Origin: Prorocentrum cordatum
Lineage: Eukaryota
Assembly: GCA_963575745.1 (NCBI GenBank)
Contig: CAUYUJ010000231.1
Coordinates: 1-64,000, forward strand
Direction: 5' to 3'
Length of the DNA stretch: 64,000 nucleotides
The notes beneath the pieces are model-generated. The model was not told where the DNA came from. It saw only the letters and a program-made list of their open reading frames with translations, and searched no databases. How positions within the stretch are numbered: the first letter of the stretch is position 1; every line of letters begins with the position of its first letter. Of the stretch, positions 1 through 64,000 are shown piece by piece. The position numbers were made by a program, and so were the translations under genes.

Positions 1-580
1 TCCTCCCCAGCCTTCTGAGATGTTGTCTGCGCCTCTGGAGAAGGCTTCGAATTCTTCTCAGAGGGCAGGGGGACTTCCGATCCGAGCCTTCTGAAATGGC
101 GCGCCCCTTCTCACTCCTCCCCAGGCTCGCCGCGGACTCTCGCCCCAAACCCCAGACCTTTCGAAGAACAATCAAGCTGCTCAGAGGAGGAGGGGACCTC
201 GGGGATAGTTGCACCCCTAGCGGTCTTTTCGTCTTTTCGGACGCACCATTGTCGAGGATGGGTGCCCCCTCCAATCGTACATCCCAGAGTTGGGCCCGAA
301 ATTCCTGGTCCACTCGAAGACCCCACGAAGTCGGGGATACGAGTCGACATGTCTTTTTGAGACGACCCAGGAGACCCAGACATCCGGCCGCTCCAATTTG
401 TTCGATGCGTGGGCCCCAGACGTCCGGACCACTTCCCCAGCACAGGCTGTTCCGTCCCGAGCCGTTTTGTCGACGCTCCCGAGGCCCAGCGATGTCCCCC
501 GCTGGCCCACAACTGCCCAAAGTCCCGCCGTTCCAGAATGTTTGGAGCGTCGGCTCTTCCCTTGGGAGGCGAAGCACAGT

Positions 581-735
581 GGGGGCCCATACCAAGAAGC
601 ACCCTGCTTGCCTCCAGGGTGCCCTGGGTTTCTTGGGGTTCGAGGATCTTGCGGCGGAAAGCGTGACGCTCCCACACCACAAATTAATGGACGCCTGTGC
701 TCTCAGGGTTGGGTCTCTTGTGGAAGGTTTCTTTC
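581..735. repeat. Dispersed repeat family (GGGGGCCCAT-CCAAGAA-CCCTGCTTGCCTCCAGGGTGCCCTGGG...)
   Basis: Copies at ~3531-3690, 46042-46140 and 50049-50200. Confidence 0.8.
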
Positions 736-2062
736 AGCCACGCGCAGAGGGGGGTGGGAGGAGGGGGGAGGGCTTCTTAGAAGCACCCCTGCTCCTTAGA
801 AGCCGCGGACCTGATCCATAGATGCAGGGCCGGCGCCGTCTAAGAAGCAGCCTCCTTCTAAGAAGCCCTCCCCCTCCCTCCACCCCCTTGTTAGGGGGCC
901 ACATGCGAACCCTGCCCCTACCCCCACGGTTTCTGAGGGGGAGGGTGGGGGTTCACTTCGCTCGAGAGCTCCCGAGCGAAAGTGAACCCCACCACCCCCC
1001 TCCAAATGTTGGGGGCAGGGGTAAGGGTTCGAATGTGTCCCAGTTACTTGGGCGCACGCCAAAATCTTGTGGACGGCCTCCCAAGTGTTATACTCCACTG
1101 ACTACAACCGCCCCCCGCCCTCCTCTACTACTCCTCCCTCCTCTCCTTCCTTATCCTCCCTCCTTCCCTCCCTCCCTCCATACCATCCCCTCCCTCCCCC
1201 CTCCCTCCACCCCCTTGTGCGCACCGCCAACTCTCGTGGACTGGCCTCCACCGTATCCTCTCCTTCCCCTTGCAGGACACGCCCCTGGGCCCGCGCGGCG
1301 CCCCTCGGGCGGCGCGGCGGCGCGCTGGGGGGGGGTCGATCCTCTTGCTGCCCCTCGATCCTCGATCCTCCTCGATCCTCCTCCTCGGCAAGGGGGACGA
1401 GTTCTCTGTCCAGCGCTTGTGCGTTCGTATTGGAGAGAAAAAGCGCATCCAGGCCATTGAGCCTGGCCCTAGACACCATGCATTGTAAAATTACCCTGCT
1501 CCACCGTCGGAGTCGCAAACGTGCCGTTGAGTCGCCTCGAGTCGTTTGCCCCGTTCGGAAGCCACCGAAGATCGGGCAGACAAATGTGGTCCCAAGTACC
1601 GTGCAACATGCACGGCAGTCCCTGGCAACATAGATGGTCCCTGGTAGACCGATTTAGTGTACTCGTCTGCCCTAGCACCACACATCTTACCAACGATTCA
1701 GACTTCCCAGGAGTGTGCTGCAGATTCCGTCCTGGCATATCCATGCGATTTCCTACGGAGGTCCACGGCATCTGAAAGCTGGTATGGTTTTCTGGAGTCG
1801 TCTGTGTAAGACTGTAAAGAAGTGTCCACGGTGCATCCCTCCTTCCCCACATCCTCTCGCACGCGTCCACCTCATGGACACTTGAACCACACGTGCATGT
1901 CGGGGCGGGCGGAAGTCGTCTCGTCCGGACACGCGTGGTACGGTGTCAGGAACCATGGGCCAGCGATGGAATCTCCTGGGAGGGTGCCGGTGACCTTGTT
2001 GTATATTCGGTCCCCCCTGTGGAATCGTCGATAACGGTGCACGGGTGCTCCAGACGTTGGCT

Positions 2063-2221
2063 TAAATCGGGCCTGTCCTTCTACATGCGGAATGTTCAAA
2101 AATAGTAGAAAATAGTCTGGGGACGATTTTGGGGTTATTTCTTGAATTTAGTTGGGGGTATTTCTGGGGTATTTGAAAAGTTCGTCCGAAATCCGCCTGT
2201 AGAGGGACATGCCCGACCTAA
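2063..2221. mobile_element. MITE-like family 1 (~155 bp, TIR TA[A/G]GTCGGGCNTGTCCCTCTACAGG), copy 1
   Basis: ~25-bp terminal inverted repeats around an AT-richer core. Other full or partial copies at ~3176-3331, 4048-4204, 5903-6060, 6191-6345, 31638-31710, 33550-33630, 35831-35984, 46660-46815, 48850-48917 and 59256-59420. Confidence 0.8.
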
Positions 2222-2771
2222 ACGTTGGCACATATGCTTGCGATCAACAGGATTACGAAACGCACGAGCTGCATACGGTTCCAGATCCTCGGCGCGGTCG
2301 CACATACCCACAAGCACAATTTCGGTTCGGCGTGTCGGCATCGGCGTATGAGTCGGAGCCAGCGTCTCCGTTGCTATTGCAGGAGGAGGTGGAGGAGGAG
2401 GATGGGGAGGAGGATGGGGAGGAGAGCAGGCGTACGAGGAGGAGGCGAAGGCGGATGAGGAGGGGGAGGAGGGGGAGGAGGAGGAGGAGGAGGAAGAGGA
2501 GGAGGAGGAGGAGAAGGAGGAGGTGGAGAAGGAGGAGGAGGAGGAGGAGGAGGGGGAGGAGGAGGGCGGCGAGAGATGGCGTCAGAGGCGGACCCAGACA
2601 TCCGACGTCTTGATGTTTTCAACACGGGGTCCCCCGAAGTACCGACCTCATCCTCAGGGCCGGCCTATCATCATCCGGAGTATTTGTTTGAGGGTCCCTG
2701 GGCCCTGCGAGAGCCACTGGAGGTCGATCACCACGAACAGCCCCCCTTTCTTTTCTCACCGACTCTTATGA

Positions 2772-2920
2772 TGTTCCAACCTACTTTAGCCTTGATCACC
2801 AGAACGAATCTCGAGCACCAAAACAGTACCGAAACTCTAGGGTTTGCACGTGTCGGGCCCTGGGAAGCGATACTTGTTCGACACTGTCTCGATACTTCCC
2901 TGGGTGCTCGAAATTGTTTC
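2772..2920. repeat. Dispersed repeat family (TTCCAACCTACTTTAGCCTTGATCACC...GTGTCGGGCCCTG)
   Basis: Copies at ~3920-4045 and 29848-29990. Confidence 0.75.
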
Positions 2921-3043
2921 TGGGATGTGGCCCTTCAGCACGATGGGAGCAGCATAACACGAATAGCCCCCTGTCTTGTTTCCCCGACGCGAGCACGTGT
3001 GGGGGGGAGGGCGGCGAGAGATGCGGCAGCCCTGGCGCGGCAG

Positions 3044-3151
3044 CACCTCCACTCGCAGAACGTCCTGCACCGCGACCTGAAGCCCGACAACATCTTCGTG
3101 GGCCCCAACGGCATAAAGCTGATCGACTTCGGGTCGGGCCACTGGGCGAAG
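3044..3151 (+). CDS. Host Ser/Thr kinase exon A (subdomains VIb-VII)
   Basis: HLHSQNVLHRDLKPDNIFVGPNGIKLIDFGSGHWAK; CAG acceptor, AG|GA donor. Confidence 0.9.
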
Positions 3152-3175
3152 GACCCCCCTCCTCGTGTTGTTGTT

Positions 3176-3331
3176 TAAGTCGGGCGTGTCCTTCTACGGG
3201 AGGAAGACTCAGAAATAGTCAAACAAATAGTCTGGGGACGACTTTTTGTTTATTTATGCGCATTTTTGGAATATGTTCGGACTATTTACGAATTGTCCGA
3301 AATCCACCTGTAGGGGGACACGCCCGACCTA
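3176..3331. mobile_element. MITE-like family 1 copy
   Basis: TAAGTCGGGCGTGTCCTTCTACGGG...CCTGTAGGGGGACACGCCCGACCTA. Confidence 0.8.
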
Positions 3332-5017
3332 AGTCTTGCTCACTCGCCTTCTGTGTGAGCTTCAGGGCCAATTTCAGCTCGACGTTTCCCCCCCTGGGCC
3401 GGTCCCCCCCCCCCTAGACGTTGCCCCTCGCCTCCCTGTCATCCTCCTTGCTTCTTCCTTGATCATCTCGCGTCGTGAACAACGTCGCGACTTACGTGTT
3501 TGGACGCTTTTCGGCACGTGCCATTACAATGGGGGCCCATGCCAAGAAACGCCCTGCTTGCCTCCAGGGTGCCCTGGGCTTCTTGGGTTTCGATGGTGTT
3601 GCGATGGACAGCGTGACGTTCCCGCACCAGAAATCGATGGACGTCCTGGGGTCTCAGGGTTGGGTTTCTGGTTGAAGGTTTCTTGTGGACGGGCCTCCAC
3701 TGTACCTCCTCCTCCTCCTCCTCCTCCTCCTCCTCCTCAAGGCGCCATGAGAGTCATCCCTCGGAGCCCCGCGCAGATTTCTCGCATCGGCGCCTGGGCC
3801 CCCCTGCTGGCACCTGCGGCGCCGCCCCTGGCGCGCTTTCCGTGCGACGGTGAGGCGGGTCCGGCGCGGATCCAAGAGATCCACGCGGAGCCACCAAGGG
3901 TTATATTTGTGCTTCTGAGGTTCCAACCTACTGTAGCCTTGATCACCCGAAGGAGCTTCGAGCACCAAGAGAAGTACCGAAACTGGATGGTGTGCCCGTG
4001 TCGGGCCCTGGGAGGCGATACTCGCTCGATGCTGTTTCGATATTTTCCTGTCGGACATGTCCCTTTACAGGGAGAATATTCTTAAACAGTCAAAGTCATG
4101 GGGACGTGTTTTTTTACGGTATGTATGGCTACCCTGGACCATCTTCTGACTATTTATATAAGTTGTCATCCTAGGTCCGCCTGCAGGGGGACACGCCCGA
4201 CCGAAACCGAAGCTTTTTATGATATGTATGCACTTCTTTGCTCCTCGACTGATGTCCTCGCGTGGTGAGAACGAATCATGACAGGCACTGCTAGACCGCC
4301 CTGGGCCTCTCCAGGCCCCCCCCGGGCCCCGGAGCGTTCAAACGGCGACTCAGGGTGAGAAACGGCCATCCGGGAAGGTGTGAAGGTCTTCGGGATCCGG
4401 GGATCCGCTCGGGGGCGGCAAAGAGGGGGGCGATGACCAGGGGGGGGGATATCGTGGCTTGGGCCATGATATTTCCCCAGATTTCATGGCGCCTCTTCTT
4501 ATTTCATTACGTCCCTGGCCCCCCCCCGCTGGGCCGCGCACATGCCGCCGGTCATGATTTGCACCCCCCCCCTCCTTGGACACCCCCCTCTTGGCCGCTC
4601 CCGATCCGCGACGTGAAGCGATCGCGACGTCGTATGCCTGGGTCCTGAGCTCAGCAGGGTGGGGCGGAGGGATCTGCTGTCTCCGCTCCTGTCAGGCGAC
4701 CTCTAGCATGGATTAAGGGGGCGTGGATAAGCGACGGGTCCCGTTTCCATGGGAAACCGCGGATTCCCGCCGCCGGACGAGGCGGCACCAGCCGCACTTT
4801 GGTGAGGGCACTTCCCCCGATCCGTGGATCTGGCGACCGCGCGCCAGATCCATGGATCGCTAATCCATGCTTGCGCGCCCCCGAGATGTGAAGCGATCAC
4901 GACGTCGTACGTCTGTGTCCTGAGCTCAGCAGGGGGGGGGGACGGAGGGATCTACTGTCTCCACTCCCAGGGCGGCTCTTCCCAGAAGGGGCAGTGCGTT
5001 GGATCAGGAGGGAAAGA

Positions 5018-5170
5018 AACACACAGACACAATTAATCGTCGATTCCCCAGAACAGATGGGAACACATGGGAAGTGGGGGGGAAGACAGAAACCCAGAAA
5101 ATATAAAAGAATATGGGGGATCCTGTTATTTGTGTGTATTTATTTGTGTGTCCCAGGGCCCCTTCAAGAA
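5018..5170. repeat. Dispersed repeat family (CACAATTAATCGTCGAT...TATTTGTGTGTATTTATTTGTGTGT)
   Basis: Copies at ~49258-49400 and 55620-55770. Confidence 0.75.
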
Positions 5171-5902
5171 AGCGGAGGGGGCGGGTCCAGCCGCGGGGGA
5201 TGTGCTTCTCCCTGCGATTCTTTTTGAGGGGTTCCTGCCAGCACTCTTCACAGCGCCCTGCCCCTCAGCAGCGCGGGCCGACTCCCTCGCGGCGCGCTCC
5301 GCGGACTCACAGCACCCCCCGACTTCCTCGCTGGCGTGCTCGCTCACGTCACGACGTCTTCGATCCAGAAGTCCAGTCGGCGACGGATCAAAAAGGAGGG
5401 TGGTGGAAGTGTGTAGGCCCGGGACGTGTTCATACTACGAGCGACGCAGTGCTCGTCTTCCTGGAGACGCCACCGAAGTTTGTTGAGGCACCCTTTGCAA
5501 ACGGGCACCCAGGAACGGGAGGATGAGGAAAAGCTCCAGGATCAGGAGCAGCAGCAACAGAAGGGGGGGCGCGGCAGGAGGGACGAAGGAGGATGAGGAG
5601 GACCAGAATACGGTAGGTTCATGCGGCGATGGCGCGCCAGCGACGCCGACGAAGGCGTTCAAGCTTGAACTCCCCATGATAGAACGACGCGGAAGCACTG
5701 AGGGGCACGGTAACGCCATAGGACCCGACGGAGTCCAACCTTGAACGATCGGGGTCGTGAGTGGTTCAGTGTTGAACGATCGATGTGGTATCAAGAACCG
5801 CGGCGCGCATCGACGCCGCGCGAATTTACCGTAAGCCCAAGATCGATCAGCGATGCTGCAATACATCCTCCCTTCCCATGCCCCCTTACATTCCTGTACG
5901 CT

Positions 5903-6060
5903 TAAGTCGGGCATGTCCCTCTACAGGGGGAATCTTCCCAAATAGTCAAACAATAGTCTGGGGCCGATTGTTCTACTATCTTCGACTATTTGGGGCTACT
6001 GTTTGAGTATTTTTCGGTTGTTCGTCCAAAATCCCCCTGTATGGGGACACGCCCGACCTA
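5903..6060. mobile_element. MITE-like family 1 copy
   Basis: TAAGTCGGGCATGTCCCTCTACAGGGG...CCCCTGTATGGGGACACGCCCGACCTA. Confidence 0.8.
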
Positions 6061-8649
6061 GCTGTGCGCTCTCCTCTCCGCGGCAACAGGTGCCCAGTGT
6101 TGAAAGACCAGCACCCCAGGGGCCTGCCAGTGCGAGCGAGGGCCCCGTTGTGATGGGGACCGGCGCTGCATCATGCTCGGGTATCGTATCGAGTCGGGCG
6201 TGTCCCTCTACAGGAGGCAACGTCAACAGTAGTCCAAGAAGAGCCTAGGGAAGATGATCTAACTATGTCTAAATATGTGTTGAGTATGTTTGACTAGCTT
6301 TATTTGTCGTCCAAAATCCACCTGTTGGGGGACACGCCCGACCTGAGAATAGTAGGGAATCAGGGATGTGATGATCATTCGGTGCAGCGAGGTGCCCAGC
6401 GAGATTGCCGTGTTTTGAGGCGTGACCGCACCGCAGATGTGCGGTGCGTCTGTGACGAGTGTGGGCGACGCCACGGCGCGAGCCGCCTTTTGAAGACTAC
6501 CCCCTGGTGAGGCGGGTGCGGACGCTTGAGACGAAACTGCCAGACTCTAAGGCTTGAGCCGCGTTTTGAAGACGACAGCCGCTCCAGACGTGATGCCGCG
6601 GCAGACTTCTGTGACGGATGCGCACGTCGCTGAGCCAAGAGCCCCCCTGTGGAAGGCCACAACCCATCCATGTCTCGAGTTTGTGAAAGCTGTGAGGGCG
6701 AATGCTCGGTCAAGTTTGAGGATCTGACGTGGTGAGGACGCCTCAGGCGAAACGCCCGGTCTGCCTACCGACATGCCTTGGGGTGCGACAGGGAAGGGTT
6801 GTCCGTCAGGAGAGGTCACCACCAACCAAACCACACCAACCCAACCCAAGGCCTCAATGTGCCCTCCATTTCCAGTGTGGGTGCGGGGAACTTTGAAAAA
6901 AAAACACATGGACCCCGCACCCACCCAACCCGAATTTCGAGCGAAACTCTGGTCTTCGGGTTGTCAAAAGGATGGGGGAGGAGGAGGAGGAGGAGGAGGA
7001 GGAGGAGGAGGAGAGGATGAGGCGTATGGGGGTGGTCTGGTGGGTAGTCAAAAGGATGGGGGGGACGGGGAAGGCGGAGGACTCGTCCCGAGAGGGGGAC
7101 ACGAGGAACTGGGAGGGAGGAACGCGGCACAGGGGGGAGGAGGAAGGACGAGGAGAACGCACGGGGGCCTTGAGCCGCCCCCCTTATCCGGCTGCGTTTT
7201 TAAAGCTCCAAGCGCGAGGGCCAACATGGCTGCGGGAGGAAGAAGGAGGAGGAGGAGGAGGAGGAGAAGGAGGAGGAGGGAGAGGAGGAGGAGGAGGCAG
7301 GGGGAGGGGGAGGGGGAGGGGAGGGGGAGGGGGAGGGGGAGGAGGAGGAGGAGGAGGAGGAGGAGGAGGAGGAGGAGGAGGAGGAGGAGGCATGTGAAAG
7401 CGCTGCAGAAGTGCGCCCAGTTGCCAGGGGGGCAATCTGCGTAGTTCATCATGGGGATGATAGAGTACGGGCTTGGGACGACGCGCCGGGGTGCAAGCTC
7501 GATCCAGAATCACGTCGAAGGCGCGGGTGGTGGAGGTGGAGCAGTTCAAGCAAGTGCATGAGGAGGAATACTGCGATGTCACCTTCAATGTGCCTGTAGG
7601 CACGAGGTGGATGGACATGGGCAAGGCCGACGTGGTTGACCCAGAATACCGGTCCCGCCTAGTGGATCAGCGAGTCAAATACAGCTCCAAAGCCAGGTTT
7701 GCGGCCACCCTTCCAGTGAAAGCGAGCGAACTGCTTTTCTCCATGGCAGTTCTGGAGGGGCGAGGGATAGCCGAGGGGGGCGCGAGGAGGGGCTCGGGTT
7801 TGGGCTTCTAGATGTTAGGCGCGCGCACTTCTATGCCGAGACCAAGAAGAACATCTCCACCCGCTCGTGGAGAAAAGATCGAGCACCAGACGTGCGTGGG
7901 AGATAATAGAAGTCAATGCGTGGAACCAGGGGCGCCGCCAGAAATTGGGGAGATTGGCGTATGGAACTCGCACGCGACATTTTCTTTGACAGCGGGGGCG
8001 TCACCATGCGCGTTGGAACGTAGGACAAGGCGAATCTGGCGAATGGTTCATGGGTGCGTTTTCCGTATGGGGTAACGATGTCGTTCTTGACTAGTTCGAA
8101 GCAAACACGTACTCGAACTCGAAGTCCAGGGCAGGCTTTGACCTGGACCACAAGATTTGATGTCGACCCGCAGTCTTAATCGCGCTGCGGAATGGAAACA
8201 GAGTGGGCGATGGCGCGGGACGCCTCAGAGGCACGCTGAGATACTTGTCCACGACGCAGGCCTGGAGCAGTGCAAGGTGAGGTGCGGGGTGCCAAGTGGA
8301 GAGCTACCTTGCGACGAAGAACGCAGTTTTGCTCAGAAGCGACGCGCTGGGCGTTGTTTGCCGTTTAGAATTTGGGGTTTTTGACGAGCTGGAAGCATTG
8401 AAAACAACGCTTCGCGTGTTTTCAGCGCTACGAGTACTTGCCCCATGTCTCCGCTCGCCGTCGTCGCTCTCGCCCCCCACCTCCCGCCGCCCACCCGCCG
8501 CCCCCGCTCCGCGCGCAGAGCGCGCCGCTGAGGGCGCCAGCGAAACGCCTTGGCGCCTGTCTAGCGCCGGCGCGGAACAGGCCCCGAGGCCCCGCGACCA
8601 GCCAGCAACGGCGGCGCGCGAAGAGAAAAATAACGCCCGAGAAACTGTA

Positions 8650-9510
8650 GGGTGGATTGGGCGCAAGGGGAAGAAACTGAGCACGTGGTAGACAGAAAAG
8701 TGAAACAGCTCAACCGATTGATCGTACATTGTCTTACAAGCGGCGTTCGAAACGCCAAGTTGTTTCTGCGAGCTTCCACTTTATATTCAGGGCATACGCG
8801 CGCCCGACTCACGGTTTCCAACGCGCCGAGCTCAAAGTGGCAATGAAACGACCAGGGCAGATGCAAGAAGAACCAGGAGGAATAATATTTGGAACCCTTC
8901 CGAAGTTAAGACATGCCGAGTTTTGGGGCAGGGCGAGTTATCTGGCACAGGATCGCCCGGAGTTGCAGATTCCAGCCAAGGCGCATGCACGTCACATGTC
9001 AGCCCCAACCCGAGTAACCCAAGGGGCATGAGGCAGTTCAGAAACGTTGGTTAAGTTCCCGAAGAACCACAACAGATGTGGGTACCAGCGTTTATATCAA
9101 GAGCGCCCGATGGAGTTAATTGCGCGGGCAAACACAGGCCAGGCACGTTGCAAGAGAGCACGGGGATCAGTGAGCGGAGGTACATGGAGCACCTTTTTTA
9201 AAACACTGGAGTTCGAACCGCAGTGTGGCTGTGCCATCGCATGAAGGAGCGGAATGTATCGGAACGGTTAAAGACTCAGTAGGTTGCAGGTTGCAAGCGT
9301 TTCCCAGGTGTCTTGAAGTTGAGTATCGCATCTCGTTAAAGAGCGATGCGGATGCAGCCAAAGCCACTGCGAGCAGGCGCGGATAGGTGCAAATCAAAAA
9401 CGCTGAAGTTTGCCAGTTGCGGTTGCAAGAGAAATGCAGACGGGGAGACGTACAAGTGTTCAAAGTAGGAACCCATGCGACCTTGCAGATGCTCTCACTA
9501 GTTACATGCT
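8650..9510 (+). pseudogene. Heavily decayed fragment of a different copia element (RT C-terminus / RNase H)
   Basis: Read across frames: VKQLNRLI, RASYLAQDRPELQIPAKAHARHMSAPT, RGSVSGG, SDADAAKATASRRG, and a LADALT-like end. Multiple stops and frameshifts. Confidence 0.7.
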
Positions 9511-10604
9511 AGTCTGTGAGCAGGGGCGGTACGTCCATGCGTATGCTAGGTACGAACCAACGCCTTGTTCACGGAAGGCACAGGCGGGCACCCGCTTCGG
9601 AGTGGCAGCTCAATCCAGATTTGGTTTATTATCGCGAGCCGACTTGCCGAGGACTTGAGCTCACGATCAATTGAAGACCGGTTGCTCGTCTGCGCGAATT
9701 CAAATTTGTATTACACATAACATCAAGCATATTGCATGCCTCTGTGCTCTGCGAAACTTAAATCGTGGATCGCGTGTCAGGATACCCTTGCACGTTTACG
9801 CTCCAATCGTAGTCGCCGTGTTTTTTGTACCAGTAACGCTTTCACTCATTTCATTGTACAAGTTGGCTTGCGAGGATGGGGTCCTGGCTTCGCTGCGCTG
9901 CCCAGTTGTTTCACACCCGCCCCTTACCCTGACGATTTTGCTGTGTACATTTCGCCCGTCTCCACATTCGGCTTATCAGCTGAAAAGGAGCGTGTTCTGT
10001 TTTAGCGTTCCGATTTGGTGGGCAGGCGCACTACTGTAGCGTAACACACACCAGTTTTGTATAACGTCGTGCAGCGAAACGGGTACCCCGGTAACGGGCG
10101 ACACGCCCACGTCACCCGTTATGCCTTGTTTTCTGCAAAATGTGCGGTGGCCACTTGCCGTTCCGTTCAAGTTCATATCGCCTCTTGTTTAAAACAATGC
10201 CAATTAATCGGGGCAGTGGGAGGAAGGAGAGGAGAAAGAGGAGGAGGAGGAGGAGGAGGAGGAGGAGGAGGGAGGAGAGGAGGGGAGGAGGTGTTGGAGG
10301 AACAGGAGGAGAGGGAGGAGAAGGAGGAGGAAGATGAAGAGGAGGAGGAGATTAGGAAGAGGAGGAGGAGGAGGAGGAGGAGGAGGAGGAGGAGGAAGAG
10401 GAGGAGGAGGAGGAGGATTAGAGGAGGAGGGGGAGGAAGAAGAGGAGAAGGAGGAAGAGGAGGAGGAAGAGGAGGCGGAGGAGGAGGAGGAGGAGGAGGA
10501 GGAGGAGGGGGAGGGAAGCGAGTGAGAGACGCGGGTTCGGACGGCGTGCCTCTTTTGCTGTCGTCGCGCTGGTGGGCGAGCCCCGCCCAGTGCCCCCGCC
10601 AGAG

Positions 10605-10635
10605 GACGGGCCGCTGGAGGCGAGCAAGTTCATCG
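10605..10635 (+). CDS. Host kinase exon B (activation loop)
   Basis: DGPLEASKFI+G; AG acceptor, G|GA donor. Joins A and C in frame to give DFGSGHWAKDGPLEASKFIGTVQTMAPE. Confidence 0.78.
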
Positions 10636-11086
10636 GAAGGGGCCAGGGGTTCACGGCGCAGCCTAGCTTTTATCAGAGGGAGCGAACAAATGGAATTTAG
10701 GCGCGTGGAGTAGCGGTGGGTCCCGTTTCCATCGCAGCACGAGGCGGCACCAGCTTCAAAGTTTGAAGGGTACCGTTCCCAGTCCGTTGGTTCCTCCTCT
10801 CCTTGGGCTTTCCTGGGAGCCTTTTTGGGGGTTTCTTGGTGACATATTTGGGTTGCTGGAGGGTTTGGGGGGAACCTGTTGGGGCGTCACGGGCCTTGTT
10901 CGGGCGCTCTTTGGAACCGTCCCGTCTGGCGCCTTTGGGGGGCCGTCGTGGGGGCATCTCTGGGTCGTCTTGGTGCCTTTGGGGGCCTCCAAAGGCTGTC
11001 CTGGGGGCTTCTTGGGCCATCTTGGAGAACACCCGGTCTCTCTTGGATCTGTTTCGGAAAAGCATTGGGCCACCTTTCGGGCCCTC

Positions 11087-11093
11087 CTGGGCC
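11087..11093 (+). repeat. Left target-site duplication CTGGGCC
   Basis: The same heptamer occurs at 27490-27496. It extends to 9 bp (CTGGGCCAC) if the LTR starts at 11096. Confidence 0.85.
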
Positions 11094-11375
11094 ACTTTAA
11101 ACGGAGAAGGTTAAAGGCGATGTATATATCGAGCATGCACCGCTGCCGTGCCTGGCTCAAGCCGGGCCCGGCCAAATATGTGACTGTGCCTCACCGAGGC
11201 GCACGACTTGTATCTGAGATCGGCAATACCTTTTCCATTGAAGATGCCCCCTCTATCCTTTACTCCAGATCCCATGTTTCGTCTCGCTCTCTTGCTCATG
11301 CGATATGAGCCAAAGCCCGGGATATGGGAACGCTTGAAGCGTAACACATACCTAAGCTTACCAGTGCGTTTTCGA
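11094..11375 (+). repeat. 5' LTR (282 bp)
   Basis: ACTTTAAACGGAGAAGG...GCGTTTTCGA. Matches 27207-27489 with 5 substitutions and one 1-nt indel by manual comparison. TATA-like TGTATATAT near 11121-11129. Confidence 0.95.
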
Positions 11376-11377
11376 TT

Positions 11378-11392
11378 TGGTAGCGGAGCTGG
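11378..11392 (+). promoter_or_regulatory. Primer binding site, probably for initiator tRNA-Met
   Basis: TGGTAGCGGAGCTGG lies 2 nt after the LTR end. TGGTAGC is complementary to the ...GCUACCA 3' end typical of eukaryotic tRNA-iMet. Confidence 0.8.
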
Positions 11393-11825
11393 CTACACTC
11401 TCGTGTGGCTGGCTCTCGCTCTGATTCCTGTAATCCACGGCACAACTTGGTGGACTACTACTACGGTGGAATACCATGTTGCGCCGGCTCTGCGAGGAGC
11501 GGAGCCAGTCCGCGATCGAGCCAGCGGGGCGACCCGCGAGCTCGAGACGCTCTCTCCTACTTCACTGCGCTACTTCACTCTCGACTTCCACCAAATGCCA
11601 ATCGGCAACTCGATCGAGAACGTGGTCACCCTGCGGGGCTACCCGCAGCGGGGCCACCTGCATCCCGTGCCAGTCAGACGCCTCACGGCTACTACGCCAG
11701 AGCCTGACAAACCACAGCCTAAACCAATCACCGAAGCCGAAATGCACATGCACTGGATTAAGATAACTATCTTCGGCATTCTATGGGTAATAATGGGATG
11801 TGCTGTGGGATACATGCGGCAGGGG

Positions 11826-12430
11826 ATGGACGACACGCGTACTACCGGCCCTTCGTGGGACCCTGCCGGTACTACGCCTTTTCGCGAATACGTTCGCGAA
11901 GTACATGCATGGATAAACGTAACGAGCGGCAATATGACGCCACCTCAACAAGCTGCAGCACTACAACGAGGCCTTCAAGGTCTTGCTCGTCGTATCGCCA
12001 TGCAGGTCCCCTCCCAGATCATCAACTATGGTGTAACTGTCAACGGACAGCCAACGGATGCAGTTACTTATATACTGTACCTATTGAGCACCAAATTTGA
12101 AAATCTGGAAGATGAGCGCCAGCTCAACTCTGGCACTGCCCTTATCGAATTTCGCGTCGAAAGGGGCGAGCGAATCGACTCAGTGTTAGCTTGATTCGAG
12201 ATGGCCCGTGACGAGGCTAACTCTGTTGGCTTTGTCATCCCCAACTTTCAGATCCTAACGCTGATCCTTTTCAGAGCGTTAGGCGTTGGCGCGTCTCGAG
12301 CCCAACACCTGCTGGAGCCCTTTAATCATCAGATGCCCAGAACACAAGCAGACTATGACAGGCTGCTGACCAGGATGAGGAACTACGGACATGTTGCCGA
12401 GCGCTCTCCTGGCAACATTGCGGGTATCTT
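11826..12430 (+). other. Gag capsid-like region
   Basis: GPSWDPAGTTPFREYVREVHAW...QQAAALQRGLQGLAR...IEFRVERGERIDSVLA(R)FE is a retrotransposon Gag-like helical pattern, upstream of a basic RGKG-rich tract and the Zn knuckle. Confidence 0.7.
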
Positions 12431-13121
12431 CACAGGGCACCACTCACATGCAGGTGTCTACGCCACGACTGCGGGGTCACCCGCTGGTCCTGGCGAGCCA
12501 AGTCCCTGGGCTGACCAAGCCGATATGCCCAACGAGGCCACTGCCTTCTTAGGGCAGACCGGCCAGGCATCGGCAGAGGCAGCTGAGGCGAACGCCTGGT
12601 CGAACTACTCGCCAGGCGCCGCCTACACTGCAAGCCCGCCCTCGGGCACAACCCTCTGGGGCCAAGCGGAGTCATCCGCTCAAGGGTCTCAGCCGCCCTC
12701 ACCGTTTGAATCTGGCACTGACACAGATACCTCATCTGACGATGAGCACAATGGCATAGTCTCTGCTGGTAATGACTATCCAGCGGATGACACTCACCTT
12801 TCTGAACAACAAAGAGCGGAAGCCGCTTTTATGGCTTATCGCAAATCAAAACGCCGTTGGAGGCGCTTTATGAAGAAACCAGTCAGAAAAGTGAGACGTG
12901 CAGTACGCCGACATTTCAAACGATATGGAAAGGGTCGTGGCAAAGGGGGTCGCAGACGCCGTATGCATGGTAGGGGTATTACTGCTTTCCTCACGTCCTT
13001 AACTGATATAGTTTTTGAAGAAGTTCTTATCGGAGGCAAAGGTCGGGGTCACAGGCGGACCTCTGGTAAGGGAAAAGGGCGTAGGGGCAACCCTAGGGAC
13101 GCTTCTGGCAATACTATGAAG

Positions 13122-13163
13122 TGTCATACATGCGGTAGCACAGAGCATTTGCGCGATCAATGC
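13122..13163 (+). other. CCHC zinc knuckle (nucleocapsid)
   Basis: CHTCGSTEHLRDQC = C-x2-C-x4-H-x4-C. Confidence 0.95.
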
Positions 13164-14849
13164 CCGAAAGGGAAAGGAAAGGGATCCGTACATTTGGCTC
13201 AAAACTGTTTTATGGATGACATAGACTACATTGACTACGAGTTTTACGTCAATCCAGAAGCGGCTCCCGCCGCGGGCTCCTCCACGTACCACGTGATGGC
13301 CCGCTACGCTGAAGTGACCGTAGCCCTGGAAGAGTACGCGGTGACCCTCTTCGACGAGTTCCACGGCTGGGACGAAGTCGACGAGGTCGCGTTCAATGCC
13401 TGGTTCGGTCTTCCAGCGGGGCCACCCGCCGACGACGAGATCTCCGATGCTGAGACCGTCCCGGCGACCGAGGAGGAGCTCGCCGCCGCGCTGGCACCGC
13501 AGGTGATTGGCATGCCGTTGCTGCCAGATCTTCCGCGAGCTGGCTCGGAAGCGGGAGACGCTGATGACGAAATGCGGGGCCATCCCGCTGATTCTGACTC
13601 TGAAGAGGCCGAAGAGGACTATAAGGCCATGCTCCAAGAGCAGGTCGCAGAAGCAATCCAGCTCCTGAGTGCGCCAGCACATCAGCAGATAACCATGAAC
13701 GGCCTGCTGTCGCGCCCAGGGGCCGCAAGGCTGCGTCCATACCTGGATTCGGACATGTCGGCACCTCAGATGCTGACAGCACTCCAGGCTCTAGCGGGGT
13801 CACCCGCCGAAGTGACGCCAGCCGCAGCAGCGGGGCCACCCGCTTGGTCTATGGATGTAGTCATGCAGGGCTGCGACCAGATGGACCTCAACGACCTCAC
13901 GATGGAGCAGCTCAACGACATCGGGTACTTCCGAAGCCCGTATCAGCACGTATTCATGGTCCAGGACAGCTCAGAGGACTCGGAGGACATGCGCCATGCC
14001 AAGAGGGACAGACGACCATCGCCTCCCCGAGACTCAGAGCATGACGATCAAAGGCCCATGGGACGTGGCAGTGCGTTAGCGGGGCCAGCCCGCAGGAGGA
14101 GCCGCTCAGCTCCACGACGCCCTACACATGATGCATCGGGCTACCCGTACAGTACGGAGCACTCCGTAGGTGTATCCGCTCAGTACGTGCCGGAGTGGTA
14201 CATCAATTGGTACCCCGGCTACTCGATGGACGTGATCCGCCACTGGTATTCTAAGGAGTACTGCGCCAACAGGGACGAATCTGGCATGATAATACGTACC
14301 AAGGGTGGCAAGACTAAAACGCCAGAGGCTTGGGACAAAAGGGCTAAGAAACAGGAGATCATCAACGATCGCAAGACATACAGGAAACAAGTATGTCAAT
14401 GCGAGCCCTTCAAAAGTCACATGCGCAGCTGTCCAATGGACCGCCCCTCCAGGAGCCCTCATCACGGTGAGACCCCGTGGAATTGGTCTCATGGAGATGA
14501 CGCCGGCAACGTCCATGATCCTAACAAGGAGGTCCCTGGAGGAGGAAAGCGCATCACTGAAGCCGATCGCGTCCCTATGACCGAGGAGGTTGCCAACGCT
14601 GTCAGGGAAAATTGGGAACAGCTTCCTAATGACCATCGCCTCAAGGAATGGAACCGCCGATTCCATAAAGAGGCGGGGCCACCCGCAGAATCCAGCGGAG
14701 AAGCGGGGCCACCCGCAGACGCGGCGCCAGTCGCTGGGTCCGCGGACGAAGATTGGATAGCTGTTGCATCTGCTGCCGGATCCGCCGCCGGTACTGACCA
14801 AACCGAACTGAATGAAGAATGGGCGGCGGAAGACGGCTCAGAGAATCCA

Positions 14850-14990
14850 TTCCCTGATGGGTGCGCCTGCTGGTACTACAGCTCCTCGGCACAGAAGTGG
14901 TTCTGCACAAGGGTTATTCACCGCCACGAAAATGGCAAGTACAAGCTGGCCATAAAAGGCACTGCCAACATCGACCAGATGAGGCAGATC
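14850..14990 (+). other. SH3/Tudor-like small beta-barrel domain in ORF1
   Basis: FPDGCACWYYSSSAQKWFCTRVIHRHENGKYKLAIKGTANIDQMRQI is an isolated globular beta-rich island with the G-x-V...W-x3-V...G-x-Y pattern of SH3-fold barrels. Confidence 0.5.
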
Positions 14991-16031
14991 ATCCATGATC
15001 ATGGCCAGCCAGAAGGCCCTCCTAAGGACCCTCCTGGTCCACAACCAGGTAAGGGCAGCAGACCACCTCCAAGACCTGAAGCCGACTCCTCGTCTTCACC
15101 GACTCCTGCGAAGAGGCACCCGTCCAAGAGCCCCGAAGGCACACAGGGGCGTGCGAAGGCCAGAGGGATCGCCAAGCAGAACGACCCTGAGCAGGGAGAG
15201 CCTACCGGCCCGTCTGTGACGGAGAGGAGGAAGGCTTTTGCTGGACCATCGACCCCGATGCCACCGGCTGCCCAAGGCGATGTCAAGGACGAAGTTCGCG
15301 ACCAACCTAAGGCAGCCTTCCGAGGTGACTGGACTCCAACTCTGCATCAGCCGCGCCTTGCACCACGACCAGGTTCGGCACGAATGAAAGCGCAGCCGAA
15401 GCCCGAAGCTGGGATGAGGTCGGCGCGGGCAGAAGCAGCCGCCAAAGCTAAGGAGGACAAGGGCTCTGCGGGGCCACCCGCTAAAGCGGCGCCAGCTGCA
15501 GCAGCGGGGACACCCGCAGAAGGCACTCTCTCAAGAGAAGAACGCTTCAGAGCCCTCAAAGAATTTGGCGACCGACAGAAACTAGCCGACGATGCAATGG
15601 CTGACCAATGTCACCCGCACCCTGGCGCGGAGTCATCCGCTGGAGCTGCCTCGTTAGCCGCAGGCTCTGCGGGGCCACCCGTTAAAGCGCCGCCAGCTGC
15701 ATTAGCGGGGCCACCCGCACGCTGGCAGCCAGTGATGTCTGTTCTCAGGAACATCCCTCTGGGAGCCATTGAATATTGGCAAGGCATTGAAGGCAAAGGC
15801 CCGAAGCGCACCATAAACCCACGAGTCACTCGAGACGATACAGATCGATACGAGGTCATTAATTGCCCTGATCGTCGTAACTTCGAGTGCCGCAACGATT
15901 GGGAACGTGAACAACAAGCCGTGGGAAATATGTTGCGAGACAGGCCGCCATTGCGCGTCGCGCAGCACAGGGCAGAGCTCATGAAGGTCATGGAGAAGTT
16001 TAATACAGATCCTACTCTGCCGCGCGACTGG

Positions 16032-16800
16032 CAAATGACCAAGGTGTCAATATGGTTCTCTACAGCCCTACGCCATAGTCCGTATTGGAAGGATGGATTC
16101 AGCCGACACTTCGAAAAGATCAACACTTTCGATCCATACGATGGCTGGGTTGTTATTGACGATTTGTTGACAAACTGGACTGAAAACGATCAGTGGAAAG
16201 GCTACCGTGACATGCATGATGTGCTGATCAAGGGCAACCCTCACTGTTCATACGTGTACTGGGTGTTGCTAAACTGCTGCGAGATGATCGACGGTCATGG
16301 TATGCAGAAGGGCAGGCTCCAGATGAAGTGCGTCGAGGACAGCATGAAGCTACCTCCCAGATTCCGACCAACGGTACGCAGGCCACAATACTTCATCAGA
16401 GCCACGAACGGCCATAGCAGCCCAGGCATCCACTGCCCCGAGTCGCTCTATAAGCCGATCACAACATGGATGAAGGAACCAGACGACCCAGTATACTTCA
16501 TCCACGGGACACAGTGGGAACATGTCAAGGGCATCCTTGATAATGGCCTTTCGTGCCTCGCACAGGACAACCCTAAGGGGAAGGGGGGGCGCCAGTTCGT
16601 ACACGGCTGCCCCTACCTCCCGGGTGACCCGAGGATTCAATCGGGCATCCGTCCTGACTCAGAGGTGCTTATCTTCTGCAGCATCAGCAAGATGTTGTCC
16701 AGCGGCTTTTCCTTATGGAGGTCAGCGAATGACATCGTCATGACACGGGGCCACGACGGCCGCATACCGCCCGATCATATCCTCCAGATTGTGAGCATTG
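16032..16800 (+). other. Tpt1/KptA family NAD+-dependent RNA 2'-phosphotransferase domain in ORF1
   Basis: Family motifs occur in order: S..LRH (ALRHS), DGWV, KGRLQ, IRATNGHS, FIHGT, I...GL, GRQFVH, SGIRPDSEVLI, WRSANDIVMTRGHDGRIPPDHI. Confidence 0.9.
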
Positions 16801-18434
16801 CAAAATATCGGGTCGGTGAAGCCTGGAGCAATCCGCTGGCGTATGACAAATCGCGGAAGCGGGGCCAACCCGCAGACAGGATTCGCACCGATGATTACCT
16901 GCCACTTAAACTATGTGACAGAACTCTGGGTGTAATGGAAGATCACGCCATGTACCTAAAGGGCTGGTCTAAGACGGACGGTCGCCCATTCAACTTGATC
17001 ATGACCGAGCAAGATGTTGCTCCACGACCGTACGACACACAGACAGTCCTCATGATAAATGCCCAGGAAGACGAGGTCATGCCTGAGGCGGGGCCACCCG
17101 CAGGTGCGGGGACACCCGCGGTAGACACCTCGGACGGTTCATGGCAACAAGTGGTCACACCAGTAGCAACGGTAGCATCTCCTTGGAGGCCGGATCAGCA
17201 GGCATGGGTCCAGGCCCTCAACAGCTACCTGACACCAGCCGACGTTTCTGGACTGACCGATCAGCTATATCGTGCTGACCCGTGGGCAGTGCATACAGGT
17301 ATCCAAGACGCACAGCAGAGGAACCTGCGCACTCCTGCGGGGCCACCAGGCGTCCTAGGACCACAGCCACAACGCCCTCCGCAGCAGGCTGGAGGTGCGA
17401 GGTTTGTCCCTATGGGCGGCTCAGATGGTGGCTCGCCGTTCCGGACTCCGCCGTCTGAAACGAGCGAGAACAGCTTGTGGCAAAGACTCCAGGCGATTCG
17501 CGGGAATCCGGCACTCGCAGCAGCACTCCAAGCAACCACTCCCTTTGGCACTCCGAGGGGCAGTGAAGGAGGAGTGGCTGCGGGGTCACCCGCCGAGCGA
17601 ACGCCTGCGGAGCCACCCGCTCAAGCGGGGCCACCCGCTGACGGACAGCAAGGTTCAGACTACGAACGTCGGGCAGCCAACTTAAGAGCACAGGCTACTT
17701 TTCTGCAGCAACAAGCTGATAGAGTGCCCAGCCTGTTGCGGAACCGCAACATAGATGTTACGAATCATGGCGACTTTCGACCTCTTTGGAGTTGGACTTC
17801 TGAAGATGCTCCAAATGCTGATCCCACGAATCCATATCGACAGGTGTTTATTCCAGGAATAGCATCACACCCGATATATGGATGGGACAATCACGGTCCA
17901 GCAGAGGCGCAGGCCATGGACGCGCCGATGTACCCGGAGTACTACGCGCAGATGAATAACACTCCTATGATTGCGGGGCCACCTGCGAACGAATACACTC
18001 GGAACCTAGCTAATGAGATGTTTCGTTTGCAGTTTACACGAGCGGTCGATGCGCAGTCTATGCCGCACTACGCCTACATGCCCACGCCGACGGACCCCGA
18101 GACCATAGTTCAGCCAGCTGGTCTCGCGGTGCCAGCCGCTATGGGCAGCATGCCAGACTACATTCGCGACGTGCACAACACGCAGCAAGCGATACTGGCA
18201 TCCAGGCAGCAGGCTCGGGACAACACCAGGCTGCGCCAACAACGCGCGATCCAGAGAAGGATTGAGCGCGAGGCCCAAGCGGGGACACCCGCAGAAGCGG
18301 GGCCACCCGCTGAACGGTCAGACAGACGGCCACCACCGACGCCATATCGGGAGGGCGAAACCACTTTCGAGCGCCAAGCTCGGACTCGCCCTGACGTGCC
18401 TGCTCCAGTCATTTCAGACTACAACTTCACTCAG

Positions 18435-18593
18435 TGCCCAATCTGCATGGACAACTACGAGATGGGCACTACAGTGTGGAGACTGGCGTGCGGGCACTTC
18501 TTTCACGACATATGCTGGGACCGTGTTGCACAACAGCACGTCCGCAATCAGCGGCCAGGTGCGTCGAATGAGGCCCCCTGTGCCGTATGTCGG
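18435..18593 (+). other. RING-H2 zinc finger in ORF1
   Basis: CPIC-x14-CGHFFHDIC-x21-CAVCR fits the C3H2C3 pattern. Confidence 0.92.
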
Positions 18594-19409
18594 GGACCGG
18601 GCATAGTGATAGCACACTTCCCATATGCTGGACAGCGCGACGCTGAGTCGGACCAAGCGCGCCAGCAGGAAAGGTATGTTGCAGATGCCCGAGAAATGCG
18701 TCGGTTACGAGAAGCAGTGGAGGCACTGGAGGCTCGAGTCGCTCTATCAGCGGAGCCATCCGCACGTGCCCCAGCTGCACAGGCATACCCCTGGCCAGCG
18801 CCAGAACAAGGCATTCAGATGCCGATCCTGTCCACGCTCCGAGCGCAGGAGCCCCCAGCTGCGGGGCCACCCGCTGAAGCGGCTTCCGCCGCCCAAGCGG
18901 GGCCACCCGCAAACGGACCTCCAAACCCAGGTTTCCTGAGGACCATGGAGGCCAACATCAGGCGGAGTGGCAGGAGCGGAGGCGGGATCCGAAGGCCAAC
19001 TGGATCAACCAGGACCTCTCGAGCGGCAAGCCCGGTCAGCGCCAGAAGCCGGGCAAGCGCTGAGAGCGCAGAGGCAGCCCAGTTTCATACCACGTTCATG
19101 ATTGACACAGAGGGGCTGACCTACGCGCGTAACGATACAGACACGCTGCCACCAGGAGGCGAATGGATGTCCACGCTCTCTGCAAACTATTGGGTCCTCC
19201 AGCAGGAACCAATTACTGTGGGGGGGCACCGCCAGTGCGATCAGATGTGGTGCACCGAGCTGACCATGAGCCAATGGGTTCTTGAACAGCGCCTGTTGAG
19301 GGGTACACTCGGATCACAGATCACGTACCACACCAACGACCACACTGGCGTACAGGTCGCTCTTGCAGCGCGCAATGGGACATTCTTTCCTGATGAAGAT
19401 GGTGTGCCC

Positions 19410-19850
19410 TGTATCTCGTTCATGCTGGACATTGGTTCTAATGTGAACATCATTGGATCCAACACGGCGCGGACCTTCCAGGAGATAATGGCCAGGTACA
19501 ACTACCGACCTGCCATCTGCACCCTGAGCAAGACCCTCTACATTAATGGTGTTGGGGAGGGCGCTGCGATATGTCGGAAGATGGGCAACTTCAAGATCGG
19601 GGTACAGTATGCCAACGAGGCGAGCCCCCGTATCGAGGAGTATGCCTCCAACATCGCAGAAGGTTCGGGTGCCAATCTCCCGGCCATCTGGGGCCTAGGA
19701 GCCATGGAGGCACGTGACACGATCATCGTGCTGAAGCCTGGCTACCAGAAGGTCATCTTCCCCAGCGGTGACTACACCCTGAAGCTGGGAAGAGGCGCCA
19801 AGGTCCTGAAGGCGAAAAAGACTCCCTCGGGCCATCTCGCGATTCCCTGC
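19410..19850 (+). other. Retroviral-type aspartic protease
   Basis: ISFMLDIGSNVNIIG (D-x-G-S active site, atypical DIG), flap-like INGVG, LPAIWGL and terminal PSGHLAIP. Confidence 0.8.
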
Positions 19851-20599
19851 GGGCTGTATGAAGGGGCCAAGAGCCACGCGGTCACGAACACCTTCACGAT
19901 CCGCAGCAGTCGAGATGGCTACACCGAGACGGAGAATGAAGAAGACCCCGTCAGTGCGGGGCCACCCGCTGAAACAACAGCGGGGCCACCCGCGACGGGG
20001 CAGTCTGCGACCTTCACGACCGATACGTACATCGTCGAGCCGTACATCGACAAGCAGCTCCTGGAGGACACGACCCGTTTGATCGTGAACAGGACGCTGA
20101 AGAACTGGTGGGAGCGCCGACAGGGTCCCGAAGGGACTGGGCCACACATGAAGGCCGCCCTGAAGTCCAAGATTTTCTGGGCAGTCCAGGAGGCGGTGAG
20201 CGCATGGACGCCTGAGGATCCAGCGGGGCCACCCGCGTCGCCGCCACCACCACCAAGCCACATGGGCGGAGGTTCGTCGGACTCTGCGGGGCCAACCCGC
20301 GTGGAGATCGTGGGTCACGCTACGGATCGGACGGAATACTTTGACATTTCTGAAAACAATCCGCCGATTCTGTCTGCGAGCGTGGCCACACCAGCTGCGG
20401 GGTCACCCGCCGAGCGAACGCCTGCGGAGTCATCCGCTAACAGCATGCCTCCGAGCCAAGCGGCAACTTGGTCTAACGACCGCCGCTGACGGGGGCAGGC
20501 GGGCGCGCCGGCGGCGCTCGCTTGCGATGAGAAGCCGAATGCCGGCCTCCTCGCTACATACGTTGGCCGCGCTGAGGCCCGAGAGGAAAAATATCATTC

Positions 20600-21180
20600 A
20601 AAATGTCTTGTCATCGAGGATATTCGCACAGCTTGCGCTGAACTCCGAACCCGTGGCTATATATGTGATCGGATTACCCATAATGAGGTAATGACTTCAA
20701 CTGGAACACAGTATTTGGGAAATTTGTTGGCAGGAGACTACAATATGTTGTGGGTGGCCACACCCTCTGATTGGTACGTTCGTACTCCAGGAAAGAGGGC
20801 GGGACCACACTATCAACGTATACAAAATCTCCTGATCAAAGCGCGTGCTCTGAGAATGCAGATTGTTATCCTGGGGCCACCCGGGTATTTCTGGAAACAG
20901 GGTCCGATCAAAGATGTTATCGAAGATTTGAAGCTAAGCATTATACGAATGAGACTCTGTCATTTCGGTGTCAAGTTTCACCGCTCCAGTAAATATCCCA
21001 GTGGTTCTTATATACAAGTTGCTACATCTTGTCCTCATATACCGATAAACTTATGGAGATGTACTTGTGGCTCACACAAAGAGCATGATTTGGATTGGTA
21101 TGGCCAAGATCAGCAACGTGCCGAGTTCCGGCATAAAACCTTGGCTATCATCACTGCACGCTTCCTTGATCAACTCAATA
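20600..21180 (+). other. Degenerate (probably inactive) C5-methyltransferase-like domain 1
   Basis: Motif order parallels domain 2: LWVATPSDW (in place of PxC), VILGPPGYFW (in place of E-x-P...W), RLCHFG (cf. DQCTTG), CTCGSHKEH (cf. CPGNHVH). Confidence 0.45.
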
Positions 21181-21941
21181 AAGCCAACGTGATTAGGAAT
21201 GAGCGGAGTGCGGTACACCTCAGTGTGCGTACGCGCGTTGACAAAAAGGTAAGACACTACGTTCAATGTCCACAAAAGGGCCCTCAATGGGACCATGTTG
21301 TTCGTAGAGTCACGACCGACCTGGACACGAATAAGATCGTTCAAGATATCAAAATCCAGGATCAGCCGACTGGGTACAATTATGTAGCTCCATTACCTGA
21401 TGGGGTTACAAACATCAGTACTCGGTTATACTGGGAGCCTCCGGCTCCAGTTCTTCACGGCGATGGTGAGTCGCGAAGGCCACGCCCAAAGCGTGTGACG
21501 ATCGTCGATGACGATCGGTCTCCTCCCCCTTCGATTGAGCGTTGCCAAACGCGACCCACCAACTTTCCTGAAATTCCGCCATTTCCTGACTTAACAGCGG
21601 ATCCTTCCGCAGCGGATCCCTCCGCAGCGGATCTCTCCGCGGAAACTGCGCTGCCCACTGATGCCAGGATAAAACAGAAAGAAAAGCAGAAAGCTGACAA
21701 AGAAGCCGGCATCAAACCGAAGAAAATCCCGAAGAAAGTGGAAGACGGTAACGACGACTGTGGAGAGGACCTCAAAGGGCTTGACTGCTCCACATATTTC
21801 AACGACGTTCCTCTTGATGACTCGGACTCGGACAGCGAATCAGAGGACATCTTCATGATGTTACCGGCGGGGCAACCCGCTGACTCACATGCTGATGTCT
21901 TCTCGATGGTCCAGTCATTATGCTACGGCAGAAACAATCAA

Positions 21942-22570
21942 GTGGACATGCTTGAATTATGTGGGGGCAAGGGTGGTATATCCATATTAGCCTTCAAGAG
22001 AGGACTCTCGTCGGGCGGGAACCTTGATAAGATATCTATGGTTGACCTTGGAAACGCGGAAGTACAAAGGGCAGTCCTTCACTACCTCAAGACTTGCTTT
22101 GTCAAGATCACGATTCTGCAGCCAAGCTGCAGAACTACTGGACTTCCTTCCTACTTCAATGCACAGGTCAATCATGACACGTGGCTTAAACACCACAAAG
22201 AGGACCTGCCCCATATCACGTTCTGTGGAACAGTCGCTCTATTGCAAGACGACCTAAGACGTTTCTTTCTCAGGGAACAACCAATGGGCACGTGGGTGGA
22301 TGAGATCCAGCCATGGAAGGAACTGGCACGACGCAAGGTCACTTGCCAAACGATTATTGATCAGTGCACGACTGGTCTCAAAGATTCGTTTGGACAATAT
22401 ATCCGCAAGCCAACGCAGATGATGGCAAACAAAGAAGAGTTGTTGGCACCCTTCAGAGGCAAGCGTTGTCCAGGTAATCATGTGCACGCCAATGCTTGCA
22501 ACAAAGAACTAGCAAGGGCGGCACAGTATACCTACAGAATGCAGTCACTGATCGTTGATGCGGTGCAAAT
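21942..22570 (+). other. Cytosine-C5 DNA methyltransferase-like domain 2
   Basis: Motif I-like DMLELCGGKGGIS, motif IV-like LQPSC (Cys at 22128), motif VI-like FLREQP, DQCTTG...RKPT, CPGNHVH, and motif X-like AAQYTYRM. Confidence 0.72.
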
Positions 22571-23339
22571 CGCCAAAGATCTGTTTGCTTACGGTCGCGA
22601 TCCATTCGCGAATCGCGAACGCAGTTATGCGTTCGTAACAAACAGTGCTGGCTACGACTTGGACGACCCAACAATCCGGAGACACCCAAACGGAGAAATC
22701 TGGCGACCACCACCTGGCGGTCTTGGGTGTCCTGGCTGTGTAGACAACAACTACAAACAATCACCAAGACACAGCAGGGATCCGAAGATGTGTCGATGGT
22801 ATGATGTTGAACCATACCATTGGAACTGTCCAAGCTGTAAGAAGGAATACCAGAAGAGCAATCCTCACCATACCAAGATATCTGGCCAATGTAGATTCGC
22901 TGAAAAATGGAAACTGCCAGATAACTTTGGTCAGCCGCGCCCAGCGGGGCAAGCCGCTCCTGCGGCGCCAGCCGCGGAAGCGGCTCCAGCCGCAGAAGCG
23001 GCGCCAGCCGCAAAAGCGGCGCCGGCCGCGAAAGCGCGCATACGCGCGCCTAGGCCGCCACGGCCCGGTGAGGGCGATCCAACCGCAGGCGCCAGCAGCC
23101 ATGACATCACCAGGGCCGAGGGGGCTCATGGTAACAGTCTGGCGCTGGTAGCTCTGACGATCACCGCAGACTGCCACAAGTTGCAGCAAGGCGCGGACGC
23201 ATGGAGGGAGGAGATCCTCCACCACCGCCGCAGCCTCAAGCAGAGCCGAGGCCAAGGCCAAGGCTCCCTGATTGGACTCGCTTCGACGTTCAGCTCAGCC
23301 TTCAAAACCTGCGCAGCTTTGACCCGCTGTAGTGCAGCG

Positions 23340-24330
23340 AGAACTCCGCAAACTCCACTTGAGATGGTTTCATGCCAAGGAGCCAAAAATGCGGATGATT
23401 CTAACTAAGGTTGGTCTGGGTGAAACCCGTTTGAGTCTGATCAAAGGCATTTGCGACTCGTGTAGAGAATGTCGAGCCTGGGACAAACCAGGCAACACGG
23501 TGATGCCTTCTGTGTCACTGCCAGGACGTTTCAACGAGGAAGTCGAATGTGATCTTTTCTTTTACAAACAGGAACATATTGTTTTTCACATCATCGACCG
23601 TTGTATTCGCTGGGCAGCTGGCACAGAGATTCCTGATAAAGCTATGCATACTGTTCTCGATGCCTATCATACGAACTTGGATGCAACATGGCCCTGCTAA
23701 AATCTTATACTCCGATGGGGAAGGAGCACTGAATAACGATACAGCAAAGGCCATCCTTAAGGCTAAGGGAACAGAGCTTCGTATCCGAGCGCGTGGCCAA
23801 CACGCCACGACTATCGAAGCTAGGAACGGCATCCTGCGACACCTCATACACGTGATGGGAGAAGAATTGAATAGATTAAATATTCCTCTGAATTTCACTC
23901 GTCTTTTACATGAAGCCTTGTTTGCCAGCAACGCATTTACCTTCTACAATGAAGTGTCTCCGTACAATGCGCTGTATGGCAGACAACCAGCTATGCTTCC
24001 CGATTTCCCTGTCTTGGATCATGATCAGTCCGCTGAATCATCAGATCACTCAAGGGAGGAGACAATCAGGAGGGTTAGTCTGGAGGCAATCACGCAGGCC
24101 ACTGCGGTTGCCAAGACGAACAGGGCTCTCCGTACGAAGACTACTGCTACGGGTGAATTTCACTACAAAGAGGGAGATCTCGTGGACTATCATCGCCCGA
24201 CCACCACGAAAGACGACTGGGGTGGATGGAGTGGTCCATACCCGGTCATCCGCAACGAACCTGACCGAGGCCAGGTCATCGTGAAGGTCGGCAGTCGCGA
24301 AGTGCGAGTACAGTATCCTGACACACGACA
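23340..24330 (+). other. Integrase (HHCC + DDE core + C-terminal SH3-like), frameshifted at ~23672
   Basis: LHLRWFH...CDSCREC; VECDLFF; LYSDGE followed by 33 residues and IEARNG; GDLVDYHR...WSGPYPV. Confidence 0.92.
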
Positions 24331-25395
24331 TACGCTGTACATCGAAGCACTGATGGTCCGCGAGATAGGATCGGACAATACGGCCCTTCGGACAGTATTG
24401 GCCTTTATTGCCGGTCTGCCAGCGGGGAAACCCGCCATGACTTTCGGATATCTACCAGCGAAACAGGGCCGGCTGCAGATGACTGCTGCGAGCCGACTTT
24501 CGCCTAAGGTGCACTTGGCTCTTCAGTACCTCATACGCAACTATTTTCGTATTGAAAACGTTGTTGCTGTACGACTTGCCAAGAGCCTGACGAAGTTGCC
24601 TGCTGCCCCCTATGCAGACAGCTGTACACTAGTGCACTATGATAACGATGTGACCCCTGGCTTTCCATATTTTGAAGCTGATGACACTGCCTTGAACATC
24701 TACGACATCACAGGATCCACACACTCACGCATCATCCAGTGTCTTGAATCCAAGAAGCCGCCTGCTGGATTCGACCGAGACCTCACTAAGTTTGAGGAAC
24801 TCGCTGATGGTCCACCACCAAGCGAGTCACCGCCAGCAGCTGCTCCTGAGCAGCCTCCTGCGGAGAATGATGGTCGGCTCCCGACCATCATAGAGGAAAC
24901 AGAAGAAGATCTGGATGCCTTTGTCTTAAAGTCGTGGTATGCTGAACTGATGGATGACAGAACACTCCTTGAAGCTGACACAGAAGAAGTCATGCATACA
25001 GTTCCGACATACATGACAGACACACAGTGTGTGTTAGTCTCTACGACCTGTGAAGATGTGCAAGGCCACTTGCCGGAGCGGGGTCACCCGCCAGGATACG
25101 ACATGGACACTGCTTACTACGTTCCTTTGTGCTCCACGGATCCGGACAGCAAATATGATCTGGATTCCGATGAGCACGGGAAGTACATCGAGCTTTGCTT
25201 CACAGCAGACATGTCCAAAGTCGTCCTGTCCGAGCAGCAACACCGATTGTTGGATGACAGCAGCGTCACAACTATGCGAGTATACGTTAGTGATGCCTCC
25301 AAACGTGCCGTGGTCGTCAAGGAAGACGATCTACTCACGAAGGCCGACATTCAAGCGAATCCGGTCAAAGTTTCCAAGGCCCTTTCTACACAGAA

Positions 25396-27102
25396 TTGAA
25401 GACTTGGCTTGACAACAAATGCTTCCAGATGACTGGCTTGAGCAAAGCGTCGAACATCATGACTTCGCGCTACGTATACAAATGGAAGTTTGTCAAGAAC
25501 GAAAAGGGCGAAATGGAAAGGACGATTAGGTTACGCTTGGTACTCCGTGGCTTCATGGACCTTGAAGCCTTTGATGTCGAAACCTTCTCTGGCACGGCAA
25601 GGAGGTCAAGCCAGAGACTGCTCGCAAGTTCTGCTGCATGCAACAAAGCTTGGATCATCGCTTCCCTGGACATCAACATGGCTTTCTTGAAGGGACTGAC
25701 CTATAGCGAGCTCGCCGCGGCAACGGGCGAGAAAGAGCGTGTGGTGTGCTTCACACTACCTCCTGGGTCAGCAGCTGTCCTTCGCACACTGCCAGGCTTT
25801 GAGTCATATGACGAATCAAAGCACTGTCTTCGGTGTCTGAAGCCGGGGGCGGGCACGAAGGATGCTCCCAGGGCATTCTCGTTGAAGCTCAGGTCCATCA
25901 CTAGGAGCTTTGGACTACAGCCTACTTCGTACGAGGAAGAGTTCGAGATGAGCCCAAACCTCTTGACAGCCAAACACGTTGATGACATCAATATGACTGG
26001 GAAGGAAGATGCTATTGACAAGTATGTCAAGTGTGTTGAAGATACGTTTGGAAAGTGCAAACTGAACAAGCACACATACACAAACTGTGCCGTTCGGTAC
26101 AACAAGACCGATGATGGGAGCGTCACTCTTGATCAGGACGAATACATCAAACAGCTTCGTCCTATCACACATCCAGAACTCACAGGAGCTGATCCTGAGA
26201 GCAAAGCGACAAAGACGATTTCTGATATGTTCGTCAGTCTTCGTGGCGCTCTAGCCTATGCGTTGATCACGCAGGTATGGCTGATGGTCTATGTTGTCTC
26301 ACTACAACGTATCCAGGAACCGACAAACATCCAGGTACGACGACTAAACGCGGTTACCAGGAAACTGCAGGCAGGTCCGAAGAAGATCGTGTATCAAGCT
26401 ATGACCCCAACAGGAGAAGTCGACCTGCATAGCGATTCTGGCTATCGTCGTCTCAACGGAGATGAAGACGACGAAGTCAAAGGCTATGGTATCCGCGGGG
26501 CTAACCTGCTGAGGCGTGGCCACACGCAAGCGGGGAAACCCGTCGTGCACCTGGTGGACGCATACTGCAAGTCTCATCGACTGCAGGTGCGTTCGAGCTA
26601 CTCTGCGGAAACACTGGCAGCAGCCCACAACTTGGAAGACTGCTACCCGACCATTGTAACGCTCCACGAGCTACACTCGGGACCATTGACCCCCACACAG
26701 TTAAAGAACATATTGGAAATGGGTGGTCTATGTATCAAAGTCACTCTGACTATTGATGCCGAGTCTGTCTTCAAGTCTTTGTCTAGCAAAGATCTGAAGA
26801 AGCCCACAGAATGTACTCTGCTTGGGCACATTAGCTGGATCCGCCAGATGATGGAGCGCGGAATCGTTGAAAGCGTTCAATGGTGTGACACGCGGGATAT
26901 GACTGCCGATGGTCATACCAAAGGTAGTATTGACCGCGCGTTGCTCCTACAAGTAATGGCCGGCCAGCAATCCTTCAAGCACGAGCTGAAGAAACATACT
27001 CCGTATAGGGCGGGCAGGTCGTCTCAGGACGGCCCTGCCTCCCGAGCTAGCGGGGAAACCCGCGTGCAGGTGCGCTTTAGTAGCGAGGAAACTCGCCGGT
27101 AG
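25396..27102 (+). CDS. Copia-type reverse transcriptase + RNase H
   Basis: RT motifs SRYVYKWK, RLRLVLRGF, LDINMAFLKG, GTKDAPRAF, KHVDD. RNase H motifs HSDS, SSYSAETLA, TIDAES, MTADGHTKG. Confidence 0.95.
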   Translation: MKTWLDNKCFQMTGLSKASNIMTSRYVYKWKFVKNEKGEMERTIRLRLVLRGFMDLEAFDVETFSGTARRSSQRLLASSAACNKAWIIASLDINMAFLKGLTYSELAAATGEKERVVCFTLPPGSAAVLRTLPGFESYDESKHCLRCLKPGAGTKDAPRAFSLKLRSITRSFGLQPTSYEEEFEMSPNLLTAKHVDDINMTGKEDAIDKYVKCVEDTFGKCKLNKHTYTNCAVRYNKTDDGSVTLDQDEYIKQLRPITHPELTGADPESKATKTISDMFVSLRGALAYALITQVWLMVYVVSLQRIQEPTNIQVRRLNAVTRKLQAGPKKIVYQAMTPTGEVDLHSDSGYRRLNGDEDDEVKGYGIRGANLLRRGHTQAGKPVVHLVDAYCKSHRLQVRSSYSAETLAAAHNLEDCYPTIVTLHELHSGPLTPTQLKNILEMGGLCIKVTLTIDAESVFKSLSSKDLKKPTECTLLGHISWIRQMMERGIVESVQWCDTRDMTADGHTKGSIDRALLLQVMAGQQSFKHELKKHTPYRAGRSSQDGPASRASGETRVQVRFSSEETRR

Positions 27103-27206
27103 CGAGGTTACTCGCGCGCCCTTACCTTGTAGGCAGCCGCTGTTGCCTAGCACTGTTTTTCCGTGTAATGTAGAAGCGCGGTGCCTGCTCGTCTCCTCCC
27201 CCTCCG

Positions 27207-27489
27207 ACTTTAAACGGAGAAGGTTAAAGGCGAGGTATATATCGAGCATGCACCGCTGCCGTGCCTGGCTCAAGCCGGGCCCGGCCAAATATGTGACTGT
27301 GCCTCACCGAGGCGCACGACTTGTATCTGAGATCGGAAAATACCTTTTCCATTGAAGATGCCCCTTCTATCCTTTACTCCAGATCCCATGCTTCGTCTCG
27401 CTCTCTTGCTCATGCGATATGAGCCAAAGCCTGGGATATGGGAACGCTTGAAGCGTAACACATACCTAAGCTTACCAGTGCGTTTTCGA
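27207..27489 (+). repeat. 3' LTR (283 bp)
   Basis: Near-identical direct copy of 11094-11375, followed immediately by CTGGGCC. Confidence 0.95.
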
Positions 27490-27496
27490 CTGGGCC
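27490..27496 (+). repeat. Right target-site duplication CTGGGCC
   Basis: Directly abuts the 3' LTR. The flanks on both sides belong to the same GGGCCTCTTG-type repeat. Confidence 0.85.
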
Positions 27497-30159
27497 ACCC
27501 TGGAGCCCTGTTGGAGGTTTCTTGGGCCGTTTTGTGGCTATGTTGGATACCTCGGGGGTGGTCTTGGGGCGCTTGAAGTCAGAGAGGGCGAGAACGTTAG
27601 CACTTCCTAAACGTTTCACGTAACCCCACCAGCCCATCCAGAAACCGATGCCCAAAGAAGTTGGCAGTGTTGCCAATCCAGAAAACGATGCTCAGATGAG
27701 TTGGCAGTGTTGCCATGATCAGTGCTATGGAGGAGCATGCCGTGCAATAACGGGCTAGGTCAGACGTCATGCCTCAAGAGGAGGAGGATGGAGGAGGATT
27801 CCGAGGAGGAAAAAAGGAGGAGGAGGAGGAGAAGGAGGAGGCGGAGAAGGAGGAGAAGGAGGAATGCGAGAGGGAGGAAGGGGGAGGAATGAGGAGGAAT
27901 AGGAGGATGAGCAAGAGGAGGAGGATGAGGAGGACGAGCAGAAAGGCCAGAGTCCTCTTGGATGCCTGTCAGATTCTCTTCGGCCGCCCCGGGGGCGTCT
28001 CGGGTACTTCTCGGGGACCTCTTGGGGTTCTTTTGGGAGCCTCTTGGGGGCATCTTTGGAGCCTTTTTGGGGCCTCTTGGTGCCTCCTGGGAACCTCCTG
28101 GGGCCGTTTTGGGGCACCCATTGGGGGCTTTCGGGGGCAATCTTGGGGCAATCTTGGAGGAAATCGATCAAAGTAGGGGCCGTCGTAAATTAGCGTCGGC
28201 CTCCCAGTGATGTTGGCCTTCTCGCCGAGGCCGTTTTGGACGCTCTAACCCCGCGCCCCAACCCCCTCCAGACCCAGGGGTTGGGGGTAGGGGGAGGGAT
28301 CACGACGCTCTCCCCGCCCGCAAGTTGTCTCGCTCACTCCCACTCGCTCTCCCAACACATACGTAGCACAAGGGCCCTCAGCATGTTCAGCGGTCGTATA
28401 TGGATGGGCAGTTGTCCAACATGTTCAGCAGTCGTACGTGGAGGTGCGCGACGTCGCGAGGTGCGCCACGCGTGCCAGGCGCTCCAGGTGTGCCAGGCGC
28501 CCCTGGGGCCCAAGCGGTGCTCCACGTGCGCCATGTGTGCCGCATGGTCCAGCCACGCCAGGTGCGCCACGTCCAGGGCACGCGCAGAGTGTGCCAGGTG
28601 CGCCCGCGCACGTGACAGCGCACATCGGAAACCATGTCGGCCTCCACCATCCCTGTCGAAAATCAGTGCACAGTCGCGGCGGGGAGGCCATGGTGTCTGG
28701 TGGACCTGCACACAGCAGGCAATGTGCCAGCACCCCCGTCGTCCTCATCAAACACCCATGGACAGTGATCGCGGGGTGGCCGCGCACGATCTAGATCTAG
28801 CTGCGAAGTGTACGTTGTACTGTTTTGTTTGGCAGGGATGAGGCAGTATGAGGACACAGCCGCTGTCAAGTGCTCGCGGGGCCCACGAGCATGACCCGAC
28901 ATTTTGCCCCCAAATGTGTTTCGTTTTGTTCTTTGACAGTGATGGCGGTCGGGGTCGCATTGGTCCTGGTTGGCTGCTGGTCGCCTGGGGGAGGGGGTGT
29001 TTGTTACGAGGGAACAGCGATAAACCCCTCCCCAAAGGGGATAAAGGGGGGGCGGAAGAGGAAACGCCCTAAACCATTCACGCCCAGGAGTCCCTCGAGC
29101 CGTCTCGAGGGCCTCTTGGGCCGGGTTGAGGCCATTTTGAGCCGCGTTGGAGTTATATTAGGTCATTTTGACAACCTCCAGAGCCGTCTCGAGGCTCTCT
29201 TCGATCTTCAGGAAACCCAAGAAGCCCAAATCATGGAATGTCCGATGGGTTGTTATACATTCAGGAACCCCAGAGGGCCTGCCATCCGAAGGTCGGTGGA
29301 TGTGGCTTGGATTCAGTGGGGGGTGGGAGGGGGTGTTAGAACATGATTGAAACTTTACAAACATCATTTGATGTGCATCTTGATGTATGATTGGGCGCAT
29401 GGATATGTTGCATCGGGGGCCTTCCCGACCTGCCTCTGGCAGCCGTCCCTTCTGTACGTGGATCTGGAGCCTACGCACCAGATCCACGGATCCCTACTCC
29501 ATTCGAGGCGGCATGACTTCTGAGAAGCTTTTGCACCTTCTGAGAGGTTTTCTGTGTCTTCGGGGAAGGCTTCGAGAACTTCTCGGAAGGCCAGGGAACT
29601 TCGGAGCCTAGCCTTCTGAGAAGGCCTACCCCTTCTCACTTCCCCCCGGGGCGCGCCGCCTATCCATGCTAGCGTGGACCCGATCTTTGGCCCGATTGTT
29701 TGGGTTTCGGCCTGTCCCTGCTGGCGCGCTGAACCCCGCGCGCGGGAAGCGACGCGGCGGAGATCCGGCGCGGGCATGCAAGCTTGAGCGCGGCCCAGGA
29801 TCGCCATGGGGAAGCGGGTCCTCAGGGAACTGGGTTCTGAGTTACGATGTTCCCACCTACTTTAGCCTTGATTACCAGAAAGAACTTCGAGCACCAAGAA
29901 AGTACCGAAACTGGAGGGTTTTCACGTGTCGGGCCCTGCCAGGCGATACTCGTTCGACACTGTTTCGATAATTACGTTTTTGGGTGCTCGGAATTATTCA
30001 ATCGCTTCGCTCATTCCGCCAGCCCATATTCCCTCGCCGCGGTCGTTTGTCGGGGTGTTGTTGTCAATGCGGTGCGGTTGGGCGGCTGCCATTTTTCGGA
30101 AGCGGCGGGTGGCGGGTCAGAGGCCTCACGGATGTTGGTTGGGCTATCGTGGTTGGCCT

Positions 30160-31758
30160 CTCAAGGGCCTTTGGGAGGCAGTTTTGAAGCCTTTTGCGGG
30201 CCGTGTTGGGGCCTCTTGGGGCCTCTTGGGGGCCTCCAAGGGGCCTCTTGGGGGCCTCTTGGGGCTTCTTGGGGCGCCTGATGGGGGCCCCTTGGGGCCT
30301 CTTGGGGGCCTCTTGGGGCCGTTTTGGGGATCTCTTGGGCCGTCTTGGGCGGCTCTTGGGCTGTGTTGGGCACATCTTGGGCCGTCTTGGGGCCCACTTG
30401 GAGTCTTCGTGGGCCGTCTTGGGGCGGTCTTGGAAGCCTCATGGGCCGTCTTGGAGCGCCGGTAAGCCGAAAAGACGATAACCCCAAAAACAGTCAGAAA
30501 CTATTGTAAAATCACTCATGTCTGTCTCTGTGGGCCCTCTTGGGAGGTCTCTTGGAGGCCTCTTGGGGCGTCTTGAAGGCGCTTTGGGCTTTCTGGAGAC
30601 AATATTTTGCGTCTTCGATCGCTCTGGGACCGTCTCGGACCATGTTGAGCTCTCTTGGAGGCTACTTGAAGCGCTCCTGGAGCGCTTTTGGGAGCCTGCT
30701 GGGACCTGGCCGGGACCTGCCAGGGCCCGGCCGGGATCCGGTCGGGGTTTGGCCGGGGGTTGACCGGGGGTTCGCCGGGATTTGCGGGGGACCTACAGGG
30801 GCGGCCCCGCGCGCGCGAAGTAGAAATGTTGTTAACCAGTCATTGGAGATCTTAGCACGCCCTTGGGCCAGCGAATTTTTGGGAAGTGGTCTTTAAGTAC
30901 GATGGGAGCAACATATTATTCGGGGCCCTCCAGGGGTCTCGGGACTGTCAGGAACCGGCTCGGGATGAAGAGCCTCAGGCCCCGGGGTCCAGCACCCCTT
31001 GCCCTCAGGACCCGTTTCCCCCACGCTAAGAGGAGAGGTCAAGGCCAGACAGGGTGTTGATGGGGGGCGGGCAAAAAGGGGGTGATGACTGGGTGGGGTG
31101 GATATCATGGTGAGGCTAATTATGATATCCCCTCAGATTTCATGGCGCCTTGTCTTATTTCAATACGTCCCTGCCCGCCCCCTGGACCGCGCACATCCAT
31201 GATTTGCGCGCCCCCTCTTGGACGCCCCCCTCGTGGCCGCCCCCGAGCCATGGGACAGCCGGGTCCTGAGGGAACCAGGCCCTGGGGCTTTTCACCGCTC
31301 TCGGCCGCTTCGGGGCCCTCCTGGGGTCTCCCAGGACTGTCAGATACCGGCTCGGGAGGAAGAGCTTGCCCTGGGGGCAGGCCCCGGGGTCCAGCACCCG
31401 CTTCCCCCACGCTAAGAGGAGAAGCCAAGGCCAGACAGGGAGTCTATCACTAGGGAACAGTGAGCACCCCCTCCCCGATGGGGAAGAAGGAAGGGTTGGA
31501 AGAGGGAGCGCCCAAAACCACTCACGACCAGAGGACAGGTGGGAGTTGTATACAGCCGCTGGAGCATCGATGTGTGCTGCCTCTGGAGGCCCATGCTGGG
31601 GGTCCTCTGGGAGCCCTTTTGGGCCGTCTCCAGGGCTAGGTCGGGCATGTCCCCCTACAGGCTGATTCTGGAGGAAAAAACAAATAGTCAAATAATATTC
31701 AAAAATGATATATAAGCGGCGTCCGGGGCCCCGCGGCCCAGGGTCGCACGCTTTCCCC

Positions 31759-31808
<50 letters not shown>

Positions 31809-33130
31809 TAACCGAATTTGCCCCCTGAGCTGCGGGGGCCTTTTTTGGCATCCAGGGGCATGTTTTCGGAGTCCCAGAACTTTTGTCCGCTTCCCCGAGC
31901 CGTCCACCTAGGCTTCTGGAGACGGCAAGAAGCCGCCAAGACGGCCCAAGAGCGCTCCAAGCCGCCCAAAATGGCCCCATGATCGGCCCAAGAGGCCCCC
32001 AAGATGCCCCAAGGTCGCTCCGCGAGGATCTCCAAGAGATCCCCAAGACGCCAAAATCATGAATTTTCATTGTGTGTTTCCAATATTTGTTGCTTCTCAC
32101 CTTTTCGAGCGGCCGCCACTCCAAGACTGCCCAAGAAGTCTCCAACGTCGCCGAGAGAGGCCCCCAAGAGGCCCCCAAGACAGCCCAAGAGGGCCACATG
32201 ATCGACCCAAGAGGCCGCCAAGACGGCCCAAGAGGGCCTGAAGAGGGCCTGAAGACGGCTAAAAGATGGGCCCAAGATAGGGAACGCGAACCGTTCTTTT
32301 GAGTTTCCCGCCCCCAGAGACCCCCAGGAGGCCCCAAGAGGCCCCCAAGTGGCTCCAAGAGGCTCCAAAGAGGCCCCAAAGATGCTTAAGAGAGGTCCGA
32401 CAAGCTGCACAACGAGCGGCCGACACTTCAAGACTGCCCAAGAAGCCTCCAACGTGGCCCCAAGAGACCCCCAAGAGCCCCCCAAGAGGCCCCCAAGACA
32501 GCCCAAGAGGGCCACATGATCGGCCCAAGAGGCCGCCAAGACGGCCCAAGAGGGCCTGAAGAGGGCCTGAAGACGGCTAAAAGATGGGCCCAAGAGAGGG
32601 AATGCGAACCGCTCTTTCGAGTTTCCCACCCCCAGAGACCCCCATGGGAGGCCCCAAGAGGCCCCCAAGTGGCTCCAAGAGGCTCCAAAGAGGCCCCAAA
32701 GATGCTTAAGAGAGGTCCGACAAGCTCCACACCGCCCCCGTGGAGGCTTCAAACCTGCTTCTAAAAGGCCCCCCGAGAGGCATCCCACGAGATCATCCCA
32801 GCGAACATCCGAGAAGCCTCTAACCCACAACCCAGACACGGTTGCGGGATGGGCCCAGAATTGCGACCTTTGGTTCGCATGGGGGGTTGGGGGGGCCTTG
32901 AGGGCTCTAAGAGGGTTCAGAAGGGGCCCCGGACCCCTCCACAGGCTCCCAAGCTGGCCCAAGATATTCCCAGGAGGCTCCAGAGAGCCCCCCAAATGCC
33001 CGAACAGAGGCGCTCTCTGCCCCAACAGGCCCCCAGGAGGCCCCAAGAGACTCCCAGGAGGCCTCCATGACGCCCCAAAAAGCTACCAAAAAGGCACCAG
33101 AAAGACCCGAGAAGCTCCCGAGAACCCCCC
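30160..33130. repeat. Degenerate ~11-bp-period satellite (GGGGCCTCTTG on +, 30160-30700; CAAGAGGCCCC, 31900-33130)
   Basis: The unit is repeated in both orientations. It also occurs at 10790-11093, 27490-28160, 40580-41190, 41460-41700, 43860-44075 and 60400-60470. There is a ~310-bp internal duplication (about 32115-32400 vs 32430-32720). Confidence 0.85.
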
Positions 33131-34177
33131 ACCGAGCTCGCAGGAGGGCCTCCACACAGACCCTCAGAAAGAAGCCCGCCAGAAGCCCTTCGTCCTCCAT
33201 GCTCCGGAACAGCCCTTCGGAACACGTGGCCCTGGCTGCACCCCCCGACCCGCCCACCCAATGTCGAGGCCCGAGGACGCCCCCATGACGCCCGCAAGAC
33301 GCTCCAGAAACGCACACGTGGATCAGGTGACAATGATGCTGATCGTCGGTGGTCCGTCGTCGTCGTCGTCGGTCGTCGCTGGTATGCTGCAGGCCAAACC
33401 CTTCCTTGAACTTCGCAGTATCCGCCCGAAAATCACGCATGGGTGAAAGGGAGGAACCCGGCAGACCACATGGAGAAGGTCCCATGGAAATTGACACCGT
33501 CTTCGGAGTCGACTAGAACCTAAGCGCGCGCGAAGCGCGCGCTTGGTTCTACTGAAAAAATAGTCGACACATCGCCCCCTGACTATTTTTGAACTATTTT
33601 TTGATCTTCCTGAAGAGGGGCACGCTCGATGTAACTCCAGGGCCAGTGGCAGGGGAGATCGGCGCAAGTCCCTCGATCTGCGCTCTCCCGTGGATCGGCG
33701 GCGCGCGCCGAGGGGGGTCAGTATGTTGTTTAACCGATCCCTATCCCCGTCCCCATACACATCTCCATACACATCTCGACCCCCACCCCCATACACATCT
33801 CCATACCCATCCCCATACACATCTCCATCCCCATACACATCTCCGGGTACCTATCCCTATCCCCATCCCCATTCTCATCTCCATACCCATCCTTTATCCC
33901 CATCCCCATACACATCTTGAGCCCCACCGTCTCACCACCCTCAATGGGAGATGTTATCCCCTCGACGCCCGAAGAAAGCAGCCTATAGCTGCCCATTAGG
34001 GGGGCAGATCGGCCGGTGGGGCCCAGCCCTCGCTGGTGGGGATGGGGATCCGTTGAACGATGCTCGGGGGGGGGGGGCTCGGAGGGGGCCCGGCTCGCCC
34101 TGCCGACACGTCTCTGGGAGCGGCCTTCGGGGGAGTGACCTGTGAAGAAGCAGGATGGAGGGGAGGGGGAGGGGGAC

Positions 34178-34483
34178 AAGGAGGAGGAGGAGGAGGAGGA
34201 GGAGGAAGAGGAGGAAGAGGACGAGGAGGAGGATGAGGAGGAGGAAGAGAAGAAGGAGTGAGGGAGGAGGAGGAGTGGGAGAAGGATGATGATGATGATG
34301 ATATGATGATGATGATGATGATGGATGATGATGATGATGTGATCATGATCATGATAATGATCATGATAGATCATGATCATGATCATCATGATCATCATGA
34401 TCCTCATGATCATCATGATCATGATGATGATGGTGATGGTGGTGATGATGATGATGATGTGATGATGATGATGATGATGATGA

Positions 34484-34575
<92 letters not shown>

Positions 34576-34860
34576 CGATAGTGACGAGGAGGACGGAGGA
34601 GGAGGAGGAGGAGGAGAGGAGGAGGGTTGGAGAGGAGGACGGGAGGGAGAGGGAGGAGAGGAGAGGGAGGAGGAGGGAGGAGGGAGGGGAGAGAAGAGGG
34701 AGAAGAGGAGAGAAGAAGAAGAGAGAGGGGGAAGAGGGAGAGAGGGAGAAGAGGAGGAGGAGGAGGAGGAGGAGGAGAGGAGGAGGAGGAGGAGGAGGAG
34801 GAGGAGGAGAGGAGGAGGAGGAGGAGGGGTGGAGGAGGGGGAGGAGGACGGGGGGACTCT
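34178..34860. repeat. Compound microsatellite (GGA)n-(GAT)n-(GGA)n
   Basis: Directly visible. Other (GGA/TCC)n tracts at ~2390-2570, 6975-7390, 10225-10515, 38940-39560, 46940-47140, 49530-49910, 54370-54480 and 61440-62020. Confidence 0.95.
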
Positions 34861-35792
34861 GGCCCTGGGAGGGGAGGAGGGGGGGGGGGGGGCGGGGGCG
34901 AGCCCTGCGAGAGGGCGGCGGTGGCCCTCCTCGCAGGGCCTGCGGGGGTGCCTCGTGAGGCCCCCCCCATGGCCTCCGGAGAGGCCGGCGGCACGGCCTC
35001 TCGAGGCGCGGGGCTCGCTTCGACTCCTCCGATTCGATCCGATTCCGATGGTTCGATCCGACTCCGATCCGATGGGCTCTCCTGCGACTTCTCCGCGCGT
35101 GGCGCAGGCAACAAGAGCAGGAAGAACTTCGGAGGAGGCGGGGGGGAGTTTCTCAGAAGACCTCGGGCCCTATGAGCCTTCTGGGGCGGCCCGCCCCCAC
35201 TGCTGGGCCTGTTTTCCACCACCACCACAAGTTGGAGGGGGGAACGAGGTGGAGGAGGAGGAAGCGGAGGAGGAGGAGGAGGAGGAGGAGGAGGAGGAGC
35301 CCCTCCCCTTCCTACTTTTGGTGGCGGCCGCGGAAAACGAGCCCTCCAGAGAAGGCGGGGGGGAGCTCCTCGGAAGACCTCGGGCCCTCCGGGCCTGCTG
35401 GGACGGCCCGCCCCCGCTGGGGCTGGAGGGTTTCTCCGAAGGGCTTAGGCGACCCGTTCTCCTCCTCCTCCTCCTCCTCCTCCTCCTCCTCTTCCTCCTC
35501 CTCCCCATCCACCCTCTCCCACATACGGCAGCGGTGGTGGAAAATGGGCCCATCAGTGTTCGGTGTGAGCATGTCCTTCCGAAGTGAGGTTTGGCCTCGA
35601 AGCGCGCGCGCAGAGCTTTCGGCTCGAAGAGCAGAACACGGCGCAGACATAGGCCGTCGGAGGTCCTCGCGGGCTTCTCGGATCGCTGGGCCCCTCCCGG
35701 CGGCGCCTCCAGCGCCGCGCGGGGGGTCCAGCGCCGATGCAAGGAGTCCGCGCGGATTTCCGAACACCTATATGTATATATATATATGCTTA

Positions 35793-35825
<33 letters not shown>

Positions 35826-35830
35826 GTGTT

Positions 35831-35984
35831 TAAGTCGGGCCTGTCCCTACAGGGGGAATATTCAAAAATGGTCAACAATAGTCAGGGGATATTGATTGAT
35901 TATTTTTTGACCATTCTGGAGTATTTTTGTTTTTTTCATTTTTGGTCGAAAGTCCCCCTGTAGGGGGGGGGCACGCCCGACTTA
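35831..35984. mobile_element. MITE-like family 1 copy
   Basis: TAAGTCGGGCCTGTCCCTACAGGGG...CCCCTGTAGGGGGGGGCACGCCCGACTTA. Confidence 0.78.
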
Positions 35985-36161
35985 GATATATGTGCATGCA
36001 GTTTCAGTGGTGAGGAATCAGGCGCCGAAGCCGCGCACGCAGAGCTTCTGGTCGAGGCTGCGACTGGCTTGACACGAGCCCGCTGCCACGTCGCGCGGGC
36101 TGGCGCTCGCCTCGCGGGCGGCCCCCCCCCTCTCCCCCGCGGCGCGAGGGGGCGGGGGGAG

Positions 36162-36235
36162 GCACCGTGCAGACCATGGCGCCGGAGGTCATCCTGGCGC
36201 GCGGGGACGACTTCGACGCGTCGGACCCGAACCAG
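36162..36235 (+). CDS. Host kinase exon C (subdomain VIII, APE)
   Basis: (G)TVQTMAPEVILARGDDFDASDPNQ; AG acceptor, AG|GT donor (alternative G|GA 3 nt later). Confidence 0.85.
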
Positions 36236-39200
36236 GTGGAGTCCAGGGGCCCGGTGGGGCGGTCATGGGGCCCTCCTCCCTCCCCGGTTCCCGTTCTCAT
36301 CCCCCTGCCCTCATCCCCCCCCCCCACCCACACCTGGCCCCCCGAAGGGCCACGCCCCCACCCGCCGCGCTCTCAAGACGGCCGCCCCCTCGCGCGTATT
36401 GCGCGCGTCTCTCGTCTCGTCTCGCGCCCACACCTCCCTTCTCCCTTACGGCCCCCTACCTCCCCCCCCTGACCCCTTCCCTCTCTCTTCATCCCGTCCT
36501 CCCCGCCCACCCTTTCTCTCCCCGCCCGCCCCCCTTCCTCCCTCACTGCCCGTGGCCCCCCCCCCTCCTCCTCCCACTCTTTCCCTTTCCCCCCTCCCCT
36601 TCAACGAGCAGCGCGTCTGGGACCTGACCTCGACACTGATCAGCACGACGGAGTCGAGCACCACGACGTTGAGCAGCATGACGGGATCCGGCACGGCCGA
36701 GTCGAGCGCCAGGTCGTTGACCATGCCCGACGAGGTTGAGCACCACGACCCTGAACAGCACAACGGGAGCCAGTACCGGCAGTCTCACGCCTATTAGTGA
36801 GACGAGCATTGCAACGAGCACAACGTGCTTGAGCAGCGCGTCTGGGACCAGAACCTCGACTCTGATCAGCTCGACGGAGTCGAGCGTCACGACGGGATCC
36901 GGGACGACCGAGTCGAGCGCCACAGCGTTGATGAGCACGACGGAGTCGAACACCACGACGCTGAGCAGCATGACGGGATCCAGCACCAGCAGTTTTGCAT
37001 CTACGAGTCAGACGGGCAGTGCAGCGAGCACCTCGCCTTTGAGCAGCACGTCTGGGGCCAGCACTTCTACAATTGGCAGCACGACTGCCTCGAGCGGAAC
37101 GAGTTCCGCCTCGAGTGCCGCGCGGCTGTGCACTCCTATGGGTGACAATATTTCGGCATTGAGCGGCATGCCCGAGAGCACGAGCTCGACTTTGAGGCCC
37201 ACCATTGGGACGCGTACGACCGTTACCACTACGTCGCTGACCACCATAGCTGGCCTCAGCCGCGGAACGGTGAGCAGCTCGTCCAGGAGCAACAGTTGGA
37301 CCCTGACGACCACGGGTGAGGCGAGTACTCCCCCGTCCGTTCGCACACCGACGCTGAGCAGCACGTCGTCGACCATCACGGCGGGCACCAGCAGCACATT
37401 ATTGACCAGCACCATCGGGCGCACCATCGCCTCGACGTGCACCAGCGGGATGGGCACTGCCGACAGCACCAGGCAGCTGAGCTGCACGATGGGCGTTGTC
37501 ACCTTGACGATGTGCACGTCGAGGAGCACCAGATCGAGCACCATGCCGCTGACCACCATGACTGGCACCAGCCGCGAACGGGGGAGTAACACGACCGGGG
37601 GGGCAGCAGCTCGACCCTGACGACCATGTGTGGGACGTCCGCGGCCCGGAGTTTTGTCCCGGGCTTTTACCAGGCCCATGGCCCAGTACCTCCGCGACCT
37701 GCATGGGCCCACGGGGGGGTGGGATGCGTGTCTCGGCTTGAGCTGCAAGTGCCGCGCTGGCCCAACGGAGGTGGGATGCGAGCGCCACCCTCACTCCCAC
37801 GAGGCCGCATTGGCCCCACTTGGGGCGGCATTCGAGCTCCGACCAGCGCTTCGGGGAACACCAGTTCCACCCTCACGTGCAGTGATATCCTCCTCCTCCG
37901 ACCGCCCGTCTCGCCCTTCATCAGGCCTGATCGCCCGCTAGCCCCTTGGCGCCTCATGCGAGCGACCGAGCGCGTCCAGGTGCTCACGAGTAGCACTCCA
38001 GAGACACCTGCACTTCTGAGGCCTGCGCGAACAGTGGGCAATTTTCCGCGGCTGCCACTCTTTCTCGGGCCGCAGCGGAGGATGCCCCAAGGCGGCGCCT
38101 CTCTTCGCTGGGCGCTGGGGCGCGCACGCCAACGCGCGCCTAAAGCAGGCCAGCCACAACTGGGGGAGCTGTGGTCCTTATCCCCCTGGGGGACCCATCG
38201 ATTTCGACACCCCTCTCGAGAGATCGCCGATGCGATGGGTTCCCCCAGGGGGGTAAGGACCACAGCTCCCCCAGTTATGGCTGGTCGGTAAAGCCAACGC
38301 CCCTCTTCGCACGGTGGCGCGCACGGGCCCGCGGACCCTTCGCGCCCGCGCCAAGGGGGAGGGGGCGGGCACGCGTGGCTCAGGGGCCCAGACGACGTTG
38401 CCGTCCGATGTGTTGCGCTCTCTCCCCTCCCCTCCCCCTCCCTCCTCCCCCGTCCATCCTTCTCTTCCCCCCCCGCCCCCGTCCTTCCCATCACCCCCCC
38501 CTCGTCTTTTCCTTATTCCCATCACTCCTTTTTCTCCCCCCATTTCCCCCCTCCCCCCCTCTCTCTCTCTCTTCCCCCCTCCCCTTCCTCCTCTTCCAAC
38601 CCACCACCTTCCACCTCTCACCTGGGATCCTGACTCTGCCATGTGTTCGCGACGGACGTATTCGCCCGTGTTCGGGCTCTGGGGACCACTACGGATCGAT
38701 CCAGCTATTAAACATGCCGCATCTAAACACACATGGTACATGGGGTCGTGGACGTGGTCGTTGGCGATGTTGCAGTCGTTTTGCGACGGCGGATCTCAGG
38801 GCCCCCAGCTCTCCCACCCTTCCTCCTCTTCTTCCATTTGTTCTTTGCCTCCCTGCCTCGTCCTCGCCCCTGCTCGCGGCAGCTGGCGCGCGTCAGGCGT
38901 GGGTGTCCTGGGCCTTTCGAGGCCTGGTTCGGGAAGGGGAGGAGGAGGAGGAGGAGGAGGAGGAGGAGGAGGAGGAGAAGGAGGACGTGGAGGACGAGGG
39001 CGAGGACGAGGACGAGGTGGAGGAGATCTCGATACCGCTGCTTGTCCTGGAGAGTCCTCGTCACCACTGCCAGATACTCTCTGAGTTTCTGGTCGGAACG
39101 CATCCCTGGAGAGGTCCGGGGAGCAGCGGCATCGGTACATTTTTTTGCCTTGGGGTGAAGTGGGTCAGCCGGTACGTTTTTGTGCTTACGCTTGCCCGTC

Positions 39201-40115
39201 ATTTCCTTCTCTTGGCCCTCCGCACATCGCCTCATCGTGCCCCCTGCTGGAGGGTTCCTCCGAAGGGCTTTGTCCCCCCCTCCTCCTCTCCTCCTCCCCT
39301 CTTTTCCTCTTCCGCCATCCTCCATCTCCTCCTCCCCCCCTCCCTCCCACCTCCCCCTCCACCTCCTCCTCCTCCTCCTCCTCCTCCCCCTCCCCTCCTC
39401 CTCTCCTCCTCCATCTCCTCCTCCTCTCCTCCTCCCCCCCACCTCCCCCTCCACCTCCTCCTCCTCCTCCTCCTCCTCCTCCTCCATCTCTCCTCCATCT
39501 CCTCCACCTCCCCCTCCTCCACCTCCTCCTCCTCCTCCTCCTCCTCCTCCTCCTCCTCGGGTCGCCTACGGCCCCGGTGGAGACCGTGCACCCCCGGCCT
39601 GAGGCGGCCTCCAAGCTGGGATGAGGGGGCCGAGTTTGGGCGTGCGCAGCTAGGAGGTGCTCGGGCGTCGTGACATGTTTTTGTTGTCCTGAGCGCGAGG
39701 TCTGCTCCGAATGTGTTGCCGCAGCATGCCCTCGGATTCGCATGGCAGTGCCTGGCAGGGGAAGCGGCCAGGCCTCGTGCTGTTCAGACGTCTTCGAAGC
39801 GTCACGGCCTGTGTGCCTCATGCTTCGCTGCCTGATCGCCATGGCCCGCTGAATGCATGAAGTAAGCGTTGCATCCCATGGCTCCGACGTGTTGACATAT
39901 GGATAGCGACTTAAGTAAATACTGGCGTCGACCATATTCATTCAGGATTTGAGTAAGTGGAAGTGTCTTTCGATTTCTGTGTGGCCCTGAGACAGTTTAT
40001 TATGTTGCGTTGCTCATGTAGCGTCTTCGCAAACGACACCAAACAAGAGGGACAACCATCAAAAAGGTGGGCCGATCATAAGGATCTGGAAATGAATATT
40101 GATGGACGCTGGGAG

Positions 40116-40201
40116 GAGATCGAGTACAAGAAACGACCCTTTGGCATTCAGAAGTACAAGGCCGGGAAGGACGGAAAGGGTTGCCGAGTTACACTTGTCA
40201 G
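40116..40201 (+). CDS. Host kinase exon D (start of PDZ-like insert)
   Basis: EIEYKKRPFGIQKYKAGKDGKGCRVTLV(R); AG acceptor, AG|GA donor, phase-compatible with exon E. Confidence 0.75.
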
Positions 40202-42297
40202 GACATGTTTGCCGCTTGTGATTGTTCTTGCGGGCAAGACTTGTACCCATGTCCATTGCGTCTTGGACTTTCTGGGAAAGGGCGTTGACAGTGGATATGG
40301 ATACACATCTAGCCTCTAGGGGCCAGATGTTCATCCATGTCCGTTGCGCCCCTGGCTTCTGGGGAAGAGAGCCCGAAACTCTAAGGCGCAGTGGATTTGT
40401 TTGTTCTTCTCTCTCTCTCTCTCTCCCTCCCTCCATATCGATCGAAGACGCCTACGGCGAATCACCGCCGCCCCCTGCCTTTTTGGAAGCGCCTATGTGG
40501 CCGAACGCTGAGGCCAGACCTGCCAAGCTATCGGACCACGTGTTCCCCGAATCGGTTTGGAAAGCCTTCGGGGAACACGTGGGCATCTTGAAGGTCATCT
40601 TGGCCGTCTTGGAGGCCTCTTGGGCAAGCTTTGGGCGATCTTTGGGGCTTTTTGGGCCGTCTCGGGCCAGCTTCGAGCCAACTTCGGCCATCTTGGTGGG
40701 TTCCTGGCACGTCTGAAGCCGTCGGAAGCCGTTTGGGGGGCCTCTATGGGCCGACTTGGGGCCCGCTTGGAATGCTCCAGGGCCGTCTTGGAGGCCATCT
40801 TGGGCGTCTGGGAGGCCATCTTGGGCGTGTTGGAGGCCTCTTGGGCCCTCTTGGGGCCCTCTAGGGGCCATCTTGGAGGCCACTTGGGCCATCATGGGGC
40901 TCTCTTGGGGGCCTCTTGGGCGATCTTGGGGGCTTCTTGGGCCGTCTTGAGCCGTCGGAGAGCCGAAAAGGCGCAAATGCCAAAATCCTTCAAAACCAAG
41001 GAAAATCAATGATTTTGGCCTCTTCGGACTCTCCTGGAGGACCTCTTGGAGGCCTCTTGGGCCGTCTGGGAGGCCTCTGGGGGGCCTCTTGGGCCGTCTT
41101 GGGCCGTCTTGGACTCTCTTGGGCAGTTTTGGAGGCCGTCTTGGACCATCTCGGGCGGATTTGGAGGCCATCTTGGGCCATCTTCGCGATTTTGTGAGGA
41201 TGTCCCGAGCGAAACGGCCGTTTTTGGGCATTGACAGACGCATTTTGGGAAACGCGCGGGTGGCCGGCGGGACGGGCCGAAACCCACTGGGGAGTTCTTT
41301 TAGAAAAAGAACCAAAACCAAAACCGAATCATCCAGCACGCCGTGCACCCCTGCAAGCAGGGGGCGGCGGATAATGGTGGCCTTCGGCCCATCCCGCCAC
41401 CGTGCCTGGTTTGTGGTTCACAGGCCTCTACGATGTCAGTTGGGATGTCGCGTGGGGGCCGTTTGGAGGCCTCTTGGGGCGTCTTGAGGGCCTTTTGGAG
41501 GTCTTTTATGGCCTCTCGGGGGCCTCCTGGAGCTTTCTTCTCTCGGGGCGGGAAGCTCGAATGTTCATGTTTGTAGTCCCCCTCTTAGACCCCTCTTGAA
41601 CCCATCTTTGGGTTGCTTGGGCTGCCCTAAGGCTGTCCTGGGCAGTCTTGGGGACCTCTCGGGTCGTCCTGCCTGCGGCCCTCTTGGAAGCCTCTGTCAA
41701 GAGAGGAAAAACCACCCGTACTGGACAATTGGCGTTTACTAAATGGCCTTGGGCGTGTACTTAACAGCCCTGCCCTGTTTGATGTTTTCTTTAGATGCGT
41801 TTACTAAACGGCTTCGCGTGTCGGGGTGGTTATTATCGGGTGGATTTTCTGCCCTCTATTCTGGGGCCGTCTTGGGGCGGTCTTGGAGGCCTCTCGGGCC
41901 GTCTTGGAGCGTCCGAAAGCCGAAAGGGCGACAACGCCCCCCCCAAAAAAAAGAAAGAAAGGGCGACAACGCAAAAACCAACAAGCATAGCCCCTAGAGA
42001 AGCAATGGCCTGTGCCTCTCGGGGGGCTCTCTTGTGAGGCCTCGCGGAGCTCTGCTCCGGGGCGTCGTGGCGCCCTGCTCGGCAGCCGTGGGGCCACACC
42101 TTCGGCACCTTGGGGCGATCCTTTCGGCGCCTCGGGCTCCTCGCTTGGACCGCCTTCGGGGGCCTCCTGGGGCCCTCGTGGCCCGCCCCGAGAGCGTCGC
42201 GCGACGGGCCGCGACGAGCCCCAGGGTGGGCACACGCCAAGGCCAAGAAGCTTCGGAAATCGGGGGCCGGGGCCCCTCGTTGGCTCCTCAGGACTGA

Positions 42298-43825
42298 GGG
42301 CCATCTCAAGCGTCTTGGAGCGACGTCTCGGGCTCCTGGCGTGGACCGCCCTCGGGGGCCTCCTGGGGCCCTCGTGGCCCGCCCTGGGGGCCCTCGCGGG
42401 CGGATCCCGAGAGCGTCGCCGCCACGGGCCGCGACGGGCCCCAGAAGGGGGGCACACGCCGAGGCCAAGAGGACTCGGAGATTTGGGGGGCCGGTGGCCC
42501 CTCCGCTGGCTCCTCGGGGCGGAGGGCTGGGGCGCAGGGGATTCGTCGACTAGACGTAAGAGTGACCTTTCGCCAGAGTGACCTTTGGTGCGGGCCCAAC
42601 GGGGTCCCCCGATCGCCGAACGCGATGCGATAGTAGCATCTTGCGCGCTTGTGTTTGGTCCCCCCGCGGTCCCCCAAAAGCCGCGCACGAAAGGGCACTC
42701 TTGCCCAGGGTCACTTTTGCGTGTAGTCGAATTTGGCAAATCCGAGGCGGGACTCTACCAATGACCACCGCCTGGAATCTCAAGTTTCGGGGACCTCGGC
42801 AGGCGGTGGATGTGGACACGTTCGGGCCCCCAGGGGCCAACATCTATCCATGTCCACCGCCCGCCGGGGCACCAATGATGTCGGTTGCTAGGCGGTGGAT
42901 ATGGATCTGCACGAACGGGATGGGTACGGAAAGAATGGGGACAATGCCCAACAGCGGACCCTGTTCATTTTGAACAGGACTCGCTGTCCACGCCGCCGCG
43001 GCCTGTGTCCATTCGAGACAGAAGGCCGCCTGTCCAACAGCGGCCGCTGTTGGTTTGGGACAACATCTGTTGTTGGGCATTGTAGCCATTTTTTCCATAC
43101 CCATTTCGGGCGTCCAAAATGGATCAATCTCCGCCTCGCAGCCAAAGGACCTGAGGGCATGCCCACTCCTTTACCAGTGCCGAGGGGTCTCTTCGGGGCC
43201 GGGGCCCCCAAGTTCCAAGTCTTCAATTGGCCTTGGCGCGTGCCCCCTTGCGGCCTGTCGCGGCCCGTCGCCTGGCCCCGGCCCCCGATTTCCGACGTGG
43301 ATACATGTTGGCCCCCAGGGGCCCGAAACTTGACATTCCAGGCGGTGGTCACTGATAGAGTCCCGCCTCGGATTTGCCGAATTCGACTGCACGCAAGAGT
43401 GACCCTGGGTAAGAGTGACCTTTGGTGCGCGGCTTTTGGGGGACCGCGGGGGGACCAAACACAAGCGCGCAAGACGCTACTATCGCATCGCGTTCGGCGA
43501 TCGGGGGACCCCGTTGGGCCCGCACCAAAGGTCACTCTGGCGAAAGGTCACTCTTACGTCTAGTCGACGAATCCCCTGCGCCCCAGCCCTCCGCCCCGAG
43601 GAGCCAGCGGAGGGGCCACCGGCCCCCCAAATCTCCGAGTCCTCTTGGCCTCGGCGTGTGCCCCCCTTCTGGGGCCCGTCGCGGCCCGTGGCGGCGACGC
43701 TCTCGGGATCCGCCCGCGAGGGCCCCCAGGGCGGGCCACGAGGGCCCCAGGAGGCCCCCGAGGGCGGTCCACGCCAGGAGCCCGAGGCGATCGAAGGATC
43801 GCTCCAAGACGCTTGAGATGGCCCC
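42298..43825. repeat. Large inverted repeat: ~550-bp arms (42298-42854 / 43294-43825) around a ~440-bp spacer
   Basis: The minus-strand ORF 41804-42739 and plus-strand ORF 43422-44084 translate almost identically. The spacer holds a smaller foldback (~42918-43105). Confidence 0.9.
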
Positions 43826-46548
43826 CAGGCTCAGACGGCCCAGGAGGCAAGCACGACGCTCCAGGAGGCCTCCAGGAAGTCTCCCAAGAGGCGGGCATCT
43901 CGAGCCCTCGGCCCCGAGGGACCCCAGGAAACCCCAAGAAGCCCACAAGAGAGGCCCCAAGAGGTCACCAAGAGGCCCCAAGAGGCTCCCAAAAGGCCCC
44001 CAAGAGGCCCCCAAGAGTCCCCAAAACTGCCCCCAAGAGAGGCCCCCGAGAGCGCTCCGAAGAGACCCCAAGAAGCAACTCTGACCCACAACCCACGCAC
44101 GGTGGCGGATGGGCCGAAGGCGATCTCTCTCTCTCTCTCTCTCTCTCTCACTGATTGCCGATTTTCACACGGGCCAAGCCAAAACCACATCCATGGCCCT
44201 TGCTTTACGAAGTGGGTCGAAGCGTCTGCAGGCCGTATCCGATCCCCTCAAGCAGTGGCGAGGTGTCTTGATTTGCCTATAGGCCCACCGAGGACTGGTC
44301 TAGCAACCTTTGGTTGTTTGCACGAATTGGTTTTAGAGCATGTCTGTCTGAGGCCGTCCTGTTTTCAGACATCGGCTTCATGCTCGGAGAAATGACGGTT
44401 GCTGGTGTTGTTATCATAATGTTCTTTTGTTCTAGAAAAATAACGTGGCCGGCTTACAGGAATGTTGGGACGGTCGGTCCCTGCTAAATTCTCTCTTCCC
44501 GTGCCTCTTCCGTGCCTTGTCATCGTCTCTCGAGTCTCACGGGCTTGCAATGTGTGGTCCTGCAGAGGGCCACCTTTGCAATGTTGATGCGTCTCATATG
44601 GAAACACGCGGGTCGATCATGTTGGTTTGATATGCGCGTACGTCTATCGTGTTTGTTCATTGCGAGGATGTCATGCACATTGCCTGATTTACGTTGGGAG
44701 CGCACGGGTGTCTGATCAAACCGTAGCAAGGCCAGCAGGTTTGCACCAGGCAGCGCAAGTCGTTTGCCACCTTCAGAACCGAGGGGAGACGGATCACAGC
44801 GCAGTAACACAAGTGTAGTTGCAGGCGGAAATGCGCCATATTAGAATTGATTCCTTCCCTCTTCCCTCCCTCGCACCTTTCCGTCTTACCCTCTGGAGAC
44901 GCAGGTCGTTTCGCAAGGGTCACGGCCAGACAAGCGTTCGGTCTGTTCCTCGGCCCTCTTGGGGCCTCCCGAGGCCGTCTGTGGGCCTTCCTGGGGGCTC
45001 TTGGGCAGTTTTGAATTCGCTTGGGCCATCGTATGGCTGCCTGGGCTATTTTTGCGTTGGCGCCGTCTGGGGACCATACTGGGTGATGTTGGGGCCTTCG
45101 ACACAATTCCGATATTGTTGTCGCGCCTTTATCCCTGTGATTCTGGCCTCTGGAGGTTCTCTTAAAGCCCTGCACAGGCATCTCGAGCCGTCCCTGAGGA
45201 GTTTGGGAACCTTCATATCGGCCCTCATGCAACTTGCCGTCTCGGGGCCGTATGCAAGCCTTGTTGGGCCGTCGTAGGTTCAAGCAGGTGGGGAATGGAA
45301 CGCAGTCGATATATGCGGCGCGGCCCTTGAGGGAGGGGGGGTTACAGGACCATTGACATTTCGTCACGTCGCGTATAATCTCCAAATATTAAGTGCATGT
45401 TGCAGGGGGCTTCGGTTGGTCCGACTGTGCTATTGTAGTCAAGCTCAACAGCATTCTTAGGTCGGGTCACTTGTCAGCCAAACTAGCGTATGGTAGTGCC
45501 ATTTTTCAGCTCTGCTCCACATACACTCCCCTTCTGCCTTGCGATGCAGTGGTTGCCCACGAGGACGTCGACGAACCTGGCATCGACAGTAGGGAAAGGT
45601 GGAGGTGCGTTCGCAACAACTATGCCGACATCGGCTACGCGCTACGCCTGAATTGTGCGGGCAAGATTTATATCCATACCCAGTGCGTCTTGGACTCTCC
45701 TTGGAAGGGGCGCCACAGGGCCGGGGCGCACTAGACACGGAGAACAACATGGCCTCGGGGAGCAGACTTTTATCCACATCCAGTGCGCCTCGGGTTTTCT
45801 GGGGAAGGGAGCCCGAAACTCCAAGCTGCAGTGTAGCTGGACACAAGTCCTGCCCGCAAACTGGCCCCCTGTCCTGCTCCTGCGGCGCAGCCATGGCTGT
45901 GGACTCCTCCTGTCTCGCGGGGGGGGGGGGGGGGGGCGGAGGGCGCCCAGAGCGCGCACAAGTCTGGGTCCTCTTGGGGCCCTCTTGGGCTTTCTCGTCG
46001 ACCGACAAACAAACGACACTGCCCCATCCCCCACCTACAGGTGGGGGCCCGTGCCAAGAAACACTCTGCTTGCCTCCAGTGTGCCCTGGGTTTCTTGGTT
46101 TTCGATGTTTGCGATGGAAAGCGTGACGTTCCCACAGCTGCGCTACGGCCCTCCATGTTGCGCCACGGCCCATGCACCACGCAAAAGCCCACGCCAGATG
46201 TCCCAGTAAACGCTGAGCCCCCTGGGGGCGCAGGTGGGGTGGTGTCGTTTGTTTTCTGGTCCATCTTGGGCTAGCACACTTACGTTGAATAACATTAGGA
46301 GACGCAGACATATTTTCTCCTAGGTTCCGCGCTGATATCTTGGATCGGCTCCGCTCGCGCCGCCCCTGGCGCGCCCCGCGCAGACCTCCGCGAAAGCATG
46401 TTTGTGCACTGTTTGTTCCTCTGCTGCGATCCTGTCGTGCTGCGCACCCCAGTGGTCCCAAGGGGTCGGCGGGGCTCGGGGAGGATGGGCGGGGCGGACG
46501 GGTCGAGCAAGCGCGCCCCAGCAGCTTCGCCGGGCGCCCTGCTCGCAG

Positions 46549-46598
46549 GACGGCATCCCGATATCCGGGCGACCCTCTCGGGCAAGCCTTCCTGGCAG
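46549..46598 (+). CDS. Host kinase exon E (PDZ-like insert)
   Basis: TASRYPGDPLGQAFLA(G); CAG acceptor, AG|GC donor. Confidence 0.75.
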
Positions 46599-48412
46599 GC
46601 GCCGAGCGCGCAGCGCGCGAGGTGGTGTCAGGGGCAGCGTTGCGGGGGGGATAGGCTCGAGTCAGGCGCGTCCCTTCACAGGAGGAGTATTCCATACTAG
46701 GCAAACTGATACTACGAGGACGGTTTCTGACTACTTCTACTCTCTTTGAAGAAAGTATGTGTTGTTCTTGTTTTCTTCCTCCAAACTCCGCCTGTAGGAG
46801 GACATGCCCGACCTGAGGATCGGCTCAGGAGGGAGCGCATCGACCCCGAATCGCCCACTCGCCGCAGATCCGGGGGCCCGCTGGGCCCCACCTCGCCCAG
46901 GAGCCATGTCGCCGATCTGTCGTCGAAGTATCGCCTATCTTCCTCCTCCTCCTCCTCCTCCTCCTCCTCTTCCCCCCCCCCCGCCCTCCTCCTCCCTCCT
47001 CTCTCGTCCTCCTCCCCTCCTCCTCCTCCTCCTCCTCCTCCTCCTCCTCCTCCTCCTCCTCCTCCTCCTCCTCCTCCTCCTCCTCCTCCTCTTCCTCCTC
47101 CTCCTCCTCCTCCCTCTCCTCCTCCCTCCTCCTCCCCCCCCTGAGCCGGTCCCCCCCCGATTGTTGCCCCTCCAGGTACGAGGGGGAGGAATAAGAGGAT
47201 CCGATGGGGAGGGGGGGAGAGCTTGGGGGAGGGGAGGCGAGAGTAAGCTAGGTGCGCTTGCGCCACATGTAACACGCGGCCGCGCCAGCGCGAAAGCGCT
47301 CTGCCCAGCGACGGGAGGAGGTACCGATCCTGAAATGTGACCAGCGTTGCAGCGGGATCGCACTTGTGAAGGACCGCGCGCGTATTCCGGTGGAAGAGCA
47401 CACATGTGCGCACGCAGTTTCGAGATCGCGTGCGCGAGAGCAGTACGCGAGGCAGGCGTGGTTGCACGTCGTAGGATGAGAGAGGAGAGCAGTACTTCAA
47501 CATGCGTGCTGGTAGAGGGGGTGGGGAAGCGGAGGTAAGGGGAGGAAGGTTTGGGGGTGGACAGAACCCCCAACAGTGACACGTCGATTACTGAATTGTC
47601 CGTTTTCGGTTCTCGAGAGGGCGCCGTGGCCGCTATCTTCCACGCTTGCGCCCGCCAGGTTTGGGCCTCAGGTCGTTTTCACTAAACCACGTTTTACTAA
47701 AGGGGGGTCTGTCCATCCCCGAAAGGTGACGGAGTTCAGCGCAAACGGGGCTCAGCCAGAGCGCCGGAGCATGCATGATCTTGCCATGCTGGGTACTGGC
47801 TGAGCGCGGCTTCGGACTCGGCCGCGGCCAGCGGGTTAGCCGCACATTTTGGTTGGCAAGCTCCCCCCCAAACAAAAAATGTGGCACCGTTGCTTCTAAA
47901 TCGGTGGAGCCGTGTTTGCGCTGAGCTGGCTTAGTCCCCGCCCGACGGGTGGGTGGTGGGGCATGGCGTTCTCCGCACGGGGGGATGCGGGGCAGATCGA
48001 GTGGCGCGTGCGGAGCTCGATGCGTCGGGGAATTCCGGCTTGGCGAAGGTTGATGCCGCGGGCGATATGTATGCATCGTAGTGCGTTGGCGACTCTCGAG
48101 ACGTTGTCGATCTTCGACTCAGGAAGGGTACAGTTCTTATATTATCGGCCCTTGAAGCCAAACAAAAACTATGCACAGTACCGCGCTGGTGCGAGGCCTG
48201 AAGTGAGTTCAATCACAGCACGGTGCATGGGCGCCAGTCTCGTACGCAGGGAACGAAGTTCACAGAAAATGCAAGGAGGGCTGATTTCAGAGGAGGGCGA
48301 GTTGAGACAGCGGTAGTTGACCTTCGGCGGGCCCCCTCGTGGCCACGGCTGTTCGGAAAATGCGTGCGTTCGTTTTTTCTCGAAAAGTGGATTTTCTGAA
48401 TTCCCCCGGCAG

Positions 48413-48548
48413 GTGTCAAGGAGGAGTGGGTCGTCTTGACCGTGAACGGGCAAGACGTGACCCAGATGGACTTCGACGACATTGTCGACCTCATGGGCGA
48501 TCGGCTTCTGGACAACTCCTCGCGCGGAGCGTTCGATGGGTCTTTCAG
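48413..48548 (+). CDS. Host kinase exon F (PDZ-like core)
   Basis: VKEEWVVLTVNGQDVTQMDFDDIVDLMGDRLLDNSSRGAFDGSF(R); CAG acceptor, AG|GC donor. Confidence 0.8.
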
Positions 48549-48644
48549 GCGAGGGCCTTAAGCGGCAGGCCTGCCATCAAGCGCGGCTGTCTTGCGACTC
48601 AGGGGCGCTGAAGAGATGTGGATGGGGCTGCTCTCGGAGGCCTG

Positions 48645-48828
48645 GAAATTGACACCAACACCAAGACAGGGGGTTGCCTCCACAGGGGGAAGGTGATCCT
48701 AGATTTTCGGTGTTGGTGGTAATAGTTCGGCCACCTTGGAAGTCAGAATATTACCACCATCACCGAGATCGGGATCTTCTTCCCTCGGTGGAGGCACACC
48801 GCCGATTTTAGTGTTGGTGCCGATTTCA
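48645..48828. repeat. Imperfect foldback (~185 bp)
   Basis: GAAATTGACACCAACACC, GCCTCCAC and CGGTGTTGGTGGTAATA are mirrored by TATTACCACCATCACCG, GTGGAGGC and GTGTTGGTGCCGATTTC. Confidence 0.7.
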
Positions 48829-51709
48829 AGATGATTAAACAAATCTTTCAAAAATAGTCCCAGACTATGTTGGACAATTTTTGAATATTCCCCCTGTAGA
48901 GGGACAGGCCCGACTTAAGGCTGGGGACCCTGACTGGCCAGCACCTGGGCACGTGAGGCCTTCCAGAGGGAGCCCCACCAGCGAAGAAGGCCGGCGGAGG
49001 CCGGCGGAAAGGACAAGTCGGCCTCCCGAGAGATGTGATGGGTCTGTTTTCCACCACCACCACCACCACCACCACCACCGTAAGGTTGGAGGGGAGGGGG
49101 TGTTCGGTCCTCCTCCTCCTCGTCCTCCTCCTCCTCGTCCTCCTCCTCCTCCTCCGCCACCTCCTTCCCCCCTCCGACTCATAGTGGTCGTGGTGGAAAA
49201 CAGGCCCATCAAGATGGCATTTTTTGGGGGGTCCGGGTTTCTCAGGAGGGAAAGGAGCACACAGGCACAAGTAATCGTCGACTCCCAGGAAAATACAGGA
49301 AATAAGTGGGGGGGATGACAGAAACCCAGACAATATGGGAACAGATGGGGATTCTTGTTATTTGTGTGTATTTATTTGTGTGTTTGTGGGCCCCTTCAGC
49401 TTCTGGCCGCAAGAAGGCGCCGCAAGAAGGGCCGCTTTGGGCTCGGGAGGGGCTCGGGTGACGGGGCCGTTTCTGAGATCTGTGTTGCCGGGCCTGTTCT
49501 GCACCACCACCGCCACAAGTTGGAGGGGAGGAGGGGGAGGGGAAGGAGGAGGGAGGAGGAGGAGGAGGAGGAGGAGGCAGGAGGAGGAGGAGGAGGAGGA
49601 GGAGGAGGAGGAGAGGCAGGAGGATGAGGAGGAGGAGGAGGGGAGGAGGAGGGGGAGGAGGAGGGAGGAGGAGGAGGAGGGAGGTAGGCGGAGGAGGAGG
49701 AGGAGTGGTGCTGCAGGGGAGAGTAGGGTAGGGTGGTGCTGCAGGGAAGAGTCGGAGGCGCGTCCGGGAGGGGGGGGGAAGCGAGGAGGAGGAGGAGGAG
49801 GAGGAGGAGGAGGCGGAGAAGGAGGAGGAGGAGAAGGAGGAGCAGGAGGAGGAAGACGAGGAGGAGGAGGAGGAGGAGGAGATGGTGGAGGAGGAGGAGG
49901 AGGAGCAGGAGGTCCCCCTCTCCGTCCAACTTATGGTGGTGGTGGTGGGAGACAGGCCCGTCATCTTGGGGCCTTTTTTGTGGCTGGGGCTCGTCGTGGC
50001 CACAGCAGCCCCGACGTTTCTCAATTTTTGCGTCCCGTATGCATCAGCGGGGGCTCATGCCAAGAAACACCCTGCTTGCCTCCGGGGTGCCCTGGGTTTC
50101 TTGGGTTTCGATGGTTTTGCTGTGAAAGGCGTGACGTTCCCACACCAAAAATCTATGGGCGTCCTGGGGTCTCAGGGTAGGGTTTCTTGTGGAATGTTTC
50201 TTGTGGTCGGGCCCCAACTGTACAGCACGGTGACTTGATCGTGCCCGCGCCTTTTCCTGCAAGCTTGGATTTCCTGCGCGCCCGGTCAGACTCAGAGAAG
50301 GGAAAGGTGTCCATATCTCTACCCTTCCCTCGTTTTCCCATTTCTGGGCCTCCTGGGAGATCCTCGTCGCCACCGCTGGATTTGCCTCGAAATCCTGGTC
50401 AGAAGGCACCCCAGGAGAGCTCCAGGGAGTAGCGGTATCGGTGCCTTTTGGTTTCCCCACAGACGGACGCGAGCGTTGCCGAAGAGGAATATCATGTCTG
50501 GTTGCGGTGCAAGAGTTCTGTAGATGTTTTGGCTCACGTGTGGCCGGTGGTGGGGGGAGCTCTTTGTGTGCCACTATCGTGGTTCACTTCCTGGACGGTG
50601 CAGGGCATTTTGTTTTTCGCCCAACCCTCCCGTGTTGGGTTCTCGTTTGGATTCGAACATTGTTGTCGCACACCTTCTCGGCGCTGTCCAACCCTTGGTA
50701 AGGAAAATGGAGCGTACACGAAATCCTTTCCAAACGAAAAGGGGGTTGCTTCGATTGCGTAGGTGGTGCCACCTCGCGCGGAGGGATCCGCCGGCCGCGC
50801 GTTGCTTTCCATTGATTCCGTGGTAGTTGTCCGTCGTGTTTTGTCATGTTTGCGCGTAGCGTGACATGTCTGTTGTAGTCCCTGGCAGATAGCTACGCAA
50901 TTGCCGTGCACATGCAAACCGAGTGCTGCCCCAACACGGTTTAAATCCTGCACGAGCTCCAACTTATTTCCGCACGAACGCGAATTGAAACCGACATGAG
51001 GCACGAACTGCGCCACGAAATGAGGCACGAAATGAGGCGCGGAATGAGGCACGACATGTGGCACGAAGTTAATTCTGCTCTGCGCTAGCTCCAGCACGAA
51101 ATGCGCCACGAAATGCCGAACGAAATTGCCCGCACGAAATTGTTGTGCGATTGTCTCAGGCGGTTTCTCGTTTTGGTGGGCGCTTGCATGCGCGGCCGGG
51201 CGCTCGCAATCGACTCCGGGGAATCAATTTTGGGGCCTGCTCGTGCTGCCATTCTGGGCGGCAACTCTGGAGCCATTTCGTGCGGGCAATTTTGTTCGGG
51301 CCATTTCGCGCGGGCAATCTCGCGCTGCTGCGTCGTTCTCCTGGCCGCCCGTGCTTGGCGGCTGCCGCTGGCGGGCCGGTCTGTGTCTGTTGCGACGGCG
51401 ACGCTGACGGGGCACAGCGCTGCTGGCGCCGATTTCTCGCAGTGCCGACGGTTCGTGGGAGTGTGGCAACGAGGAGGAGGGGGGCGTGGTCCAACGCCCG
51501 CACGGTTGGGCGGGCTGCCAGGGGCGTCCATCCCGCCGTGCCGCAAATCACTGATCACGCGAGTTTGCCCGGGGCGCCCAGGCAAGTTCGTGGCCCATTT
51601 CGTGCCCCTCTCATGTCTCCAAGGGGTCATCCTCTGTGGACCCTCTTTTTCTCCCTCTCCTTCTCCTCCCCCCTCTTGCCTGCTGCTGCGCTGCGTCCTG
51701 GGCGGCTGC

Positions 51710-52960
51710 GAACTGTAGAGCTGTCGCGCCTTTCGTGGGCTCCTGGGAGGCACCACGGGATCGTGGAGTAAACGGACCCTGTGTGACCTCGGAGCTCCTC
51801 GGGTGGTTGCGACCTGTGCAATTGTCGCCACCATTGTGGGTTCATGGGAAGCACGGCGGAGTCGTGGAGTAAACGGACCCAGCCGAGACCTTGCAGCTCC
51901 TTGTATGGCTGTGACTTGTGCAGCGCACGTGCGCTCTGTGCCACATGGCTTTTTCCCAACCCTCTTGTGTTGGGTTCTCGTTTTGAATAGAGCACTGTGG
52001 CCGCACACCTTCTTATCCCTCTCCTTCTCCGCCCCCTCTCCCTCCTGGGAGGCACGGCGGAGTCGGGGAGGAAACGGATCATTAGACGTGCTCGGTCATT
52101 GGGTGGCTGCGAATTGTGCAGCCGTCGCCACTTCCGTGGGCTCCTGGGAGGCACGGCGGAGTCGGGGAGACGAGCCCAGCCGAAAGTTCGCAGCTCCTTG
52201 GGTGGATGCGACTTGTGCAATCGTCACCACTTTCGTGGGCTCTTGGGAGGCACGGCGGAGTCGGGGAGTAAACGGATCATTTGAGACCTCGCAGCTCCTT
52301 GGTTGGTTTAGAATTGTTCCATTGTCGCGCCTTTCGTGGGCTCCTGGGGGCACTTCGGAGACAGGGAGTAGACGGGTCAGTTGAGACCTCCTTGCTCCCT
52401 GGGTGGTTGCGAATTGTGCAACCGTTGTCACTTCCGTGGGCTCCTGGGAGGCACGGCGGAGTCGGGAAGTTTTCGGACCCAGCCGAGACTTCGCAGCTCA
52501 TTGGGTGGATGCGAATTGTACAACTGTCGCCATTGTCGTGGGCTCCTGGGAGGCACGGCGGAGACGGGGAGTAAACGGAGCTTTTGAGATCTCGTAGCTC
52601 CGTGTGTGATTGCGAGTTGTGCAGTTGTCGCCATTGTTGTGGTCTTTTGGGGGACGCGGCGGATCCGGGGAGTTTTCGGACCCAGCCGAGACGTCGCAGC
52701 TCCTTGGGTCGATGCGAATTGTGCGACTGACGCCACTTCGTAGGCTCCTGGGAGGCACGGCGGAGTTGGGAGTAAACAGATCATTTGAGACTTCGCAGCT
52801 CCCTGTATGGCTGCGAACTGTGCCATTGTGGTCACTTTCGTGGGTTCCTGGGAGGTCAGCGGAGACGGGGACCACGCGGATCCAGCCGAGAACTCGCAGC
52901 TCCTTGGGAGGCTTCGAATTGCGAAGTTGTCTCCATTTCTTTGGGCTCCTGAGAGGCACG
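51710..52960. repeat. Degenerate tandem repeat, ~100-bp unit, ~12 copies
   Basis: GGCTCCTGGGAGGCACGGCGGAG...GAGAC(C/T)TCGCAGCTC...GCGAATTGTGC recurs about every 100 nt. Confidence 0.85.
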
Positions 52961-53354
52961 ATGGAGATGGAGGCAGCCCTGATCGTGCACAGTTTGCGAT
53001 GTGTTCTTCTGCATGGAGCGCTCATACACAGATTCGCCTCGCGTGGAGACGGGCTTGGGTACGTCTCGGGTAATGTCTGTCGTATGTCCGACTCGATTGT
53101 GCGATGTGATGCCTAGCCAAAAACACTGTTGCACACGTGTTGTCAGATCATTATTTTTTAAGTCATGCGCAATTTCGCTATATCTCCTGTCACCCTTGCC
53201 CGTCTCTCCGCCCTAGTCACCCACCGCTGCACCCTGGTGAAATCTACGCTTTTCCTCCGTCATACCGCCTCCATCTATAATGATTCTGCTCCACGTAGGT
53301 TATGAGTCTTGTTCTTCTAGCGCTGACCTCGATGATTTGAACCCAGCTGTGCAG

Positions 53355-53397
53355 GGTGACTGGTGACAACAAGGGCAAGGGCCAGGTCTTGCCGAAG
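53355..53397 (+). CDS. Host kinase exon G
   Basis: VTGDNKGKGQVLPK; CAG acceptor with the required phase. The donor is AG|GT at 53397, or AG|GC at 53406. Confidence 0.65.
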
Positions 53398-56300
53398 GTT
53401 GTTAAGGCAGCCGGGTCACATTCAATGGTAGTGTTCAGCAGGGGCAGCAGGTTGGGGTTCAATTCTATGTGGCCAAGAGCACGTGATGGATTCTCTGCTC
53501 AGCTGTCCCCTTGCATCAGTAAGGATGGAGAGAGGGGACGTGGGGGGAGGGGGGGGCAAAGGTACTAGTTCAGGTCTTCCTCATTTCTTGCGTTAGCTGC
53601 GATTGACGATGTACGATGGCAGTTGCAGTGATTCCTTTTCTTGTGTCCATTGTTACTTCCGCGATTCCCCACCTCTGCAGAAATACCGCTGACATGCAAA
53701 CACGCGTTGATTGGCTGAGTCTTGCCATCCCTCGAGATGTTGGGGAAGTCTGGGAGGGCGTCACAGGCCACGCAGGAGGGTTTTCGTGGGCCTCTCTGGC
53801 TGTTCCTTGGGGGCTGTCTTGGGCCATCTTGAGCCACCGTAGGGCAATTTTTCTGGTTGGCCCAGAAGGGGGTCCAGCGAAAAGAGGGTGGTGCTATAGA
53901 TTTGGTGCAAAAGATTTGTGGGGTTGCGATAGATTTGGGTCGTGCCATGCATTCCGGTGCGCAAATGTATTGCTGGATGTTCTCGCTCGCTATACACGAG
54001 TTGCAATGCAATGCAGTACACTTCTCCGGCGCAGTACATTTGCAATACAATTGCCCCACGTATAGTGATTGCGCCACCCCTGTTCAGCTGGACCCCCTTG
54101 TGGGTCAACCACAGTCTTAAGGGTCCTCTCGGGGCTGTCTTGGAACCGTCTTCGGTCCTGCATGGCGCGGGGCCCGCTGCCGGGCCGCTCCTGGGCCCTC
54201 CTGGGGACTGTCTTGGAGGCCTCCCGGGGCCGTCTCGGGGGGAGGGGGAGCACGGGCCCTCGCAGGGGCCCTGTTGTGGCCCTCTTGGAGCCGCCTCGGG
54301 GACCCAGCCCGCACAGGCAGGAACCTCACCGCCAGGGAAAAGACATGTGTTGTCTAATGATCATGACCCTCCTCCTCATCCTCCTCCTCCTCCTTCTCCT
54401 CCTCCTCGTCAACCCCCTTCTCCTCCTCCTCCTCCTCCTCCTCCTCCTCCTCCTCCTCCTCCTTCTCCTCCTCCGCCTCTCCTTCCCTTCTATGGAAGGG
54501 ATACAGTCAACCCGCATGAAAAGGATGGGCAACCTTCCCAAGGGTACCCCTGCATCCCAGCCTCCTGGTTCCACCCTTGGCCACTGTCGTTGGCTGCGCC
54601 CCGCTCGAAAAGCTTCGAAGTGGGCGTCCAAGGCCCTTGCACCCTTGCATCCTTCTAGCGCATCCTTATGATACGGGCCGACTGTAGTCACCTACTCTCT
54701 GGGCCGTCGGTGAAGTCCGTTGGGCTGTCTTGGGCCGCCTTGGGCCACCTTTGGGCCAGCATGGGGCCCGACATGGCTGGACCTAGACGCTGTTTTGCTG
54801 GACTCCGGCTGTGTCTTGTGCTTTGTTTTCTTGCAGGTAGGTACGGGAAAACAGGTAGAGCCAAACGACAAGCAAAACGAACAAAACAACGAAAAACAAC
54901 GTTCAGGTCCAGCCCCGGGGCCCGACACGCTCTGACTCGCGCGCTTGCTGCGCCCTTCGCGTGGCCGTCGCCCGCTCGTTGGGGCCAGGCTGCCGCTGCG
55001 ACCAGCGGGCCCTGGCGCCCTGCGTGCACTGCGTGGGGGGCGGTGGCCCGCCTTCCGCTCGGCAGGGCCGAGGACCGGCGCCTTCCCTCGGCAGGGCCGC
55101 CGAGGAGGGGGCGTCGAGGTGGTCCAAGGCCTCGCCGGTTCAGCCGACGAAGATGTGGAGCGTCCATCCCTGCGCTTCGCAACGCAATCGTTTGCTTATT
55201 CACTGTTTTGGCGATCGGCGTGGGCCCTCGCACCCCGCACCCCCCCCCCCTATGGAGTGGATCTTGGCTGTTTTTGGCGCCTGCTTCGAGCAGGTGGAGT
55301 CCCTCCCCCATAGGACGCACTCTCGCAAACAGTCGCACTAAGCAGAGGTCTGGAGCCAGACCACCCCCCCTCCCTCCCTTCGCCGAATAAGAAAACGCCG
55401 AATGTCGAAACGCCGAATAAGAAAACGCCCACAATGTGCGCAAAGTTGTGGCTTGACGCTGGGTGTGGTGCGCAGGTTGGTTGCGCCCCTCGAGGTCCGT
55501 GTGGGGTGTTCTGCAGACCTGACCCCCCGGACCGACGCAAAGTCCCGGTCATCCCATCCCATAAGCTGCCAGCGGATCATCCTGCCGGCCCGTCCGGCAG
55601 AGTTTCAGGAGGGACAAAGAACACACGAGACACAATTAATCGTCGATCCCCCAGAAAATATAGGAAAATATGGGAAGTGGGGGGGGAAGACGAAAATAAA
55701 AAAATGTAAAAATATGGGGAATCGTTTTATTTGTGTGTATTTATTTGTGTGTCCCTGGGCCCCTTCAGGGATGCAAACCCAGCCCAGAGATCCGAGGCTA
55801 CGAGAAAATTGGAGCGGCTCAAGATCACGAGAGAGGCAGTGTGCTCTCGTGAATGGCTGTTCTCATGCGGGGGGAAACCTGGGGCTCGAGTGCGCCGGAT
55901 TCGGGTTTTCCGACGCTGCTTGACGAGGGCGTCCTGGTTTTTGACGGTCCAGTCTTCGTAGGACGTTTGCAGCGGAGTTCGAGTCAAATTCCAGATTGGG
56001 CCTCGTCATTTTCGTGATGGCCCCGTCAGGCCAACCCGGGTCCTCCGAACCCGAGTTTTTCGTCTCCCCGATCATTGGCATTCATTTCATGTGCAGCAGC
56101 ATGCTTTCCCCCAGGGCCGCCCTCGCGTGCGCGAGCTATATATCCAACACGCTCCGACCTGAGCTACTTGTGCGAGGGATCTAGCACGCATCTGGCCCGC
56201 TGGGCTGGCGAGTTGTGGGCTCTGTTTCAGCAGCTGTTCGTGATCATGTCCCTGCCCTTGCACTAGCTAGTTCCCCTCGTGAAGACGGCGAGCCAAGCCG

Positions 56301-57362
56301 TCGCAGCCACGCTGCTCGGAAGCCCCCGGGCCCTCTGAGAGAACCCGCTCCTTCTGAGCAGTTTCCTGTGCCTTCGGGGAAGGCTTAGAAAAAGCGTCTC
56401 AGAGAACTGGGGGACTTCCTGGCCTCCTGAGAAGGCCTTCTCCTTCTCGCTTTACCCCACTCGCTCGCCGCCGATGGGTCGCAGGCTCGCTGATTTGAGC
56501 GATTCCGTCGAGCAACGCAGGGATGCCGCGAAGCCTGGCTGCGCACGAGGAATCGAGGAGGAGGTGCGCGACGGCCGCAGAGGCGGAGGAAACGTGGGGC
56601 GGCCCCCTGAGGTCATGCCCGTCTTGCAGCGGCATGTTGCGGCCCAGGCTTTGGCGGAGTAGCCATCGGTCGTGTAAATAGGTTTTTGTTGAATTTCCAG
56701 ATTCCAATCTACTTTAAGCGCCTTCCTACTTCAATGATCGAGTGGCTTCACCTTTTCCGTTCTCCTCAGGAGGTGGACGGAACCCGATCTATTTCCAACG
56801 CTTTCCTATTTCATGTTTCTACCTACTCTTCCGACCGATCACTCACTCAAGCCATACGTCCAGCAGGGCGCGTCGGCACGACAACCACACTGGGTCATCA
56901 CAAAGAAAGCAGGATTCGCGGGTGTGTGTGTGTGTGCGTGCGGCGTAGAGCAACGGGGTGAAAGGCGAGGGGGAGGGAAGGAGGGACCGACCGATGGGTC
57001 TTGAGCCGACCGATGGGTACTGCAAATCTGGGCGTCCAAATTTGGGCGCGTCCAGGTTCGGGATCCCGCAGTGGGGGGGCGTGCCCCGGGGTGTGTGTGA
57101 GTTCGCTCGGCTTCTGCAGCGAGCTGCCCAAAACAGATGCTTCCCAGCCGGTGGTTCCCGGTAGTTGCCAATAGGTGGGGCATGCGGGGGGTATTTGCGT
57201 GCTGCAGGTCGGTGCACCAGCGGATCGGGCTCATGCCCCCCCTCAGGGTCGCTCCCTTTTGGTGGATCCCGATAGGTGCCCCAGAGAAAGAAAGCGCAAA
57301 CGCCCAAAGCAGCATTATACATTCCAGCAGCAGCCAGCAAGCGGTGCCAGCCGCGCCAGCAG

Positions 57363-57461
57363 GTCGACCTGCCCGCGAAGATCCTCTACGGCAAGATGAA
57401 GCCGCGCCCCTATGGCCCGAAGGCGGACGTGTGGAGCCTGGGGGCGGTGCTGTACCAGATG
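57363..57461 (+). CDS. Host kinase exon H (end of insert, subdomain IX)
   Basis: VDLPAKILYGKMKPRPYGPKADVWSLGAVLYQM; CAG acceptor, G|GT donor. Confidence 0.9.
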
Positions 57462-57494
57462 GTTCGGGGGGGGCTCTTCTCGAAGTAGAAACAT

Positions 57495-57974
57495 TTGTGT
57501 ATGCATGTATATACATACATATGTATAAACATGTACGCATACACGTATACCTATACATCTATATGCATGGTTTGGTATATGTTTGTATATCTGCATGCAT
57601 ATTTGCATACACACAAGTAAATAGGCACGTCAGTGTGTATGTATGCATGCACGTACGTATGCATGTATGTGCCCACTATACTTGTATACATGTATGTCTG
57701 CATGTCTGTGTGTGGATGCGTATATGTGTTACTGTGTGTATGATTGTGTGTACGTATGTGTGCATGTGCGTATGCTTGTCTGTCTGTTTGCCTTCCTGTC
57801 TGTCTGTATGAATGCATGCACACATGCATGTATGTATGTATCCGTGTGCATGTATGTATGCATGTATGTATGTATGTACGTACGTGTGTATATGTCTTTC
57901 TGTATGTGTGTGTGTGTGTGTGCCTGCCTGTATGTCTGTCTGCCTGCCTGCCTGCCTGCCTGCCTGTCTGTCTG

Positions 57975-58006
<32 letters not shown>

Positions 58007-58285
58007 GTTATGTCTATATGTTTGTCTGTCGGTCTTTCTGTCTGTATGTAGGTAGGTAGGTAGGTAACTAGATGTATGGATGTATGGATGTCTGTATGTA
58101 TGCATGTGCGTATGCACGTATTCATGCATTCATGTTGTCATGCGTTAATGTATGAGTACGTCTCATGCCATGCCGCGTCATGCCATGCCATGCCATGCCA
58201 TGCCATGCCATGCCATGCCATGTACTGCATACACGTTGTTAGTATGGGCGTGTAACACATGCATATCACATGTGATATACATGCT
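57495..58285. repeat. Alternating purine-pyrimidine microsatellite complex (TATG/TGTC/TGCC/CATGC)
   Basis: Directly visible; starts just after kinase exon H. Confidence 0.95.
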
Positions 58286-59120
58286 TGGCAAACCGATCGT
58301 GTCGGGGCCGAGTTGATGAGCCCCCGAGGGGGGGTGCTCTATACAGGCGCCGCCTCAGCCCCGGAGCCAAACCCAGAAGTGATGAGGCGGCGAGATGGCC
58401 TGGGAGCGGCACGTGCCCCCCATCCTCCCTCTGAGGGGAAGAGCACCCCTGGCGACGGCTGTCTTGTCAAGGGGAGGACAGGGGGAGGAAGAGAAAGGGC
58501 ATTGTGGACAGCAGGAAGCAGACGGGAGGGGGAGGGGGTATCAAATGGCACGTTGCCGTTGGCAGCGTGCCAGCGCGTTGCCCGTCCGTCGTTGTCCGGA
58601 GGCCTGGCGCGTTCCTTCAACAGCGGCATGCTGACATGTTTCCCACGGCGGTGTGTCTTTGCTACTGTTCTTGCTCCCCGAGAAGGGGGCATGGCGAGAG
58701 GGGAAGCTCGTCCTCCTCCTCCTCGTCCTCCTTCTTCTCCTCCTTCCACTTTGCGCCCCCTCCCCCCCGACTTAATCCACCAGTGCTCGCGGGGGAGAGG
58801 GGAAGGTGGGTCAGGGGAGAGCGGGGGGAGGGGAAGAGGGGGTTGGGAGCAACCGCAGCACCTTCGGCCAATATAGCGCAGCAGCCGGTGCCAGCGAGAG
58901 AGAGAGAGAGAGAGTTCTTGCTCATTGGGCACGAAGGTTTTTCTAGTCGCGACCGACGAGGTCGGTCGCTGCAGTTTGAGCCTCAAAATCTGGGATCTGC
59001 CGCGGCCGATTCGGAGTGCCGATCCTTCGCCACCGATCGCGACTGAAAAAGTCTGGCACCCAATGGGCTGGGGTGCTCGGGGCAGGAGGGGGACAATGGA
59101 GAGGAAGGGGAGCGCTGCAG

Positions 59121-59221
59121 GTCACCGGCAAGCCCCTCGCCACGAGCGAGCCCGCCGTCCTGGCCGGCAGGTATGAGCCCGCGGCCGGCATCTCGCAGCA
59201 GTTGGCCGGACTGCTGGGCAG
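59121..59221 (+). CDS. Host kinase exon I (subdomain X)
   Basis: VTGKPLATSEPAVLAGRYEPAAGISQQLAGLLG(R); CAG acceptor, AG|GA donor. Confidence 0.8.
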
Positions 59222-61146
59222 GACGCGGCAGGGCTGCACACACCTGCGCCGGAGGTAAGTCGGGCGTGTCCCTCTACAGGAGGGATATCCAAAATTAGTC
59301 AAACATAGTATGGGGACGATGTTGTCGACTCCTTGGGATCATGCGGGGGCATTTTTGTCAGTATGAGTTTTCTTTCCGTTCCTCCGAGATCCGTCTGTTA
59401 CAGGAAGACACGCCCAGCTTCACGCTGGGTGCTCCCCGCTTTTCCCCGCGCAGGGCCCCTCTCCCTTCCTTCCTTCCCGTCGAAGAAGAAGACGAAGAAG
59501 ACGACGGAGAAGACGACGAAGAAGACGAAGAACTGTACACGCAGTTTGTTGGGGGCCGCCGCGGGGCACGCCGGGCCCGAAGGTTGGGCGCGGCAGGAGA
59601 GACGGGCGGGCGCGAAGGAGGGGCAGGCGGCCCCGCGGGCGGCGCCGCGCGCGCGGAGACCGCGAGGACCTCTCTCGCGCGCGCGCGCCAGAGCGCGGGC
59701 ATGCACGGGCAGCAGGCTGCTCCTCCTCCTCCTCCTCCTCCTCCACTTGCCTCCTCCTCCTCCTCTTCCACTTGCCTCCTCCTCCTCCTCCTCCTCCTCC
59801 GCGGGTGCCAGAGCGCGGGCATGCACGGGCAGCAGGCTGGGCGTGGCGAGGCGAACCTGCGCATGGTAGATTAGGGGAACGAACAAGGACAAAAACATGA
59901 AAGCTCGGAGGTCGGCGAGGATTTCTCGGATCGGCGCTGGGCCCCCTTGGCGGCACCTCCGGCGCCGCCCCTGGCGCGCTCCGCGCGCCAGGGAGGGGGG
60001 TCCAGCACGGATCCAAGAAATCCGCGCGGACCTCTGGGGTTTTATGTTTATGTCATTGCTTGTTTCGTTTGCCTAAGGTTCGCGTCGTGTCGACCGCTGG
60101 CGACCCCGCCGCTGGCGCTCAGCCTTGCACGCCGCCGGCGACCCAGAGTCGGTCGATGTGGAACGAGCTGACGTTTCGGCAGCGGCCGATCGTTCTGCAG
60201 GGTGGAGCGATCCCCACGCCGCGTCGGGAGCCACAGCGCCGGGGCCGGCACAGCAGGAGCCTGCCGTGCCAGGGTGCGGCAGGGCGAGCTTGCGAACCCT
60301 TCATCGGAGAGTTGGCCCTCCCACTGGCAGGAAAAGGAGCCTCGGACACCTCGCGAAACCTCTAAACATAAACCTCGAGGAGGGGGAGGGGGAGGGTTCT
60401 TGGGGCGCTCTTGGAGCTCTCTTGGAGGCCTCTTGGGAGCCATGGAGGGCCTCCTGGTGCCATCTTGAAGGCGGTCGGTCAAAAGAGGGGGGGGTCCTCG
60501 ATGTCTGCCCCCCCCCCCCTCGGGGGCACCGATCCTCGTGAGGGGTGTCAGCAATTGGCCCTCCCACTGGCCGAAAAAGGACCCTCTGACTGGGTAGTCG
60601 AAGGCCAGACTGTCAGATTGGATTGGGCCCCAAGGGCCAATCTGGCCCGGCCAAACTGGATGATTTGGGTTATTCGCCAGACTGGATTCGCGTTGGCTCC
60701 CTCGCCAGATTGCCCCCGTTTGCCAGATTGGGCCTGCCAGATTGGCGCCAGATTGGCTTCGACTACCCAGTCTGACCCATCGGTCCCCCTCCCAAAATCA
60801 CCAGGGAGGGGAGGGGGCCTCCCTCCCCGAAGGGCAGAGGGGTTGTGGAAGGGGAAAGAGACCCTCCTTAGACCACCTGTCGTCCAGAGGGCTGGTGGGA
60901 TTGGGTCCGCGCGGACGTCTCGAATCGGCGCTGGGCCCCCCTGACGTCGCCTCGGGCGTCGCCCTTGGCGCGCTCCGCGCGCCAGTCGTTGGGGGGTCCA
61001 GCGCCGATCCAAGAAATCAGCGCGGACCGCCGAAAGTGCATGTTTACGCAGTTGTGTGTTCTTATTGCGAAGGCCTGACGGCCTGTGCCGCCGACCCTGA
61101 AGCGGACCACGACGTCGGCGACGACGTGGGCGGAGACGGAGGCCGT

Positions 61147-61178
<32 letters not shown>

Positions 61179-62042
61179 CGAGGAGGAGGAGGAGGTTCCT
61201 TATTTCCCCATCCTCCTTGAGTTGCCGCCGCACGACGTCGAGAGGGTCGGAGGTCCGAGGGAGGCCATACAGCTGCGGGCAACGGCGATGTGACCCCAGG
61301 AGGAGAGGGGAAACAGGAAGTGGCACGGGCAGGAGCAGGAAGAGGGCGGTGGGGGGAAGGGGCAGCCGGTGGGAGGAAGAACTGGGAGGAGGAAAAGGCG
61401 GAACAGGTTTGGGAGGAGGCAGAGGAAGAGGGCGAGGAGCATGACGAGGAGAAGGAGAGGGATGATGATGATGAGGAGGAGGAGGAGGCGGAGGAGGGGG
61501 AGGAGGAGGAGGAGGAGGAGGAGGAGGAGGAGGAGGAGGAGGAGGAGGAGGCGGAGGAGGAGGAGGAGGAGGAGGCAGAGGAGGAGGAGGAGGAGGAGGC
61601 GGAGGAGGAGGAGGAGGAGGAGTTGGAGAAGGAGAAGGAGAGGGAGGCGGAGGAAGACCGGGAAAGGGAGGGTGGTGGTGAACGGTGGTCTTGCAGTTAA
61701 TGCGTGCTCACATCACGTCAAGCGGCCTGAAAACTCTTTGAGAGGCAAGGATGCTTCAGAGAAATCTCAAACCAGAATTTGAATTCAAGACGGCCTGCAC
61801 ATGGAGCGACTCTCTTGTGTCGTCTCTCTCTGGTCGCCTCACGATTCGCCTGAATACGTGCTTCCATCTCACCCGTGAGGATCACTGACTGAGGAGGAGG
61901 AGGAGGAGGAGGAGGAGGAGGAGGGGCGAGGAGCGAGGAGCGAGGAGGGAGGAAGAGTAGGAGTATGGAGAAGGAGAAGGAGGAGGAGGAGGAGGAGGAG
62001 GAGGAGGAGGAGGAGGATGGAGGAGGGCGTGCTCCCCCGAAG

Positions 62043-62070
62043 GATGCTGGTGGTGGACCCCTCCAGCAGG
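62043..62070 (+). CDS. Host kinase exon J (subdomain XI)
   Basis: (R)MLVVDPSSR contains the conserved ML..DP..R motif. The AAG acceptor is in the required phase; the donor position is approximate. Confidence 0.72.
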
Positions 62071-62189
62071 GAGCGGGGGTGGGAGGGCCAGCCGCCGCCG
62101 CCGCCGCCGCCGCCGACGCTTGGGGGGAACGGATGGTCCGCGTGGGGACCAGCGAAGTTCCATTGAGGGAGTAGGGGAACAACAAGTGG

Positions 62190-62346
62190 CATAAACAACT
62201 CGGAGGTCCGCGCGGATTTCTCGGATCGGCGCTGGGACCCCGTGGCGGCGCCTCCGGCGCCGCCCCTGGCGCGCTCCGCGCGCCAGGGAGGGGGGCCCAG
62301 CACGGATCCAAGAAATCCGCGCGGACCTCCGAGTTTTTATGTTTAT
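62190..62346. mobile_element. MITE-like family 2 (GC-rich, ~150 bp)
   Basis: Inverted arms AACTCGGAGGTCCGCGCGGATTTCTCGGATC / GATCCAAGAAATCCGCGCGGACCTCCGAGTT. Related copies near 3765-3900, 35660-35765, 59895-60050, 60910-61040 and 62860-62990. Confidence 0.65.
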
Positions 62347-64000
62347 GTCACTTTTTGTTCCCCTAGGGAGGGAGCAGGATCAGATCAGCAGCGAAAGAAG
62401 CACGCACACGTAGGCGAATCCACGTGGCTTTCAAGAGTGCGCACTGCGCCAACGTTCACATCACGCGGCCCGTCTCGCGGATCGGAGGGCTGTGTTCGTG
62501 TACATGCTTGGGCGCGTACGTTTTGTCTGGGCTCACTCTTGATCGAGGGAGGGAGCAGGATCTCCGTGGGCCCCAGAAACGGCAGGCCGTTTTTCACCGT
62601 TTCCGAAAAAGCGCCTCTTGAAAGTGGAAGCGGTAAAAAGACGGGAACCGGAAGCGGCAAAAATTGCTCCAGAATCGGAGTTGGAGCCGTAATCGGCAAA
62701 CCAACGGCGACGGAACCAGAAAACGAACTTCGCTGGAACAGGCACACACAAAACGATAGAACGAAATCCGTAAAAAGACGGTCTTGTCGTTTCCAGGGCC
62801 TACTACAATAAGAGAAGGCTGACCTCAAAAGCGAAGCAATGGCATAAGCATGACTCTCCAGAGATCCGCGCGGACTCGGATGGGCGCTGTGGTCCTGCTG
62901 GCGGCGCCGCCCCAGGCGCCGCCCCGGGCGCACTCCGCGTGCCAGGGAGGAGGTTTTAAGCGCTGATCCAAGAAATCCGCGCGGACTTTCGAGAAGGTTT
63001 CTGTTCCTCAGAGGCCAGCAACATATGTACACGTACGCGGTTAGCTTCCCCTGGAGGGCGTTTGAATGAGGACGTTCGTGCACTCAAGATCGCGGAGGGC
63101 GTACATGTACATATGTCGTTGCTCGCTCAGTTCCTGCTCTTCTTGCCCCTCTGCGTGAAAAGTGGTGTCACGGGTGGGGTCTCGTCGACGCCGATCACGG
63201 CCAGCGTCCGTGCCGGACGTCGCAGGCTCGCGAGGATGATCCACGAGTTGACGACGGCCAGGGTGGACGACGACGAACATCGGATCCCTGCCCTCCTGCA
63301 TATCTCTTCCCTCTTCCTCTTTCTCCTACATCTCTCCTCCTCTTCCTCCTCCTCCTCCTCCTCCTCTCTCTTCCTCCTCCTCCTCCTCCCCTCCTCCGCT
63401 TCCTCCTCCTCCTCCTCAGCCTCTGTCATGGTCATCATTTTTGTTTCCCTCCAGGTTGATGAGCTTGGAGCGCAAGCGGCGCGGGGCTTCGGCCATGACG
63501 CGGGTCGGCCAGCCCCGTCTGATCCCCTCTGGGCGCCCTTGGCTTTTGGAGCCCCGCGGGGCCGATCCTCCTCCCGCTCCCGTCCCACCGCTGACGTGGG
63601 GTCGGAATCTTCTCCGCGGCCGGTTCAGGGTCCTCGCGGCGTGGTTCTTCAAACAGTGGCGAAGCGTCCCGGCTCGCCTATAGCCCCGCCAAACAAGGTT
63701 CTAAGAAGTTTTCGTAGTTCCCACGAAATGTTCTTAGAACATTTCTGGCGGAGTCTGTACTGTTTCAGCACATCGGGTTTATGCTATAAGAACATCGTTT
63801 TTGTTCTCAGACCATTTTTGGTTTCTAAGAACATTTCGTGGTAGGACTATAGGAATGCCGGGACGGTCGGTCCCTGGTCAAGTTCTGGCTGGCTCCGCTT
63901 AGCGCTGACCCCTGTGAGCGCACCCGTGAAGGAGGAGGAGCGTTCGGTAGCAGCTCGAGGGAGCCTTGCATGGCGCAATTCTGTGTTCGGTCTGCACTGG

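What the first reader, a model, noticed from the sequence alone, without database searches (positions are those of the whole stretch)
16032..16800. A copia retrotransposon carries an apparently active Tpt1/KptA RNA 2'-phosphotransferase inside its Gag-protease polyprotein
Seen: between the Zn knuckle and the protease, ORF1 holds a ~255-aa globular island with Tpt1 motifs in order: ALRH, KGRL, IRATNGHS, HGT, GRQFVH, SGIR, SANDIVMT, GRIPP. Established: Tpt1/KptA enzymes use NAD+ to remove the 2'-phosphate left at tRNA splice junctions, through an Arg-His-Arg-Arg active site. Some members also ADP-ribosylate 5'-phosphorylated DNA/RNA ends. Candidates for all four residues are present here. Inference: because it lies upstream of the leaky stop, it would be made at Gag-like levels and packaged in particles. 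It might repair or unmask the tRNA primer, heal nuclease-cut RNA, or cap cDNA ends. I do not know of a characterised LTR element with this cargo.
Basis: partly seen in the sequence, partly recalled or inferred. Interest (0 to 1): 0.92.

Follow-up and report, generated by a model that had tools for sequence, protein, structure and literature searches.

The report
RNA-repair enzyme inside a dinoflagellate retrotransposon
A giant copia-type jumping gene of a Prorocentrum-like dinoflagellate carries, inside its own polyprotein, a well-conserved copy of the NAD-dependent enzyme (Tpt1/KptA) that cells use to strip 2'-phosphates from repaired RNA, a cargo so far reported only in a few viruses.

Summary
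Window 16032-16800 (+) is an open 256-codon stretch that matches Pfam PF01885 (Tpt1/KptA; E 1.3e-17, 64.9 bits against a cut-off of 26). Its model folds like solved Tpt1 enzymes (TM 0.78 to mouse TRPT1; the 22 matches with E <= 0.001 are all Tpt1/KptA). It keeps the Arg-His-Arg-Arg tetrad (R14, H15, R95, R187).

The domain lies in the 2762-codon ORF1 of a 16.4-kb LTR element: LTRs 97.9% identical, a tRNA-type primer-binding site, and a copia-type RT (RVT_2).

A sister family on a metagenome contig (L001) has the same order: CCHC, Tpt1, RING, protease-like. There Tpt1 is a conservation island between poorly conserved linkers. Two members of that family give dN/dS of about 0.12. So the domain is selected cargo, not a decaying capture.

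- This copy is defective. It has a private TGA at 12192 and differs by small indels from many sister copies in integrase and RT.
- The protease and the "leaky" stop are unverified.
- A conserved RING domain was missed.

The closest precedent is KptA embedded in two RNA-virus polyproteins. Seven answered full-text searches found no retroelement case. The function (2'-phosphate clean-up of template or primer RNA, or 5'-phosphate ADP-ribose capping) is inferred.

In passing: about 47 strand-specific GNNA-loop hairpins are scattered along the element.

The parts
11094..11375 (+). 5' LTR (282 bp)
   Evidence: 97.9% identical to 27207-27489 (5 mismatches, 1 gap in 283)
11378..11394 (+). Primer-binding site TGGTAGCGGAGCTGGCT
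   Evidence: Lies 2 nt after the LTR. The same 17-mer is present in sister contig L001 at 1014. That it fits the 3' end of an initiator tRNA-Met is recalled, not tested; no tRNA gene was found in the window.
11724..12440 (+). Most conserved Gag-like block, with a hydrophobic N-terminal segment; broken in this copy by a TGA at 12192-12194
   Evidence: 67-73% identity to L001. 12192 T>C in all laid depth of 4 of 4 runs, which changes TGA to CGA.
13122..13163 (+). CCHC zinc knuckle (CHTCGSTEHLRDQC)
   Evidence: Motif read directly. Pfam zf-CCHC E 0.0035-0.007, below the cut-off. Conserved in L001.
16032..16800 (+). Tpt1/KptA domain (RNA lobe about 16032-16330, NAD+ lobe about 16380-16800); tetrad candidates R14, H15, R95, R187
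   Evidence: Pfam, PDB sequence matches, fold, 30-sequence alignment, conservation island, dN/dS 0.12 in the sister family
18432..18593 (+). RING finger
   Evidence: Pfam zf-RING_2 30.4 bits against 27.3. Also present in L001 and P0005.
19377..19865 (+). Protease-like block (FMLDIGSNVNIIG ... AIWGLGAM)
   Evidence: Conserved in L001, P0005, P0007 and P0014. No Pfam or PDB hit. The model failed at pLDDT 32.9. The assignment is by motif only.
20487..20489 (+). In-frame TGA (followed by C) between ORF1 and the next 972 open codons
   Evidence: Whether it is read through, or shared by the family, was not shown.
20490..23408 (+). Open frame of unknown function between the protease-like block and the integrase
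   Evidence: No Pfam hit, no relatives of 497-1584 aa, and atlas leads at chance level
23332..25399 (+). Integrase-like region, split in this copy between frame 1 (23332-23700) and frame 2 (from 23504)
   Evidence: Motifs by eye: C-x2-C, ECDLFFY, HIIDRC, SDGEGALNND. Atlas rve leads score 0.86-0.88. Sister-copy indels at 23135, 23325 and 23673/4 restore one frame.
25294..27102 (+). Reverse transcriptase (RVT_2 at about 25417-26196) and a C-terminal part
   Evidence: Pfam PF07727, E 1.9e-11, 44.5 bits against 31.6. A 2-nt difference at 25385 in sister copies joins it to the integrase frame.
27207..27489 (+). 3' LTR (283 bp)
11487..27115 (+). 47 dispersed 14-nt hairpins GC-NNN-GNNA-NNN-GC; the commonest is GCGGGGCCACCCGC, read as A-G-P-P-A
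   Evidence: None lies inside the Tpt1 domain; the nearest are at 15627, 15705, 17088 and 17106.

Best explanation
SHOWN. 16032-16800 encodes a genuine two-lobe Tpt1/KptA domain with an intact Arg-His-Arg-Arg tetrad. It is an integral part of the ORF1 polyprotein of a very high-copy family of giant (16.4 kb) Ty1/copia-type LTR retrotransposons in a Prorocentrum-like dinoflagellate. ORF1 runs: Gag-like block, CCHC, Tpt1, RING, protease-like block. The domain was acquired before two families diverged (about 50% amino-acid identity in Tpt1) and has been kept under purifying selection. INFERRED (most likely, about 40%). It is an element-encoded RNA clean-up enzyme. As part of, or cleaved from, the Gag-side polyprotein, it uses NAD+ to remove 2'-phosphates. 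These could be internal ones, left when a plant/fungal-type ligase rejoins nuclease-cut RNA. They could also be terminal ones, left after a 2',3'-cyclic end is opened. The substrate would be the element's unusually long genomic RNA and/or its tRNA primer, so that the RNA can be copied by RT and is not stalled or marked for decay. This is the role proposed for KptA domains embedded in RNA-virus polyproteins.
For: Identity: Pfam PF01885, E 1.3e-17. Human and mouse TRPT1 at E 6e-14 and 1e-12. Foldseek: the 22 matches with E <= 0.001 are all Tpt1/KptA, TM 0.78 normalised to mouse TRPT1, and about 257 columns cover both lobes. Tetrad: R95 is invariant and R187 at least 90% conserved in the 30-sequence alignment. 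R187 aligns with yeast R138. R14-H15 align with CthTpt1 R18-H19 by the offsets. The tetrad is described as essential in PMC6333775 (passages). Context: LTRs, PBS and RVT_2. Selection: L001 carries the same order in one open 2653-codon frame. Against L001, Tpt1 is an island of 48-65% identity between linkers of 10-28%. L001 against L002 gives dN 0.109, dS 0.92 over 242 codons. All tetrad residues are kept in L001, L002 and P0008. The 7 element-type Tpt1 rows form one branch (SH-aLRT 97) apart from 62 cellular-type rows. Of 39 listed differences between this copy and the laid contigs that fall in the ORF frame, 27 are synonymous (only 40 of 1111 places were shown). Abundance: 33,830 contigs of run X1 were laid, and all 30 bins were covered in 4 of 4 runs. 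Function: Iyer et al. 2022 (PMC9503650, passages) propose RNA-end repair for polyprotein-embedded KptA in a nidovirus and a picorna-like virus. 2'-phosphorylated RNA blocks Xrn1 and is a decay substrate in yeast (PMC6456296, passages).
Against: No activity, expression or packaging data exist. No RNA run was listed, and the tool says that is no evidence either way. Pfam matches only profile positions 67-177 in the window copy, and the RNA lobe has an insert and lower model confidence (pLDDT 55-78). The element shows no 2H phosphoesterase, RNA ligase or macro partner domain. Whether the host uses a ligase that leaves 2'-phosphates is unknown, because no genome is held. Sequence cannot separate 2'-phosphate removal from 5'-phosphate ADP-ribosylation: TkoTpt1 uses a similar mechanism for both (PMC12678800, abstract). 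That 2'-phosphates impede reverse transcriptase is my recollection, not a call. This copy itself is broken. Gene models P0007 and P0014 join the Tpt1 RNA lobe directly to the protease-like block, so some copies, or some gene models, lack the NAD+ lobe.
Confidence: 0.6

Rival explanations
1. End capping. The domain ADP-ribosylates 5'-monophosphate ends of the element's RNA or cDNA (step 1 of the Tpt1 reaction without release). This would shield them from 5'-3' exonucleases or from end-sensing and ligation.
For: TRPT1/Tpt1/KptA enzymes ADP-ribosylate 5'-phosphorylated RNA and ssDNA in vitro (PMC8883491, passages; PMC12678800, abstract). The closest solved relatives are the mammalian TRPT1s, for which this is the activity discussed. 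The same tetrad serves both reactions, so everything shown for the domain fits this reading equally well.
Against: A capped 5' end on cDNA would hinder the gap repair that completes integration (inference). No macro or ARH-type reversing enzyme was seen in the element. No data.
Confidence: 0.22
2. Conflict with the host. The domain acts on host RNAs rather than on the element's own. For example, it could mend or modify cleaved tRNAs or tRNA fragments that would otherwise compete for the primer-binding site. It might work together with the conserved RING finger.
For: The PBS is conserved to the letter in two families, so the element depends on one tRNA. The viral NAD+/ADP-ribose domains surveyed in PMC9503650 are largely conflict-related (passages). 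Tpt1 and RING co-occur in both families. That 3' tRNA fragments restrict LTR elements is recalled, not from a call.
Against: Purely circumstantial. A link between RING and Tpt1 was not tested. There is no sign of the fast, diversifying evolution typical of conflict proteins (dN/dS 0.12).
Confidence: 0.1
3. Non-catalytic remnant. A captured host Tpt1 is kept only as an RNA-binding or structural spacer, or is decaying.
For: The domain is divergent: 62-65 Pfam bits against 150-190 per domain in cellular proteins. It sits on a long stem branch of 1.58 and has an insert in the RNA lobe. Models P0007 and P0014 lack the NAD+ lobe.
Against: All four tetrad residues and the NAD+-lobe motifs (HGT, SGxR, SxN) are kept across about 50% divergence. 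The NAD+ lobe is the best-conserved part, at 53-65%. dN/dS is 0.12.
Confidence: 0.05
4. Artefact. The fusion is an assembly or gene-model chimera of a host Tpt1 gene and a transposon.
For: Public Prorocentrum gene models that contain pieces of this element are clearly chimeric (P0004, P0006).
Against: One uninterrupted 2762-codon frame lies between matching LTRs. An independent metagenome contig has the same order in one 2653-codon frame. Contigs of four runs cover every bin of the element.
Confidence: 0.02

Closest known systems
Cellular Tpt1 / TRPT1 / KptA (PF01885), e.g. mouse and human TRPT1 (7yw2, 7yw3), yeast Tpt1 (7yw4), C. thermocellum Tpt1 (6e3a)
   Same: Two-lobe fold, Arg-His-Arg-Arg tetrad, and the HGT and SGxR motifs of the NAD+ lobe
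   Different: Only 27-33% identical to the cellular-type rows of the alignment and on a separate long branch. It has an insert in the RNA lobe. It is not a free-standing gene but an internal domain of a retrotransposon polyprotein.
KptA domains embedded in +RNA virus polyproteins (Botrylloides leachii nidovirus replicase 1ab; Beihai picorna-like virus 117), Iyer et al. 2022, PMC9503650
   Same: A KptA domain lies inside the polyprotein of an RNA-genome replicator. The B. leachii nidovirus segment is the third-best viral fold match (E 4e-11). A role in repairing RNA ends has been proposed (passages).
   Different: Those are animal RNA viruses, where the domain sits on the replicase side. Here it is a reverse-transcribing LTR element of a protist, and the domain sits on the Gag side, upstream of the protease-like block. 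That paper contains no occurrence of 'retrotransposon' or 'retroelement'.
Free-standing KptA/Tpt1 genes of large DNA viruses (sawfly nucleopolyhedroviruses, Bodo saltans virus, Hyperionvirus, Sylvanvirus)
   Same: Virus-borne Tpt1 fold (PMC3230848 passage; PMC9503650)
   Different: These are separate genes in DNA viruses, and none is part of a Gag-Pol polyprotein.
Retrotransposons with captured enzyme cargo, e.g. DNMT-carrying retrotransposons of Symbiodinium and Klebsormidium (de Mendoza et al. 2018, PMC5890265)
   Same: A dinoflagellate retroelement has taken a host-type nucleic-acid-modifying enzyme into its coding region.
   Different: A different enzyme and a different element class. That paper says Symbiodinium Copia elements lack DNMT, and it does not contain the words phosphotransferase, KptA or RING (passages).
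Ty1/copia (Pseudoviridae) LTR retrotransposons
   Same: LTRs, a tRNA-type PBS, RVT_2 RT, and integrase-like sequence upstream of RT
   Different: About three times the usual length. ORF1 is about 2,800-3,100 codons with Tpt1 and RING. A further block of about 900 codons of unknown function lies before the integrase. The protease motif is DIGS rather than D[ST]G. No polypurine tract was seen, and the apparent target-site duplication is 7 bp.

Membership tests
Tpt1/KptA (PF01885) | Profile match above the curated cut-off | tested here: met
   64.9 bits against 26, E 1.3e-17. The sister L001 protein scores 61.8 bits over profile positions 5-177.
Tpt1/KptA (PF01885) | Two-lobe fold: winged-helix RNA lobe plus ADP-ribosyltransferase-type NAD+ lobe | tested here: met
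   Model pLDDT 79. The 22 Foldseek PDB matches with E <= 0.001 are all Tpt1/KptA. TM is 0.78 normalised to 7yw2, and about 257 alignment columns span both lobes. The RNA lobe is less confident (pLDDT 55-78).
Tpt1/KptA (PF01885) | Arg-His-Arg-Arg catalytic tetrad (PMC6333775) | tested here: met
   R14-H15 in ALRH, R95 in KGRL (invariant in 30 of 30 sequences), R187 in GRQFVH (at least 90% conserved; aligns with yeast R138). Kept in L001, L002 and P0008.
Tpt1/KptA (PF01885) | NAD+-dependent 2'-phosphate transfer (or 5'-P ADP-ribosylation) | not testable with these tools
   Needs an enzyme assay or complementation of yeast tpt1-delta.
Ty1/copia LTR retrotransposon | Flanking direct LTRs | tested here: met
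   11094-11375 and 27207-27489, 97.9% identical
Ty1/copia LTR retrotransposon | RVT_2-type reverse transcriptase | tested here: met
   PF07727, E 1.9e-11, 44.5 bits against 31.6
Ty1/copia LTR retrotransposon | Integrase upstream of RT (order PR-INT-RT) | tested here: inconclusive
   No Pfam or PDB hit. Integrase-like motifs were seen by eye in 23332-25399. Atlas leads to rve clusters score 0.86-0.88, under the 0.9 line.
Ty1/copia LTR retrotransposon | Retropepsin with a D[ST]G active site | tested here: inconclusive
   A conserved LDIGSNVNI block is present, but there is no profile hit and the model failed at pLDDT 32.9. The motif is DIG, not D[ST]G.
Ty1/copia LTR retrotransposon | PBS complementary to a tRNA 3' end next to the 5' LTR | tested here: inconclusive
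   TGGTAGCGGAGCTGGCT lies 2 nt after the LTR, and the same 17-mer is present in L001. The matching tRNA was not available (no tRNA in the window; no genome).
Ty1/copia LTR retrotransposon | Polypurine tract before the 3' LTR; short target-site duplication (usually 5 bp) | tested here: not met
   The 20 nt before the 3' LTR are pyrimidine-rich (CTCGTCTCCTCCCCCTCCG). The apparent duplication is the 7-bp CTGGGCC, inside an 11-nt tandem array, so it may be chance.

The most novel reading that the evidence does not exclude
This family of giant copia elements carries a virus-like RNA maintenance kit. A Gag-side, particle-associated Tpt1/KptA removes 2'-phosphates from (or ADP-ribose-caps) the 16-kb genomic RNA or its tRNA primer. 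About 47 dispersed GNNA-loop hairpins act as multi-site recognition signals for the zinc-knuckle Gag. It would be the first retroelement-encoded NAD+-dependent nucleic-acid phosphotransferase. It would also parallel the KptA domain found in the polyprotein of a nidovirus, a group that includes the largest known RNA genomes. That would suggest RNA repair as a way for an RNA replicator to sustain a very long genome.
Probability: 0.3. Interest if true: 0.85.

Novelty: new variant of a known kind. Interest (0 to 1): 0.72.

Why it matters
Tpt1/KptA is a deeply conserved enzyme whose role outside fungal and plant tRNA splicing is still debated. Finding it as conserved, selected cargo of a very abundant retrotransposon gives a new natural setting in which its substrate can be sought: template RNA, primer tRNA or cDNA ends. 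It extends the short list of polyprotein-embedded NAD+/ADP-ribose domains from RNA viruses to reverse-transcribing elements. It also shows that part of the repeat load of a bloom-forming dinoflagellate consists of unusually large, enzyme-rich copia elements.

Tried and rejected
- **Whole genome:** none is held, so there was no genome-wide copy survey and no look at the host Tpt1 or ligase.
- **RNA evidence:** no RNA holder was listed among 24 runs. All four laid runs are contigs, so there is no statement on expression, and the tool says depth cannot rank parts of the element.
- **Protease:** no Pfam or PDB hit. The AlphaFold model from a 5-row alignment failed at pLDDT 32.9 and was not searched.
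- **Integrase:** no Pfam or PDB hit. Only atlas leads under 0.9.
- **ORF2 (20490-23408):**
  - I suspected a C5-methyltransferase from an 'ELCGGKGG' motif seen by eye.
  - No Pfam hit.
  - The atlas lead of 0.75 is at chance level.
  - No relatives of 497-1584 aa were found.
  - One PDB query was mis-framed and not repeated.
  - The idea was dropped.
- **Alignment A3** (18 rows) was too diverse for the search for related loci. It was replaced by the 4-row A4.
- **Viral contigs:** 53 pattern matches, none confirmed.
- **Names of the nearest cellular-type Tpt1s:** The donor lineage of the domain therefore stays open, and the tree shows only that the element clade is separate.
- **Window against L001 or L002:** dS is saturated, so no dN/dS across families.
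- **Earlier findings of this scan:** nothing by place or by sequence.
- **Rfam and tRNA scans of the window:** nothing.
- **Other copies of the element in the window:** none.
- **Literature on a retroelement with Tpt1/KptA:**
  - Seven answered searches returned no such case.
  - Two further searches were rejected for term syntax.
  - Subscription-only papers and supplements were not seen.
Full report
**1. The observation**

Window 16032-16800 (+) is open and gives 256 residues.

- The sequence matches Pfam PF01885 (RNA 2'-phosphotransferase, Tpt1/KptA) at E 1.3e-17 and 64.9 bits, against a curated cut-off of 26.
- Its best solved relatives are human and mouse TRPT1, at E 6e-14 and 1e-12.
- An AlphaFold model built on a 30-row alignment has mean pLDDT 79. 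The NAD+ lobe scores 84-97 and the RNA lobe 55-78.
- All 22 Foldseek PDB matches with E <= 0.001 are Tpt1/KptA structures. The TM-score normalised to mouse TRPT1 is 0.78, and the alignment spans both lobes.

The Arg-His-Arg-Arg tetrad is described as essential for Tpt1 in PMC6333775 (passages). It is present here:

- R14-H15 lie in ALRH. They line up with CthTpt1 R18-H19 by the offsets.
- R95 lies in KGRL and is invariant in 30 of 30 rows.
- R187 lies in GRQFVH, is at least 90% conserved, and aligns with yeast R138.

**2. The setting**

The domain lies in a 2762-codon ORF, 12201-20489. That ORF also holds:

- a CX2CX4HX4C knuckle at 13122-13163, scoring below the Pfam cut-off;
- a RING finger at 18432-18593, scoring above the cut-off;
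- a conserved protease-like block at 19377-19865.

After an in-frame TGA at 20487 the same frame stays open for 972 more codons of unknown function. Integrase-like sequence follows, then an RVT_2 (copia-type) reverse transcriptase at E 1.9e-11.

The whole is flanked by 282/283-bp LTRs that are 97.9% identical, at 11094-11375 and 27207-27489. A primer-binding site, TGGTAGCGGAGCTGGCT, starts 2 nt after the 5' LTR.

It is therefore a 16.4-kb Ty1/copia-type LTR retrotransposon. Not everything is canonical:

- No polypurine tract precedes the 3' LTR.
- The apparent target duplication is 7 bp, and it lies inside an 11-nt tandem array.
- The protease could not be confirmed. There is no Pfam or PDB hit, and the model reached only pLDDT 32.9.
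- The integrase rests on motifs read by eye and on weak atlas leads.

Protein names of near-identical fragments point to Prorocentrum cordatum or a close relative as the source.

**3. State of this copy**

Contigs of four public runs were laid on 11400-27200. They cover all 30 bins, and 33,830 contigs of run X1 alone were laid. The family is therefore very abundant.

The family's ORF1 starts further upstream, in 11184-12194.
- Single-base differences at 23135, 23325 and 23673/4, and a 2-base difference at 25385, are carried by many contigs: all or most depth in X2, a varying share in X4 and X5, and a minority in X1. In those copies they would put ORF2, integrase and RT in one frame.
- This copy is therefore defective, although its Tpt1 segment is intact.
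- Whether the TGA at 20487 is shared or read through was not shown.

**4. Cargo or wreck?**

A JGI metagenome contig (L001, 8780 bp) carries a sister family in one open 2653-codon frame. It has the same PBS and the same order: Gag-like block, CCHC, Tpt1, RING, protease-like block. ENA protein P0005 is nearly the same sequence.

Along the ORF1 alignment of the window against L001, identity runs as follows:

| Region | Identity |
|---|---|
| Gag-like core | 67-73% |
| Region around the knuckle | 65% |
| Tpt1 | 48-65% |
| RING and protease-like blocks | 32-43% |
| Linkers on either side of Tpt1 | 10-28%, with many gaps |

- Tpt1 is an island of conservation. Its NAD+ lobe is its best-kept part.
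- Between L001 and a second contig of that family (L002), dN is 0.109 and dS 0.92 over 242 Tpt1 codons, a ratio of 0.12.
- Across families dS is saturated.
- The tetrad and the NAD+-lobe motifs are kept in all full-length relatives.
- In a tree of 69 rows, the 7 element-type Tpt1s form one branch (SH-aLRT 97) on a long stem, apart from 62 cellular-type sequences. No named sister could be found.
- As a cruder check, I classed the 39 listed differences between this copy and the laid contigs that fall in the ORF frame: 27 are synonymous. Only 40 of 1111 places were shown, one of them upstream of the frame.

Against uniform retention: gene models P0007 and P0014 join the RNA lobe directly to the protease-like block. 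These are either internally deleted copies or gene-model introns.

**5. How it most likely works**

Shown: a catalytically plausible Tpt1 domain is translated as part of the Gag-side polyprotein of a retroelement, and it is under selection.

Inferred: it acts on RNA that matters to the element. The reading I favour (about 40%) is RNA clean-up.

- Nuclease-cut RNA that is rejoined by a plant/fungal-type ligase keeps a 2'-phosphate at the junction. Opened cyclic ends keep a terminal one. Tpt1 transfers it to NAD+.
- Iyer et al. 2022 propose exactly such a repair role for the KptA domains they found embedded in the polyproteins of a nidovirus and a picorna-like virus (PMC9503650, passages).
- In yeast, 2'-phosphorylated mRNA blocks Xrn1 and becomes a decay substrate (PMC6456296, passages).
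- That a 2'-phosphate also hinders reverse transcriptase is my recollection.
- A 16-kb template and a single, strictly conserved tRNA primer are plausible substrates.

The main rival (about 22%) is 5'-phosphate ADP-ribose capping of RNA or cDNA ends. Tpt1 family members perform this in vitro with the same active site (PMC8883491, passages; PMC12678800, abstract). Sequence cannot separate the two.

The other rivals are weaker:

- Action on host tRNA fragments, perhaps together with the RING finger: about 10%.
- A non-catalytic remnant: about 5%.
- An assembly chimera: about 2%.

**6. Comparison with what is known**

The domain is a member of the Tpt1/KptA family by profile, fold and tetrad. Activity is untested.

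Virus-borne KptA is known but rare:

- as free-standing genes in sawfly nucleopolyhedroviruses, Bodo saltans virus and other giant viruses;
- embedded in the polyproteins of Botrylloides leachii nidovirus and Beihai picorna-like virus 117.

The nidovirus segment is the third-best viral fold match to the model.

I found no report of this domain in any retroelement. Seven answered full-text searches returned none. The viral survey has no occurrence of 'retrotransposon' or 'retroelement'. The paper on DNMT-carrying dinoflagellate retrotransposons does not mention it (passages). Subscription-only literature and supplements were not seen.

I rate it a new variant of a known kind: a polyprotein-embedded KptA, now in a reverse-transcribing element and on the Gag side.

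**7. Seen in passing**

The element's + strand is studded with 14-nt hairpins of the form GC-NNN-GNNA-NNN-GC.

- The exact motif GCGGGGCCACCCGC, with at most 1 mismatch, occurs 29 times. All hits are on the + strand and all lie inside the element, against 0.07 expected.
- Without asking for pairing, 58 such 14-mers lie on the element's + strand. In 47 of them all three inner pairs form.
- On the element's - strand the figure is 5 of 10.
- In the 47.6 kb outside the element it is 3 of 19 on the + strand and 1 of 13 on the - strand.
- Shuffles give 0.29 on average.
- Seventeen stem variants keep pairing through changes on both sides (GGG/CCC, GGA/TCC, GAG/CTC, AAG/CTT and others).
- L001 has 20 of 24 paired, and 12 of those need G-U pairs that work only in + strand RNA.
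- Most lie in frame as A-G-x-P-A in the poorly conserved linkers. Stem-preserving variants change the peptide (AESSA, AAPA), which argues for selection on the RNA.
- None lies inside Tpt1.
- Binding sites for the zinc-knuckle Gag along a very long RNA are a reasonable guess. Polyprotein cleavage sites are an alternative.

**8. Verdict**

The cargo is selected. The copy at hand is broken. The function is open but testable with standard assays.

Noticed in passing
window 11487-27115 (+); L001 52-8528 (+): About 47 dispersed, strand-specific 14-nt hairpins GC-NNN-GNNA-NNN-GC lie on the element, and 20 on sister contig L001. They show compensatory stem variants, and some G-U pairs work only in + strand RNA. 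Most are in frame as A-G-x-P-A in linkers between domains. Outside the element, 3 of 19 such 14-mers pair. They may be Gag/NC binding or packaging signals; polyprotein cleavage sites are an alternative. No Rfam family matches.
   Followed up: partly
window 12192-12194; 23135, 23325, 23673/4, 25385: This copy carries a private TGA: all laid depth in 4 of 4 runs reads CGA. It also differs by 1-2-nt indels from many sister copies. These indels split ORF2, integrase and RT over three frames. In run X1 the indel-free state is the minority, so the history of these frameshifts is unclear.
   Followed up: partly
window 18432-18593: A RING finger (Pfam zf-RING_2 above the cut-off) lies between Tpt1 and the protease-like block. 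It is conserved in the sister family. Its role is unknown, and a functional link to Tpt1 was not tested.
   Followed up: partly
window 20490-23408: About 900 open codons lie between the protease-like block and the integrase, with no Pfam, PDB or sequence relatives. A methyltransferase-like motif seen by eye was not supported.
   Followed up: partly
window 11742-11830: A conserved hydrophobic segment (HWIKITIFGILWV...GY) sits at the N-terminus of the Gag-like block, in the stretch that is 70% identical to L001. This is unusual for a Gag and looks like a membrane anchor.
   Followed up: no
window 7249-7410, 10201-10563, 10938-11036, 27500-28144, 30173-30401: Tandem arrays of period 9 and 11 nt (units such as TTGGGGCCTCT) flank the element on both sides, so the element appears inserted into a satellite-like array.
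   Followed up: no
window 27188-27206: The tract just before the 3' LTR is pyrimidine-rich on the + strand rather than a polypurine tract. The LTR ends are not TG...CA.
   Followed up: no
proteins P0008, P0011-P0013, P0016, P0017, P0019: Seven element-type Tpt1 fragments come from one EukProt data set labelled Pyramimonas sp., a green alga. Either that data set is contaminated by dinoflagellate sequence, or the family reaches beyond dinoflagellates.
   Followed up: no
proteins P0024, P0031, P0118: Among cellular-type relatives, P0024 holds four tandem Tpt1 domains in one 776-aa protein and P0031 holds two. P0118 fuses Tpt1 to tRNA-ligase CPD and kinase-like domains. No organism names could be obtained for P0024 and P0031; P0118 was not looked up.
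   Followed up: no
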